The notes under the pieces: generated by a model
What the model was told of the DNA's origin: nothing
Databases searched by the model: none
Seen by the model: the letters and a program-made list of their open reading frames with translations, nothing else
Part shown: in pieces, positions 1-64,000 of the stretch
How the letters are laid out: every line of letters begins with the position of its first letter
How positions within the stretch are numbered: the first letter of the stretch is position 1
Program-made: the position numbers and the translations under genes
DNA from: Amoebidium appalachense
Taxonomy: Eukaryota > Protista > Ichthyosporea
Reading direction: 5' to 3'
Assembly: GCA_963693365.1 (NCBI GenBank)
Contig: CAVNZM010000019.1
Coordinates: 71,272 to 135,271 of the forward strand
Length of the DNA: 64,000 nucleotides

Positions 1-638
1 AGTAATTCGGTCTCGAACAGCTGCATACACAGCTTAGCCTCCGACTCGCGCAGAGCCGGCCAGTGTACAGTCGCATCAAAGTACTTGCGTGTCGCACACG
101 ACGCCTCCGATGCCGTGCTCGCGAGCCCGATGATGGGAATCGCGTACGCTAGGCCGAGCACAAGCACCGAGATGCTCTGCTCCGTCAGGTTGTGGGCATC
201 TCGCACAACAAGGGCTCCTCGTCGATCGTGCTGTGCAATCCAGTTTAGCAAGGGCAGGTTCTCCGTGTTCAGCAGCTCGCCTACCATGACCACCCACGGA
301 AAAACGCCGACCCGCCGACACACCGAGAAGACACAGTGCAGCTTGCCGCCACCGGCCGGTCCGTACAGCAGCACCTTCTGGTTTGCAGCCATGTGAGCAT
401 GGGTCGTGGTCACCTCCTCGCGGTCCACGAGCAGTATCTCTTTGAGGTCGGTGCTGGCGCGTGCCAGCCATCCCAGGAGCTTCTGGCGGTCTTCGGGGGC
501 AAGGATCGGCGGGTTTCCCCCACCGAGTGCTTCGACTTGATTCTTGGCCTGCGCCGGTTTGCCGCGATTCACAACATTTGCCCGCAGATCATGGTTGGCG
601 GCTAGGTATCCCTTCAGCGTCGAGGGTTCATACGACAT
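1..638 (-). CDS. Replication factor C large-subunit-like AAA+ ATPase (runs off the window start)
   Basis: Manual translation from ATG 638, not in ORF track: MSYEPSTL...VLLYGPAGGGKL (Walker A)...LVVRDAHNL (Walker B-like)...IPIIGLAS (sensor 1); open to position 1. Confidence 0.7.
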   Translation of the reverse strand, partial: MSYEPSTLKGYLAANHDLRANVVNRGKPAQAKNQVEALGGGNPPILAPEDRQKLLGWLARASTDLKEILLVDREEVTTTHAHMAANQKVLLYGPAGGGKLHCVFSVCRRVGVFPWVVMVGELLNTENLPLLNWIAQHDRRGALVVRDAHNLTEQSISVLVLGLAYAIPIIGLASTASEASCATRKYFDATVHWPALRESEAKLCMQLFETEL

Positions 639-660
639 ACCTGACGCGCGGAAAATACCG

Positions 661-1050
661 CTAGCGGGGCGCGTTCCACTGCCACCGTGGCGAGGAGGGC
701 TCCACGGGTGGATGCTGCTGCATGCGGCGCAGGTCCTCGCCCATGTGCATGACCGTCCAACGCAGCCGCACGATCTCCCGCACAAAGTCGTTGTGGTCGT
801 GCTGCATGTCGGCGAGGTTGTCAATAAGCTCGCCCACCTTGTCGTACACGGCATGCAGGTCCTTGCGCATGGCGTCGATCTCGCGCACGTACAGCTCAAC
901 CAACGATGCCTTGCGGTCGTTCTCGTGCTCCAGGCGCGCCACGTCCTCCTTCAGCGACCGCACGCGCGCGTACACGTCGTTGCGCATCAGCCGGCCGAGC
1001 CCGAGGCCCTCGGAGAGAACCGACTGCCGCCGCATACATGGGGGCGACAT
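661..1050 (-). CDS. Hypothetical coiled-coil protein
   Basis: GC3-rich ORF with heptad pattern (VRSLKEDVARLEHENDRK...). Confidence 0.55.
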   Translation of the reverse strand: MSPPCMRRQSVLSEGLGLGRLMRNDVYARVRSLKEDVARLEHENDRKASLVELYVREIDAMRKDLHAVYDKVGELIDNLADMQHDHNDFVREIVRLRWTVMHMGEDLRRMQQHPPVEPSSPRWQWNAPR

Positions 1051-1057
1051 TTTGTCC

Positions 1058-3442
1058 TTAAATGGAACTCGTCCATGACCCATCGCTCACAAACAACACG
1101 GCGCCATTGTCCCTGCGCACCACAGCAATCAGCACTCCCGCGGTGCTTGCTGCTGTGCCGTTATTGGCCACGAAACTAACGACGTTTCCAAAGGGCTGTA
1201 GGGTAGCATTGATCTTGGGGTAGGAGGTGGTCGTCCAGCCACCGACTACCACTCCGAGCTTAATGCCGTTCACACTCACTTGCATCGTCTTGTCGCACAG
1301 CGCATGAATCACAACATCAAGGGGGGAGCTCCCGTTGTCGTAGGTTTTGTAGCCGTACGTCCAGCTGGGCATACAACCCAGATGCGCGTTAGGCACGGAC
1401 CAGATCCACTTTGCGACAGTGGTCACAAACCCCGATGCCGAGCCCCAGGGCGACATGGGGTACGTGCCAAGTTCAACAGCCCATCTCCGAATGTGATAGC
1501 CGTTCCATTCGCACAGGACTCCTTGGTTCCGGTAGGCCTCTGGAACATCAGGCTCCATGATATATGTTTGCTGCGTACTGTAAGTCCAGGCGGAAATACC
1601 GGGTGGATTTGTCCAGGCCTGCAACGGCCACGCTGCCACCGTCTTGCGCATATAGCAGTAGCCATAGACACCGCCTACATTGACGACGGGCGCAAAGCCA
1701 AATTGCCGACACCCCGAGGTGGCCTCTGCACGTGCCATGCATTGCTGCGGGCTTGCGTATCCGAAATTGCTGGCATCTGTCCAGTCGTTGAATGTGTTGC
1801 TGGTGCTGTGGTCGGCCAGCTGGTCAAACACGTACCAGCGCGAGCGTGCATACGGCATGTAGACGTACCACCCCGACCAGTTGTTCCAGCGCCATGGCAC
1901 ACACGAGTTGACAAGTGTGGTAGACACGTAGCTCGAGGTGTTTGTCGCTGCGCCCGGCATGGTCTTGGTCAAAAGATCCGCCCTCACCACCACAGATTCT
2001 GCCGACCGCACCCCATTGGGGACCATGACATCGTTTGTGTTGATGTCACCAGACACACAGTTAAGATTGGGCGCACTGCTGGTGGTTTCGTAGCAAACCT
2101 TTGTGTAACCCTTTGTGTCTGCGTACGCGACTATTGCCGCCCAATGGTTTGTTCCAGCTGGGTTGGATACCGAGGCACCCGCCGAAAAAGTTCTCCTTGC
2201 CAGCTGTACCCAGGGGGCTCGGGTGGTCTGCGGCACAATGCACACGTAGTCCCAACTCCCGCAGTCAAGCATGCGTGTCCACCTGTCCTGCGACGACTGC
2301 ACCTCGGCAAACTTGCTGGGGTCGTACCGTCCGAACGCGTTGCTGTACTCGCAGTAGATCAGGTACAGCGGCGTGCGGCTCCCTGACATGCTTGCACACG
2401 TTACGGCCACGGCCCCGGCAGCCACACTTCTGATCTGGGGCCGCCGGCACGCCACGAAGCCCGGCTTTGGGACTAGGTAGAAGAATACGGACGCCGTTAT
2501 CTGACGGGACTCGCCTTCGGGTTTATCAACGAAATCGGATGTGGACATGTCTAAGGTTCCGACCCCGTAGACAGCCACCGGCTCGGTGTTGTTCTTGCTC
2601 ACTATCTTGCATGGCATCAGCCCGTGCTCCTTAGTCACACAGAAGCCCCCCCACACCGGTCCATACGCGTCGCACTGGAACATCACGGCATTGCGCGGTG
2701 GCACCGCCCGGCGCACCAGCGTGTAGGTCTCAAACTCCACCTCGTTGCACGCCAGCCGCCGCACGTCCCGCCCGATGGCTTCGGGATCCATGCAGTGCAG
2801 CGCCACGTTGCGCACGCCCACCTCGCTGTAGCTGCTGCCCGTCTGTGCGCCGATGCACACGTAGCTGCTGCTGGGCGACACGGACGTCGTCACAGCCGTG
2901 CTTGTGACGGTCTTTGTGGCTGCCCCGTGCACGTACGTCACCCGCTGGTCCCGGACCACGTCAATCACAACTGGCGTCCAGGCCCCCGTCGTCGTGTACG
3001 TGGAGTCGAGATCCACGGACTGCGTGAGCGTCTCGGTGCTCAGCGTACCGGCCTGGCCGTCCATAGTCAGCCGAAGGTCCACGTTGGTGCTTCCACTGCT
3101 CGATGCGTGCCCCAGAACGGGACTCCACACGGCCGCCCATATCTTGGTTCCCGGCAGCGCCGTGAAGCGCTTGACCCGCACCTCGAAGCTGAGCGTAAAC
3201 CGGCGGCCCGCATGCAGGGGCCAGAACACGTAGCCCAGCTGGCTGGCCGTGCCCGGGGTCAGCCGGATCTCCCCCCCTGTCTTGTCCAAGTACGCACATC
3301 CTCCCAGGTGGCCTGTGGCCGGGGCCTGCCAGCCCGTGGCGGCCCACACGTCCGGGGTCTCCCAGACGAGGCACCGCGATCCCTGCTGGCTGGTGGGCAG
3401 CCACGCAATGCGAGCTGTAAGGGCACTCACACGGTCGCCCAT
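1058..3442 (-). CDS. Lectin-like multidomain protein, paralog 1 (L-type lectin-like N-term, PAN/apple domain, CBM67-like C-term)
   Basis: Start MGDRVSALTARI matches paralogs; GGCAY...EIRLT...QLGYVFW; PAN-like QCMARAEATSGCRQFGF...CYMRK; C-term AKWIW...VNG...AGVL...VSDGSW. Confidence 0.7.
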   Translation of the reverse strand: MGDRVSALTARIAWLPTSQQGSRCLVWETPDVWAATGWQAPATGHLGGCAYLDKTGGEIRLTPGTASQLGYVFWPLHAGRRFTLSFEVRVKRFTALPGTKIWAAVWSPVLGHASSSGSTNVDLRLTMDGQAGTLSTETLTQSVDLDSTYTTTGAWTPVVIDVVRDQRVTYVHGAATKTVTSTAVTTSVSPSSSYVCIGAQTGSSYSEVGVRNVALHCMDPEAIGRDVRRLACNEVEFETYTLVRRAVPPRNAVMFQCDAYGPVWGGFCVTKEHGLMPCKIVSKNNTEPVAVYGVGTLDMSTSDFVDKPEGESRQITASVFFYLVPKPGFVACRRPQIRSVAAGAVAVTCASMSGSRTPLYLIYCEYSNAFGRYDPSKFAEVQSSQDRWTRMLDCGSWDYVCIVPQTTRAPWVQLARRTFSAGASVSNPAGTNHWAAIVAYADTKGYTKVCYETTSSAPNLNCVSGDINTNDVMVPNGVRSAESVVVRADLLTKTMPGAATNTSSYVSTTLVNSCVPWRWNNWSGWYVYMPYARSRWYVFDQLADHSTSNTFNDWTDASNFGYASPQQCMARAEATSGCRQFGFAPVVNVGGVYGYCYMRKTVAAWPLQAWTNPPGISAWTYSTQQTYIMEPDVPEAYRNQGVLCEWNGYHIRRWAVELGTYPMSPWGSASGFVTTVAKWIWSVPNAHLGCMPSWTYGYKTYDNGSSPLDVVIHALCDKTMQVSVNGIKLGVVVGGWTTTSYPKINATLQPFGNVVSFVANNGTAASTAGVLIAVVRRDNGAVLFVSDGSWTSSI

Positions 3443-3465
3443 AATGCAGTCCCCCACAAAATGTG

Positions 3466-5067
3466 CTAGGCGAGCATGGCCATGTTCAGGTACCAGCCAC
3501 AGGCAGCGTGCCAGCGCCACACCAGCAGGTTGGTGTCCGTGTAGTCGGCGTTGGTGTACGCCGTTGGCGATACACGCGGCTTGGCGTTCTCGAACACGTC
3601 GGTGCGGATGATGCACGCCCCGTCCCGCCACGTGGTCTTGGCCGGCCACGACGGGGCCGGCTTGAAGTAGTACCCCCGCCCCAGTGCCGGCTTGTACGAG
3701 TAGTCCACGGCCATGAGCGTGACCCCTTTTGCGGCCGCCATGCGCTCGCCCTCCGCCACGATCTCGTCCACGTCCAGGCCCGTGAAGGTAGTCGCCGGTG
3801 ACCACTCACCACCTACAGAACTTGTGCAGACGCCTCGTGGGAGCGTCACGTACCGCCCCTTGGTGGTCTGCGGGACGACGCACACGTACTCCCACGACCC
3901 GTCGTCTGTAAGCGTGATAGCGCCCATGTATTCACACAGGATCGAACCCCCCGGCTCGTACGAGCCGTACGTGAACGTGTCCGTGCGTTCCAGAGAGATG
4001 AGGTACAGGGCGCCACGCTCTTGCGCTGCCCGTGGTTTGCCGATGTACAGCGCGCTATTGGGCGGTCCCCCGATCTGCCGCCTGCGCGTTGCAACAAACC
4101 CGGCCTTGGGCACCACATAGAAGAACGTTGTGCTTGAGTAGGACGCCCCACCCAGGGCGTAGTACGCCGTCATCGGGCTTCCGATCGCCGAAATCTTGCA
4201 CGGCACCATGCCGTGTGCTGATGCGCAGAACCCCGCATAGATCGGCCCCAGATTAACATGTACCCCAAACGTCACGGCCCCCGGCGGCGGTCGGCTCGCA
4301 CGCACAAGCGTGTGCGTGGGAAACTCGAGCTCGTTGATGGCCGTCAGCGCGGCGTCGCACCCGGGCGACGGCGTGTTGGTGGTGAGCGTGATGTTGCGCA
4401 CGGCGTGCTCGCACGAGAGCCCGCCCGTGCGTGCGCACAGTGAGAGGATGGTCGCGCGCGTGGGGGCAGGCTGTGTGGGTGTCTGGGTGTGCAGCTGCGT
4501 CCAGCCCGCTCCCTTGTCCAGCAGCACCTGCAGCCCGTTGGTCTTGGCGGCAAACCGCACCATGCACGTCCACCACACCCCGTTGGTGCCGGCTCGGGGG
4601 TACGTGGCTGTGCCCAGCACCGTGGCGCCAAAGTACACCCGCGACTGCGCCTCGTACTCGTCAAACGTCAGCCGGTACGCCCCGGGCTGCAGCAGCTCGT
4701 CTTCCCCCTGGTATCGCTGGCCGGAGTACCGTTGCCCCAAGCTAAACCAGTTGGCCCACAAGGCATCGGCACCGCTGGTCGTGCCGTCGCCGGCCCTGAA
4801 CTGGAAAGCAAGCTGGAAGTTGTCCACGGGTGGCATTACCCACACCACATAGCCGTGCTGGCTGCTCTGCTTGTCCGTCAGCCGGATCTCCCCCCCCGCC
4901 CTGTTCATGTACGCAGTCCCCCCCAGCACGCCCGCCGCCGGCGCCACCCACGCCGTGCCCTGCTGCGTGGCGCTCCACGTTTCGGCGTTCTCAAGCACCA
5001 GCGTCGTCGTGTGCCGCCCTGCCAGCTTGTCGATTCGCGCGTCCAGCGTCGCCAGCCGGTCCGCCAT
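3466..5067 (-). CDS. Lectin-like protein, paralog 2
   Basis: MADRLATLDARI; GGTAYMNRAGGEIRLT...QHGYVVW; shared FFYVVPKAGFVA, VCVVPQ and WRW..GWY motifs. Confidence 0.7.
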   Translation of the reverse strand: MADRLATLDARIDKLAGRHTTTLVLENAETWSATQQGTAWVAPAAGVLGGTAYMNRAGGEIRLTDKQSSQHGYVVWVMPPVDNFQLAFQFRAGDGTTSGADALWANWFSLGQRYSGQRYQGEDELLQPGAYRLTFDEYEAQSRVYFGATVLGTATYPRAGTNGVWWTCMVRFAAKTNGLQVLLDKGAGWTQLHTQTPTQPAPTRATILSLCARTGGLSCEHAVRNITLTTNTPSPGCDAALTAINELEFPTHTLVRASRPPPGAVTFGVHVNLGPIYAGFCASAHGMVPCKISAIGSPMTAYYALGGASYSSTTFFYVVPKAGFVATRRRQIGGPPNSALYIGKPRAAQERGALYLISLERTDTFTYGSYEPGGSILCEYMGAITLTDDGSWEYVCVVPQTTKGRYVTLPRGVCTSSVGGEWSPATTFTGLDVDEIVAEGERMAAAKGVTLMAVDYSYKPALGRGYYFKPAPSWPAKTTWRDGACIIRTDVFENAKPRVSPTAYTNADYTDTNLLVWRWHAACGWYLNMAMLA

Positions 5068-5100
5068 TGCCCACTGCGCACATTTGTTTTGCCCTACTCA

Positions 5101-6729
5101 ATGGCGGACCGCCTCGCCCGCCTCACACAGCGCATCCTCAACATCGAGGGCTCGCCCCCCCGATGTGTGCTCCAGGAGACCCCCGAGAACTGGGCCCGCA
5201 CCAACTGGGCGTGCCCCACCACCGGCACGCTCGGCGGCAGCGCCTACATGAACAGGGCCAATGCCGAGATCCGCCTCACCAACCGCGCCGCCAACCAGAC
5301 CGGCTACGTGTACTGGCCTGTGTGCCCCGGGCAGCGCTTCGTGCTGTCCTTCAAGTTCAGGACCGGCGCCGGGTCCATCCCGCAGAAGGAGGCCCTGTAC
5401 GTGTCGTGGAACCAGGCCAACTCGTTCCCAAACGGAGCCGTCGCCGGCAAGGAGTTCCGCCTGCAGTTCAATCCGGGGTCCGGGAAGGTCGTGTCCTACC
5501 AGCCCAACGGCTCGTTCAACTTCCTGGGATGGCCGGCCAACGGCACCAACGGCGCCTGGCAGACGTGCGTCATAAGCATCGCCCCGGACGCCGGCTACGT
5601 GTTCTGTTCGCTCGGCCGGCTGCGCCTGACATACACACTGGCCGACCTGACCCCCTCATCCACCGCCAGTACCTTTCTCTCGCTGTGCGCCTACACATCC
5701 ACGGCCGACTACACCGAGCACGCCGTCAAGGACATCGAGCTGTGGACGTACGACCTGGGCGTGCCCGGCCGCGACGCCCGCTCGCTCGTGCTCAACGAGA
5801 TCGACGGGCCCGGCTACCGCTGGGTCCGCAGCCCGCGCGTGCCGCCCGGGGCCGTGACGTTTGGGATAATCTACAAGGAGGGTCCTACCTTCGCAGCTTT
5901 GTGCTTCACGTGGGCGCACGGCTCGAAATTTGGAACGGTCCGATGTGTCAATGTTACCACCGGGTCCCTTGCAGGCACGTATGCAGCACCAGGTGTCGCA
6001 GGCATGCCCTCTCTGTACCGCAACATGTTCCAAACGGACAACTTCTTCTACCTTGTCCCCAAGCCGGGCTTTGTCGCCGTTGAGAGGAGGTACCCGAGCT
6101 TCGGATCGGATAGCTGGACCGCCCCACCAGGCGCCCTCTGCACGGAGTCCCTCAGTTGGCTCTCGAACACACCCGTTCCCGCCTATCTTGTCAGCGACGG
6201 GAGAAGCGATTCCTATATTTTCGGAGGCGCCATCAACAACGAGAACATACTATTGGACGTCGGCATGGATGAGATAAGCGTATCGTACGGCCACAAAACA
6301 AAGTTTGTCTGTGTTGTCCCTCAGGCTACAAAGTACAGATACGTGGCACTGCCTTATAATGTGGCAATCAACACCGCAAAAACCAAGCAGTCGGTCAGGG
6401 ATAGTACGGAACCGTTCTGGGACACAAACGAAATGGGGCGCCTCATGGAGGCCGCCAACCCAGGCGTTTCGTGTGCGAAATTTGATTTTACAAGCGACAA
6501 CAATGAACCTCTGGTGTCCTCCTTCTACACGGGCTCCCCGTGGCCCGCACAAACGACTGGCAACTACTACACGGGAAGCATCGTGCGCCTGGACGACCTC
6601 GAGGGCGCAAAGCCAGATGGCACCGTCGACGCGCAGCAGTACAAGGACGTGGACTACTATGACGCCACACGGAACCTGACGTGGCGCTGGTGCGACTGGG
6701 CCGGCTGGTATCTCAACATAAATGCGTGA
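5101..6729 (+). CDS. Lectin-like protein, paralog 3
   Basis: True start ATG 5101 (MADRLARLTQRI); GGSAYMNRANAEIRLT...QTGYVYW; same shared motifs. Confidence 0.7.
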   Translation: MADRLARLTQRILNIEGSPPRCVLQETPENWARTNWACPTTGTLGGSAYMNRANAEIRLTNRAANQTGYVYWPVCPGQRFVLSFKFRTGAGSIPQKEALYVSWNQANSFPNGAVAGKEFRLQFNPGSGKVVSYQPNGSFNFLGWPANGTNGAWQTCVISIAPDAGYVFCSLGRLRLTYTLADLTPSSTASTFLSLCAYTSTADYTEHAVKDIELWTYDLGVPGRDARSLVLNEIDGPGYRWVRSPRVPPGAVTFGIIYKEGPTFAALCFTWAHGSKFGTVRCVNVTTGSLAGTYAAPGVAGMPSLYRNMFQTDNFFYLVPKPGFVAVERRYPSFGSDSWTAPPGALCTESLSWLSNTPVPAYLVSDGRSDSYIFGGAINNENILLDVGMDEISVSYGHKTKFVCVVPQATKYRYVALPYNVAINTAKTKQSVRDSTEPFWDTNEMGRLMEAANPGVSCAKFDFTSDNNEPLVSSFYTGSPWPAQTTGNYYTGSIVRLDDLEGAKPDGTVDAQQYKDVDYYDATRNLTWRWCDWAGWYLNINA

Positions 6730-6741
6730 ACTTGTCAGACT

Positions 6742-8089
6742 TTACTCAAGCCGGGCGACCAGCGCCTCGAGCGCCGACGTCAGCCGGTCCACATGGTCGT
6801 TGATGGCCAGCACGGCCTCGGCGATCGTCGCCTTGCCCGCGGCGGGCCCCACGGTCGGCGCGGCCCACGTGCCCACGTTGGCCGGCGGGGCGCTCGCGTT
6901 CAGCGCGAGCACGGCGGCTGAGATGGTGGTTTTGGTGGCGGCGGGGCCCGTGGTGGGGGTGGTGTAGGTGCCGACCACGCTGGTGTTTGCTTTGGTGTTC
7001 AACTGCGTATCGCAGTAACTTTTGTCGGCCTTCGCAGCCAGCGTAGTGCCTTGAGTGTGGACGGTTGTTTGGAGTGCCTGAACGTGTGTTGGTTGGGTGT
7101 TTGGAGTGCCTGCACAGTGCTTGAGTCTGCTTTCGCCGCTAGGGTTGTGCCGTGTGTCTGCACGGTGCTCTGCAAAGCATCCACAATGGTAGCTTCCGCT
7201 TTTTTGGCTAGAAGGCCGTCTACGTAACTTGAGTCTGCTTTCGCCGCTAGGGTTGTGCCGTGTGTCTGCACGGTGCTCTGCAAAGCATCCACAATGGTGG
7301 CTTCCGCTTTTTGGCTAGAAGGCCGTCTACGTAACTTGAGTCTGCTTTCGCCGCTAGGGTTGTGCCGTGTGTCTGCACGGTGCTCTGCAAAGCATCCACA
7401 ATGGTGGCTTCCGCTTTTTTGGCTAGAAGGCCGTCTACGTAAACGGTTCTGTTAGTGAAATCGGTTCTTAATGTTGCAACCACGGCCTTGGATTCCCTAA
7501 GGTCGAGTTCGCCATCGACATAGGCGGTCCTATCAGTAAAGTTGTTTCTGAGCTTCCCCACCACGGCCTTGGTCTCCCTGTTCGACAATTCGCTGTCTAC
7601 ATAGACAGTCCGTTCGGTGAAGTCACTGCGGAGCTGGGCCACCACACTCTTCTCTTCTTTTAGAAGGACTTGCTGTTCGATGTTTGTGCACCGGTCACCA
7701 AACTCCTGCGTGATGCCATCGAGAGTTGTGTCGATCGTGATCTTATCTGCTTTCTGGTCTAGGCGCTCCGCCACACTAACTTCATCTGCTTTTGTATTAA
7801 CCACCTCGGCAAGCGCTGCCAGTGCAGTCTTCTCAGCCTTGAGAGCCAGACTAGCTTGATGGCTTCTCAATGTTGCGTTGATTTCATTCACCGTGGACAA
7901 CACGTTATCGTCCTTGACCGTCAGCGCGCTGTTCAGGACCCCCACCGCCGCGCCCAGCGTCAGCCCCGCGCACGGCCCCTCAACCGGAACGGAGTAGGGG
8001 AGGACTTGGGCCACGCACGCTGCCGCATCCTCGAGGTTCAGGGTGCCCGTGTCGAATGAGATGGAGTGGGGCACGAGTGCCTGCTCCAT
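6742..8089 (-). CDS. Fibre-like coiled-coil protein with KAD/KAE repeats (frameshifted across three ORFs)
   Basis: ORFs 7247-8146, 6999-7292 and 6742-7002 join into one repeat protein (KADSSYVDGLLAKKAEATIVDALQSTVQTHGTTLAA units). Confidence 0.6.
7121..7443. repeat. Three near-identical 108-bp tandem repeats (36-aa units)
   Basis: Units start near 7121, 7229 and 7336; the middle unit is 1 nt shorter in a T-run. Confidence 0.9.
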
Positions 8090-8499
8090 GCACACCAGTT
8101 CTTTGCAACGCAACATTTGCTTACAGCGCCGATGATAATCATGCAATCCACTGATCGAATATTTTGCTTGCCTATATTCCGGGAGGGGCTCCTTTATTCA
8201 ATAAAAGCGGTCCTGGACAGGGCGAACAGGGTCAACCCCACGACCCTGTTCTCTAGAAATTTCGGAGACATTGCAACGGGTGCCACGGTGTTCTCTTTGT
8301 CCGCGGGAGACATGGTGGGGCCGAGGACCGTTTTCTCTACGAATTCGCGGGCCAAAGGGTCGCGCCCGCCGTCCTGTTCTCTCTGGTTTGGTAAGAAAAC
8401 GTCCGGGCGGGTCGGGCTGCTCGGGGGGAGAACACGGTCGGTGCATCTTGGGGAAGGGGGGGGGGGGGGGGGGGGTTTCATCCCCCCCCTTTATTTCGT

Positions 8500-9330
8500 T
8501 CAAAAAAGCAGTGTCGACGCCAGCTCGTTTGAGAACGACTCGCGCTGCCTGAGGTCGCGCTGTGTGCTGATGGACGGGAGGTTGTCCAACCCGGCGCTGT
8601 GGATCGCTGGGTCGGGTCGTAGCTGAAGGTTGCCGTTCTTCTTGTACACGGCGGGTGCCGCCACGTTGCGGGGACGTGTCGTGGCGGCAAGCACCTCCTG
8701 CGGCGTCAGCTTCGCCACGCTCAGCCTCTCACGCGGCCGCATCTCGCTGCCCGTGAAGAGGCCCGTGCCCCGGATCTGTGAGATCGCGTCCATGGTGGAG
8801 TTGCTGACGTTTGGCCCTGCCCGATGCACGGTCTGCACAAGGTTGGGGTGCACAGCCGGACGTGCGGGCGCGCCGATGAGCGCTGACGGTGTGCCTGAGG
8901 GAACCACCGAAGCCTGCTGCACAGCCCGCGTCGAAGGAGGCGCCTGCGGTACCGTAACTGGCCCGTTGCCCGTGTTGACGACCGTGCCCCCGCCGTCGGC
9001 CGTGGCGTACTCGTCGTAGCCGAGCACGTACTCGTCCTCCTCGTCTCCAAAGTACTCCTGGTTGCCCATGGCGACGGTATCGTCGTCGAACCCCCTAGCA
9101 CTGTCCCGGTATGCAAGTGCCAGGTCTCGGTCAAATGGGCTGTCGGAGGTTTGCAGCCCCCACTGCATGCCAGGGTCGTTGTTGCCTCCGGGCTGTTGCC
9201 CCGGGTCACTGTCCTCAGGCTGGAACGTAGGTGCTGTTGGCCATGCCGACGCCCTCTTGTTGTAGTAGTAGAAGCCAGCTGCGATGATGCCCATGTACAG
9301 CAGCGTGCGGTCCATGGATCCAGAATTCAT
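8500..9330 (-). CDS. Membrane-anchored protein resembling NCLDV minor capsid protein P11
   Basis: N-terminal TM (LLYMGIIAAGFYYY); C-term KKNGNLQLRPDPAI...ST.RDL resembles the N.N.QLR.(D/E)P motif. Confidence 0.5.
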   Translation of the reverse strand: MNSGSMDRTLLYMGIIAAGFYYYNKRASAWPTAPTFQPEDSDPGQQPGGNNDPGMQWGLQTSDSPFDRDLALAYRDSARGFDDDTVAMGNQEYFGDEEDEYVLGYDEYATADGGGTVVNTGNGPVTVPQAPPSTRAVQQASVVPSGTPSALIGAPARPAVHPNLVQTVHRAGPNVSNSTMDAISQIRGTGLFTGSEMRPRERLSVAKLTPQEVLAATTRPRNVAAPAVYKKNGNLQLRPDPAIHSAGLDNLPSISTQRDLRQRESFSNELASTLLF

Positions 9331-9418
9331 ACCGGTTGTATAGAAAAAAGCCCCAACCCCCGGGCCCCCAAGGGTATAAAAACAGCGTTGCCGGCACGTT
9401 CAGCGTCAGTCCCCCACC

Positions 9419-10204
9419 ATGCTCGTCAAGACCGTGCAAGTCAACACGTTCAAATGCGCCATCGACAGCGTCAAGGACATCCTCGGCGAGGTGACCGTGC
9501 TGTTCAGTGGGAAGGAGGGCTTTGTTCTGCCCGCAGTTGACAATGCAAAGAAGGCCTACGTCTACATGAAGCTGCACCCCGACAAGTTTGAGATCTTCGA
9601 CGTACCCAACGATGTGACCGCCACGTTCGAGATCCAGAACCTGTACAAGATCGTCAAGAACGCCACCGCCCACCGCTTCAACAGCATCGCATTCACCGCC
9701 ACGGACGACACCCTGCAGGTCAAGATGGAGACCACCGATGACAGCAGCTGCATCGTGTACAACATGACCCTGGTCAAGGAGGTGCGGCAAATCCTCGACG
9801 CCCCATCGCTCGATTACGACTGTGTCTTTGTCATCGACGCCCAGGAGCTTGCGCGCTACCTGAGGGACATCCAGGCCGTGTCCAATGTCGTGAAGATCAC
9901 TGTCGCGGATCGCACGCTCCGGCTGCGTGCGCTGGGCGCGCTGGGGAAGTGCAGGATAGACATCCCCGAAAAGGGAGAGGACGCGCTGAAGATCAGAAGG
10001 GGAAAAGCCACGGGTGTGGAGTTCAAGAAGGTCCCGATCGAGAAGGTCAAGGCGCAGTTCATGGTCAAGTATCTCAGCGCGTTCTGCAAGGGCGCGTGCG
10101 TGAACAGCAACGTCAGGATACACATGTCCAGTAACAAGCTCATCCGATTCGAGTACGCCGTCAGTGACTTAGGCGTCCTAGCCTTCCATCTGTGCCCATT
10201 GTGA
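9419..10204 (+). CDS. PCNA: Proliferating cell nuclear antigen (sliding clamp)
   Basis: 261 aa; FKCAIDSVKDIL, AVDNAK.AYVYMKL, FMVKYLSAFCK, RFEY...LGVLAFHLCP; TATAAAA at about 9375. Confidence 0.92.
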   Translation: MLVKTVQVNTFKCAIDSVKDILGEVTVLFSGKEGFVLPAVDNAKKAYVYMKLHPDKFEIFDVPNDVTATFEIQNLYKIVKNATAHRFNSIAFTATDDTLQVKMETTDDSSCIVYNMTLVKEVRQILDAPSLDYDCVFVIDAQELARYLRDIQAVSNVVKITVADRTLRLRALGALGKCRIDIPEKGEDALKIRRGKATGVEFKKVPIEKVKAQFMVKYLSAFCKGACVNSNVRIHMSSNKLIRFEYAVSDLGVLAFHLCPL

Positions 10205-10223
10205 GATTTTCCACGCCTGGGGC

Positions 10224-13200
10224 ATGGACCGGTCCCGTAGACCGGGGTATGTTGTGGTGGACACTCAGTCCAATAAAGTCGTGGCCGATGCCTGGCCAAG
10301 TGCCGAGAATCCTGGCCGCTTCTTTCTAGAATCCCGAGCCGATGACCCTTTCCCCCTCGCACAGCTGGTGCAGGACCCGCGTCACCCGTCATACAACACC
10401 GGCACCGATAGGCAGGCCAGGGATGGCAATCTGAACCTGCGATTCCGTGTCCGTGATCCCATGTACGCACCCGCCCCGCCTACACAAACCCCACCGTCCC
10501 GATCCGAGACCTGGTGGGAGGAGCTTGCAGGCAAGGACCTGACCCAAGAACCCCTCGATGATGCCCGTGTAACTGCCGAGAACGTTCAGGGGATACTGAG
10601 CAAGGCGTATGTTCGCACAAGCACGCCGCGCCTGGTCAAGCTCGAGGGTGTCACGGACTCTAGGGGCCACGCGCTTTTCGCCAAGGAGGTGGAAAATCGG
10701 AAGACACGCCACCCCACGACACCGGACCATCCCGAGCGCATCCGAATGGCGTATGCCGCCCTTGCGGAGGCCCAGCGCATAGCTGGAAAAAACGTAAGGG
10801 ATTCCCAGAAAGCAAAGGAGGGCAAAGCGCCGGAAGACTCCGATGATCCCGGAGAGCCCAACATGCTCGAGGCGCTCGCCCTGATGGTGCCCGGGCTGCC
10901 ACGGCCTGAGTTTGTGGAAGGAGTCCACCGCGAGGACGACGAACGGGCCTACCCCTACAAGCACGCGCTCCAGACACTCATCGCCGAGCGTGCAAAGCTG
11001 GCCAAGGAGCTGCGCGCAGCCGGTACCGATCGTGCGACCATGCGGCAGGCCCTCAAGGAACTGACCATGAGTGTTGCGCGCGACCTTTCAGGGCAGGAGT
11101 ACTACGGCCGTGTCCAGCACATCCTGCGGGCCCTTGCCGATGACCAGGATCTTGACCTTCGAGATGGTAAGCGTATTCACCTCGGGTCACACGCCCCCCC
11201 CGGAGCCACCAGCATCGATGATGAAAGGGAGATGCACAAACGCTTCTACGCCGATCTCGGCCGGCCTGAGCTCTCAGAAACCCGTTTCGATGACGCCCGC
11301 AGCCGTCTTGTTGCCAATGCCGTTTCGACCCGCCGAAGAGCAGAGGCGCCCACACCCACCACTGCCGACTCCACCGCCCAGGAACTTGCCACGGTTGCAC
11401 ATGCGCTGGGCGTGAGCCCGGACAACGCTCGCACGGCCATCGCCGCCTGGGCCGACCGGAAGCGGGAGCAGCTTGCGGGCCTGTACACCGCCGGGAGGCC
11501 CCGGTCGCCGGGCACCGCCGTCAACACAACATCCGACATTACGGACTCGGTGTGCGGGATCGTGTTTGTGGATCCGCACATCTCCAAGCACTTCCGGCCG
11601 ATGACGTACCTGGTCGTCAGGCTCGACCGCTTTGTCCCGCGCGCAATGCTCGTGGCGATGCACGTCATCGAGCACACGGGCAGGCCCGTTGTGTACAAGT
11701 CTAAGGCCACGGTCGCGGGGTTCTACCCACCCCAGCCCGGGGGAAACCCCCCTCTGGCGCTGTACCAGCTGGAGCGCCAGCGGCTGATGCCCTTGGAGTC
11801 CACAGGTGATCTTCTCAACGTCGACGCGCCTGACAGCCCTTCGCCTGTCCGCTCCGTGGTCTATGAACCCCTGCCATCCCGAAGCACCGTGGCATCGAAA
11901 GGCTCCTTCACGCTGAGGCTCCTCCCCGACAACAAGGTCGCCCTGGGGGCAGAGGAGGCCCTGTGGGTGGTGGGCCCCGGGGGCGCCCGCCTGCTGCTGG
12001 TGCCGGGGGGGCGTTGGTACGGGGAGGAACCCCTCGCACAGCCCCTGCCCGCAGACGTCGAAGTGCACACGCTGAGAACTGCCGAACAGCCCGTAGGACG
12101 CCTGGGCCGTGGGAAGGCATACACGCAGGACATCCGCGATGCCATCCTGCTTGCGCACCTGCGGGACGAGAGGCTCACGGACACCGCACAGAGGCTCAAG
12201 GTCAGCACGCAGACCGTGCGGCGGGTAATAGCACGTGCCCTCAAGCACGGCGAGTTCAGCAGCCGGCACGGCACCAACCTCGCAAGGGCCCATGAGAAAT
12301 CCACCAAGCTGACGGACACACAGAAGATCGTGCTCTACGAGCTCACGACCAAGGTACCCAACCTGACCAGCGAGAAGCTCATGGCCGCCTACAACGCACT
12401 GCCTGGCCTGCCCGAATCCGAGCGCATGAACGTGTCGGTGTCCACGCTCAACAAGTGGCGCAAGCGGCTTGGGCTGACGTACCGCCGTGGGGAGGGCGAC
12501 CCGACAAACACCTTTGTAAGGTCCGTGGCTGCCGCCACCCAGTACTTTGAGGTCGAGCGCTTGCCACACCTGCAGGACAACCGCCAGAATCTGCTTTTCA
12601 TCGACGAGGCCTCCGTGTACCTGGATGAGACCCCTGGCCGCGTGTGGGGGCACCGCGGCTCGCATCACAAAACCCCCAAGCCCAAGCTGCGCGGCATCGG
12701 CACAAAGCTGCTGATTTCCGTGGGGTTCCCCAAGGCGGACAACGATGGAAACATGCGGGCCGTGGTCAACTACCTGATTCTCAGTCCTCGGCCATCCGAC
12801 GACCCGCTGTTCAACTACCGGCCTCTCGCCCCCCACGGCCGCGAGCCCCAAGCCGAGCTTTCCAACGAAAGCCTGGTGCCTGACGAGCTTGACGGTCGTG
12901 CGTTCTACGTGTTCTTGGAGTACGTCCTGGGGGCCGACCCACGCACGAACGGCGCAATCCTGTGCATGGACAACGCCCCCGTGCACAACACCAAGGAAAA
13001 CTTGCCGGACATCAGGCAGCTCGCCGTGAGCAAGCATTGGCGCTTCCAGTGGCTCCCCCCCTACAACTCCAAGTACAACGTCGCCGAGTTGGCCATCGGC
13101 TTTGTCAAGCAGCACGTGCGCTCCCACTACCCCAAGACCTACTACCACCTTCGCAAGCTGATCCAGGACGGCTGCTCACTGATCGAGCGGAACCCGGACT

Positions 13201-14636
13201 ACATCGTCAACTGGATGAAGAAGTGCGGCTATGGTCTGCCCATCAACATCACCCGCAACGCCAACATCCGCAAGGACCGCATGGGCTTCTTTGCACCAGA
13301 AGGCACCATCTACACTCGCGTTGTCAAGATCACAAACCCCCAGGACAAACCCCTCAAGTGGCCCGATAACCCGAACTGGCCACGGTCCCAGCTGCGCCGC
13401 CTGCGCAACAGCATACTGGAGAACCCCGCGTGCTTTATCAGCCACGCCGGCGCCCTGTGGCGGCTGACCGAAACGGGACGCACGGCCGTCATCGATGCCC
13501 TCAACAGGGGGCACGCCACCACCGACCTGGCGCGTGCGTACACGCGCACCGCCCCCACCACCGGAGATCCCCGATGGCAGCTGTTCAGCACGGACCCAAA
13601 GGCCTGGCAGCGGAAGGAGCTGGTAGCCACACAGCGTCCTGCCAAGCAGAAGCCTGTGAAGCCCCAGGCCCCAGCCACCCCTGTGCTTCCAGAGGTCCTC
13701 ACGTCCAATCCCGCGGTCCTCCAGGCCGCCCGAGACAGGGCGGATAAAGTGCTGGCGGCCCTCAACGAGAAACTGAAGGCCGAACTGCACGAGAGCATGA
13801 AAGTCCGCGATGATCTGGACCATCTGCGGAGCAAAGCGGGCCGCGTGAGTGCTACGGACAACATAAACCCTATGTTTGCGGCCATATACGACAAGCGTGT
13901 CAGCACAAGAGCAAAAGAAGCCGCGAAGGAGAAGGAAAAGGAAAAGGTCCCCGACCCGCCCCAATCTGCGCCCGACCCGAACCAGGCCATCCACCAGCGC
14001 GAGTACTTGAACCCTCAGGTCCCTATGGACCTGGATTCTTACAACCCCCTGACCCCCGCGAGTTTGGACTCTTACAACCCCATGACCCCCATGAGTTTGG
14101 ACCCGCCGACGCCTGCACCGCCTCCTCGATCTCCCCGGAAGCGTACGCGGTCTGAAGACCAGGATGAGGTCTCCGGCCCGGGCGGTGGGGCCAAGCGGTC
14201 GCGCACTGAGCAGCCCCCGGAAGGTCAAAGCGTTTTGGGTACAGCCTACAGCCAGATGTGGTCTCCAGGGAGAGCTCATCCCGGACCGAGGCGTATCCTG
14301 CCACGGCCCGCAATCCCGCTGCAGCCACTGTCCTTTGTCCCATCCACGAACACGTTGGGTTCGCCCGGGACTCCCTTCCCGCACATGCCATCCCCCGAGC
14401 AGCTCCGGTTTAACACACAGGCGCAGGCAATTTCCGCCAGGCCCCCGCTGAGCCATGCCTACCTGATACCGCCCCCGCCCTCGCCGTTCCCCAACCCGCA
14501 GTCGCAGATGTCCACGCCCGTAAATAATTTCACCTGGCACTATGCCATTCGCCAAGCGCAAGCTCAAACGGTTCGGCCTCCTCCGCCTGACTGGCAACCG
14601 CAACCTCCAGCGCATTTTCAGCGCCGTGATGCGTAA
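10224..14636 (+). CDS. 1470-aa protein containing an IS630/Tc1-mariner-type HTH + DDE transposase/integrase domain
   Basis: HTH (TAQRLKVSTQTVRRVI; VSVSTLNKWRKRLGLTYRR); catalytic FIDEAS, CMDNAPVH, WLPPYNSKYNVAE (DD38E); long unique N-term and Pro-rich C-term. Confidence 0.85.
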   Translation: MDRSRRPGYVVVDTQSNKVVADAWPSAENPGRFFLESRADDPFPLAQLVQDPRHPSYNTGTDRQARDGNLNLRFRVRDPMYAPAPPTQTPPSRSETWWEELAGKDLTQEPLDDARVTAENVQGILSKAYVRTSTPRLVKLEGVTDSRGHALFAKEVENRKTRHPTTPDHPERIRMAYAALAEAQRIAGKNVRDSQKAKEGKAPEDSDDPGEPNMLEALALMVPGLPRPEFVEGVHREDDERAYPYKHALQTLIAERAKLAKELRAAGTDRATMRQALKELTMSVARDLSGQEYYGRVQHILRALADDQDLDLRDGKRIHLGSHAPPGATSIDDEREMHKRFYADLGRPELSETRFDDARSRLVANAVSTRRRAEAPTPTTADSTAQELATVAHALGVSPDNARTAIAAWADRKREQLAGLYTAGRPRSPGTAVNTTSDITDSVCGIVFVDPHISKHFRPMTYLVVRLDRFVPRAMLVAMHVIEHTGRPVVYKSKATVAGFYPPQPGGNPPLALYQLERQRLMPLESTGDLLNVDAPDSPSPVRSVVYEPLPSRSTVASKGSFTLRLLPDNKVALGAEEALWVVGPGGARLLLVPGGRWYGEEPLAQPLPADVEVHTLRTAEQPVGRLGRGKAYTQDIRDAILLAHLRDERLTDTAQRLKVSTQTVRRVIARALKHGEFSSRHGTNLARAHEKSTKLTDTQKIVLYELTTKVPNLTSEKLMAAYNALPGLPESERMNVSVSTLNKWRKRLGLTYRRGEGDPTNTFVRSVAAATQYFEVERLPHLQDNRQNLLFIDEASVYLDETPGRVWGHRGSHHKTPKPKLRGIGTKLLISVGFPKADNDGNMRAVVNYLILSPRPSDDPLFNYRPLAPHGREPQAELSNESLVPDELDGRAFYVFLEYVLGADPRTNGAILCMDNAPVHNTKENLPDIRQLAVSKHWRFQWLPPYNSKYNVAELAIGFVKQHVRSHYPKTYYHLRKLIQDGCSLIERNPDYIVNWMKKCGYGLPINITRNANIRKDRMGFFAPEGTIYTRVVKITNPQDKPLKWPDNPNWPRSQLRRLRNSILENPACFISHAGALWRLTETGRTAVIDALNRGHATTDLARAYTRTAPTTGDPRWQLFSTDPKAWQRKELVATQRPAKQKPVKPQAPATPVLPEVLTSNPAVLQAARDRADKVLAALNEKLKAELHESMKVRDDLDHLRSKAGRVSATDNINPMFAAIYDKRVSTRAKEAAKEKEKEKVPDPPQSAPDPNQAIHQREYLNPQVPMDLDSYNPLTPASLDSYNPMTPMSLDPPTPAPPPRSPRKRTRSEDQDEVSGPGGGAKRSRTEQPPEGQSVLGTAYSQMWSPGRAHPGPRRILPRPAIPLQPLSFVPSTNTLGSPGTPFPHMPSPEQLRFNTQAQAISARPPLSHAYLIPPPPSPFPNPQSQMSTPVNNFTWHYAIRQAQAQTVRPPPPDWQPQPPAHFQRRDA

Positions 14637-14786
14637 GTATAAAAGCCGCAGCAACGTGGACAACGCCACCACTCGCAGACTGGAGGCCCAAGTGACACGC
14701 CGCTACAGAAACAAGCCGTTCTCTCGTCACGATATCGACGTGTTTGTAGGTTCGAGGTTGTGACCCGATTATTGACGCGTGCTGGT

Positions 14787-15674
14787 ATGGTGGAGGGGAG
14801 GCTGGTGAACGTGCGAAAGGAAATGATCTGCTACATCGCCAGGCGCTACGGAGGCTTTGCCCTGCCCACGCACAAGAGGCACGCAGAACTGGTTTCGATT
14901 GTACAGGCCGTGCCGGGCCTGCGCCTGCTCTTCCGGCGCGTGTTCCGTGTCTTCGACTTCCTGCGCAGGCGCCCACCCAACCTCACCAACGACACCGACC
15001 CTTTCTCTCTGGAGCCGCTGGCCCGGGACTGCTTCAAGTACACGCGCGCTGGCCACGTGTACGGATGCGATGCGGCCACCCTGGCCGACTACATCAGCAA
15101 GACCGGCAACCTCCGTGACCCGTTTGCCAACACCCCCTTCAGCGCAGCCGAGCTCGCACGCCTGGACCAGTGCACCGGGTTTGTGTTTGCGCTGTGTGTG
15201 CGTCTGCGCACCGAGAACCTGACGCGCACCAAGATGGCCGCCGTCATCGAGCACGACGCCATGGTGCTCGTTGACCGGATGCTGGCGGACCTGGTCAGCC
15301 GCATTTCCGAGCAGCTGCAGCGCCTGCACGCCGCAGACCCCTACTCAAACGTGTCCGTCGAGGCGCACATTGCGCTTTCGCGGCTGTTTGACGAGTTCTG
15401 CAGCATCTGCAACCAGGGCAGCCGCTTCCAGCTCGAGGTGCAGACCAACCTGCGCCGGCTGCAGGAGATGCTCGACGAGGCCGCCACCACCCACCCATCC
15501 CCCACGGTGACCTGGCTGCGCAGCGAGACCGTGCGCGTGCAGGGCCAGCTGCTTGACCGCGGTATGCCGCCCCCGCAGCAGGTCGCGGAGGGCGTGTGGA
15601 TCCAGGGCCGGCAAAACGAGGTCATTGTCCATGTGGCTTCGGGCACTCTCGCAGATTTTGCACGGCGCTTGTAG
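14787..15674 (+). CDS. NCLDV U-box/RING-like protein
   Basis: NDTDPFSLEPL...YGCDAATLADYISKTG..RDPFANTPF resembles U-box-like domains of giant-virus proteins; start uncertain. Confidence 0.55.
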   Translation: MVEGRLVNVRKEMICYIARRYGGFALPTHKRHAELVSIVQAVPGLRLLFRRVFRVFDFLRRRPPNLTNDTDPFSLEPLARDCFKYTRAGHVYGCDAATLADYISKTGNLRDPFANTPFSAAELARLDQCTGFVFALCVRLRTENLTRTKMAAVIEHDAMVLVDRMLADLVSRISEQLQRLHAADPYSNVSVEAHIALSRLFDEFCSICNQGSRFQLEVQTNLRRLQEMLDEAATTHPSPTVTWLRSETVRVQGQLLDRGMPPPQQVAEGVWIQGRQNEVIVHVASGTLADFARRL

Positions 15675-15676
15675 CA

Positions 15677-15934
15677 ATGAGTCTGTACAACTCGGTCAAC
15701 TTCAACGTCGACAACCCCCTGGACGCCCTGTTCCCGCCCATCACCACCGACGTGCAGCGGCATCCAGGCCGCGTGGCGCGCACACACGGTGGTCCAGGCA
15801 TAGGCTACCTACGTGGGGCTACCCAGCCCGGGGGGCGCTGGTTCTCGCGTGACCCCGTGCTCAGGCGCCTTGACTTCATCGTGCTGCTGCTGCTGCTGAT
15901 CCTGGCGCTGGAAATCACAAAGGGGGGTTTGTAG
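15677..15934 (+). CDS. Small protein with C-terminal TM helix
   Basis: ATG 15677 with upstream ATTTT motif; FIVLLLLLILAL. Confidence 0.55.
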   Translation: MSLYNSVNFNVDNPLDALFPPITTDVQRHPGRVARTHGGPGIGYLRGATQPGGRWFSRDPVLRRLDFIVLLLLLILALEITKGGL

Positions 15935-16145
15935 ATGGAGGGAACTTGGGTCTGATCCCAAGTTCATCTAGCAGCCGACAGAGTTGCATACGAGTTGGGT
16001 AGGCCTGCTCCTCGGCTTTGCGGACAATTCTTCCACCAGAACTGTCCCTCAGAACTACAATAAACGATTGCTTCTGATCCACACGAGCACCACCCTCCTC
16101 GAAGGTATAAAAGGGCGACAAACGCCAGTCTAAACCACCTGCGCC

Positions 16146-17486
16146 ATGGCACGGTACAACCCCCCGCCCTATTCCACTCCCGTCATCGGGCCCACCTGGA
16201 AGCCCGCTCCTGGCAATGAGGCGCGTGTCGACACCTCGTCCGTGCCCGACTGGCCCGGGGTGCGCCCGTTCTACGCGCCCGACGGGCAGAGGGTGCTCAC
16301 GTGGCTCAGCAAGTTCGACGGGCACGTGTTTTTCAACGCCGGGTACTCGGCGGGCAAGGGGGCTGAGGAGGCGGGGGTGAAGAAGAATCCCATGGATTGG
16401 AAGAAGGACAACACACGTAAAATCGCGGATGTGGTATCATTGATAAACAAAGAGAGGACAGTAGGACAGCTCCTACTCTCCTCTGATTGGCTGATTCGTT
16501 CAACTTTTGCTAACATCAAGAAGCTCCCTACAGTTTCTCAACCCGATAACTCTGTTGTATGTGCATTTGCAACTCATGGCCTGACACCCACCCTCGAGAT
16601 GTTTCGTGGCACCTGGATGGCTTTCGAGCTGACCGCCCCCTTTCTGCGCTACTGCTTTCCCGACCTGCGCCAGTTCTGGGACGGGGTGATGGTCAAGTCG
16701 CACCTGGGCCAGATGGACTTCTTCCCCGAGTTGATTCGCATTGCCGACCAGGGACGAGGTGATGGATGCAGGACTCGGTCCGTGACCATCGACATGAACG
16801 AGGGGTCCCGGAAGCGTGAGCGAGAAGAGGACGCCGAGTCGGCAGTGGTCAAACGAAGCACACTGGATGCCATGCTCGATCCGGATCGCTGGTTCAAACC
16901 CGGGGTTGATTTTGACACGGCCATGAAGCAGCTGCACCACTTTGTGGTTACTGTACATCGCGATTTCTGTACCAATGACAACCCCGAAGCGCTCGCCGCT
17001 GTGAAGCGCGCCGAGGAGGCTGAGCGTACCGAGAAAGCCAAACAGGACACAATACAGCGGGGCATCGACTCCACGCTTGCCATGGTCAAGGCTGTGCGCG
17101 AGATGAAGGCCGAGCTCAAGGGACTGGACGTGCACTTTGTGGCCTGGCGGCAGCTGAACTTCGAGTGGTCTCTCAAGGCGGCGGCAGGGGCGTGTGTGTA
17201 CGCACTGCACATCGACGGCTACATCAAGATTGGACACACAGGGAACTCTCTATTCGAACGCTACAAGTATGACCTCTGGTCTCACGACATGAAGGAGCTT
17301 ATCATCCTGTGCATGCCCCACCGCAACAAGAAGGAGGCCGAGCAGTTCGAGAAACTGGTGCAGAACCAACTGAAGCCGGTGAGGTGTGCAGTTGGGAACA
17401 AGCGGGAGATGTTTGCCGCGGACTATGTACGCGTCTCAAATGCGTTCAAGGAAGTTTACGGAGAGGATGATATTCGGCTGGTGTGA
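16146..17486 (+). CDS. KilA-N domain protein with C-terminal GIY-YIG/T5orf172-like domain
   Basis: DGHVFFNAG...RGTWMAFELTAPFLRYCFPDL (KilA-N); CVYAL..YIKIGHT...ER...EKLV...REMF; TATA at about 16106. Confidence 0.75.
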   Translation: MARYNPPPYSTPVIGPTWKPAPGNEARVDTSSVPDWPGVRPFYAPDGQRVLTWLSKFDGHVFFNAGYSAGKGAEEAGVKKNPMDWKKDNTRKIADVVSLINKERTVGQLLLSSDWLIRSTFANIKKLPTVSQPDNSVVCAFATHGLTPTLEMFRGTWMAFELTAPFLRYCFPDLRQFWDGVMVKSHLGQMDFFPELIRIADQGRGDGCRTRSVTIDMNEGSRKREREEDAESAVVKRSTLDAMLDPDRWFKPGVDFDTAMKQLHHFVVTVHRDFCTNDNPEALAAVKRAEEAERTEKAKQDTIQRGIDSTLAMVKAVREMKAELKGLDVHFVAWRQLNFEWSLKAAAGACVYALHIDGYIKIGHTGNSLFERYKYDLWSHDMKELIILCMPHRNKKEAEQFEKLVQNQLKPVRCAVGNKREMFAADYVRVSNAFKEVYGEDDIRLV

Positions 17487-17566
17487 TCTGGTTTTCTGTG
17501 GATGACAGGGCACTCAACCTATAAAAGCGATCAATATCTGTTTATTTGTTCATTTCTGCATTCGCT

Positions 17567-18070
17567 ATGGACTTAGACACGATCATGGATTTGGAGGTTC
17601 TGAGGAGAAAACGTGAGCTTGAGCGCCAGTATAGAAAATACGTAGAGGCCATCCGGGCTGACCTGGATGCCCTCAACCCCTCATTCGACGCACGATACCA
17701 TATCATAAGCGGTCTAAATACAGTCCAAACTTCTGCGGCAAGACATGGTGCTTGTTTTTACTTCATAAATCTACCTGACAACACAATTGCTTTTGGTTAC
17801 ACGGGCAAGGGCCTGGACAGAAAGTACCCCCCTTCTGGGCCCATACGTGTTATCAATGGCTCAGTATTGCTTGCCATCCCGGCCCAGAACAAGCAAATCG
17901 CTGCACGCATGAAAGCGGAATTCAAGTCGTTGATGCACAAGTATGCAAGTTCCATGCAAATTGATGGGTCTGAAATCATCGGTAACGACTATGAGCTGTT
18001 CAGATCTGTGATGGAGAAATGGAACAGCTGCGCTATTGAGGAGGGCTGGTCGACCTTGGCGCTTGCCTAG
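17567..18070 (+). CDS. Diverged GIY-YIG/T5orf172-like protein, paralog of the upstream C-terminal domain
   Basis: GACFYFINLPDNTIAFGYTGKGLDRKY versus GACVYALHIDGYIKIGHTGNSLFERY; TATAAAA at 17520. Confidence 0.55.
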   Translation: MDLDTIMDLEVLRRKRELERQYRKYVEAIRADLDALNPSFDARYHIISGLNTVQTSAARHGACFYFINLPDNTIAFGYTGKGLDRKYPPSGPIRVINGSVLLAIPAQNKQIAARMKAEFKSLMHKYASSMQIDGSEIIGNDYELFRSVMEKWNSCAIEEGWSTLALA

Positions 18071-18446
18071 GACACTCCTTGGTCAGAGGCTAGCGCTAAT
18101 GAGCGCGTGTACTGGTTACGCCAGCATAAAGAAGATACCAAGGTCAGTTCCGAGGACAGTTCTTCCACCAGAACAAGATTGGGGGGGTGCAGGTATATAA
18201 GCGTAACATATTCTCCAGATCAACACTTCTGATCAACACAACCCTTTTCTTACCAAACCAGAGAGAAGTCGCCGAATTCTGTCACCATCTGGTCCACGTT
18301 TTCATAGAGAACAGGTTAATCGATTCCACTCCTTCTCCTAAAATCAATCAGAAAACCATACCCCAATTCATCTTTTTCTCCCCAATCGCAACAGAACGGG
18401 GCGACACGTCAACCCTATTCTCCTTTTATTGTCGCAGCTTTACATC

Positions 18447-19283
18447 ATGCCACTCCAGTCATGGAACCAGGCCGCCTGTGCGTGTGGCTTTGAGAGCCAT
18501 CGCTACCAGCTGGTGCGACACATCAACAAGCGCCGTAAGACACACCCAGAGTGCGTCCCCACGGATTCATGGTTGTCGGCGCTGGGTCTCACAAGGTCGG
18601 CGTGTGGGTACGTTGCGGGAACCTGGACCGCCCACGCCACCCATGCTGCCAAGTGCAAGGACGAGCGCTGCATCCTTGACCGACCCAACATTAAAGCCAA
18701 GACTCGGGCTAACGCACAGGCCGCCAAGAATCGTTACAAGAAAACCATGACCCGGAAGGGTCGGAAGAAGGAAGTTGTCGACCTGGCGGTTTCACTCCGG
18801 AAAAATTTGGATGGGGTCCTGGTGGAGCTTTTAAGCGGGAAGGTTCAATGGGGTGAGAACTGTCTCCATCGACTGGCCTTTGCGGCCGACAAGGCAAAGT
18901 TTTGCAAGGATTGGCTCCACTCCCTGTTTGGCTCATTCTACTTTGACGGGCTCAAGAAGGATCATCTACTCCCCCCCATACCCATCGACCGTGATGCTGC
19001 CAAGAGGGAGGCAACGCGTTTCATGAAGCTGTTCCACAGTGACAAGGCGTCCGGTCACACGACCGAGGCAACGCTGGCCGGCAACCTCATCAACGCCCAC
19101 AAGGGCAGCAACGGCAAGACGCTGTGCTTCAGCAATGGCTGTGTGGGCGTGGGCGGGACCAACGTGTCGTGTCGGGTCAATGGGCTCCTGGCATGCACAC
19201 GCAAGACGGACTCGCTGCTGTTCAGCTTGTGGCAGCAGCAGCTGCAGGCCGAACAATTGGAGCGAGCTGCCAGCAAGCTGTGA
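18447..19283 (+). CDS. Cys/His-rich protein with degenerate J-domain-like segment
   Basis: CACGF...LVRHINK zinc-finger-like start; KREATRFMKLFHSDK resembles the HPDK motif. Confidence 0.45.
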   Translation: MPLQSWNQAACACGFESHRYQLVRHINKRRKTHPECVPTDSWLSALGLTRSACGYVAGTWTAHATHAAKCKDERCILDRPNIKAKTRANAQAAKNRYKKTMTRKGRKKEVVDLAVSLRKNLDGVLVELLSGKVQWGENCLHRLAFAADKAKFCKDWLHSLFGSFYFDGLKKDHLLPPIPIDRDAAKREATRFMKLFHSDKASGHTTEATLAGNLINAHKGSNGKTLCFSNGCVGVGGTNVSCRVNGLLACTRKTDSLLFSLWQQQLQAEQLERAASKL

Positions 19284-19599
19284 GGATGGGCAAACGTGTT
19301 CTCCGTGTCTGTGGGTGTGGTTGTCTGTGGGTGTGGTTTGCTGCTATGGAGGGGTACCTTGTTTGTAGAGAAATGGGTCACGTGTGCCCCATTGGGTACC
19401 TGTACTCTATGCAAAAGGAACTTCTTGCCGGAAGGAAGTTCCCCGGATTGGCTGGTTCTCGGGAACCAGGAACAGCTTGCCAACAACTACACAGGACAGT
19501 GGTCATGGAGGCATGGAACGACCTAGCACGACAGGAAAATTGGCCGACCATCCGCTTCCACCTTTGCTCCACCCCCCACAATTATCTGCCCCCTACTCA

Positions 19600-20166
19600 A
19601 TGCCGATGCGCTTCTATGTCGAATGGCACCAGTATGCCCTCCCCGTGACCGGATACAAGAGCTGGTACGAGTGCGTGTACGACTCGGTTGACGCCGCCGC
19701 CGCGCTCGAGAGCATGCCGCGGCCGGACCGCGAGGAGACCATGATCTCGCTCAAGAGCCTGCTGGTGGAGAACAGCTACTCGCTGGGCAAGTTCCTGCTG
19801 CGCGCGCTCAACAGCTTCACGGGCATCCAGTTCAGCCTGTTCTCCAAGCTGCTGATCTCCGACAGCCCCGGCGAGCTCATGGAGCTGCAGAGGCTCGTGA
19901 GCAAGGTCGAGGCCGGAGCCGTGGTTATTGCGTTTGTGGAGAACGAGGGGTCGCTCATGTCGTTCGTGGTCAAGAAGGAGTCGGACGAGGCCGTGTTTAT
20001 TGTGGCGCTCGACCGGTCGAGGCCGTACAACGTGGGGCACCGGGCGTTTGTGGTGCTGCTGGCCAACGCGCTCCTGCATCCGAACAGGCCGATTGAGCTG
20101 TCCGATGATATCGACCTGGACGGCATCACGGCGGCCATCAGGGAGAAGCGCGTGCAGTGCCAGTAG
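19600..20166 (+). CDS. Hypothetical viral protein
   Basis: Strong GC3 bias from ATG 19600; upstream ATTATC...CCCCTACTCA-ATG motif. Confidence 0.6.
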   Translation: MPMRFYVEWHQYALPVTGYKSWYECVYDSVDAAAALESMPRPDREETMISLKSLLVENSYSLGKFLLRALNSFTGIQFSLFSKLLISDSPGELMELQRLVSKVEAGAVVIAFVENEGSLMSFVVKKESDEAVFIVALDRSRPYNVGHRAFVVLLANALLHPNRPIELSDDIDLDGITAAIREKRVQCQ

Positions 20167-20201
20167 AGGGGTGTTTTGTTTATTTTGGGTTGGGTACGCT
20201 A

Positions 20202-20375
20202 ATGGCAACAGGGAAGAAATCGAAAAGCCCGAAGTGGAAGGTCGTCAGGTTGTGGAGGGAGCTTGGGTCCAAGAGGACCGAGCTCAAGAACAAACGCAAG
20301 TGCTATCGAAACGGGAAGTCGGTCGGCTGCTCAGCGGTGCCCCGGAAACTGTTTCAGCGTGGTCCGTGCTATTAG
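20202..20375 (+). CDS. Small basic protein
   Basis: MATGKKSKSPKWK..., K/R-rich, ATTTT motif 15 nt upstream. Confidence 0.4.
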   Translation: MATGKKSKSPKWKVVRLWRELGSKRTELKNKRKCYRNGKSVGCSAVPRKLFQRGPCY

Positions 20376-20712
20376 AGGCTTCTTATTTGGGTTTGGGTGT
20401 ATATGGCCCGTATGAAGAAGGTGTTTGCCTGGAAGCTCCTGGCTAGACAGACGAACAAATGGATGCACATCAAGCGAAAAAGAAAAGAAAAATAAACACG
20501 GTTGTTTGACTCTGGAGCTGCCTTGGGGATCCCCAAGGCGGGTATTGAGCAGCACCTAGTTGCTATTCTAAACTATGCAAGTCACGTGACGACCGGTGGC
20601 TACAACCACCACTCCTCTATGATTGGCTGATGTCCCTTAGAAGCATCTGTGCGGATCTCCCAACCTCACCCGCCCGTGCCTCACCCAGATGATTTCTCGC
20701 CCTACTGCAGAC

Positions 20713-21417
20713 ATGAAGCTCCAGCCGTTCTACCCGAACACCATCCCTCCCGAGGCCGTGTGCGTCTTTGTCGGGCCCCGTGGCAGTGGCAAGAGCATCG
20801 CCATGGCCAACGTCCTCTACCACAAGCGCAAGTACCTGAGCGCCGGCATCGCCATGAGCGCCACCGAGGACGGCAACCAGTTCTGGGGCCGCTTCCTCAA
20901 CAAGGCGTTCGTCTACAACGAGTTCCGCCCCACCGAGCTGCGCCAGCTCTATGAGCGCCAGAAGGACAGGGTCAAGAGCTGGACCAAGCGCACCTCCCCC
21001 AACATCTTCTGCATCGCCGAGGACGTCATATACGACAAGCAGCTCAAGACCGACCCCACCATCCGCCAGATCTTCTTCAACGGCCGCCACTTCAACTGGT
21101 TCTACCTCATGAGCATCCAGTACGCAAAGAGCATCCCGCCCGAGTACCGCAACAACATCAACTGTCTCTTCGTGTTCGCCGAGGACAGCCAGCTGGAACG
21201 CCGGAAGCTGTGGGAGAGCTTCTTCGGCTTCATCGAGTCCTTCAGGGAGTTCAACGAGCTGCTGAATGAGTACACCCAGAACTACGGCATCCTGGTCCTG
21301 GACCGCACCCACAAGTCAAATCGCCCCGAGGACAAGCTCTACTACTGGCGGGCCGAGCCGTCCATCCGCTTCCGGGCGGGCGACAGGAAGTTCCAGTCGT
21401 ACGGCAACGAGGACTGA
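20713..21417 (+). CDS. A32-like virion packaging ATPase
   Basis: VFVGPRGSGKS Walker A, CIAEDVIYD Walker B, IFFNGRHFN..YLMSIQY...IPPEYRNN. Confidence 0.93.
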   Translation: MKLQPFYPNTIPPEAVCVFVGPRGSGKSIAMANVLYHKRKYLSAGIAMSATEDGNQFWGRFLNKAFVYNEFRPTELRQLYERQKDRVKSWTKRTSPNIFCIAEDVIYDKQLKTDPTIRQIFFNGRHFNWFYLMSIQYAKSIPPEYRNNINCLFVFAEDSQLERRKLWESFFGFIESFREFNELLNEYTQNYGILVLDRTHKSNRPEDKLYYWRAEPSIRFRAGDRKFQSYGNED

Positions 21418-21452
21418 AAACCTGCACTTTTATTTTCTGTGTCCCTCTACTA

Positions 21453-22013
21453 ATGGACATCGGAGCTATTCTGGATGCCAAGATGATGGAGAAGAAGTTC
21501 GAGGCCGCACAGGAGGAGTTCAAGGCCGCACAGGAGGAGTACCGCCGCGCCATCCTGCAGAAGAACACCGACCTCGAGGCCTACGACCGCCGCAACAAGG
21601 AGCTGGAGCGCTGGGTCAAGGAGACGCAGGAGAAGCTGGAGCAGCAGATCGTGTCCAAAACCGAGCTTGCCGACCGCATGGAGAAGATGAAGGCCGAGTA
21701 CTGGGAGCAGGCACGCACCAACTACGAGAAGCTCGACAAGCGCCTCGAGGAGTACGAGAAGGCCCGCGAGCACATCGCCGCCCTCGAGCAGCAGGTGCAG
21801 CAGCAGCGCGAGATGCTCGAGAAGCACACCACGTCCCTGCAGGCCACCCGTGACCAGCAGGGCGAGGAGCGCGAGCAGCGCAGGCGCGAGCGCGACCGCC
21901 AGCTGGAGGCCCTCATCGACAGCAAGCTCGCCAAGGTCATGCCGCAGCCGCCGTCGCGTATAAAGTACAAGGAGCTGCTGACCAAGCTCAGTGATGACAC
22001 TCCGCTCTTCTGA
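21453..22013 (+). CDS. Coiled-coil hypothetical protein
   Basis: E/K/Q/R-rich heptads, strong GC3 bias. Confidence 0.65.
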   Translation: MDIGAILDAKMMEKKFEAAQEEFKAAQEEYRRAILQKNTDLEAYDRRNKELERWVKETQEKLEQQIVSKTELADRMEKMKAEYWEQARTNYEKLDKRLEEYEKAREHIAALEQQVQQQREMLEKHTTSLQATRDQQGEEREQRRRERDRQLEALIDSKLAKVMPQPPSRIKYKELLTKLSDDTPLF

Positions 22014-22482
22014 GACCTCGCTGGCCTACCAGGCTGCCGTCGCCTTCTACCGGAGTCACGGATGTGACGCACGTCTGCCGGCGCACCTAGAAGGCCGCAT
22101 GTACGTCGAGATGGCCCGCAGTGCCGTGTACCGCTGGGAGACCCACCGGTTCATCAACAGCCCGTCCGTGATACACCTACACCTTAACGGGGACGACCTG
22201 CTGCTGCGCGCGCTCCAGGCCCTGCGGCGGGTCAGCGAACGTTTCGAGGGCACCGCCTTTGAGCTCGATACCGTCAAGCTTCTTGAAATCGCGAACACGC
22301 TGGCGAGGGGAGAGCACGTGCACGTTATTCTCGGGTCGGGGCTGGTTCTAAAGAGGGGGTTTGTGCCCCTGGAGGGGCTGGGGTTGCTTGTCCCATGGAT
22401 TCAGCCACATTATGAAATCCCAAGCGACAATCTTCTGGGTTTATTCGTTCCAGACACAAATGCCCCGAGCGACGAGACGTAG
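21994..22482 (+). CDS. Hypothetical protein
   Basis: About 162-aa ORF packed between neighbours. Confidence 0.45.
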   Translation: MTLRSSETSLAYQAAVAFYRSHGCDARLPAHLEGRMYVEMARSAVYRWETHRFINSPSVIHLHLNGDDLLLRALQALRRVSERFEGTAFELDTVKLLEIANTLARGEHVHVILGSGLVLKRGFVPLEGLGLLVPWIQPHYEIPSDNLLGLFVPDTNAPSDET

Positions 22483-22668
22483 GCAGCCATGGGGACGTTC
22501 AGCTAGGCGTGGGTACAGCGCATGTGTGAAGGCTCGCAGGAGGTGGATGCCGCGGCAGTGCAGCTTCTGGCGCGATCCACGCTACATCCGTGTGCCGTCC
22601 GACCACAACTGGGGTCTCATCAAGGTCAATCCGGTCGGGGAGCTCGATGTTGACCCCTTCTAACGTTG

Positions 22669-23247
22669 TCACCGTGCCGTCAGGAACCCCATGATGCTGG
22701 CCTCCGTCTGCCGTGGGGGTGCGGGAAGCGGAGCGGGGCGCCTGGGGCCCTCCTTGATGGCGTGTCGGGACACCACGTAGAGCTCCTCCAGCACGAACGG
22801 GCAGCTGGACAGCTGCACGGGATGCGCCCCCTTCTGTGAAGCCGCACGGAACTCCTCGATGTCCATGTTGCCCCCGAACAGCTTGAGCACCGACCGTGGA
22901 GGGGCGGGGTTCGGCCACGTGTTCCAGCTTCCCCCCATTCTTCGGTACATCATCGACAGCAAAGAGGGGGCACGGGCCTTGACGTATCCGGGCATCACCT
23001 TCAGATGTGCCCGCGCGCACGCGAAAGAACAAAACACGTTGGGTGTACAATAAAACAGTTCCTTTTCCGCTTTGAATCGTATTGGTATGGCAACCAGCGG
23101 CCCCGTGAACGGGTGGCAGCAGTAGTGGCACACACTTTGCGTCAGGTTGACGGGGTTCACGGACACAACAGTGCCCGGAGAAACGCGTTGGTCGGGCAGG
23201 GGGGGGGCGATGTGGTTGGGGTTGGGGTAGTCGGGGTAGAGAGCCAT
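22669..23247 (-). CDS. VLTF2-like late transcription factor (zinc finger)
   Basis: CHYCCHPF...IP...FCSFACARAH...PAPPRSVLKLFGGNMDIEEFR, the NCLDV VLTF2-family signature. Confidence 0.88.
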   Translation of the reverse strand: MALYPDYPNPNHIAPPLPDQRVSPGTVVSVNPVNLTQSVCHYCCHPFTGPLVAIPIRFKAEKELFYCTPNVFCSFACARAHLKVMPGYVKARAPSLLSMMYRRMGGSWNTWPNPAPPRSVLKLFGGNMDIEEFRAASQKGAHPVQLSSCPFVLEELYVVSRHAIKEGPRRPAPLPAPPRQTEASIMGFLTAR

Positions 23248-23371
23248 TTAGGAAACTGCCCGTGCGAATGGGTTATTTATACCCTTTGGGCAAGCGGTGT
23301 TTGTACGGATTCGGCGTGTTGGGGTTGGTTGTTTATTGCCGTTTTTGCCACCCACCGGGCGCTTCACACGA

Positions 23372-23785
23372 TTACGCATGAACCACTATACCAGCTGGTG
23401 GTTTCGGTGCTATCTTGCGGGCCTTTTTTTTAGGAGCGCCGGGCGGGTCCGCCTGGGCCTGGCGCTTCTCCGCACTGGTGTCGGGTGTCGCATTGGTCGG
23501 GGGGGCAGGGGCGGCTTCCTCGGTTGCTGGGGGGGCGGGGGCGGCTTGGGCAGAGGCAGACTCGGCCTCGGCTTTTTGGGCCTTAGCCTGGGCCTTCATG
23601 AACGGAGCGATGCAGCGGTTCAGGTAGTGGCGCAACAGGAACTGTCCGACTGTGGGTCCGCCTTCAAAGAGCGGGTCGTCAAGACCCATCTTGTCGATGT
23701 CCCCGTCGTGGGCGACGGCGTACTCGCACAGGAGCTTCCACTGCTTGCGGATACCGACCTTCTTCTTGGACTTGGTTTCACCCAT
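23372..23785 (-). CDS. Hypothetical protein with Ala/Pro/Lys-rich tail
   Basis: 137 aa; TTTTCTATAC motif upstream. Confidence 0.55.
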   Translation of the reverse strand: MGETKSKKKVGIRKQWKLLCEYAVAHDGDIDKMGLDDPLFEGGPTVGQFLLRHYLNRCIAPFMKAQAKAQKAEAESASAQAAPAPPATEEAAPAPPTNATPDTSAEKRQAQADPPGAPKKKARKIAPKPPAGIVVHA

Positions 23786-23842
23786 TTTACCTTTTGGTAT
23801 AGAAAATATTTATTCGTGTTTTTGGGTTGCGGGCGGGGGAGG

Positions 23843-24379
23843 CTAAAGAAAGATCAATTGCATCTCGGGGTGTGAGACATAAAGACCAACCGGAGCTTCG
23901 GACGGCAGGTTGATGTACCTGTCCATACGGTCGGCAAACCAGCGCGGGGTGTCGGGTGACGGGCTACCGAAGGAGCAGATGCTTTCCTGTACGGGATACC
24001 TGATGAACGGGCCACCGAGCCTTGCCGACATCGTGTTCACCAGGTCCTCCTGACGGCGGATGTCGCTCCACATGTCTACCTCCATTGCAAGGCTGCCGGT
24101 TTCATGAGCACCCTCCCCACAGTATCTGTACTGCTGCCACTCATCCATGGTCTCGGGCGTGCACAGCGGGTACCTCGCGCATGTATCGTCCCGTGTTCCC
24201 ACAATGTTGGCGGGGATGTCCACATACGTCCGTGAGCGAAGCACGTCCCTCGTGTAGCCCTCCCTCTCTGCGGCGTAGAGTCTCATCGACGACATTACAT
24301 AGCGGGCGGATTGCGTGGCTGAAGCGTGAATGTGGGCCACAAATAAATCTCTCGCACCAACATGGAGATACCATGCCAT
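23843..24379 (-). CDS. Hypothetical protein
   Basis: ORF filling the gap between neighbours; start uncertain. Confidence 0.4.
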   Translation of the reverse strand: MAWYLHVGARDLFVAHIHASATQSARYVMSSMRLYAAEREGYTRDVLRSRTYVDIPANIVGTRDDTCARYPLCTPETMDEWQQYRYCGEGAHETGSLAMEVDMWSDIRRQEDLVNTMSARLGGPFIRYPVQESICSFGSPSPDTPRWFADRMDRYINLPSEAPVGLYVSHPEMQLIFL

Positions 24380-25069
24380 GCGCAGAACAACGGCGTGCTG
24401 AACTGCCTGCCCGAGGTGCTACCGTGCTACTACCCCGACACGGCGTTTCCGTCCCCTGACGCGCTTTTGCCCCGGGAAAAGTGCAAGTCCTACAATGCCT
24501 ACACATACCGCCTGCTCAAACGCATGTCTACGCTTGCCATAAACAAACACGCCCTGGACTACCTCAACATGTTCCAGACCGCACTACAGGAAAAGATCGG
24601 CATGTGCATCGTACACATGCTGGGCGACGCACGCCACGTCACCGTCAAGCTCAGGCACGTGGTCGGGGCCGCCCGTGTGTTCCTTTCGGACAGCGTGGTG
24701 CGTGGCATGTTGACGCGCATTCAGGAGAGCCTCGCCCTGTACGAGGACAACAACCTGACTGTCGGCACGCGCACCACCATTACGCGCAGGTGCAAGTTGG
24801 TGTTCCCCCCATCACGATTTCGCAACACCCTTCTCGCTCTTGACCCTACCGTCAAGTGGCGCGTCAGTGTCATCAGTGGCATCGCCTGCGCGTGCATAAT
24901 CCAATCCTTCACCGAGTGCGTCCTAACCGAAGCCCTGGCGCTGTGCCGCAAATCCAACCGCAAGCGCGTCATGACGGAGCACCTGCAGGACGCCTTCTAC
25001 CCCGCGCTCACCGAGACCAGCCGCTTGCTGGAACAGCACATTCACAACCGCACGGTGGCCCCTTTGTAG
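24362..25069 (+). CDS. Histone H2B-H2A doublet
   Basis: H2B-like YTYRLLKR..TLAINKHALDYLNMF...TVKLRHVVGAARVFL, then H2A-like TRRCKLVFPPSRFR...ACIIQSFTECVLTEALALCRKSNRKRVMTEHLQDA. Confidence 0.8.
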   Translation: MEIPCHAQNNGVLNCLPEVLPCYYPDTAFPSPDALLPREKCKSYNAYTYRLLKRMSTLAINKHALDYLNMFQTALQEKIGMCIVHMLGDARHVTVKLRHVVGAARVFLSDSVVRGMLTRIQESLALYEDNNLTVGTRTTITRRCKLVFPPSRFRNTLLALDPTVKWRVSVISGIACACIIQSFTECVLTEALALCRKSNRKRVMTEHLQDAFYPALTETSRLLEQHIHNRTVAPL

Positions 25070-25082
25070 CCCCCTGTCAGTG

Positions 25083-25619
25083 ATGAAGCCAATGCTGGGC
25101 CGCCGACTGCGCACCGACAGCCACAACCAACCGCTGGAGGATATGACCGGCTGGTATGCCTCAGAGAAATACGACGGCATCCGCTGCGTGTGGGACGGCC
25201 GAAGCCTGTGGACACGCCACGGCAAGCGGATCCCTGCCCCCCTCTGGTTTACAAGGGGGTTTCCCAAGCGTGTGCTGGACGGCGAGCTGTTCGCGGGCTA
25301 CGGCACCCGGCCGCGGATTGTGGGCATAGTTCGGAACATACAGAACAAATGGTGGCCAAAGGTGCGCTTTATGGTGTTCGACATGCCCGCAAAGCGGGTG
25401 CCCTTTGCAACCCGAATCGGTGGTCCGCCCCGACTCCGGGCAAAGACCATCCGGGTGGTTCGTCATATACGCGTCAGGAACAACCGTGCGCTGTACCGGA
25501 TGTTCAACCGTATCACCGGCGCGGGCGGCGAGGGCGTCGTGCTGCGGCAGCCGGACTCCCTTTACGTCAATGGGCGCAGCAAGGCATTCAAGAAGTACAA
25601 ACCTTTTGGCGTAGACTAA
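25083..25619 (+). CDS. ATP-dependent DNA ligase, nucleotidyltransferase domain only
   Basis: Motifs I SEKYDGIR, III LDGEL, IIIa FMVFD, IV GEGVVLR, V KYK; stop follows motif V. Confidence 0.88.
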   Translation: MKPMLGRRLRTDSHNQPLEDMTGWYASEKYDGIRCVWDGRSLWTRHGKRIPAPLWFTRGFPKRVLDGELFAGYGTRPRIVGIVRNIQNKWWPKVRFMVFDMPAKRVPFATRIGGPPRLRAKTIRVVRHIRVRNNRALYRMFNRITGAGGEGVVLRQPDSLYVNGRSKAFKKYKPFGVD

Positions 25620-25620
25620 A

Positions 25621-26580
25621 CTAGGGCTCGGGTGTGGGGATTACGCAGGCCCCGTATGGCCGTGCGGGGGCTGGCTTCGTGAGGCCTGGCAGGCCCGGCA
25701 CTGTCTGTGACACAACGTCCTTCCCGACCCCTTCTGCCGTCGTGGTGTTGCTCTTAGGGGGTGCCTGGTAGTACTTCAGCCACCCAAATCCGTCCCGTGT
25801 GCACACCTGGAGGTCGTTGAACCGGATGTACATGTCCCTGTCCGGCGCCCAGCTGCTGTCCCCGCCCCCGTAGAAGTTGGAAAAGTAGAACGTGTCGATG
25901 AACACGTCCTCGCTCTTGCGCCAGTCGATCTTGATGTTGACAGCGACCTCGCCGTTGTAGAATCCAACAAGCCGCCCGTCGTTCTTCCCGATTGTGTTGA
26001 GTCGGACCCAGAAATAAAGAAACGCCCACTGGTCCGTTGGCAGCCGCAGCGGTTTGCCGCTCGTGGCGTTCATCCACACCACATCCCGCCCCATTCTCTC
26101 CTTCTTGCCGTGGAGGTACAGGTAGCTCACGAGCTCGCCGTTCGTGCGCCACATGTTGCGCGCGCTGAAGCCCATCGATGAGTCGCGGCCGCCCGTCGGG
26201 CACGTGTTGCCGCACAGCCCAGGCAGCTTGCCGCCCTTGGCAAAGTCGTACGTGCTTTCGAACTTGACGCTGTATGCGTACATGGCCTCCAAAGTCCGGT
26301 CGAGGCCCACCTTCCACTGGAACGAGCACTCCTGGGTGCCGACGCACCCGGCCGGGAGTTTCATGCGCAGGCTGCCCTGGTGTGCCATCATGTTCCTGGC
26401 ATCGCCGGTCGCCATGGTCACGTTGGGCACGTCCTTGCGCAACAACTCGACCGCGTAGGGTCCGTCCGCGACGTTTTTGAACGTGCGATAGAACAGGAGC
26501 GCGGACCCGGCCGGGCACTGCGACCTCTTGCACTGCGCCGTGGACGCACACAGCATGGCCGACATCAACAGGCGCATCAT
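25621..26580 (-). CDS. Polysaccharide lyase family 14, with signal peptide
   Basis: YSVKF...FAKGGKLPGL, GFSARNMWR..GE..SYLY, FYFSNFYGG...WAP. Confidence 0.88.
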   Translation of the reverse strand: MMRLLMSAMLCASTAQCKRSQCPAGSALLFYRTFKNVADGPYAVELLRKDVPNVTMATGDARNMMAHQGSLRMKLPAGCVGTQECSFQWKVGLDRTLEAMYAYSVKFESTYDFAKGGKLPGLCGNTCPTGGRDSSMGFSARNMWRTNGELVSYLYLHGKKERMGRDVVWMNATSGKPLRLPTDQWAFLYFWVRLNTIGKNDGRLVGFYNGEVAVNIKIDWRKSEDVFIDTFYFSNFYGGGDSSWAPDRDMYIRFNDLQVCTRDGFGWLKYYQAPPKSNTTTAEGVGKDVVSQTVPGLPGLTKPAPARPYGACVIPTPEP

Positions 26581-26599
26581 TTAGTCGTGGGCACAGACT

Positions 26600-28669
26600 T
26601 TATTTCAACCGCAGCATGACAGTGTACTCCCCCGTTATGGGCGTGCCATGCTCGTCCTCGATCGACACCCCGATGGTGCGGATGGAACCACAGCCCACCA
26701 ACGACGTGTAGATCGGCATGACGGGCTCGTACACATCGTTCACCGCCTTCTGTGTCGGGACCACGGCCAGCGCGCGCAGCCCCCGCACGTTGCCCTTGAC
26801 CCGGGTGTTGTTGACGTCCAGGTGCACAAACAGTCGCTTGGGCGGTGTCTCACGGGTGTACGGGATTGCCTGCAGCATGCTGGTGGCGTGCCCGAACGGC
26901 CCAGGCGATATTGTACCCTGCTGCCCCCAGGGAGGGACCAGGAGCACAGGACGATCGACAAAGGGGTCCTTGCTGCACACGTTGTTCTGCAGCCCCAGAG
27001 ACCGGGCAGCAGGGCCGGAGAACGAGAAGGTGATGCTTCTGGTGCTGAAGAGTAGCGCGTAGGACAGCCTCGCGCTGGCTTTGAAATACGCAAAAAAGGG
27101 TCTCAATGATATCACAATCCGTCCGCGAAACATGTGAGTGTAGTTATGGGGGTCCATCTGGATGTTGAAGAGGAGTCTGCGCCAGGCACCGAGGTCGACC
27201 TCACGGGGGAAAACCTGTAGATATACTGCGGCCAGTTCTACGGTCTCGATCATGATATCATCGTAGCTGTCGAGACGCTCATACGTAGAAAAGGGTGGTG
27301 GGGGATTGACATTGACAATGGCATCAGAAAGCTGCTGGACACTCCGCACAGAAAAGTGATACAACGGGTACGGTTCCGCGTCGGCGTCGTCGAGTGGGTC
27401 TTGGTAAATGGATGAAAGGAACTTGTCCGGTTCAAACAGGTTTGGCCGCAGATCTGTGGGGATGCTGAATGGAATAGTGAGGCCGTGTACGTTGGTAACC
27501 AAGAAGTTTGCTTTGATATAGGGGTCAGCCTCTGTTGAACCGAATAGGACCCCGTTCTGTTCGTAGTTTGTGTGGCTGACAACGACGCGTATAAAAACCT
27601 GAGACTCGACCATGTAGAAAAGAGCCCTTGATACCAGGGTTTCGTCCCGTGAGGAGATGGCCAGCGCCACCTGCAAGGCCTGCCATACTGGGGCTGGCCA
27701 TAGCGCCCAGTGGTCCCGGTGCTGAAAGTCCGAGTCAGGAAGAACCTCGGTTTCTTTCAGTGCATACAAGAAGTCGTACTCATAAACATCCCTTGGAATT
27801 GTGCCCTTGACCAGACTGGTCGGATCGAGGACGGCATTGGGCTCGTAAAGTAAGAGCCTTTCGCCATACGATGCCTTGTGCGGAAAAATGAGCAGCGACG
27901 AACCCGGTTCATCAATCAGTTCAACATCTGGAAGTGTTTGTGACGTAAAGCGATACACAACAGCCGCGGCAGATTTTTCGGGTATGGTGGTGTCTGTGGT
28001 CCCAACAAGTCCGCCCACGACAAGAATGGCATTCGGGTCTTGGTACTGCATACGCCTTAACTGAGCAACTAATGCCATGGGGCCTTCTAGGTCATAGCGT
28101 ACATACATTGGCGCGTTGCCTACAAGGGCGCTCCCACGCAGCGCATAGCCGTGCCCAACAACCGTAGGAACAGCGTTGGATAGGCCGAGGTTTTTAGCAC
28201 ACGGTCTGCTGTGATTCAATGTAGTCTCCAGCATCTTGACAAGATCATTTAATTCATATGGGCCGTGGTCCAGTTTGATTTCCTTCGAATACACCTCCCC
28301 CCTATTTCCAGGCGCATGTGCAACGTGTCCGTAGAAGGCCCGATAGTGCACAGGTCGTGGACGGTCATGTGCTCCAATGTACAGGAGTCCCGAGCATCTA
28401 GGTTTGTGTCTTGGGAAAGAACAGAGGTCGGCGCACCGGCATTGCACAGGGCAACACTGTCATAGCGGGTCTCCTCGGAAGATTGCGGGGGGTTCCCCAT
28501 GACATTGAGATCGCGCCGAACACGGCCCTGCCCCCCCCCCGTCGCGCTGCCCAAGGACCATAAGATCGCGCTGATTAGGGGGCTGCCCGGGTGGGTAGCG
28601 CTGGTCGCGCTGGCCAAGGGCTTCCAGGGCATGCAGCTGGCGCTGAATATTTTGTTGGGCTATGCTCAT
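26600..28669 (-). CDS. Penton/minor capsid (single jelly-roll)-like protein with large insertion; two homopolymer frameshifts
   Basis: C-term PKRLFVHLDV...LAVVP...PIYTSL...IRTIGVSIEDEHGTPI...VMLRLK; N-part IKLDHGPYELNDLVKMLETTLN; reading frames join at G-runs near 28300 and 28535. Confidence 0.6.
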
Positions 28670-28693
28670 TTAGTAGGGGTTAGATTATGCTGG

Positions 28694-28873
28694 TTAGCTC
28701 CTCCCGGGTGGAGCAAATTTGTCTACGGGTACCGGGTTAGAAAGCACATAAAGCACGTCCATAGCTGCCGCAGGGTTGCCGGGGTCCCAACCTAACTCTG
28801 GTCGGTTTAGCCTTTCCATGATCTCCTGGGGGAGACACAACTTCGGACCCATGTACGTTGCAACTTGCTCCAT
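28694..28873 (-). CDS. Small hypothetical protein
   Basis: 59 aa, ATTTT motif 14 nt upstream. Confidence 0.4.
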   Translation of the reverse strand: MEQVATYMGPKLCLPQEIMERLNRPELGWDPGNPAAAMDVLYVLSNPVPVDKFAPPGRS

Positions 28874-28948
28874 GACATCCAACACAGAAAATGTCAGCCA
28901 CGCATTCGGAAACTATAAGAGGGGGCGCTGCCCCTGGGACAGCTCACA

Positions 28949-29452
28949 ATGGCTGATGATGTGCCCCGCCCACAGCTTGTGCGGACTGAAACCTATGTCA
29001 ACGAGCCCAGCAGGAGCCAGCGCAGCGCCCGTGAACAGGCGGACTTACAGTACACCCGCCTGAAAAATCTCATCCTGTGGAAGCAGATGATGGACGAGGT
29101 CGGGCTGACCAACGGCGATCTTCTCGAACAGTATAAGGAGCGCCTTGCTGTGGTGATGGGCCCCACACCATTGAGGGGTGCGCACATCACAGCTGCGCGC
29201 CTGCCACATCTTATGTCGGTCGAGGAGTATTTACATGTTGTGGGCGTGACCGCCACCCGGTCTGCGCGCAACGCGCTTGCGCGCGAGGTTGCCGCGGCCT
29301 ACCACACACGACACGGCTCTGGACCTCCGCACGTGCGCCGGTCTGGGTCACACGAGACCGAACTGTACACAGGCCGCGACCACGACCTGATAGATCGGGC
29401 GGTGCGGGAGCTTGGGCCGGGGCTGCACATGTGGAAAAAGAGCGGGCGATGA
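28949..29452 (+). CDS. Hypothetical NCLDV protein (antirepressor C-terminal-like domain)
   Basis: AREVAAAYHTRHG..PP...LYT.RDHDLIDRA pattern; TATAAG at about 28913. Confidence 0.5.
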   Translation: MADDVPRPQLVRTETYVNEPSRSQRSAREQADLQYTRLKNLILWKQMMDEVGLTNGDLLEQYKERLAVVMGPTPLRGAHITAARLPHLMSVEEYLHVVGVTATRSARNALAREVAAAYHTRHGSGPPHVRRSGSHETELYTGRDHDLIDRAVRELGPGLHMWKKSGR

Positions 29453-29504
29453 CGGGTGGGGAAGGGGGGGGGGGGTCGGTTTCTTATTTTCTGTGACTGT
29501 GTAT

Positions 29505-30413
29505 ATGGTTGTATACCTGATTGACCTATTCTGTGGGGTAGGTGGGTTTTCGCATGGGGCTGCTAAAGCTGGCGCGGTTGTAGCAGTTGCAGTCGACTGT
29601 TGGCAAGAGGCCCTTCAGGCACACAGACACCACCACCCCGAAGCCAAACACCTGCAGGTTAAGATTGGGGAACAACCACACGAAGAGCTGGTTAAATTGT
29701 TAACAGAAGCACTGCCACCTCTTCAACCCGCCGACCACCTACATGTTCATGCCAGCCCGCCCTGCCAGGAAGTGTCAGTGATGCGAGCGGGCAAGGGCGA
29801 CCAAGAGAGCGCAACCACAATGCTCGAGTACGTTCTCACACTAATGGACCTGCTGCCTTGTCAAAGCTATTCACTCGAGCAAGTCCGCAACCAGGCCATA
29901 GTACGTGTTTTGCAGCAACGGGGGTGTACATACAGGCTTGTTAACATGGAGCAACACGGACTCTGCCAGACACGCAAACGCCTGATTGTACACAAGGGAT
30001 GGGACCCCTTGTACATTCCCCTTTCGAGCGCCCTGACCATTGCGGAATATCTATCCCTTCCCTCTACCGAGTACTTCGTGTCGAATGCAAGTTTTTCACC
30101 AGGACGCTTAAAAAACCCAGTTTATGCAAACACCCAAAGAAAGAAGAGTGTCGCCCTTCGTGCATGTTACACTATTACCTCGAGGCCTTTCTATATATAC
30201 GACAAGGACATGAATTATGTACGTTGTCTTACCTTAGAGGAGGTGGAAAGCATCCAAACTTTCCCCAAAGGATATGTAACAAATTTGCCTTTCTCAAAAG
30301 AGATTATGCACAGGTTTATTGGGAATGCTGTTCCCCCCCTTATAGCAGAGCTTATGTTACGCCAGGTAATTGCCACACATAACACGGCAAATGACTTCAC
30401 AGGGGTCTTTTGA
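29505..30413 (+). CDS. DNA (cytosine-5) methyltransferase
   Basis: IDLFCGVGG (motif I), ASPPCQ (IV), LEQV (VI), QTRKR (VIII), QTFP and IGNAVPP (IX/X). Confidence 0.93.
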   Translation: MVVYLIDLFCGVGGFSHGAAKAGAVVAVAVDCWQEALQAHRHHHPEAKHLQVKIGEQPHEELVKLLTEALPPLQPADHLHVHASPPCQEVSVMRAGKGDQESATTMLEYVLTLMDLLPCQSYSLEQVRNQAIVRVLQQRGCTYRLVNMEQHGLCQTRKRLIVHKGWDPLYIPLSSALTIAEYLSLPSTEYFVSNASFSPGRLKNPVYANTQRKKSVALRACYTITSRPFYIYDKDMNYVRCLTLEEVESIQTFPKGYVTNLPFSKEIMHRFIGNAVPPLIAELMLRQVIATHNTANDFTGVF

Positions 30414-41019: not shown

Positions 41020-42556
41020 CTACATGCAGACACTGGCATCTTGTGTTGATCTGCGGGACCCAGACTGTTTGCGCCCACGGTTACGCCTCCCCCCCGCTGC
41101 CCTAGCCCTTTTCGGCCTGGGGACTACCTCAAGCGTCACACCCTCGACCGTCAGCGGCTTGATGCCCGGAAACTGGCGCTCCATCATGGCACGCAGGTTG
41201 CCGTAACCATGGGTCGCTAGAATGTGTGGCATGTTGTCACCCATCCACATCTCCGTGTTGCTTATGACCGTGAACGCCTGGCGTGCCGTGATCTCCGTGC
41301 AGTAGCGGACAGGCGTGCCCCACGCCTCGGCACGCAGTTTGATGGCGTTCTGGATGGCACCGCGCGCTGTGAGCGTGTTTACAGTGCGCCGGGTGCACGC
41401 CACCAGCACGTCCACGTTGAGCACGCTGTTAGTGAACTCCTGCACCAGCTCAATGGCCCCCTTGGTCTCGCCGTTAAACAGCGCACCGACGATGCTGATG
41501 GGCAGGTTGCTTAGGCGTGCACGGAGGTGCGGGTAGCCGTTGAGCGTGGACTTGTCTGGATCGGTGGGGAGCACGCGTGGGTTGATGGTATTGGGATCGG
41601 AGTCGAACTGCTCCATCAGGGCCTGGTTGACACGGGAGCGCTCAGCGATGGTCTGGTTGGCCTGGGCAATGGTCTGGTTAGCTTGTGCCAGCATGAGGGA
41701 CCTCTCGCGTAGCATGGTGTCCTTCTCGCGCATGGTGGCGTCGTACACGGCGATCTGCTTTTCATAACCATCCTTCACAAGAGCAAGGGCCTGGGCCTGG
41801 CCTTCCTGCATCTCGGTGAAGGTGCGCTTGAGCTCGCGAATGGTGTTGTCCTTCTCCTCGATGATAGGCTTGACGGTGCTGTCGAAGAAGCTGCGCATGG
41901 CATCGAGGAAGCCGTTCGAAGGGTCCGCCCGGGCAGCGCGCACCTCATCCATGTCGATGGCCATCTTGCTGGTGGTGGCCCCGTTGTAGTTGTCGCAGAT
42001 GTCGATGACGTCTGCCAGCACCGTGTAGTCGCCCGTGAACATGCGCGAGAGCAGTGCGTCCGTGTGCACGGCAAAGTCCGTCGAGACGTAGCGGGCAAGC
42101 GCCGGGAACAGCGCGATGTGCACGAAGGTGCCGCGCAGCGCCGGGTCGCCGGTCTTCTTCTTGGCATTCGAATCATCAATGACGTCATCGATGCGCAGTG
42201 GACCAATGGGAGGAATGTTGGGAATTCCCAACTTTCCTTTGATTGGTCCATTGATCTTATCCAGCACCCTACCAACCAAACCAAAATTTGCGCTCTTTCC
42301 ACCAGGTGATTTTTTTCTCGGCCCCATCCCCCGCCTTCTCGGTGTTGTATTCGCGCCCCACGTTGCACAGCATGGTGCCGTTGAAGTAGACGTGCCCGTT
42401 GGGGTAGGTGGTGGTCACGGTCAGCACCTTGCAGCCGAAGTCCATGGCGGGCGGGGCGCGCACCTCCTTGAACGCAGGGTAGGCAGGGGTTGCCGGCTGT
42501 AGGGAGGCAGCGACCACCTCCTCCCTGGGCGCAGCGACGTTCATGTCGAACTCCAT
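41020..42556 (-). CDS. KilA-N domain + coiled-coil protein, copy A (one frameshift near 42280)
   Basis: NGHVYFNGTMLC...RGTFVHIALFPALARYVSTDFAV; ORFs 42269-42556 and 41020-42327 join. Confidence 0.75.
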
Positions 42557-43156
42557 GTTTGCGTAGGTTGTTTGTTCGTTCGGTACTTGAAAGCAGAATG
42601 AAGCATCCAGGCGCGCATTGGCTTTATATAGTGGCGGGGTGGCTCACAAGTAGGTTGTTGCGCATTGGCGCATTGCCTCCGCCCATTCGTTCCTTACGTC
42701 TCCAATCACAGCCAGCCTGTGCTTTCTGGAAATTTCCAGCTTCCAGTGCGTAAGGTGGCGCTTGTTCGCTGTCGCCCTCCAATCACAGCCAGCCTGTACT
42801 TTCTGGAATTTTCCAGCTTCCTATGCGTAAGGTGGCGCTTGTTCGCTGTCGCCCTTTTCCAACCTCATCCTACCAAGAAATGACGATGCAACACCTTCGC
42901 GAACCTTCCTACTCCCGCTCCCAAAACGCACGTATGCAACCCGCAATATGGCAAAAGACATATTATAATGTATGAATGTGCCAAGTCTTTATAATTGCCA
43001 AGTCTTTATAATTGCCAAGTCTTTATTTGCAAAGTCTTTATTTGCCTTTTTACAGTCATATATCGTCCTTCTTATATTGCCAAATGTCTATGTATTGATG
43101 CAAGTTTTAGGTAAACATGAACACAAATGAATGTCTGGATCCCCCCCTTCCCCCCA

Positions 43157-44595
43157 CTACATGCTTTGTTTCTCTGCCTCTGCGCACTGCGCACGTCTGT
43201 CGAATTTCTTGGGCACAGCAGTGCGCCTCACACGTCTAGTACGTGGTTTGGGGACGAGCTCAAGCTCTTCCTCTATGTCTAGGGGCTTGATGCCCGGAAA
43301 CTCCTTCTCAAACAGAACCCTAGTACGGTAGAAACTGCACGTCTGGCTGATCTCGGGCATCTTCTCGGCAAACCATGCCTCCGTGTTGTACACCACCGTG
43401 TAGGCCATCCGTGCGGTGATCTCGGTGCAGTACTTCACCTTGCGGCCCCACGAGGCCCCCGCTCGCAGCTTGATGGCGCCCGCCAGCACCGACCTCGCCA
43501 TCACCGTGTTCACGCTGTCCTCGACGACGTGTCCCAGCACCTGTACGTTGAGTATCCCCTCGACAAACTGCTGGTACAGAGTGGTCGGGCCCACCGTGCT
43601 GCCCTTGAACAGTGCCGCCACGATGCTGTTGCCGAGGTTGAGCAGGCGCACGCGCAGGTGGGGGTACCCGTCCAGCGTGCAGCCGTCGGGGCTGCTGGGC
43701 AACACGCGCTTGTTGAGGGTGTTGGGGTCGCTCTCGAACTGCTCCATGAGGGCCACGTTGATCTGTGTGGCCTGCTGCAGCATCAGCGTCTTCTGCTTGT
43801 CCAGCTCCTTGTGCTGCATCACCAGCTCCTTGCTCTCACGCACGGCCATGTTCAGCAGGTCGATGGTGAGGTTCTTATCCTTGATGGTGTCGTTCTTCTC
43901 CTTGAGCAGCGGCATGAACTTGCTGTCGAAGAACGACGTCAGCATGCCCAGCATCTGCTCACCCGTGTCCGCCCGGGCCGCACGCACCTCGTCCATGTCG
44001 ATGGCCATCTTGCTGGTGGTGGCCCCGTTGTAGCTGTCGCAGATGTCGATGACATCCGCCAGCACCGTGTAGTCGCCCGTGAACATGCGCGAGAGCAGTG
44101 CGTCCGTGTGCACGGCAAAGTCGGTGGAGACGTAGCGGGCAAGCGCCGGGAACAGCGCGATGTGAACGAAGGTGCCGCGCAGCGCCGGGTCGCCGGTCTT
44201 CTTCTTGGCATTGGTGGTGTCGATGACGTCATCGATGCGCAGTTGACCAATGGGAGGAAAGTCATTTCAAGCCCTTTCCTCTGATTGGCTGTTTGTTGAT
44301 CTTGTCGACGATGTTAAACCAGTGTTACCTCTGCTCCAAATCGACACCTTCTTCTCGCGCACCCATCCCCCGCCTTCTCGGTGTTGTACTCGCGCCCCAC
44401 GTTGCACAGCATGGTGCCGTTGAAGTAGACGTGCCCGTTGGGGTAGGTGGTGGTCACGGTCAGCACCCTGTCGCCGAAGTCCATGGCGGGCGGGGCGCGC
44501 ACCTCCTTGAACGCGGGGTAGGCAGGGGTTGCCGGGTGTGGGGAGGCAGCGACCACCTCGTCCTTGGGCGCAGCGACGTTCATGTCGAACTCCAT
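43157..44595 (-). CDS. KilA-N domain + coiled-coil protein, copy B (several frameshifts at 44265-44360)
   Basis: Tandem paralog of copy A, with near-identical KilA-N flanks and promoter. Confidence 0.7.
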
Positions 44596-45017
44596 GTTTG
44601 CGTAGGTTGTTTGTTCGTTCGGTACTTGATAGCAGAATGAAGCATCCAGGCGCACATTAGGTTTATATAGTGGCGGGGTGGCTCACAAGTAGGTTGCTTG
44701 CACTGAATCCTGGCGCATTGCCTCCGCCCATTCGTTCCTTACGTCTCCAATCACAGCCAGCCTGTGCTTTCTGGAATTTTCCAGCTTCCAGTGCGTATGG
44801 TGGCGCTTATTCGCTGACGCCCTCCAATCACAGCCAGCCTGTGCTTTCTGGAATTTTCCAGCTTCCAGTGCGTAAGGTGGCGCTTGTTCGCTGTCGCCCT
44901 TTTCCAACCTCATCCTACCAAGAAATGACGATGCAACACCTTCGCGAACATTCCTACTCCCGCTCCCAAAACGCACGTATGCAACACGCAGAGGCCAAAT
45001 AATCCCGCTGTGCATGC

Positions 45018-45224
45018 ATGGAGTCTGGCAACCGGGTCTGGACGGTGCTTCTGCTTGCGTTTATTGCCTACTCCGTGTGGAGGGAGCTGGGTGTTCCGGA
45101 AAATGACGACACCTTCTGGATCAGCAATGTGGAGGCCATGGCACCTCGCGAGCCGGTCATCGACAATTCGAGCGGAAAGGAGGTCATCTTTCGCACCTAC
45201 CGCTACCTGCCGCCGGGTACATAA
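45018..45224 (+). CDS. Small protein with N-terminal TM/signal anchor
   Basis: VWTVLLLAFIAYSVW; AAATAATC upstream. Confidence 0.5.
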   Translation: MESGNRVWTVLLLAFIAYSVWRELGVPENDDTFWISNVEAMAPREPVIDNSSGKEVIFRTYRYLPPGT

Positions 45225-45316
45225 GCGCGCGCTCGGCCGCTCAGTCGTCAGTCTGCACATCCAATGAAACCTGCAACATCAGCCGCAACAGCCGCGCTCC
45301 GAGCAGCAAGTTCAAC

Positions 45317-45673
45317 ATGGCCGCCCAAACTACTCCCGCGCCCTCGCTCAACACCCCCGGCTGCCCCCTCTTCGACTTCTCAACTCTACCACCGCTGCCG
45401 GACCTCCCCAGCCTGCCCAGCCTGGCCCCGCCGCCTGCTCTTCCACCCCTCTCGCTGACCGGCTTCGGCGAGGACCTCAAGCACGGGTCCTACCGCGACT
45501 ACAAGGAGAGTCTGGAGGTCCTGTACCGCATCATGCAGCTGCAGGCCAGGCTGACTGCGCCACCCAAGGGGAAGCCCGAGAAGCGCGATGCCACCGAGGA
45601 CGTCCGCCCGCCGCCCAGCAAGAAGCCCTCCAAGCGGGTCAAGCCTACACCTGTGGATGCTGATGCCAACTAG
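45317..45673 (+). CDS. Pro-rich hypothetical protein with basic C-terminus
   Basis: GC3-rich ORF, followed by AATAAA. Confidence 0.55.
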   Translation: MAAQTTPAPSLNTPGCPLFDFSTLPPLPDLPSLPSLAPPPALPPLSLTGFGEDLKHGSYRDYKESLEVLYRIMQLQARLTAPPKGKPEKRDATEDVRPPPSKKPSKRVKPTPVDADAN

Positions 45674-45779
45674 GACTGGTCCGGCGTCGAGTTTGTCAAC
45701 TCGCGTCGGCATAGAAAATAAACGAGCGCTGAGCGCTCACAATAAGTGTGTGTGCAGAGTCTTTGTCCTAGCTGTCTCA

Positions 45780-46140
45780 TGTGTGTGTGTGTGTGTGTGT
45801 GTGCGTGTGTGTATGTGTGTTTAAGTGTTGTGTGTGTGTGGGTGTGTGCGTGTGTGTGTGCGTGTGTGTATGTGTGTTAGTGTGTGTGTGTGTGGGTGTG
45901 TGCGTGTGTGTGTGCGTGTGTATTGTTTGTTGTCGGAGGCGTTAGGTTGTTTGTGTGTGTGGGTGTGTGCATGTGTGTGTGCGCGTGTGTATGTGTGTGT
46001 GTGTGTATGTGTGTATGTGCGTTTAAGTGTTGTGTGTGTGTGGGTGTGTGCATGTGTGTGTGCGCGTGTGTATTGTGTGTGTGTGTGTATGTGTGTATGT
46101 GCGTTTAAGTGTTGTGTGTATGTGTGTGTATGTCTGTGTT
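45780..46140. repeat. Degenerate (TG)n microsatellite
   Basis: Interrupted TG repeats. Confidence 0.95.
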
Positions 46141-46358
46141 AACATAGTAACGCGCATTGGCCGCTCCCATTGCTCCCGTGTTTTTATATTTTGCTGTGCT
46201 TTATTGTTGTTGCCTTTTACAACCATGGTTCTAGACCATATGCACGACCAAGAAAATTAAGCTTAACAAATATCATATCATTGTAGAAGCCATATGCATA
46301 CAACTACATCAAAAAACGCATACTGTGCAACTGCCTTCCCCACAAAGGTGCATATCTC

Positions 46359-47602
46359 TTAGGCCATAAACTTGTCCAGGGTGGTCTGTGCGTACTTGTC
46401 CAGCTGGTCACCAAACACAAGCTCCAGCTCGGCCTTCTGCACCAGGCAGACGCCCATGCGCGCAAAAACACGAAGCACGGCATAGAGCTGGTTGTAGGTC
46501 AGGTGGGTGACCTTGGGCACACCGTGGAAGGTGTAGGCCGCCTTGCAGAGTGCCGTGTACAGGTTGATGTGCGAGCGGTACACAGCCTGGTCGGGATCCA
46601 CGTTCATGTGCGACTTGATGAGCCAGTTCCAGTAGGCGGGGTCGTACAGGTGCTCGAACCCCTCGTGGGAGCGCCACAGCAGCACGGCAGCGTCGTGGAA
46701 CACCTTGCGCGCCAGCTCCCGCCCGTAGTCCGTCTCCATGCAGCGGCTGTTGGGCGAGGTGCCGGGGGGCAGGGACACGATGCGCTGGGGGTGGTTGTCG
46801 TCGCCCTCGTAGATGGCAAGGCGCTCGTTGGCAGAGTCCAGCAGCTCGGCCGTCTCCGTGTACCACTGCTCGACCTTCTCGAGGCGCGCCTCAGCAGCAG
46901 CGGTGGTTGCACTCAGAGCAGCTATGGCGGCCTCCTTCTGAGCTGCGGACAAACGAGCGAATGCCTCGGTAACGTCAAAGGCCCAGTCACGGACAGTGTG
47001 GCCCAGCAGGGTACTTGTTGATGCAGACGCCATGCGGAAGCCCTTGGGTGTCAGCTTGTGGTCAAGTGGTGCCGCTCCACCAGTCTTGGGTGTCTGCATG
47101 CCAATTGTGTGTCAGTACGCATACCCAGGGCACCTATAATATGTAGGAAAGCAAGTCTGCGCTTGTGACGTCATTATGACGTAGGCGGCATGATGCCGCC
47201 TACGTCATAACAGGAAAAATGACGTCATTATGACGTATCTCAGGCTCTCAAGATGTCGAGCTAGCAGAACAACTCAACCACACCAAAATAGAAACTCACC
47301 TCCAGTTGTGCAATGAAAAAATTCCCTTCAGTAACATAGCGTGGCACCCCGTTGCGGCCCTTGAACATGGCGCGTACAAAGTCCTTGTAGTTGTCATATC
47401 CCAGCAACTTGTGCACGGCGCGCCCTGAGATGGTCTCGTCGCTGTCGAACAGGAATGGGTCAAGGAAGCGCAACATCTTTGCTACCACATCGTCCCCCAC
47501 GGTGCCCAGCAGCTGCTCAAGCTCGGGGGAGATGGGGGGGAAACCGGCCTCGCGGGCGCCAGCAATGTTGAGGCGCTCGTAGATGGCATAGGTGGAAGCC
47601 AT
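46359..47602 (-). CDS. AntA/MSV199-like DNA-binding protein, copy 1, two exons (47602-47300, 47093-46359)
   Basis: Exon 1 ISGRAVHKLLGYDNYKDFVRAM; exon 2 GGAAPLDHKLTPKGFRMAS..T.LGHTVRDWAFDV. Confidence 0.7.
47094..47299 (-). other. Spliceosomal intron, 206 nt, phase 0
   Basis: GAG|GTGAGT donor, TACTGAC branch point, GCAG acceptor; same position as the intron in the paralog. Confidence 0.85.
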
Positions 47603-48011
47603 GTTTGCTGGTGGAAGAGTTGGTGATTTGTAGTTTGGGGGTTGTGTGCTGTGTGTGTACCGTGAAGGTACTGGCTGCCAAGCGCGAGTCGCGTTTATAT
47701 AGGGGGCTGCCGGCGCTTCATTGGTTGTACGCTTCATTGGTTGTAGGAGGAGAGGAATGGAATCCAGCATTTGATTGGAGAGGATTGGGGAGAAATACTG
47801 GTCCCAGATGATTGGGTCGATTTGTTCGGCGCTACATGCACTTTCTACACATATGCTGCATGCCATTCTCCTCTCCAATCGAATGCTGCATTCCTTCTAC
47901 ACCCAATGAAGCACCGCTTTACGGTGCTCACACACCTGTCACAAACCCAATGTAACTCCAAAGTGCCAACTTTTCCATTCTAATATATAATAGCGCTATC
48001 ATCCGTAAGTA

Positions 48012-48932
<921 letters not shown>

Positions 48933-48978
48933 TCACACAACCAATCAGACAATTGACAGCCCAACTGGCTGACAATTA

Positions 48979-49230
48979 TTACTCATTCAAGCTAAACCCC
49001 CCCTCTCCGCCCCGCCCCGCTGGAACTTTATCACGACCCCTGAACATGGCGCGCACAAACTCGTTGTAGTTGCCATACCCCAACAGCCCAAAAATGGCGC
49101 GCCCAGAGATGGTCTCGGTGTTGTCATGCAGAAAGGGGTCCAGAAAGCGCAGCATCTTAGCAACCACATCGTCCCTTACAGTGCCCAGCAGCTGCTCAAG
49201 CTCGGGGGTGATGGGGGGGGGGAACCGGCC
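48979..49230 (-). pseudogene. Truncated third copy of exon 1 of the AntA-like gene
   Basis: PELEQLLGTVRDDVVAKMLRFLDPFL...; 5' end replaced by (TG)n, no exon 2. Confidence 0.75.
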
Positions 49231-49249
49231 TTGTGTGTGTGCGTGTGTG

Positions 49250-50070
49250 TGTGTGTGTGCATAGCGCTAGAGTTGTGTAGCGCTGAAAGCGAATTATGAA
49301 GGCGCTCCCATCAGTGAGTTGGGTTGCACTCACCGACTATCCAATCAAATCACTGCAATGACTTCATCGGCAATTTCATTATTCAAACTGTCGGGATGCG
49401 CGCGATTTGATTGGTGAGTTGATGAGTTGCTACAGAAACCGACTTTTCATACCCCACACACCACACACACATACATCTATATATATCATACACATATACA
49501 TACAAGCGTACATATTTTTATACATATGTATACTTATATACACATATATTTATATATATATATACATTTCTTTGTATTCTAATTTTTATTTGTATACACT
49601 GACCTTTTCATATTCTTCTAACCTTCTTCCAAAAGGATCATGTAGTGATACTACATCGGATGACTGGGTTGCTATACTTGGAAGACTACTTCAATGTTCA
49701 TTTAATATAAATATATAAATAAATATTTACAAAAGTGAAGTTCATATGTCTTTTATTTGATTTTAATATATATATATATATTTATATTTATATAGATACC
49801 TACATATGCAAGAATGATACTGTAACATACGTATACATGTAGGTGCATGGTGTGTGGTGTGTGGGGTATGGAAAGTCGGTTTCTGTAGCAACTCATCAAC
49901 TCACCAATCAAATCGCGCGCATCCCGACAGTTTGAATAATGAAATTGCCGATGAAGTCATTGCAGTGATTTGATTGGATAGTCGGTGAGTGCAACCCAAC
50001 TCACTGATGGGAGCGCCTTCATAATTCGCTTTCAGCGCTACACAACTCTAGCGCTATGCACACACACACA
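49250..50070. repeat. Long inverted repeat (~220-bp arms) around an AT-rich ~380-bp spacer
   Basis: 49250-49468 is the near-perfect reverse complement of 49850-50070. Confidence 0.92.
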
Positions 50071-50123
50071 CACACACCACACACACACACACACACACTA
50101 TTTGTAAGAATAAACACTGATGC

Positions 50124-50172
<49 letters not shown>

Positions 50173-50673
50173 TTGGGGGGGGGGGGGGCTGTGGTGTAGG
50201 AAAGGATGGTAGGTTCAACTGTACAAACATCGTTAGTGCAGCCAATGGGACGCGGGGCAAACCTTGATGACGAAAATATACCACGGTCTCACCACAGCCG
50301 TATGCCGATGTACGCCGAGTCTTCATGAAGAAGGAGGAAGTACGAAAAAAAAGAGCGCAGAGGGAGCGGCATAACCCAACAGCTGTCTGTTGAAAAACGG
50401 TGGGGCACGAAACATTGGCTATTACTCACCTATAAACATATATATATATTTTAATATAACATTAGTATGGATGTAAAAGTCCTAGTAGCCGATTTATAAG
50501 ACAGGTTGTATATATATATATGTGTGTGTGTAGACAAACAATCGTTAGTGCAGCCAATGGGACTGCGGGGTTCGTGACAAACCTTTGATGAGCGATATAA
50601 TATGGACCATCACGGTGGCTGCTGATCGGCACAGTCTCTGTAGTTTCGAATCTGCGCGATGCTGTACTGCACG

Positions 50674-52357
50674 ATGACATCTCTTCTCCATTTCATCAGA
50701 AGTAATGGAAAATTGTTTGAAGTACGAAAAAAAAATGGAGAATTCGACGTCGTCGACTGCTTTACCGTAGCTTATAACGGAATGCGGGGCACGGCAATAA
50801 AGGCCATGAAACTGATGCTGCAGCGGAATCGTGCTCTGTTTACCACGGTCTCGGGTGCACGTGGCTCCCACTATTACTTTGCCCCTGCGGACACAATCAG
50901 CCAAATGTTAATGGCCACCGAGAGCGCCACATCCGCGGAGTTTTTAGAGGCAGACGGCGAGCGCTTCTTCCGCGCGATAGGCGCCTCTCAGACCCAAGTG
51001 GACCAAGTAGTTCAAATGCGCGAAAGAATCACACGACGCCGCCCACCCGGCCACCCTTGCGCCACACATGACGTCTCTGCAAACAACGCGAGTGCGTCGA
51101 CAGCGGGTAAACAGAACCCACTCTTGTTGCCACCCCCCCTGCCTAACTACGAGCAGGCTGTACACCACGGTGAGCCTGGCGACGAGCACAACTACCACTC
51201 CATACTGCACGTAGCGGCGAAGCAGGCAGAAGCGACTGCACTCGCCGCGAAAGTAGCGGGTTTTCAACACGAGGAGTTTAAATTAAAACTCCAACTTGAG
51301 CACGACGAGCGCGAGATGAAGCGTCGGCACGACGAGAGGATGATGGAACTCCGTATACAAAATACACGCCTCGAGATAGAACTGAGAAGGATGGGAACAA
51401 ACGAACAGAGGGAACAGGAGACGGTGATGGATGCCGAGAGGGGGCATGTGGCGAATATCGTGGATGTGGCGGAGGTCGTGGACGGGGCAGACAGGGATGG
51501 AGGGACGGGGGCAGACGGGGAAAGGGAGGCGGACGGGGGGGGGGACCCAAATGCCGAGGGACACGGGGAGGATCATCCGTTGTGTAACGACTGTGATAAC
51601 GAGGAGATGGGTGTAAAGGAGACGGAACACGAACAGGAGAGCACAGTGACAGAGGAACGGCGTGCCGCGCAAGAGGATAAACTGAAACGGCTACAAGATA
51701 TTATCAGCAGTGCCCGAGGGTTCGAGCGGGCCTACCGCGATGAAATTTATGACAACCCCGTCTACGACGAACGCGGCGTCAACCGCATCCTTGTATTTTA
51801 TCAGCAGACACTGGAGAGCCTCATCCTACTGGTCGACGGCGTGCGGGATAGCACGGACACGGATATCGTCCGCGCCAAAGGAAAACGGGTTGTCGACGAG
51901 ATCCAGGGGCTTCTCGCCAAGGCCGACGCGCAGCACACAGCACCCCAAAAGCGCCCTGCTTCGGACACCCGCGCCGCCGACACCAGAAGTGCTAAGCGCA
52001 CCAAGAGGACGCCCACTCACAGGGAGCGGCTAGTTAGCAAATTCTTCGAGTGGCTCAAGGAATCGGCCCCCTGTGGTGCGGTCTATCTTCTTCGTCACCT
52101 CAGGGACCTGTTCCACAAGAAGGCTAGCAGTGAGAGCAGGACTTTCGCACGAGCGGCCTCTGTCTACGGATGAAGTAGCTAGGTTTTTGGGCAAGCAGGT
52201 AACTGTGTATTTTAGGGCTATAGACAAGATAGAGGTGATGCGCCATAAAAAAGGGGAAGTTTATGCTGTGAAATTCCCTAGGAACCGTTTAGGAAAGCCC
52301 GGCTATCCGTGCCATAAGGCAAGAGGGTACTTTCTCGGGAATCTGGTGTGTGCTTGA
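50674..52357 (+). CDS. BRO-like N-terminal domain + coiled coil + BAG-domain protein (probable frameshift near 52150)
   Basis: BAG-like QQTLESLILLVDGV...IVRAKGKRVVDEIQGLLAKAD; N-term EVRKKNGEFDVVDC...AEFL...RFFRAIGA. Confidence 0.55.
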
Positions 52358-52513
52358 TAAGGCCAACGGGCTTGGCGAAGTGAAAACGTGGTTGTAAAAA
52401 TGCATTAAAACACCCCCTTCCGGTCCGGTCCGCCCCTTTGACCGCGCTCCCCCCCCCCCGCCCGTGTGTATGTCTTTTGTGCCCATATCCCCCCCCCCCC
52501 ACACCCCCGCCCC

Positions 52514-52576
<63 letters not shown>

Positions 52577-52988
52577 ATACTGATGATAGCGCTATTATAA
52601 ATTAGAATTGAAAAGTTGGCACTTTGGAGTTACAGGGGTTGTGACGGGTGTGTGAGCACCGTAAAACGGCGCTTCATTGGGTGTAGAAGGAGGGGGTGGA
52701 ATGCAGCATTCGATTGGAGAGGAGAATGGCATGCAGCATATGTGTAGAAAGTGCATGTAGCGCCGAACAAATCGACCCAATCATCTGGGACCAGTATTCT
52801 CTTGCAATCCTCTCCAATCGAATGCTGGATTCCATTCCTCTCCTCCTACAACCAATGAAGCGTACAACCAATGAAGCGCCGGACGCCCCCTATATAAACA
52901 CAGCAAGCGCTGGACAGCCAGCACCTTTACGGTACACACACAACACACAACCCCCAAACCCAAAGCCCCAACTCTTCCACCAGTGACC

Positions 52989-55057
52989 ATGGCTTCCACC
53001 TACGCCATCTACGAGCGCCTCAACATTGCCGGTGCCAAAGAGGCCGGCTTCCCTCCCATCTCCCCCGAGCTCGAGCGCCTGCTGGGCACCGTGGGCGACG
53101 ACGTGGTGGTCAAGGTGCTGCGCTTCCTCGACCCGTTCCTGCTGGACAGCACCGAGACCATCTCCGGGCGCGCCGTGTTCCGCCTGCTGGGGTACGGCAG
53201 CTACAACGAGTTTGTGAGAGCCATGTTCAAGGGGCGGAATGGGTCGCCTGGTTTTGTCCCGGCTGGAAGCTACCGTGTTGTTGAGATGGAGGTATGAACA
53301 TCCCCTCTGATGCAAGTGCAACCGTTGCTAGTAGGTCGAGCTTGTTTTTAGATGAGGTTGTCAAAATAGTTGATACCTGCATTGGATCACAATATCCTGG
53401 TTCTACAGTCACAGCCACATTGTGTTCCATGAGAGACTCTATGACAAACGAGTAGAACGAGTTGGTGCTTTACCAAACAAGTGGACGCGTTTACGATGAC
53501 CAGGGTAGTACTTCCCATAGACTAGGATCTGTCCGAGAGCATGTTTCCATGAGCGGACATGTTTCACTTCGATTACATCACTATCTGTCAACAAGTCTAT
53601 TTCTCCAGCAGGCACTGTTCTTTTCACGCCCCCTTCCCTTTTCTGTAGATTTGCACATACCTTCCTCTCTGACTGCTCCTTTCCGAGTGTCTGTTCGAGC
53701 CTTTTAGCCAGTTTGCTGTAAGCACGATCAGTTAGAAAAAACGATTTGCCTGGCATGCCCCTGCTGCCTGTGCGTACTCTTGTAACTCTGTAATCTACAT
53801 TCTCTGCCCAGCCCAGTCGTCTTATGGTCCGTATTATATTCTCAGTCATTCTATTTCTTGAGAGCCCATACTTGCGCGCTATGGTATCCGCGCTCATTTG
53901 AATACTCACCATACTCTTTGTATAGAAAAAATCGGTGACTTCACAATGACGTATCATAATGACGTCACAGCCACACGGGCTGACACGCGTCATAATGACG
54001 TCACAGCCACACGGGCTGACACGGATTAACTGCCCCCTCCCCCCCCTCCAACACAGACTCCCAAGTCCGGTGGTTCAGCCCCCATCGACCACCACATGAC
54101 GCCCAAAGGTTTTCGCATGGCGTCATCTTCTACCAACACTCTGTTGGGCCACACTGTGCGCCTGTGGGCCTTTGATGTTGCCGAGGCCTTTGCCCGTCTG
54201 GCTGTCAACCGCAAGGACGAGGCCGTTGCTGCCCTGCGCGCCACCCTTGCTGCGGCCGAAGCCCGTGCTGCCGAGGCTGCCGCCGAGCGCAACCAGGCCA
54301 TGGGCGAGAAAGACGGCTGCCGTTGGAGGCCGCCCAGGCCGAGGCACTCGCCACCCTCGCTGCCGCTCTCGCCCGCGTGAAGCTCGAACCACTCACCCTC
54401 CCGACCCGCATGCCTCTCACAACCGGCGGCACGTACACGGACAACCATAAGTTCAAGCGCCTGACGCGCGCGTTCGCGTATGTGTGCGTGGACACGCTGT
54501 ACGGCGAAGGCGTGCGCTGCGCCAGCACGTACACGGGCATGATCATGGCCACCACGGGCGTGTGCTTTGTGTTCCAGTCGGGGGAGATTTCCAACATCAT
54601 CGCCACCACCGGGCTGCAGAAGGCCATGAAGGAGCGCATCCGGCTGTGGACCGGCGAGGAGCCCAAGTACTCGACCGACATGACCACGCAGCAGCTGTAC
54701 ACCTTTGTCTACAACTACACGCGCTGGTACGTCGAGTACTGCAAGGCGCCGGTGCTGCGCCAGTCGACCATCAACAACGCGGACACGGGCGCTGCCGAGT
54801 ACGAGGTGCACGTCGAGCTGGCGTCGTGGCTGGAGGCCATCCAGGACAAGTTCCCCGACATCGAGCCGCTGGAGCTCGGGCGCACCGTCAGCCTCAACGA
54901 GCCCCTGGTGGAGCGCGGCGAGCAGCTCAAGGGGCAGACCCAGCTGGACGTGTATGTGCAGCGCGGGCGGCTGGGGCGGAAGCGCAAGGTCGCCCGCCTG
55001 CAGAAGCCCGAGGGCCCCGTTGATGTTGTGGTGATTGCGGACAGTGATAGTGAGTGA
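52989..55057 (+). CDS. AntA/MSV199-like DNA-binding protein, copy 2, two exons (52989-53291, 54057-55057; frameshift near 54320)
   Basis: Exon 1 is 303 nt as in copy 1; exon 2 starts TPKSGGSAPIDHHMTPKGFRMAS. Confidence 0.7.
53292..54056 (+). other. Spliceosomal intron, 765 nt, phase 0, containing a nested antisense gene
   Basis: GAG|GTATGA donor, GCTGAC/ATTAAC branch candidates, C-rich tract, ACACAG acceptor. Confidence 0.8.
53439..53912 (-). CDS. Intron-nested protein: AntA-like DNA-binding N-term + PD-(D/E)xK nuclease domain
   Basis: ENVDY...RGMPGKSFFLT, then PAGEIDLLTDSDVIEVK...WKHALGQILVYG.YYP..KRVHLF; may continue by frameshift into ORF 53430-53227. Confidence 0.8.
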   Translation of the reverse strand: MVSIQMSADTIARKYGLSRNRMTENIIRTIRRLGWAENVDYRVTRVRTGSRGMPGKSFFLTDRAYSKLAKRLEQTLGKEQSERKVCANLQKREGGVKRTVPAGEIDLLTDSDVIEVKHVRSWKHALGQILVYGKYYPGHRKRVHLFGKAPTRSTRLS

Positions 55058-55186
55058 AGTGTGAGTTGTGTAGCGCTGGTTGGTTGGGGATGTTAGTGTA
55101 TAGCGCTAGAGTTGTGTTTGGTTGGGGATGTCAGTGTATAAGAGTTGTGTAGCGCTTTGGGCGGGAGTGTGGGAGACACTGTTTAT

Positions 55187-56154
<968 letters not shown>

Positions 56155-56927
56155 CAGAGCGCTGACATAGGATCGACACACACTCAGAGCGCTGAGATAG
56201 GATCGTCGTTTATGACGTCATTATGACGTCACCCACTGTCGGCAACGTTGGTGCTGTGGCGCCCTGGACCCAGCATGTGGCTCACAAGGGGGTGAGGCTA
56301 GCTCCTTCATGACTCGTGGTCATGTTGGCAAGATTAGGAAAGGATGGTAGGTTCAACTGTATCTGCATGAAATTATGTGGGAACATGTATGTCTGTATAT
56401 ATGGGAAATAAACAATAAAAATCATGATAACATAGTGGGTTCATATGTGAAGCGCGAATTTACTGGATATCGAACTTGTGCTCTTTGGCTTAAGACTTCA
56501 GTGAACATTCTATTCATATCTGATTGGTTAATTGTGATTGGTTGTCTGCGATTGGTCGAGCATCGATTTCAAAGAAGCCCTTGGTGATGAAATGTTTGAT
56601 GGGTAAAAGGTTGTGTTTAACTCGATTAAATCAAAGAAGGTTAAACCATCCGAGAAACTGTAGGTACTACGTCAATGTTTTGATGTTGCATTTGTAAACA
56701 TTGAGTGCATGAGGGGCTCAGAAACATCCTGAGTCCTTTTGCACTACTCTGGGACTAAGATTACCAAAAAGCCAATCCAGCGTGGCTGCCAATAGAATCC
56801 ACTCAAATAACAAAGTCTGACATCCAATCATATGTCGCGAAATTGCCAAGCAAGTATATAAGGTCACATCCACTCGGCCGATGCCATTGCATTCTACAAA
56901 CACAGATACTCAAGCAACACAGGCAAA

Positions 56928-57669
56928 ATGTACACGACACATGGCGCTGCGCCTGTCTCATACAGCACCTTCACGTTTCCACCCACCCCACAACCCGACC
57001 TGGGTATCATACACAGTACCGACTTCGTTCCGCTGACCGCCGACGATTTTTCTGCTTTTGACAACCAACTAGGTGATGGCTCCATGCTCTATGCCCCCAC
57101 CCCGACGACAGCCACGAGCCACGGCCAGAACCACGTCTTCGACTTCGACATGGTCTGCGGCGAGACAATCCCCCTCTCCCCGGCGGCGCGTCCTGTTCCC
57201 ACACATCTGCATCTGCAAGCGGTCGCCACTCAAGCCCCCACGCTACCACCCACCACAACCACGCCAGCCACAACATGGTTTGACCAGCTCGGGTCTGCCG
57301 AGAACCACGATTCTGACACGAGACAATCAAAGCGCCCGCGCGCTAACATTTCAATGACCAGAAAGCCACCTGGTGAAATCAAAGCGATTGCCACAGCTAG
57401 TGATTGGAGGCGCCATCTTGCACCCCAGCCCGTTTCGCAGCTGTTGAAACAGGCGTTCGACAGACTTCACCCGCTGTGCTTTGTACCGTTCGTCAACTGC
57501 ACGCTCCCGTATGCCGCGAGCAGGGACAACCTCTTCTACCTGGACGCTGGTAGTATCTGTGCGCTTCTCGGCTACAGGGACATCAATGAGATCCGGGACC
57601 GTCTGGACCAGGCCAAAATCGCCAACGTCGTCGGCGGTGTGCCAAGCACAGACCCGGTAGGCAGCCCCC

Positions 57670-57700
<31 letters not shown>

Positions 57701-58665
57701 ACACACACGCACACACACGCACACACACGCACACACAAAAAGCTAATTGTTGCTCGGCACATTATCAACACCCCTACTAAATGGTGGATCCGGGCACCAT
57801 AGTGGCCGTGGCGGCGGTAGCTTTTTGCGTGGGTATGTTCTTTCTCAGTATCCTTGACTATCTCTTTCCCGTGTTCTCGGATCCGAAGGGTGACCCACCC
57901 CCACCATACTCAATCCATGCTGATCTTTGATGATCCCTACAGGGTACCCCACACTACTGCAAAAAGGGTAACATCATACTGGTCTCGCCGGCTGCGTTTC
58001 TTCACCTGACCACCCAGGTCTTGTACGAGTCCCCCCTGGCCCTCGATTTTCTGGGGTGGTTTAACAGCGCCCGCAGCAAGGCGCTGCACTTGCACGAAAC
58101 CCGGCTCTACGAGAAGACCCGTGGCGCGCGCCCTTCCACCACCCCTCTGGATGCCACCCGCCACATTCGCGCTACCTTTGTCGGTTTCCTGGTGGCCACA
58201 CTCAGCTCGACATCCGTGCTTGACGTCCACAGCCTGGTGACCATCCTTGAAAAGGTGGCCAATGTGCAAGTCACTTCACGCTTCAAGACCCGCAACATCT
58301 GCGCCCCGCACGCCGAGGCGCTGGTTTTCAAGGTGCTTGCCCAGCGCATCAATATAGACACGGGCGTTTCGATAACGTCTGCGCTCGACATCAACACGTT
58401 GCACCTCTACACGTTTCTCTCGCGCGCCCTGGAGGCTCTGGACGTTGACGTGCACCATCCACACGGCGTCCCAGCCAGCAGCACCTTCATGGACCCCCAG
58501 CTGCGCGACCTGGGGAAGCTGGGTCGGTCCCTGGAGAAGGCCTTTGCCGGCATACAGCAGTTGCCCATGGAGCCCAAGTCCTTCTTCTATGCCATGCAGG
58601 AGCGCCCGGACACCCCGGCCGGACACGAAGAGTGTGCATGCTTCAGGATGGATCGGAGTCTTTAG
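56928..58665 (+). CDS. BRO-N domain protein, two exons (56928-57656, 57943-58665)
   Basis: FYLDAGSICALLGYRDINEIR...STDP|GTPHY...ILVSPAAFLHL...SPLALDFLGWF; TATATAA at about 56856. Confidence 0.7.
57657..57942 (+). other. Spliceosomal intron, 286 nt, phase 0, containing (CA)n and a nested micro-ORF
   Basis: CCG|GTAGGC donor, GCTGAT branch candidate, CCCTACAG acceptor; restores the BRO-N frame. Confidence 0.7.
57781..57930 (+). CDS. Intron-nested 49-aa microprotein with TM helix and PPxY motif
   Basis: MVDPGTIVAVAAVAFCVGMFFLSILDYLFPVFSDPKGDPPPPYSIHADL; upstream ATTATC...CCCCTACTAA-ATG. Confidence 0.55.
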   Translation: MVDPGTIVAVAAVAFCVGMFFLSILDYLFPVFSDPKGDPPPPYSIHADL

Positions 58666-58972
58666 GTTGGGCGGACATGTACGGATGGATGCGTCGCACG
58701 AGTCCTGTGCACACGGGGCAGCGCCGTGCAAGCTTGCACGATTTGGAGTTGTTGGGGCACTTGTCCTGGGATACATACTTTTTTTTAGCCGGTTTGAGTG
58801 CGCTTGTGCATGTGGGTTTGGGCTTTGCTGCTTTTAGGTTCGGCATCGTAGGTGCAGCCGGTTTGAGTGCGCTTGTGCATGTGGGTTTGGGCTTTGCTGC
58901 TTTTAGGTTCGGCATCGTAGGTGCAGCCGGTTTGGGGTTTTGTGTTGGAGCCATGGCCTCTTCTGTTGGCAT
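58643..58972 (-). CDS. Small Lys/Pro-rich protein with a 23-aa (69-bp) tandem duplication
   Basis: KPAAPTMPNLKAAKPKPTCTSAL twice; Cys-rich tail. Confidence 0.45.
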   Translation of the reverse strand: MPTEEAMAPTQNPKPAAPTMPNLKAAKPKPTCTSALKPAAPTMPNLKAAKPKPTCTSALKPAKKKYVSQDKCPNNSKSCKLARRCPVCTGLVRRIHPYMSAQPKDSDPS

Positions 58973-59438
58973 TTCAGTCTTTATATACACCTACATAATC
59001 ATCAACAATAGCCACTAAACGTTGCGCGTTGTCTCACACTTGAGCTCCGACAGCCCCAATAACCCAATGCCTGCTTATCAAATGTGTCATAATCTTATCA
59101 TGTCACGTGATAAAAAGCTGACCAATCAGATCGTTTGACATCTGATCACCACCCTTTGATCGTTGAGGAGAAAGGGGGGTTTATCGATCTTGTCTGATTA
59201 AATCGCATTCCGTGGCGCGGCTTGCCATGTAAATATGTGTTTCATCAATAAACCCCACTGTTTTTGTCGCTTGCGGGAGATTTCCATGACGCGATGGCAT
59301 TTTTTAATTGAAGATTGTGTGACAGGCAAACAGTGTCACATGGACATCAACTCTCACTCCAATCGGGTTCGTTTGTTCACCTTTTCGTTTTTTCACCTTT
59401 CGCTCACAGCGATTTCTCTTCACCCACCCTTGCAAAAC

Positions 59439-60617
59439 ATGAACTCCCCCCTCCCCCACCCACTCCCCCCGCCCCTCCCTTCACCCCCAAAGCCCGTTGA
59501 AGGGTGTGAATGCACTCGTTGCACAGACCTTCGCGTCTGTGACGGCTCTTCCGACGCGTGTGCCGTCTGCGGTTACCACAACACCCCGCATCTCAAGACG
59601 AAATCAAAACACTTCCCCGCCATCACCCATTTTGTTTGTGGCTGCGACCACTGCCTGACCCTTGCGGCAACAAGTGTTCCCCGTCTGTGTAGTTCGTGCT
59701 TCACCTCGCTGTCGACTCACTCTTCTCCCATGCCCGGCCTCCCCGGCTGCTGCGACACATGCCGTAGCGGCACCCACTGTGCCTTCCGCATCGCCCGTCG
59801 CACCCACAACTATATCAACACACAGCGTCGGCGGGCTTGGAATGCCGTCTACTCCCTGCTGACCACCATACCCGTCCCATGCACGTGCATACCCGACATC
59901 CCAGACCCCCTCCCCACCGCCCACCGCATGGCCCCGCACAACCCTGCATGTGCCATGTGGCACGTTGGCTTCCCCGCTCCCGTGCCCGAATGTGCCTCCC
60001 CCGTCTGTGCATGCACACACTACCGCAATGCGGAGGCCTTTCTCGCTCACATGTGTGCGGGTCGCCTGCGCCACCTTGTCACTGACATGTACACCCCCGC
60101 CCTCGAATACTGCCCCTTGTGCAGCTGCCGCCGCCGCCCAGCTTCGCCCGGCACACCCCAGGCCTACGTGGCCGCCGACCTCCCCCTCCGCTTCCATTCC
60201 TGTCCTTGTCCACACTGCGTGCACGTCTTTGCACGCCCTGCCACCGTGCTCGTGTGTGCCGACTGCCACACACTCGTCCTGCAGCATCAGCATGGTGTGG
60301 ACGGCTGCGCGAGGAGGCTTGTTGGCCGTAGACGACAGCTGCGACCGGGTTTGGCCCCCCGAAGACTTGTTCCTGCCCCACAAGCCCACACAAACACCCA
60401 TTTCTCTCCCCAACCCCCACCATGCACATCTCTTCCACCAAGCCCATACCCATCCCCAAGCCCGCTCACACCGCCTGTTAAAGATACTGTATGCAAGAAT
60501 TTAGAAGTTGAAGATCCCAACTCCCCCCAGGGTGAGTGGTTGTGGATGCTTTTCCCCTCTGGGTGGCAAAATGTGTGGGTGCCGGCCACCCCGGGCACCC
60601 CGCAAAATAAATCGTGA
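59439..60617 (+). CDS. Cys/His-rich putative multi-zinc-binding protein
   Basis: Many CxxC/CxCxxC motifs, internally duplicated module (CAVCG...CGCDHC...CSSC versus CPLCS...CPCPHC...CADC). Confidence 0.55.
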   Translation: MNSPLPHPLPPPLPSPPKPVEGCECTRCTDLRVCDGSSDACAVCGYHNTPHLKTKSKHFPAITHFVCGCDHCLTLAATSVPRLCSSCFTSLSTHSSPMPGLPGCCDTCRSGTHCAFRIARRTHNYINTQRRRAWNAVYSLLTTIPVPCTCIPDIPDPLPTAHRMAPHNPACAMWHVGFPAPVPECASPVCACTHYRNAEAFLAHMCAGRLRHLVTDMYTPALEYCPLCSCRRRPASPGTPQAYVAADLPLRFHSCPCPHCVHVFARPATVLVCADCHTLVLQHQHGVDGCARRLVGRRRQLRPGLAPRRLVPAPQAHTNTHFSPQPPPCTSLPPSPYPSPSPLTPPVKDTVCKNLEVEDPNSPQGEWLWMLFPSGWQNVWVPATPGTPQNKS

Positions 60618-60642
60618 AGACTTGGCATCTGTACATCTGTAC

Positions 60643-60860
60643 GCACACACAGGCACACACACACACACACACACACCACACACACACACCACACACACAT
60701 ACGCACACACCACACACACACCACACACACACACACACCACACACACACACCACACACACACCACACACACATACGCACACACCACACACACACCACACA
60801 CACACACACACACCACACACACACACACCACACATGCACACCACACACACATACGCACAT
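60643..60860. repeat. Degenerate (CA)n microsatellite
   Basis: Interrupted CA repeats. Confidence 0.95.
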
Positions 60861-61176
60861 GCATGTTTCAGATACGTCCAAGTGTGGTTATGTATTGACT
60901 TTTGTGTTTATTCACTCTTGCTGTCGTGAAGTCTCGCTTACATGTTAGGGTTCAGATACATAGATGATGTTTGCACCAAATCGTGCTTACGAGAAGACAT
61001 CGTAAGAAACAAACGATGGGATATTTGCGCTGGTTTGCACATTTGCACATGTATGGGTTGGGGCATATCATAGCATATCACATTGTGGTACTTGTACACA
61101 CTGCCCTGTCTATATTATGGGTATAGCATTCCTCTCTCCCATACACATTCACCCACCCAGCAAACACCCCACACCA

Positions 61177-62226
61177 CTATCCTGGTCGAATGCACACCCA
61201 CACCTCATTCACCGCAACAGTGTTTTCTCCATTGCCTCCTATGACTACATGCAAAGGCTTCTTGTTGTCCTTAAATTGCAGTTGCCACAGCTGGTTGGAG
61301 GAGGCCTCCTCGTATGCGATGTGTATTTTAGAACCCTTGTTTGTTACTTGCACTATGACATGCTTCACGTTGTAGTAGATGTATGGGGGGTGCGGAGATC
61401 GATCGACAGACACCCAGATCTCGCACTGCTCTCCCGTTGTCTCCGACTGGGGGCTGCTCGTGGATACCATCTGCCCCGTGAAGGCCACCTGGTCGTCGAC
61501 GTCGACGGAACTGTGGTCCTCGTACACGAGCGGCTCGCGTGCTGCTTCGCACACCTGGCTGCTTGGGGGCGCTGCTGCTTCGCACACCTGGCTGCTTGGG
61601 GGCGCTGCTGCTTCGCACACCTGGCTGCTTGGGGGCGCTGCTGCGTTCTCCCTATCCGCTGCCTCTGTGGTCTCTTCCGTGTCCAAATCCGGAAAAGAGA
61701 GTGGTCGCCAGGGCGCTGTGGGTTCGGCGTTGACTGCCACTGGTAGGCGCGGGGAGGTGAGTTTTTTGGAGGCCCCCATCTTGTTTTTGCGTAAGTACCG
61801 TCCACGTCTACTTGGATTCGCCCCTGCCTTCCAATAAAATACATCCCGTTGCTTTTGTTCCACGTCGCTGGCCGCAGTACCTGAAGTCTTGTACGGGAGA
61901 ATCCTGCGTAGCGGAATCTTGCCCGGTGGTGGTGGCCATGTTGTCTGCAACGGGTACACTCGCACGTCCTTGCTGCACAGGGGCGGTGCGTGCACAACTG
62001 CAAAAGGGGGTTGGGAGGGCTGTGCATGCACGCAGTCGTCTTTGGGCGGTATTGCGCGTGCAGGTTTTGTGTTGGCGGGGAACGAGTGCATGTTGGCTGG
62101 GGGCGAGTGCATGTCGAATTCGCCGAAGACGGGAACGCCCATGAGCGCTGCCTCGCTGGCCGGTGTTGTCGCTTGGAAGAGCTTGTCGCGCAGGCGCCAC
62201 AGGTTAACGTTTGGCTTGTGGTTCAT
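61177..62226 (-). CDS. Hypothetical protein with three 11-aa (33-bp) tandem repeats
   Basis: AAAPPSSQVCE three times; CCAAT and TATA-like elements upstream. Confidence 0.5.
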   Translation of the reverse strand: MNHKPNVNLWRLRDKLFQATTPASEAALMGVPVFGEFDMHSPPANMHSFPANTKPARAIPPKDDCVHAQPSQPPFAVVHAPPLCSKDVRVYPLQTTWPPPPGKIPLRRILPYKTSGTAASDVEQKQRDVFYWKAGANPSRRGRYLRKNKMGASKKLTSPRLPVAVNAEPTAPWRPLSFPDLDTEETTEAADRENAAAPPSSQVCEAAAPPSSQVCEAAAPPSSQVCEAAREPLVYEDHSSVDVDDQVAFTGQMVSTSSPQSETTGEQCEIWVSVDRSPHPPYIYYNVKHVIVQVTNKGSKIHIAYEEASSNQLWQLQFKDNKKPLHVVIGGNGENTVAVNEVWVCIRPG

Positions 62227-62734
62227 AGCTGCATGTTTGCAAGACTGGCAGCATCCGAAGCCGTGATGGGGTTATATGGGTCCTATAGCCAATTAGACTG
62301 GTCCCAGTGGCTTTGCCAGGGTGCGCAATTGTCCTTCGGCGCAGTAGATTTGCAACTGAAATGAAACGAAATGAATAATCTATAGAATAATCAACTGTTG
62401 TGAAAGCCACACAACGAGAGGGAACTCGGTCAAATTGATTTAAACAAAACAGACATCCTATTGTATATAGGGTTTTTGTTTCAGGGATCTCGATTCGGTT
62501 GTAACCCTGACCGCGAGTCACATTTCCGAACTCTGAGTAGAAACTAAAACAACAGCCTGTTCAATAGGAAAACAATGGCAAAAATGTTCTTATTAAACGG
62601 TTTTAATATTTTTTTTTATATTTCGGTTTTGTTTTCAAATTGGCGTGCTTGGAGTGTTGTAAATCACGACGTTCACATCACATCAATACTGTATCATAAC
62701 CAGTCAATTTTAAAATAACACAAATGCTGTAACT

Positions 62735-62935
62735 GAGCCAATCAGACGCTGCATGCCTTGGCTACAGACCCTTCGGTCATCTTCCACAGGAATACAAGAC
62801 CCTCTATCCGATTGGTCATCACGCTGATTGGTCAAAATTCCAAACGTCTGATTGGTCGGTACGTCTGATTGGTCAACGCGTCTGATTGGTCAGCGCGCTA
62901 TTGGTGGCCGGCTCTCAGGGAGGGGTATACCACAG
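62735..62935 (+). promoter_or_regulatory. Array of about seven CCAAT boxes followed by a TATA-like element
   Basis: Repeated (ACG)TCTGATTGGTC units at 62810-62895; GTATAC at about 62925. Confidence 0.7.
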
Positions 62936-62986
62936 CTCAGCTTTCAAACTTCACTCTCCAAACGAACTCACGGCGCGTTCATCACA

Positions 62987-64000
62987 ATGGGCGCCGATCA
63001 GTCCACCCTTTCTCCCAGCGCGCAACAGCTGGTCTTGGGCAACCACTACCTGCTTCTGTACATCTGCTCCTTCCTGGATGCACGCTCACGTCGCAGCATT
63101 GCGCTCACCTGCCGAGCGCTTCGCCACGTACACGAGGCAGAGCTGGCGCGCCCGAACAGCCACATGCGCGTTGACCTATCCAAGGGTCCGAAGTCAATCG
63201 AGTTTGCCACACGTGTCCGTGCCACCCACGTCCTTGCCACCACTGCTGACTACAAGCGCCTTGCCGAGCTTCCGCCCATGCGCTTCGTTCTCCACATGGT
63301 TCTTGATGAGTACCGGGACCTGGCCAACCACCATGCAAAGGCTGCCCATAACCACCGCTACACCAGCACGGAGCCCATCTACCCAGACCTGTTTCCCAAC
63401 CTCAAGGTCGCAGAGGTCAACTCCTTCAAGTGCCGCACCCCCCTTGTCGCCCCCTTCGCCTTGCTGGGCCGCGCTATCCAGAACCTGACGAGTCTGACCC
63501 TTGCCTTCTCTGCCACTCCCAGGCCCACACCTGGTGTAGTCATGGATCTCACTGCGCTCGAAAACCTGGCCCATCTGCACGTCCACCTGTGCACGCGTGT
63601 GAACCCCTCTAACATCTACGCCATCCCCAGCACGGCGCTGCATGTGCCTGCGGGCCTTGTGAAACTGCATCTGGACTACCGCTTCCGCTCCATGTGCGGC
63701 CACCAGTACGGCTACGGCAGCGGCGGCTCCGCTCCCGGTATCCACAACATCCACAACATCGAGTCCTGCGTCAACATGCGCAATGTGCACGTGTGCGTCT
63801 TTGGCATGGTGGTGTTCGACACCATCAGTCGCGCCCACCGTGTCGAGCTGCTGTGCTCACAGGCCCGCGGCACGCTGCGCGGGTGCACCAGCGTCCAGAT
63901 CGGCAAGGAGGTGCGCGACATCGAGATCACCACCGTTGCGGACGGCCCCAGTGACTACCCAGGCAACCGGCTGCTTGTGGCCGGCGCCCGCGAGTTCGAG
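62987..64000 (+). CDS. F-box protein with N-myristoylation motif and LRR-like C-term (runs off the window end)
   Basis: Manual translation, not in ORF track: MGADQS...VLGNHYLLLYICSFLDARSRRSIALTCRALRHV...LFPNLK...NLTSLTL. Confidence 0.75.
   Translation, partial: MGADQSTLSPSAQQLVLGNHYLLLYICSFLDARSRRSIALTCRALRHVHEAELARPNSHMRVDLSKGPKSIEFATRVRATHVLATTADYKRLAELPPMRFVLHMVLDEYRDLANHHAKAAHNHRYTSTEPIYPDLFPNLKVAEVNSFKCRTPLVAPFALLGRAIQNLTSLTLAFSATPRPTPGVVMDLTALENLAHLHVHLCTRVNPSNIYAIPSTALHVPAGLVKLHLDYRFRSMCGHQYGYGSGGSAPGIHNIHNIESCVNMRNVHVCVFGMVVFDTISRAHRVELLCSQARGTLRGCTSVQIGKEVRDIEITTVADGPSDYPGNRLLVAGAREFE

Follow-up and report, generated by a model that had tools for sequence, protein, structure and literature searches.

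The window analysed here, a 64,000-nt stretch of an Amoebidium appalachense contig, has a dense, intron-poor gene layout and likely represents a giant virus that is Nucleocytoviricota-like. It contains matches to Pox_A32 (E 0.0014) and to DUF5906, a D5-type helicase family (E 8.7e-6), both of which fall below curated cutoffs, as well as an ORF at 22669-23247 that we take by eye to be VLTF2-like and for which Pfam gives no match. No double jelly-roll major capsid protein or family B DNA polymerase was detected among the 50 window ORFs scanned. A 1470-aa ORF begins 19 bp past the stop codon of a gene identified as PCNA (Pfam PCNA_C, E 1.7e-19), just as the first-pass annotation had placed it. 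In 30 base shuffles of window positions 1-45 kb the longest ORF was 157-258 aa, compared with 1470 aa in the real sequence. The features of the locus are listed in Table 1.

Table 1. Features of the 1470-aa ORF and its neighbours, in window coordinates.
Feature	Position	Strand	Remarks
PCNA gene, 261 aa, upstream neighbour	9419..10204	+	Pfam PCNA_N and PCNA_C; TATAAAA at -44
ATTTT motif	10206..10210	+	Ends 13 nt before ATG, inside the 19-bp intergenic gap
1470-aa ORF	10224..14636	+	N-terminal extension, HTH, DD38E catalytic domain and C-terminal extension
N-terminal extension, residues 1-629	10224..12110	+	Homologous across the family
Bipartite helix-turn-helix DNA-binding region, about residues 630-750	12111..12473	+	Pfam HTH_23; Tc3 structural match
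RNase H-fold catalytic domain	12579..13232	+	Codons D794 at 12603, D916 at 12969, E955 at 13086
Small alpha/beta domain, about residues 1050-1130	13371..13613	+	Confident prediction, pLDDT blocks 80-95
C-terminal tail	13911..14633	+	Proline-rich, poorly conserved
Downstream 295-aa ORF	14787..15674	+	No Pfam family; no TnpB/Fanzor match

An intact helix-turn-helix (HTH) and D-D-38-E module had been proposed for the middle of the frame. This is borne out by Pfam, which places HTH_23 at residues 641-676 (E 1.3e-5) and DDE_3 (PF13358) at residues 888-972 (E 4.6e-10, 40 bits against a cutoff of 28.6), and by the spacing of the catalytic triad D794/D916/E955, in which 121 residues separate the two aspartates and 38 residues separate D916 from E955. 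The catalytic domain is predicted to adopt a Tc1/mariner fold. Its model aligns with Metnase (Z 15.9, rmsd 2.5, 184 residues), Mos1 (Z 15.6-15.7) and Sleeping Beauty (Z 15.2), retroviral integrases score lower (Z 12.1 or less), and Foldseek returns Mos1 as the top match (E 1.1e-7). The DNA-binding region is modeled as two helical subdomains and aligns with the bipartite DNA-binding domain of Tc3 (1u78; Z 6.8, rmsd 6.4, 103 residues), whereas the small alpha/beta domain was barely covered by the fold search. This arrangement is shared with IS630/Tc1/mariner transposases such as Mos1, Sleeping Beauty and Tc3, in which a bipartite HTH precedes a D-D-E domain of RNase H fold. However, the 1470-aa protein is about four times longer and possesses conserved N- and C-terminal extensions.

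An N-terminal extension of roughly 560-630 aa is common to five full-length relatives of the protein. By direct comparison that of the 1470-aa protein matches the relative P0002 (24% over 444 columns, E 8.7e-10 with the database size set to 1e8). BLAST of the N-terminus against P0003, P0009, P0010 and P0011 gave no match at E 0.01, and the link to these proteins comes from a profile only: a profile of four relatives scores the extension at 29.1 bits, compared with at most 3.3 bits in 400 shuffles. The structure prediction that the first-pass annotation had suggested for the N-terminal 600 aa was run with AlphaFold on six sequences and yielded a model of low confidence (pLDDT 37, pTM 0.24) and no informative fold. 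A fold search with the extension returned generic helices only (best Z 8.2), its best Pfam match had an E of 0.065, an atlas search found no match, and PHROGs was uninformative.

The family has seven members, namely the 1470-aa protein, the five full-length relatives (1390-1619 aa) and one fragment cut at its N-terminus. Both extensions and the position of the module recur in all five full-length relatives, the HTH and full triad are present in every full-length member, and the D-D-E triad is invariant in all seven, with a D-E spacing of 38-41 and an interval of 121-164 residues from the first aspartate to the second. Core identity among the six full-length proteins is 37-58%, and preservation of the triad despite this divergence fits long selection for catalysis. 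In quick trees all seven members form one clade with a long stem and support of 100, far from ordinary transposases; matches reach E 1e-78 within the family, compared with 1e-12 for the next protein. We found no description in the literature of a family of intact 1400-1600-aa DDE proteins with such extensions.

Searches beyond the family returned little of use. Of the six distant relatives (P0002, P0003 and P0009-P0012), which are at most putatively viral, names attach only to fragments in two Daphnia assemblies; the contigs concerned include one of 183 kb from Daphnia sinensis, around GHT06_003798-003800, and P0009 lies on a contig of 22 kb. A PCNA search gave 12 relatives (44-49% identity), and no link from these to the Daphnia contigs emerged. 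No usable locus was confirmed on viral contigs scanned with alignments of the family, its sister clade (described below) and PCNA; the single locus these scans produced (L012, E 2e-4) was set aside for its resemblance to a phage tail region. Scanning metagenomes with the family was negative for all 126 candidate stretches, tblastn against phage records gave no match, and an atlas search with P0009 returned ordinary DDE_3 clusters only (0.88-0.89), which are leads only.

The architecture of the family bears on whether an ordinary Tc1/IS630 transposon of about 350 aa recently inserted in frame into a viral gene, which would make the protein a chance fusion. The transposase module does lie in the middle of the ORF, and GC3 is higher at residues 451-1200 (0.80-0.88) than toward the ends (0.67-0.73). 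However, such an origin is at odds with extensions and a module position that are shared by five relatives, with a long-stemmed clade far from ordinary transposases, and with a module that has no terminal inverted repeats (TIRs). Around the DDE module the best exact inverted repeat measures 11 nt, a length also reached by 60 of 200 window pairs drawn at random. No orthologue without the DDE domain appeared among the 7998 candidates listed from proteins of 30-770 aa, a weak test because the candidate number had an upper limit. The conserved architecture largely refutes a chance fusion, which we consider very improbable.

The likely sister group of the family consists of metagenome proteins that combine a DDE domain with a chromodomain (P0013, P0015, P0020 and others). 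SH-aLRT support for this link was 94 and 96 in two quick trees, which took in 49 of the 73 non-family matches (those of 250 aa or longer) and in the second case also dropped three long-branch rows. Because the trees had no named Tc1/mariner reference, the sister link may reflect long-branch attraction. Like the family, these proteins have their first two aspartates set unusually far apart. Unlike the family, they are 474-889 aa long without a long N-terminal extension, and a chromodomain is present in 8 of 13 scanned, compared with none of the seven family members. Their surroundings are small multi-gene loci, with protelomerase in 2/11 and an HMG box in 2/11, which we regard as candidate elements of at most putative viral origin. 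No clear TIRs were found at the 6 of 11 loci examined, and the literature yielded no description of this clade either.

In its own genome, the gene behaves like a fixed one. Its flanks share no exact inverted repeat that reaches 10 nt, and the reported absence of TIRs holds for ORF and module alike, with exact inverted repeats no better than chance in a search that could miss strongly decayed ones. Self-comparison found one copy within the window. In run X1, three overlapping, near-identical contigs span 8749-15865 at a depth of 83-102, and depth is flat across the gene and its neighbors; farther along the window, at 50.5-52.3 kb, depth in the same run is 4-12. A diverged contig (9740-10423, 102 differences) crosses the PCNA-gene junction, and PCNA synteny in other copies, which the first-pass annotation had proposed to check, is kept in contigs from other runs, the linkage being seen at about 85% DNA identity only. 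No joint that skips the gene, as expected of an empty site, occurs among the joints listed from four runs, which number 15 of 18. It is the single copy, the X1 coverage, the PCNA junction in a diverged contig and the lack of a skipping joint that together lead us to this view.

The upstream sequence is also relevant, as the ATTTT motif at -13 had been described as the one carried by core genes. The motif is indeed present at the ORF and is enriched at window starts, lying 13-17 nt ahead of 7/30 hand-picked starts (4/27 without the 3 that were chosen after the motif scan had been seen) compared with 26/1433 ATGs. The exact -13 spacing is found at only 2/30 starts, and PCNA and the A32-like gene lack the motif, so the comparison to core genes does not extend to these two. 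A second motif class, TATAA[AG], precedes 6/30 starts, and PCNA carries one. The ATTTT before the 1470-aa ORF is possibly a promoter or initiator class, and its occurrence at other window genes counts toward a resident gene. Together with the conserved architecture, the absence of local TIRs, the single copy and the kept PCNA junction, this agrees with the earlier view of a long-kept, resident viral gene rather than an ordinary transposon.

A resident gene might still serve a selfish element, that is, a large element within giant-virus genomes, perhaps with cargo and with distant or decayed ends, whose transposase moves itself and not the virus. Giant viruses are known to carry such elements: the IS630-Tc1-mariner genes of a Chlamydomonas punuivirus are described as selfish, mismatched with that virus's 6-bp duplication, multi-copy, with within-family identity above 99%, and accompanied by Fanzor, and the integration enzyme of the virus is given as unconfirmed (10.1101/2024.09.03.611062). 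These passengers caution against inferring an integrase from a Tc1/mariner-type gene within a giant-virus genome, a feature the two cases share. Furthermore, the top viral fold matches of the 1470-aa protein are giant-virus transposases, its likely sister clade occupies multi-gene loci, some with protelomerase or an HMG box, and a selfish transposase, too, should be under selection for catalysis. In contrast to the punuivirus elements as described there, the gene studied here is single in the window, adjoins PCNA in diverged copies and has no Fanzor neighbor, a Pfam search for the Fanzor/TnpB family matching none of 50 ORFs. The lack of TIRs, the tight packing against PCNA, a junction unchanged in diverged copies with no empty site among the joints listed, and flat X1 contig depth likewise speak against a selfish element, and we consider it unlikely.

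The neighborhood could instead indicate a transposase domesticated to a non-integrative end, for instance genome-end or concatemer processing, replication recombination, cleavage of host DNA, or a DNA-binding and regulatory role. The gene adjoins PCNA among replication-type genes, its large conserved extensions are unlike those of transposases, and Metnase, a top fold match, is a domesticated mariner. Run X1 yields 2.6 Mb of contigs in total, yet the gene region assembles at a depth of about 90, which hints that the genome is amplified and possibly replicates as a free molecule. The window yielded no integration signature. However, domesticated transposases often lose the HTH or the triad, whereas a TIR-binding HTH and the full triad are retained in every full-length member, and genome amplification is compatible with a latent integrated phase. 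On balance, a role outside integration seems unlikely to us, to the same degree as a selfish element.

Several points count against an integrase. Neither the window self-comparison nor the stretches inspected revealed a boundary of the element, a TIR, a duplicated TA or a transition from viral to host sequence, and integration of this copy is itself hypothetical. Inverted repeats at 47-56 kb, which we weighed as terminal repeats, form a broken series of small matches (187-670 nt by BLAST) with no recognisable host junction. The six distant relatives are at most putatively viral, the PCNA linkage is seen at about 85% DNA identity only, the punuivirus genes are passengers, and the sister clade lies in small multi-gene loci. 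None of the runs listed as carrying this sequence is recorded as RNA, and one run presumed to be RNA had no contig at another stretch that was compared, which speaks neither for nor against expression. At the same time, retention of an HTH that recognises TIRs, with no TIR near the gene, makes it likely that the binding site lies elsewhere.

Captured DDE transposases in other large viruses are precedents for an integrase. Sesarmid endogenous nimaviruses have a captured Ginger2-like DDE enzyme, proposed as their integrase, together with 46-bp TIRs and (AT/TA)n targets (PMC10871703); they share with our window the pairing of a large dsDNA virus and a cut-and-paste DDE enzyme, but belong to another virus group, use another DDE family and have visible TIRs, where none were recognised here. 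In Teratorn, a piggyBac-herpesvirus fusion, the transposase lies mid-element in one subgroup and TIRs lie at the ends (PMC10175614), so a transposase can sit mid-genome while TIRs bound the whole virus. Its ends are established, whereas the present case would pair Tc1/mariner with a Nucleocytoviricota-like virus. Endogenous phaeovirus elements likewise represent giant viruses with a conserved candidate integrase gene, but theirs is a tyrosine recombinase and not a DDE enzyme, generally located near the element end and inserting at CC (PMC13236599).

Weighing this evidence, our leading but tentative interpretation, which we place just short of an even chance, is that the 1470-aa protein is a viral transposase of long residence, probably active, and likely the integrase of the giant virus. 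In this scheme the targets of the bipartite HTH would be inverted repeats that bound the entire viral genome, and not repeats beside the gene itself. Cleavage there by the DDE core would be followed by joining of the cut ends to host DNA, probably at TA, the site into which other Tc1/mariner enzymes insert. More speculatively, the conserved extensions may handle packaging, partner binding or target choice.

In its broadest form, which we hold with somewhat greater reserve, the proposal is that an enlarged Tc1/mariner transposase, fixed in a giant-virus lineage and descended from chromodomain-bearing DDE elements, inserts the entire viral genome at host TA sites. This could be a third, independently acquired integration system of the Nucleocytoviricota. 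The other two systems counted here rely on a tyrosine recombinase in phaeoviruses and, as proposed, on a retroviral-like integrase in the punuivirus.

Finally, how giant viruses enter host chromosomes is a largely open question, for which the 1470-aa protein provides a named integrase candidate, under which the viral genome should terminate in inverted repeats and be flanked by duplicated TA. If the proposal is true, a mariner-type enzyme would move cargo of giant-virus size. If it is false, there would still be a family of intact 1400-1600-aa DDE proteins and a related element type that combines chromodomain-DDE proteins with protelomerase.

The 1470-aa open reading frame that the first-pass annotation had placed 19 bp past the PCNA stop is indeed found there, and its reported HTH and D-D-38-E module is intact. 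The longest ORFs in 30 shuffles of window 1–45 kb reached 157–258 aa, far below the size of this frame. Pfam places HTH_23 at residues 641–676 and DDE_3 at residues 888–972 of the protein, and the catalytic triad is D794, D916 and E955, with 121 residues separating D794 from D916 and 38 separating D916 from E955. The earlier observation of no visible TIRs also held: exact matching gave no inverted repeats above chance around the gene or the DDE module, and self-comparison of the 64 kb found no second copy in the window. An intact, conserved Tc1/mariner-type module sits inside a large protein, local TIRs are absent, and its place is fixed in close relatives.

Residues 621–1149 were folded with a 50-sequence alignment (pLDDT 83.3, pTM 0.63). 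Foldseek ranked Mos1 first (E 1.1e-7) and Sleeping Beauty second against this model, and a second, independent aligner returned Metnase (Z 15.9; rmsd 2.5, 184 residues), Mos1 (15.6–15.7) and Sleeping Beauty (15.2), with retroviral integrases below these mariner-type matches at Z 12.1 or less. Among viral models, transposases of giant viruses gave the best matches; one is a Sylvanvirus protein of 805 aa, with a TM-score on the query of 0.41. The model of the N-terminal 630 residues had a pLDDT of 37, and fold, atlas and Pfam comparisons of this region gave no usable match.

A word-based search of long proteins yielded two relatives, P0002 (1403 aa, 46%) and P0003 (1432 aa, 39%). Among 77 matches from an exhaustive search of 50% representatives, four are set off from the rest by E values of 1e-78 to 1e-89, the next being at 1e-12: P0009 (1619 aa), P0010 (1390 aa), P0011 (1533 aa) and P0012 (738 aa, N end cut off). 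The triad is kept in all seven family members with a D–E spacing of 38–41, the cores are 37–58% identical, and the HTH lies at residue 560–630 in the six full-length proteins. The N-terminal extensions share 27–33% identity among P0003, P0009, P0010 and P0011, and 24% between our protein and P0002. Direct BLAST of our protein's N-terminus against P0003, P0009, P0010 and P0011 gave no match; a profile of these four scored it at 29.1 bits, with 400 shuffles at or below 3.3. Judged by sequence comparison, the extensions are homologous across the full-length members. The only family members that carry a species name are fragments, from assemblies of Daphnia sinensis (183-kb contig, gene annotated in pieces) and Daphnia pulex. 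By the same comparisons the protein belongs to the family, which a chance fusion does not fit, and we regard a recent event of that kind as very improbable.

At least half of the words of window 9400–15700 are present in 20 of the 24 sequencing runs listed, which span four named studies and include ten rows without a study name; one sample from those studies may be the source of the window. In run X1, three overlapping contigs (0–2 differences) span 8749–15865 at depth 83–102, flat over PCNA, the DDE gene and the next gene downstream. Diverged contigs at lower depth are also present in X1 and in a further run, X14. One of these, covering 9740–10423 (102 differences, about 85% identity), crosses the PCNA junction and retains, at that identity, the PCNA-adjacent synteny to be sought in other copies. 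The same gene order occurs at joints 10196–10271 (X1, X14) and 10306–12500 (X1), and among the 15 joints listed, out of 18, none deletes the gene. The claim that this is a resident viral gene is thus supported by gene order in diverged contigs and by conserved family architecture. Alternatively, the gene might belong to a large selfish element carried by giant viruses; the IS630-Tc1-mariner genes of a Chlamydomonas endogenous giant virus are part of Fanzor selfish elements (10.1101/2024.09.03.611062). Set beside the kept gene order, we consider this unlikely.

Contig depth, which is not copy number, was 4–12 (X1) and 231–728 (X14) for the longest contigs at 50210–52440, and about 1200–1400 in X14 at or near the DDE gene. 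This only hints at amplification of the core over the repeat-rich part, or at differences between variants. X1 contigs total only 2.6 Mb, yet reach the core depth given for that run, and the diverged copies co-occur, hinting at an amplified virus alongside rarer relatives.

The window is densely packed with intron-poor, giant-virus-type genes, F-box-like genes among them (table). Its assignment to Nucleocytoviricota is likely but incomplete, because several gene assignments score under their curated Pfam cutoffs and no capsid or polymerase genes were found among 50 ORFs scanned. The low GC3 of the cytosine methylase suggests separate acquisition, the T5orf172-domain gene is probably a multi-copy family, the DUF5906 split is either an intron or a break, and the three related ORFs are possibly virion surface proteins. 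Beyond 45.7 kb, microsatellites and patchy inverted repeats are interspersed with genes, and no host–virus junction was recognised in the stretches read. Foldback element, origin and terminal junction are the candidate readings of the palindrome in this region.

Features of the window and of metagenomic sister-clade loci (L)
Feature	Position	Strand	Detail
DDE gene	10224-14636	+	1470 aa
PCNA gene	9419-10204		upstream neighbour
A32-like ATPase	window		Pfam E 0.0014
Ligase-domain protein	window		Pfam match
Histone-fold protein	24362-25069		weak Pfam match
PL14 polysaccharide lyase	25621-26580		Pfam match
Cytosine methylase	29505-30413		Pfam match; GC3 0.51
DUF5906 helicase-like gene	38803-40483		two consecutive ORFs, profile positions 1-59 and 79-114
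KilA-N-like gene region	41840-42945, 43884-44990		duplicated in tandem (88%) with a period of about 2.04 kb
T5orf172-domain gene	16146-17486		many diverged variants and joints in X1 and X14, unlike DDE gene
Three related ORFs	1058-6729		794, 533, 542 aa; N-termini alike; one weak L-type lectin match
Tandem repeat	7120-7442		about 108-nt unit, three copies
Palindrome	49243-50075		226-nt perfect inverted arms, 381-nt AT-rich core; nearly all (TG)n runs to left, most (CA)n runs to right
Inverted duplicate modules	47348-48432 against 52578-53243, 55186-55409, 55752-55979		87-99% identity, microsatellite-capped; one includes a small gene
TATAA[AG] at -34 to -47	starts 9419, 16146, 17567, 21994, 23247, 28949
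ATTTT at -13 to -17	starts 638, 3442, 10224, 15677, 21453, 23785, 29505
ResT/TelK protelomerase gene	L003:2854-3744, L006:743-1870	-	beside DDE+chromodomain gene; 2/11 loci
HMG-box gene	L002:2218-2535, L003:2370-2774	-	beside DDE+chromodomain gene; 2/11 loci

The first-pass annotation had also assigned the gene the ATTTT(-13) motif of core genes. The motif is real and enriched 13–17 nt before the start: it precedes 7 of 30 picked starts, three of them chosen from the motif scan itself (4 of 27 when these are dropped), compared with 26 of 1433 ATGs. Only 2 of the 30 have it at exactly -13, however, and neither PCNA nor the A32-like gene carries it upstream. TATAA[AG] and ATTTT form two classes that do not overlap in window starts, possibly early and late promoters.

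In two quick trees, both built without named reference transposases, all family members fall into a single clade with support 100. Its stem is long and connects to 12–13 proteins of 474–889 aa (SH-aLRT 94 and 96), a link that could be long-branch attraction. A chromodomain occurs in 8 of 13 sister-clade proteins. Eleven short metagenomic loci of this group were recovered, three of which (L002, L005 and L007) terminate in TG-rich repeats. The DDE+chromodomain loci of this likely sister clade are possibly an undescribed eukaryotic mobile element.

Since the TIR-binding HTH is kept and TIRs are absent nearby, its binding sites would lie elsewhere, the simplest candidates being the viral genome ends; binding there would lead to integration with a TA duplication. 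An integrase role is a plausible hypothesis, and that the protein would act in this way, as the earlier annotation suggested, is a tentative reading that falls just short of an even call. Domestication of the kept module for end processing, recombination or regulation instead of integration is a doubtful alternative.

Published reports describe TIRs and a 6-bp duplication for the Chlamydomonas virus (10.1101/2024.09.03.611062), a tyrosine recombinase proposed for phaeovirus integration (PMC13236599), a DDE enzyme resembling Ginger2, together with 46-bp TIRs, in sesarmid nimaviruses (PMC10871703) and a piggyBac–herpesvirus fusion in Teratorn (PMC10175614). Recombinase, integrase and PCNA domains are enriched in giant-virus insertions of a protist relative of animals (PMC11244446); the accessible text of that paper does not contain Tc1, and two supplement files lack 'DDE', 'transposase' and 'integrase'. 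No description of the family or mechanism was found in the literature covered, which included few subscription papers and took in giant viruses with IS630 and a chromodomain, Daphnia sinensis together with giant viruses, and Nucleocytoviricota with Tc1. With somewhat less assurance than for the integrase role itself, we propose that a giant-virus lineage may have fixed and enlarged a Tc1/mariner transposase of chromodomain-DDE ancestry that integrates the entire genome at TA sites, which would make it a third, independently acquired integration system in Nucleocytoviricota.

Follow-up and report, generated by a model that had tools for sequence, protein, structure and literature searches.

A candidate spliceosomal homing intron with an antisense NucS-like nuclease gene in a Nucleocytoviricota-like element

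In this work, we analysed a 765-nt GT-AG intron that carries, antisense to its host gene, a gene for a predicted PD-(D/E)xK nuclease, the latter occupying 81% of the intron. Our leading reading, which we hold tentatively, is that this filled intron is a spliceosomal homing intron (shintron) outside mirusviruses, with cleavage and homing as the candidate functions of its nuclease. The original prediction had offered two options, a selfish homing intron or a safe harbour for a cargo gene; the intron, the antisense gene and the nuclease fold withstood the analysis, and homing became the preferred option, a safe harbour being the less probable one. The window (the whole stretch of DNA analysed, 64 kb) contains the following features of the locus, given with their coordinates and strand.

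52570..52988, plus strand: region upstream of the host gene; contains CCAAT repeats, has a TATA box near 52891 and closely resembles its counterpart in copy 1
52989..53291, plus strand: exon 1 of the host gene (copy 2), 303 nt, 101 aa, no Pfam match
53292..54056, plus strand: intron of copy 2, 765 nt, phase 0, GT-AG
53439..53912, minus strand: nested nuclease ORF as in the window, 157 aa, helical N-terminal domain and PD-(D/E)xK domain
53227..53462, minus strand: remainder of the nuclease, read in the homologous frame: its final helix and strand, followed by a tail across the 5′ splice site into exon 1
53920..53929, minus strand: TTTTCTATAC motif, 8 nt before the nuclease ATG
53941..54020, no strand assigned: TCATAATGACGTCA motif block, a 36-nt tandem repeat common to the copy-1 intron and 56213-56231
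54057..55057, plus strand: exon 2 of the host gene; the window's copy carries a frameshift near 54311-54325
47300..47602, minus strand: exon 1 of the paralog (copy 1), 303 nt, ATG at 47602
47094..47299, minus strand: intron of copy 1, 206 nt, GT-AG, phase 0, nuclease-less, with two motif copies
46359..47093, minus strand: exon 2 of the paralog (copy 1), 244 aa, open
49021..49231, minus strand: third exon-1 copy, truncated

The two paralogs were found as predicted, each with a 303-nt exon 1 ending in GAG|GT and an exon 2 starting with TPK(S/T)GG, and so were their phase-0 introns of 765 nt (53292-54056) and 206 nt (47299-47094). The exon-1 proteins of copies 1 and 2 are 76% identical. The copy-2 intron bears a GTATGA donor, CTGAC and TTAAC branch-like sites, a C-rich tract and an ACAG acceptor; the host frame contains 12 stops in this intron and 6 in the 206-nt one. 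Exon 1 presumably represents the first half of a Bro-N/AntA-like DNA-binding domain, and the C-terminal part of exon 2 is related to the tail of the KilA-N gene 43157-44086. Sequence searches in Pfam, PHROGs and PDB gave no name for the host exons or the nested nuclease, and relatives of the host gene were absent from the viral contigs and metagenomes searched and, on weak evidence, from longer proteins; a metagenome match (L064) spanned 10 residues and was dismissed as due to chance. The host gene is an accessory gene and no conserved core gene. A variable zone (53243-53291) adjoins the intron site: paralog identity drops to 40% over the last 30 nt of exon 1, and several other paralog types in the sequencing runs diverge at 53242-53243.

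Part of the locus is contained in 20 public sequencing runs from three organisms, none of them on record as RNA. Seven runs (X2, X3, X4, X14, X18, X19 and X23) were compared as contigs; X23, whose library is guessed to be RNA, gave no contig over the stretch. The locus is multi-copy and variable across the runs. Host exon 2 has an unbroken frame in the X14 and X3 contigs, which are 5 letters shorter there and encode a 432-aa protein; in the break region, the first of two gaps is present in all of the X2 depth, and X18 and X4 differ otherwise. These alleles bear on the view that there is no intron at all and that the two exons and the nuclease are genes of their own or the remains of a decaying integrated virus. 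The frameshifts in several genes of the window, its many repeats and the lack of runs on record as RNA would suit such a view, but the frameshifts are missing from other alleles, the paralog keeps the same borders, exon 2 has no ATG at its start, and an exact GT..AG join exists in frame, which makes it very improbable. Two further candidates were rejected. A group I or II intron is out, as the 765-nt intron has no Rfam group I/II match at E <= 0.1 and no stable fold (folding z 0.26; 11 of 20 shuffles fold equally well). An introner is out too, within the window searched: the intron has no terminal inverted repeat, and the D5 and 56928 introns share nothing with it.

The nested ORF had been placed at 53912-53439 with the motif ID...IEVK...GQ..Y. 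The motif is there, but the end of the ORF had to be revised: a frameshift near 53456-53463 truncates the nuclease in the window, whereas its homologous frame runs on to 53227. Homologs have a median of 45 residues beyond the A-x-G-Q motif (present in 144 of 156) vs. 29 in the window ORF, and the absent helix and strand are found in another frame of the window. Relatives of the nuclease number 1547 among 50%-clusters at E <= 0.001. Among 139 aligned sequences, E82, E115 and K117 do not vary at all, and D106, Q128 and Y132 hardly do; the nested nuclease has an alpha-beta-beta-beta-alpha-beta core with all of the motifs E, D, E-x-K and Q-x-x-x-Y, and eight of the 139 members show a weak NCBIfam match to NucS. 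The predicted structure of the window nuclease (pLDDT 82.7) has NucS (2vld) as its best fold match, with a middling Z of 7.0 and an rmsd of 2.6 over 70 residues, followed mostly by restriction-fold nucleases covering residues 79-150. A domain-only homolog was modelled at pLDDT 94.8 and matched NucS at probability 0.97 and TM 0.60; for both the full model and the domain-only homolog, Foldseek gave no match at E <= 0.001 against the PDB. Eight viral Foldseek matches were obtained, five of them named KilA-N or N-domain proteins of giant viruses. The PD-(D/E)xK fold expected of the nested ORF is thus borne out at the level of models, with NucS as the best match, and the gene encodes a predicted NucS-like PD-(D/E)xK nuclease in which motifs I-IV are kept. 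Its GC3 of 0.43, vs. 0.84-0.92 in the host exons, is as expected of a newcomer. The link between its N-terminal domain and host exon 1 was insignificant (E 0.02-0.07), and close relatives of the nuclease were found neither in viral contigs (single-sequence search) nor in GenBank phages.

Upstream of the nuclease ATG, the TTTTCTATAC motif has 4 occurrences in the window vs. 0.07 expected, for a motif picked after the fact, and lies within 45 nt of 3 of the 44 gene starts examined. The genes at 9330 and 23785, with which it had been said to be shared, had been described as core genes, which is not supported, neither having a Pfam match. The CGTCATAATGACGTCA motif, a block of which is common to both introns, has 5 matches in the window vs. 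0.01 expected. The TCATAATGACGTCA block is the likely promoter of the nuclease gene. A third TCATAATGACGTCA site, at 56213-56231, lies outside any intron and adjoins a CA tract.

The genes in the window form a Nucleocytoviricota-like set. Among them are PCNA (E 1.7e-19), an A32-type packaging ATPase (Pfam E 0.0014) whose close homologs carry the name Poxvirus A32 protein, and an H2B-H2A histone doublet at 24362-25069 on the plus strand (E 5e-6 vs. fused H2B-H2A chains), along with DNA ligase, polysaccharide lyase 14, C5 methylase, D5-type helicase, KilA-N and T5orf172 genes. The A32 ATPase had no relative in the viral contigs searched, and a literature search returned no paper on this type of element. 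TATA boxes lie 34-99 nt upstream in 10 of the 44 gene starts examined. Two more phase-0 GT-AG introns were recognised, one of 205 nt in the D5-type helicase gene (39574-39778), the removal of which restores the LCNE|VTYG motif, and one of 286 nt (57657-57942) in the gene at 56928. We infer that the genes of the element are transcribed and spliced in a host nucleus.

Several other traits of the element were observed. The gene at 56928 has a weak Bro-N match (E 0.13), and its intron contains a CA repeat as well as a short ORF in sense orientation, in which a hydrophobic stretch and a PPPY motif were seen. The 1470-aa ORF 10224-14636 (plus strand) holds an in-frame HTH and a DDE_3 (IS630/Tc1-mariner-type) transposase domain at residues ~640-970; as variant copies abound in the runs, this ORF may encode the integrase of a giant-virus-like element present in multiple copies. 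The tandem KilA-N genes 41020-42556 and 43157-44595 (minus strand) are 88% identical in DNA over 1126 nt, and each appears to be frameshifted close to a run of A and has a coding-region palindrome with TGACGTCA. An imperfect inverted repeat of ~850 nt at 49232-50087, with an AT-rich centre and CA tracts on either side, is possibly an origin or a terminal hairpin. Three neighbouring related genes at 1058-6729 (794, 533 and 542 aa) likely encode fibre or attachment proteins; a weak lectin-like match was obtained for one of them.

The alleles in the runs show the nuclease in intact and broken forms. In X14 and X18, one extra letter at 53462-53463 restores the nuclease frame; on the window's letters, the restored protein has 228 aa, and 21 of its codons are antisense to exon 1. 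The alignment offsets suggest that contigs of X2, X3 and X4 carry the same restored frame. Conversely, the deepest X2 contig (depth 265.5 of 572.8 at that place) lacks 7 letters and the second X18 contig lacks 2, both being out of frame. Between the nuclease domains of the X14-type allele and the window there are 26 changes, of which 19 fall at third positions (p 4e-5), and dN/dS is 0.10-0.20, which points to purifying selection on the nuclease. In the X18 allele, 7 of the 15 listed nuclease changes (15 of 18 in all) are synonymous.

The junction 53291/54057 had been singled out for a check. The exact GT..AG join of 53291 to 54057 is present in two of the seven runs, X18 and X19, whose listing as 'DNA?' is a guess of library type. 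The X18 join comes in two forms (last codon GAG or AAG) with sides of 27 and depths of 15.2 and 15.3, close to the depth of the filled X18 allele, 13.7. The X19 join is one 154-nt contig with sides of 67 and 86, 2 mismatches and one letter at the joint. In both runs the join is in frame, and its flanks are 98% identical to the filled copy. No exon-exon join was seen in X2, X3, X4 and X14. Whether the join is an intron-less DNA allele or cDNA is a nearly even choice. On the DNA side, X14, a sister run of the same study and size, looks like DNA: it shows an upstream depth of 36.7 and a copy-1-type exon contig at 37.8; it also appears to retain the copy-1 intron. On the RNA side, cover is missing from X18 at 53901-54044, immediately upstream of the nuclease gene, and from X19 over the intron, and the end of one X19 contig, 61 nt ahead of the ATG, is about where the start would be expected; coverage holes in run contigs prove nothing by themselves. 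X18 and X19 are about one quarter the size of X3. Either way the intron borders are right: RNA would show splicing, and DNA the homing target.

A 12-nt direct repeat lies at 53408-53419, 53964-53975 and 54000-54011 (17 of 5000 shuffles). The nuclease part corresponds to the 556 nt between the first two copies. When these are removed, the filled intron is left with 209 nt, which align end to end with the 206-nt copy-1 intron (0 of 1000 shuffles), vs. 778 of 1000 shuffles in the control with the D5 intron; the match is driven by the motif block, the 5′ part alone giving p 0.2. Local alignment of the copy-1 and copy-2 introns gave 3 of 1000 shuffles. On this comparison, the copy-1 intron is a nuclease-less relative of the filled one, either by loss or by never having been filled; described as empty in the original prediction, it is too diverged to be a current homing target. 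The intron may be older than the nuclease, as a 76%-identical paralog has one at the same position and the two look homologous.

The same repeat raises the alternative that the mobile unit is the 556-nt nuclease cassette, which would cut and fill empty introns, the intron itself being immobile. Bordering of the cassette by the direct repeat, the end of the X14 allele alignment at 53422, the repeat edge, and the presence of filled and empty introns at one position are in line with this alternative. We nevertheless consider it improbable: the sole empty intron seen is too diverged for a recent target, a joint skipping only the cassette was absent from the seven runs, and the left repeat copy encodes the nuclease's own conserved last strand, on which ground a plain target-site duplication was rejected.

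Outside this element, the nuclease family usually lives free. It is encoded in 63 viral loci, many of whose contigs are phages, and none of the 63 showed the nuclease inside a recognisable split gene. Flanking ORFs matching one Pfam family on both sides were found in 0 of 63 loci; 80 flanks of non-redundant loci were scanned, many with no Pfam match, so that sense-strand nesting could escape. Both flanks are on the opposite strand in only two loci (L020 and L045), where they do not belong to one Pfam family. The neighbours include RusA, terminase parts, PCNA, major capsid protein and KilA-N genes. The relatives, among them KilA-N/HTH plus PD-(D/E)xK genes of giant viruses and phages, share the same nuclease domain at up to 57% identity and vary in their DNA-binding N-terminus, which is KilA-N in 21 of 139. 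Unlike the free-standing relatives fetched, the nested nuclease sits in an intron and extends ~57 residues beyond the usual end. As ordinary ORFs flank the relatives, the family is usually free-standing, and the intron is a recruited home. The family is mobile, though its members are not known as homing enzymes.

The intergenic setting of the family in the loci fetched lends weight to the second option of the original prediction, that a free-standing viral nuclease landed in an intron of ~209 nt and has been kept there for a viral function, or is drifting, with no homing; the joined contigs would then be spliced RNA or a rare intron loss. The sizes of the element's other introns (205, 206 and 286 nt), close to the remnant that aligns with copy 1, the X18 and X19 coverage, which is compatible with RNA, and a purifying selection compatible with any function agree with this option. 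Three different frameshifts among the alleles, one of them in the deepest X2 contig, speak against a needed function; the anatomy is that of a shintron, and the two X18 joins of equal depth, near that of the filled allele, fit single DNA copies. We regard this safe harbour as possible but rather unlikely.

According to the homing interpretation that we prefer, a 556-nt piece with the nuclease would have been inserted into an older intron of ~205-210 nt. The host spliceosome would remove the intron, so that the insert costs the host gene little, and the antisense placement would keep the nuclease off the host mRNA, its own transcription starting from a promoter in the last 144 nt of the intron. 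The nuclease would cut those co-infecting or co-integrated copies of the host gene that lack the intron, close to where the two exons meet, and the intron would be brought in when the cut is repaired. Once all copies are filled, the nuclease would decay by frameshifts and then be deleted, as in copy 1. Counted for homing are the shintron anatomy, the kept motifs, the selection, the coexistence of intact and broken alleles, the exact join and the other GT-AG introns of the window, one of which restores a D5 helicase motif. Counted against it are the join runs, which may be RNA and are two of seven, the accessory host gene, the free-standing relatives in 63 viral loci and the middling fold match (Z 7); moreover, a nuclease domain this small may be unable to read a long target. 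The fuller claim that the whole homing cycle (intron-less, intact, dead-nuclease and nuclease-less introns) segregates among the copies, driven by a NucS-like nuclease from a free-standing viral family, is doubtful, if conceivable.

How spliceosomal introns are gained is a long-standing question. Homing endonuclease genes in group I introns, among them that of the PD-(D/E)xK enzyme I-Ssp6803I, invade, decay and are lost (the Goddard-Burt cycle). The locus described here shares with the homing genes of group I introns the intron-sheltered nuclease and, in the homing interpretation, the cycle of invasion, decay and loss, and differs from them in having no self-splicing structure. If homing is true, the locus would provide a defined enzyme and target with which spliceosomal intron homing could be tested directly, and a viral nuclease family that is widespread (1547 clusters at E <= 0.001) would be given a selfish role.

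The closest counterpart was described for mirusviruses, in which nuclease-bearing GT-AG introns were already known: 334 nuclease genes were found in mirusvirus spliceosomal introns, named shintrons, 15 of them PD-(D/E)XK, one of four classes (PMC12768974). According to the same source, 64.1% of shintrons reside in morphogenesis genes, and homing was inferred rather than demonstrated. In one part of its table, the introns measure ~470-1050 nt, their ORFs often cross the 5′ splice site, and the nuclease is on the opposite strand in 52 of the 52 rows with a gene id. The five PDDEXK rows encode 345-563 aa, all in MCP. A literature search returned nuclease-bearing spliceosomal introns of viruses only from this source. 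The locus has in common with shintrons a GT-AG intron without group I/II structure, an antisense nuclease able to cross the splice site, and unrelated or diverged introns at one site. In contrast to shintrons, it belongs to a Nucleocytoviricota-like element (A32 ATPase, PCNA and H2B-H2A in the 64-kb window) and interrupts an accessory gene, its nuclease has ~170-230 aa vs. 345-563 aa in the five PDDEXK rows, and its intact, broken, emptied and joined forms coexist. Among nucleocytoviruses, the punuivirus, an endogenous giant virus of Chlamydomonas, has host-type GT-AG introns that average 176 nt, much as here, and end in C-rich 3′ sequences; the words 'homing' and 'nested' are absent from the main text of that report (bioRxiv 10.64898/2026.10.09.758095). 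The C-rich acceptor of the present intron is like those described there for Chlamydomonas and its virus, and a green alga as the host would be a guess. Shintrons, known from environmental mirusvirus genomes, offer a candidate homing route for intron gain, and the present locus supplies a short candidate enzyme, a likely target and decayed states in another virus realm, with homing directly assayable. The design is already known from mirusviruses; what differs here is the virus group, the target gene, the nuclease size and the series of alleles.

Follow-up and report, generated by a model that had tools for sequence, protein, structure and literature searches.

Domain matches in the 64-kb window, by which we mean the whole stretch of DNA that was analysed, include an A32-type ATPase (Pox_A32, E=0.0014), PCNA, an ATP-dependent ligase and a fragment of a D5-like helicase (DUF5906). 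Further matches were obtained to a C5 DNA methyltransferase, genes with KilA-N and T5orf172 domains, polysaccharide lyase 14 and a DDE transposase fusion. The window is gene-dense, and long (CA)n tracts and locally duplicated segments lie between its genes. Neither a major capsid gene nor a polymerase gene was identified within it, no RNA polymerase gene was seen there, and an Rfam search returned one chance hit (E=0.97). The window is likely to represent a nucleocytovirus-type element that is integrated in a eukaryote and partly decayed. Giant endogenous viral elements of Amoebidium (PMC11244446) and punuivirus (10.64898/2026.10.09.758095) are likewise described, in the accessible portions of both accounts, as gene-dense, with an A32 ATPase, a D5 primase-helicase, a DNA methyltransferase, few introns, several diverged copies and partial decay. 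No intron-nested gene is reported in those portions of the two accounts (PMC11244446; 10.64898/2026.10.09.758095).

Within the window, a 1470-aa ORF (10224-14636, + strand) carries HTH and DDE_3 (Tc1/mariner-like) transposase domains in the middle of a much longer frame. A MITE-like unit at 49243-50075, in which 226-nt perfect inverted repeats flank an AT-rich core of 381 nt, interrupts a third copy of the gene family represented at 47602 and 52989. On the reverse strand, a tandem duplication of about 2.04 kb (41020-44990) holds two KilA-N-like genes, both with coding signal in two frames near the start. At 54096-55057 (+) the frame of the coding signal shifts near 54320, and this gene copy looks broken. 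The region 28669-26600 (-), which we take to be penton-like by resemblance, is fragmented into a 69-aa ORF, a 127-aa ORF that overlaps it in another frame and then a 544-aa ORF; this fragmentation is attributed to decay or sequencing error.

The locus of interest consists of an outer gene in two exons, separated by a predicted intron in which a micro-ORF lies on the same strand (Table 1). The intron was assessed by U2-type criteria, namely a GT donor, an AG acceptor, a CTRAY branch site 18-40 nt upstream and a frame that is kept, and the sequence offers a GTAGGC donor, CTGAT at -23, a TACAG acceptor and phase 0/0. The spacing of CTGAT resembles the branch spacing (-22) in the intron of the D5-helicase gene and in another intron at 47299-47094. 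In addition, the coding signal drops at the donor and returns just behind the acceptor. The end of exon 1 has a coding score of 19.6 bits over 57486-57686, exon 2 scores 57 bits with a GC3 of 0.78, and unspliced read-through from exon 1 enters the microsatellite, with a coding score of -10 bits. Since exon 2 is strongly coding but has its first in-frame Met only at codon 183, it needs an upstream exon. Four contig runs (library kind not on record, from one sample at most) pass through 57942 with no splice, and none of the public runs that contain the stretch is recorded as RNA. CTACTAA was considered as a branch point and rejected; its next base is A and not Y, and it is fixed directly before ATGs.

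Table 1. Features of the outer gene, the predicted intron with its micro-ORF and the other predicted introns of the window (a slash marks an exon-intron boundary)
Feature	Positions	Strand	Details
TATA-like box TATATAAG	56855..56862	+	73 nt 5' of outer-gene ATG; putative host-type promoter
Exon 1 of outer gene	56928..57656	+	243 codons; end weakly like N-half of BRO-N
Predicted spliceosomal intron	57657..57942	+	286 nt; CCG/GTAGGC ... CCCTACAG/G; phase 0 at both flanks
Poly-C and (CA)n microsatellite	57665..57736	+	5' end of predicted intron
Start motif: CATTATC, spacer, CCCCTACTAA-ATG	57760..57783	+	predicted virus-type late promoter/initiator
Micro-ORF	57781..57930	+	49 aa; hydrophobic helix about residues 4-30, short polar tail
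PPPPY (PPxY) codons	57895..57909	+	residues 39-43
Branch-point-like CTGAT	57920..57924	+	23 nt before AG; overlaps last micro-ORF codons
Exon 2 of outer gene	57943..58665	+	240 codons; strongly coding, first in-frame ATG is codon 183
Gene-carrying intron	53292..54056	+	predicted; 765 nt; GAG/GTATGA ... CACAG/; phase 0
Antisense nuclease-like ORF	53439-53993	-	inside intron 53292-54056
Canonical intron in D5-like helicase gene	39574-39778	+	205 nt; GTGAGA, CTAAC at -22, CATAG; phase 0

The initial annotation had described this intron as splitting a BRO-N domain, a description that is not borne out by profile searches. The end of exon 1 matches Pfam Bro-N (PF02498) below the cutoff (E=0.2, 12.8 bits against a cutoff of 25.6) over profile positions 8-42 of 96. 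Exon 2 had no match in Pfam, the whole ORFs of the outer gene gave no hit to BRO-N, and the best that PHROG returned for exon 1 was phrog_5060 (E=0.06). A BRO-N profile was also built from 15 phage sequences seeded from a PF02498 search, after a first phage antirepressor had been discarded as a seed, being of another type by inspection. The local form of this profile gains nothing from splicing; the spliced form scored 9.5 bits vs 10.8 bits for exon 1 alone, 1083 of 2539 decoy acceptors scored as high, and exon 2 was not reported by the local profile of the C-half. A glocal BLOSUM test of exon 2 as the C-half of BRO-N was mildly positive, with only 50 of 2881 decoys as high. Exon 2 had no homologue in viral contigs, in metagenomes or, at longer and near lengths, in the protein collection; its best score against the Atlas was 0.81, which is lead level only, and its predicted fold was uninformative (pLDDT 36). 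Judged from these profile scores, the outer gene may at best be called BRO-like; it is a putative DNA-binding gene.

The micro-ORF itself, with its hydrophobic helix and PPPPY, is present on the sense strand just as had been noted at the outset. Its residues 7-25 give the best 19-residue Kyte-Doolittle mean, 2.75, and a single-sequence AlphaFold model of the product consists of one helix (residues 4-33, mean pLDDT 78); the prediction is a membrane protein that spans the membrane once. Among 5000 dinucleotide shuffles of the sequence behind the 57781 ATG, an ORF of at least 45 aa arose in 1316, a helix of at least 2.5 in 3 and a PPxY in 51, and an ORF together with a helix in none. Only one of the 2085 ATGs of the window combines ORF, helix and PPxY, and that one is 57781 itself. 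In its codon usage the micro-ORF scores as neutral (-0.7 bits, synonymous score -7.4, GC3 0.57); it ranks 24 overall among 210 short ORFs and 81 on synonymous usage. Conserved homologues, by which the initial annotation had proposed to check the frame, were found neither in the protein collection, viral contigs and metagenomes nor, at E<=0.001, in the viral fold library. The best score against the Atlas was 0.76, with no homologue, and family searches with the micro-ORF gave no nuclease domain and no family match.

A further suggestion, that the PPPPY is a viral late (budding) domain, found no support. The tail of the micro-ORF product is acidic with a single Lys, and its charge pattern is ambiguous for topology; by the usual charge rule for membrane proteins, an acidic tail with one Lys does not place the PPxY in the cytosol. 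In addition, of the 24 longer coding stretches that were scanned in the window, 2 contain a PPxY as well. The T5orf172 gene begins, at 16146-16175 (+), with PPPYS, a motif that it has in common with the microprotein.

The micro-ORF is preceded by a start motif that recurs in the window. CCCCTACTAA-ATG occurs exactly at two sites, 57781 (+) and 28669 (-), and near matches were found at 19600 (one mismatch) and at 5101 and 26580 (polysaccharide-lyase gene), with two mismatches each; nine ATGs in all lie within three mismatches of CCCCTACTAA. The identity with 28669 and the near identity at 19600 and 5101, which had been pointed out from the sequence at the start, are therefore upheld. The description of 28669 as the start of a penton-like gene is not, since the ORF that begins at this ATG is 69 aa long, stops in frame at 28460 and is separate from the 544-aa ORF, whose frame it shares, and the penton label is without support in Pfam, PHROG or PDB. 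Another of the start-motif genes is called fibre-like, a label that we likewise assume from resemblance. Within two mismatches, the 10-mer CCCCTACTAA precedes 4 of 46 curated starts vs 2 of 2038 other ATGs, and no ATG among these 2038 comes as near to the curated starts as 57781; the figure is somewhat favourable, as the list of curated starts was compiled by the analyst and includes sites named in the initial annotation. A(T/A)(T/A)ATC stands about 20 nt upstream of 4 of the 46 curated starts vs 16 of the 2038 other ATGs.

Two classes of start can be described in the window. A CCCTACT-type motif stands before 5101, 19600, 20713 (A32 ATPase), 26580 and 28669, and a TATA box at none of these, while TATA boxes resembling that of the outer gene precede PCNA and eight other starts. 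Of 45 starts, 10 have a TATA box, 6 the CCCTACT-type motif and 0 both, counts that are descriptive and too few for significance. The starts of the TATA class lie at 9419, 16146, 17567, 23247, 42556, 44595, 47602, 52989 and 56928, and those of the CCCTACT class at 5101, 19600, 20713, 26580, 28669 and 57781. TAAATG overlaps the start at 57778, 28672, 26583 and 23250. Two small ORFs (45018-45224 and 15677-15934, both +) have good coding scores and a hydrophobic stretch each, and the one at 45018 has ATAATC about 20 nt upstream, as in the motif genes.

The arrangement resembles the poxvirus late promoter TAAAT(G/A), for which the accessible part of the source (PMC5294985) likewise gives an initiator that overlaps the start codon and an AT-rich element a short spacer upstream; however, the variants here read TCAATG and the spacer is C-rich. 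None of the five medusavirus upstream motifs given in the accessible part of that account (PMC8557863) matches the start motif. When matches to the motif were inspected in unrelated viral contigs (80 of 120 loci), a frame of 49 codons followed in only 5 of the 53 distinct contexts. None of 10 window proteins matched at the 80 motif loci, so that these motif matches are put down to chance.

Public runs hold a second copy of the locus. Runs X1, X11, X12 and X13, contig sets of about 1 million letters each whose library kind is not on record, were compared over 56500-59200; nearly all of this stretch is covered by them, and two divergent copies of it are present. Because the four sets are very small and yet cover the stretch with two copies, they appear to be enriched for the element. 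In X11 and X13, a diverged second copy is alignable from 57758, just ahead of the start motif, and not further upstream. Upstream of its alignable part the second copy ends again in a CA run, which suggests that the layout is kept. The figures for this copy derive from 40 of 93 differences, none of them within about 30 letters of an aligned end, and the substitution analysis used 38 of the 40, the remaining two being non-coding.

Among the 40 of 93 differences listed, the only gap in 57758-58485 is a 3-letter in-frame insertion within the micro-ORF. Four of the seven micro-ORF substitutions in the same list are synonymous vs 24% expected (p=0.06), and the other five frames give 1-2 of 7; the replacements listed are A>V, A>T and I>V. 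The frames of both exons are kept, with 5 of 13 and 8 of 17 of the listed codon changes synonymous, and no change among these 40 of 93 differences falls in the PPPPYS motif. The second copy thus backs the micro-ORF as a gene, weakly.

The intron at 53292-54056 is probably the one that the initial annotation had counted as its first gene-carrying intron. The antisense ORF inside it has what we take to be a PD-(D/E)XK-like pattern, and its C-half matches Tox-REase-3, of the restriction-endonuclease fold, below the cutoff (E=0.13). When this ORF and the A32 ATPase were compared with viral contigs, no relative was found. The genes at 52989 (+) and 47602 (-) are paralogues, with identity blocks of 84% and 75% and phase-0 introns at the same position; the intron of the second paralogue (47299-47094, -) is 206 nt long and without a nested ORF. 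At the level of sequence, the proposal that nesting in introns recurs in this element holds, in that 53292-54056 carries an ORF missing from the paralogue's intron at the same position. The intron 53292-54056 would resemble a mirusvirus shintron, and its passenger appears to differ in kind from the microprotein.

Genes within viral introns are best known from mirusviruses. The accessible part of the mirusvirus account reports more than 2,000 genes in spliceosomal introns, including 334 nucleases and 271 MING-1, most of them unannotated, and it describes nucleocytoviruses as generally without spliceosomal introns, the exceptions being decaying endogenous elements, pandoraviruses and some chloroviruses (PMC12768974). 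Shintrons and MING-1, as that part presents them, are likewise cases in which a large DNA virus of eukaryotes carries a gene for a protein within a spliceosomal GT-AG intron (PMC12768974). However, in the cases characterised there, virion-morphogenesis genes of Mirusviricota harbour nucleases or MING-1 (PMC12768974), whereas the element described here is nucleocytovirus-like, its outer gene putatively DNA-binding and the nested product a 49-aa membrane-type protein with its own start motif. A shintron nests an HNH, GIY-YIG, VSR or PD-(D/E)XK nuclease, and 57657-57942 has none of these. A MING-1 intron lies in the terminase nuclease region of a mirusvirus, whereas the outer gene gave no terminase hit and the element has an A32-type ATPase. 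The word "transmembrane" is absent from the main text and the 10 word-searched supplementary files of the mirusvirus paper (PMC12768974). In the literature searched, this work is the only relevant precedent for nested genes in giant-virus introns (PMC12768974), and no non-nuclease micro-gene with its own promoter was found in a nucleocytovirus intron. Viral intron-harboured genes are already known from mirusviruses; what would be new here is a predicted membrane microprotein with its own start motif in a nucleocytovirus-like element.

The predicted product can also be compared with the herpesvirus proteins U24, UL42, ORF0 and UL56, which, in the accessible part of their account, are small single-pass membrane proteins with PPxY, as the micro-ORF product is predicted to be, and have little mutual similarity (PMC5849660). 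One membrane helix together with a PPxY, the combination that characterises such adaptors, is predicted for the micro-ORF. Nevertheless, the herpesvirus adaptors are described there as tail-anchored, with a C-terminal helix and the PY on the cytosolic N-side, and their binding has been shown (PMC5849660), whereas the putative micro-ORF product has an N-terminal helix and no sequence homology to them.

The proposal that a real viral gene is hidden in the intron is favoured by the start-motif counts, the shuffles, the intron signals and, weakly, the second copy; against it stand the neutral codon usage and the lack of a homologue in the collections searched. On balance, we give somewhat better than an even chance to an architecture of a real intron with a real nested gene, in which 57781-57930 is likely to be a separately transcribed late gene of a nucleocytovirus-like element, on the same strand as the outer gene. 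The outer gene would be read from its TATA-type promoter by host polymerase II and then spliced, and splicing of the outer RNA would discard the nested frame along with the intron. A second promoter class, WWATC...CCCTACT(A/C)A-ATG, would initiate a shorter RNA inside the intron, with an initiator that overlaps the start codon as in the TAAATG late promoters of poxviruses. Since it has no upstream donor, the shorter RNA would stay unspliced, and it would be translated from 57781 with exon 2 as its 3' untranslated part. The branch-point bases would serve twice, as a splicing signal and as the last codons of the micro-ORF. In punuivirus, according to the accessible part of its account, introns are found together with host-like genes, and their association with late promoters of virus type is negative (10.64898/2026.10.09.758095), a split that fits the two-promoter layout proposed here.

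The last step of the proposed mechanism is the weakest. The PPxY tail may recruit a host ubiquitin ligase of Nedd4/Rsp5 type, and the protein might then steer membrane traffic or membrane supply in virion assembly, a role that need not be that of a late domain in budding. By analogy with herpesvirus U24/UL42/UL56, a role as a small Nedd4-family adaptor is tentative and, even given a real gene, rather unlikely; host lineages without WW-HECT ligases would void it. The combined reading, namely that of a nucleus-dependent nucleocytovirus with a late promoter-bearing membrane micro-gene in the intron of an early host-style gene, yielding two temporally separate proteins, with a branch point that doubles as coding sequence and a 49-aa minimal Nedd4-family adaptor as product, is doubtful in its entirety.

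Alternatively, the intron may be real and the micro-ORF untranslated, either as a chance frame or with the motif serving to give exon 2 an alternative first exon, in which the ATG, or the ATG and a short leader, is spliced to 57943. Neutral codon usage and the lack of homologues in the collections searched agree with an untranslated frame, and both the upstream start that exon 2 requires and six phase-0 GT sites in the micro-ORF (57784, 57802, 57808, 57817, 57829 and 57871) agree with an alternative first exon. However, these sites poorly fit the GTRAG/GTATG of the element's other introns, and the best donor, 57833 (GG/GTATGT), is out of phase, would leave only 26 aa and has its T altered in the second copy. 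An untranslated frame also has to face the 0 of 5000 shuffles with both ORF and helix and, among the 40 of 93 differences listed, a single indel that keeps the frame; we consider it quite unlikely. It is improbable that there is no intron at all, in which case either three units would stand in a row (a 272-aa gene whose tail derives from a microsatellite, then the micro-gene, then a downstream ORF that is decayed or lacks a start) or insertion of the micro-gene would have broken the outer gene. The four contig runs, whose library kind is not on record, show no 57656/57943 joint, the continuity of BRO-N is weak, and other genes of the element are broken, such as the penton-like region and the copy with a frame change near 54320. 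Against this, the splice signals (donor, acceptor and the branch at -23) all fit and phase 0 is found at either end, the coding signal ends at the donor and resumes past the acceptor, and both halves keep their frame in the second copy (40 of 93 differences). The hydrophobic segment as an extra exon of the outer gene, as the initial annotation had itself envisaged for refutation, is highly improbable. Inside the segment, five AG..GT combinations are in frame and stop-free, one of them 57821-57889 (69 nt), but none reads the micro-ORF frame, and an internal exon of the outer gene was rejected. Moreover, in the second copy 57821 is no longer preceded by AG (57819 A>G), and the strongest internal acceptor, 57848, runs straight into a phase-0 stop.

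A different alternative has the architecture in common with the preferred reading and departs from it in the last step only. The nested gene would be real and its product a plain small membrane protein of the virion or viral factory, the PPPPY being incidental to a C-rich genome; we regard this as a serious possibility, if one short of an even chance. The start motif is common to the fibre-like, lyase, penton-like and packaging genes, PPxY arose in 51 of the 5000 shuffles, PPPYS is also found at the T5orf172 start at 16146, and the topology is ambiguous. On the other side, cellular Nedd4 adaptors show a helix followed by a PY motif. A helix followed by PPPPYS is also the layout of the herpesvirus Nedd4 adaptors as given in the accessible part of that source (PMC5849660), and PPPPYS is unchanged among the 40 of 93 differences listed.

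If the nested late gene is real, intron-harboured viral genes would extend beyond the nucleases and MING-1 of mirusviruses to a non-mobile, separately regulated microprotein, and standard annotation would be overlooking genes in viral introns. The start motif would then be a candidate late-promoter motif for this virus group, usable for finding further hidden genes, and the 49-aa product a candidate for viral use of host ubiquitin ligases at membranes. Should the combined reading of a late adaptor gene within an early gene's intron be true, then, together with the nuclease intron at 53292-54056, introns of this element would be places where selfish as well as useful genes can settle.
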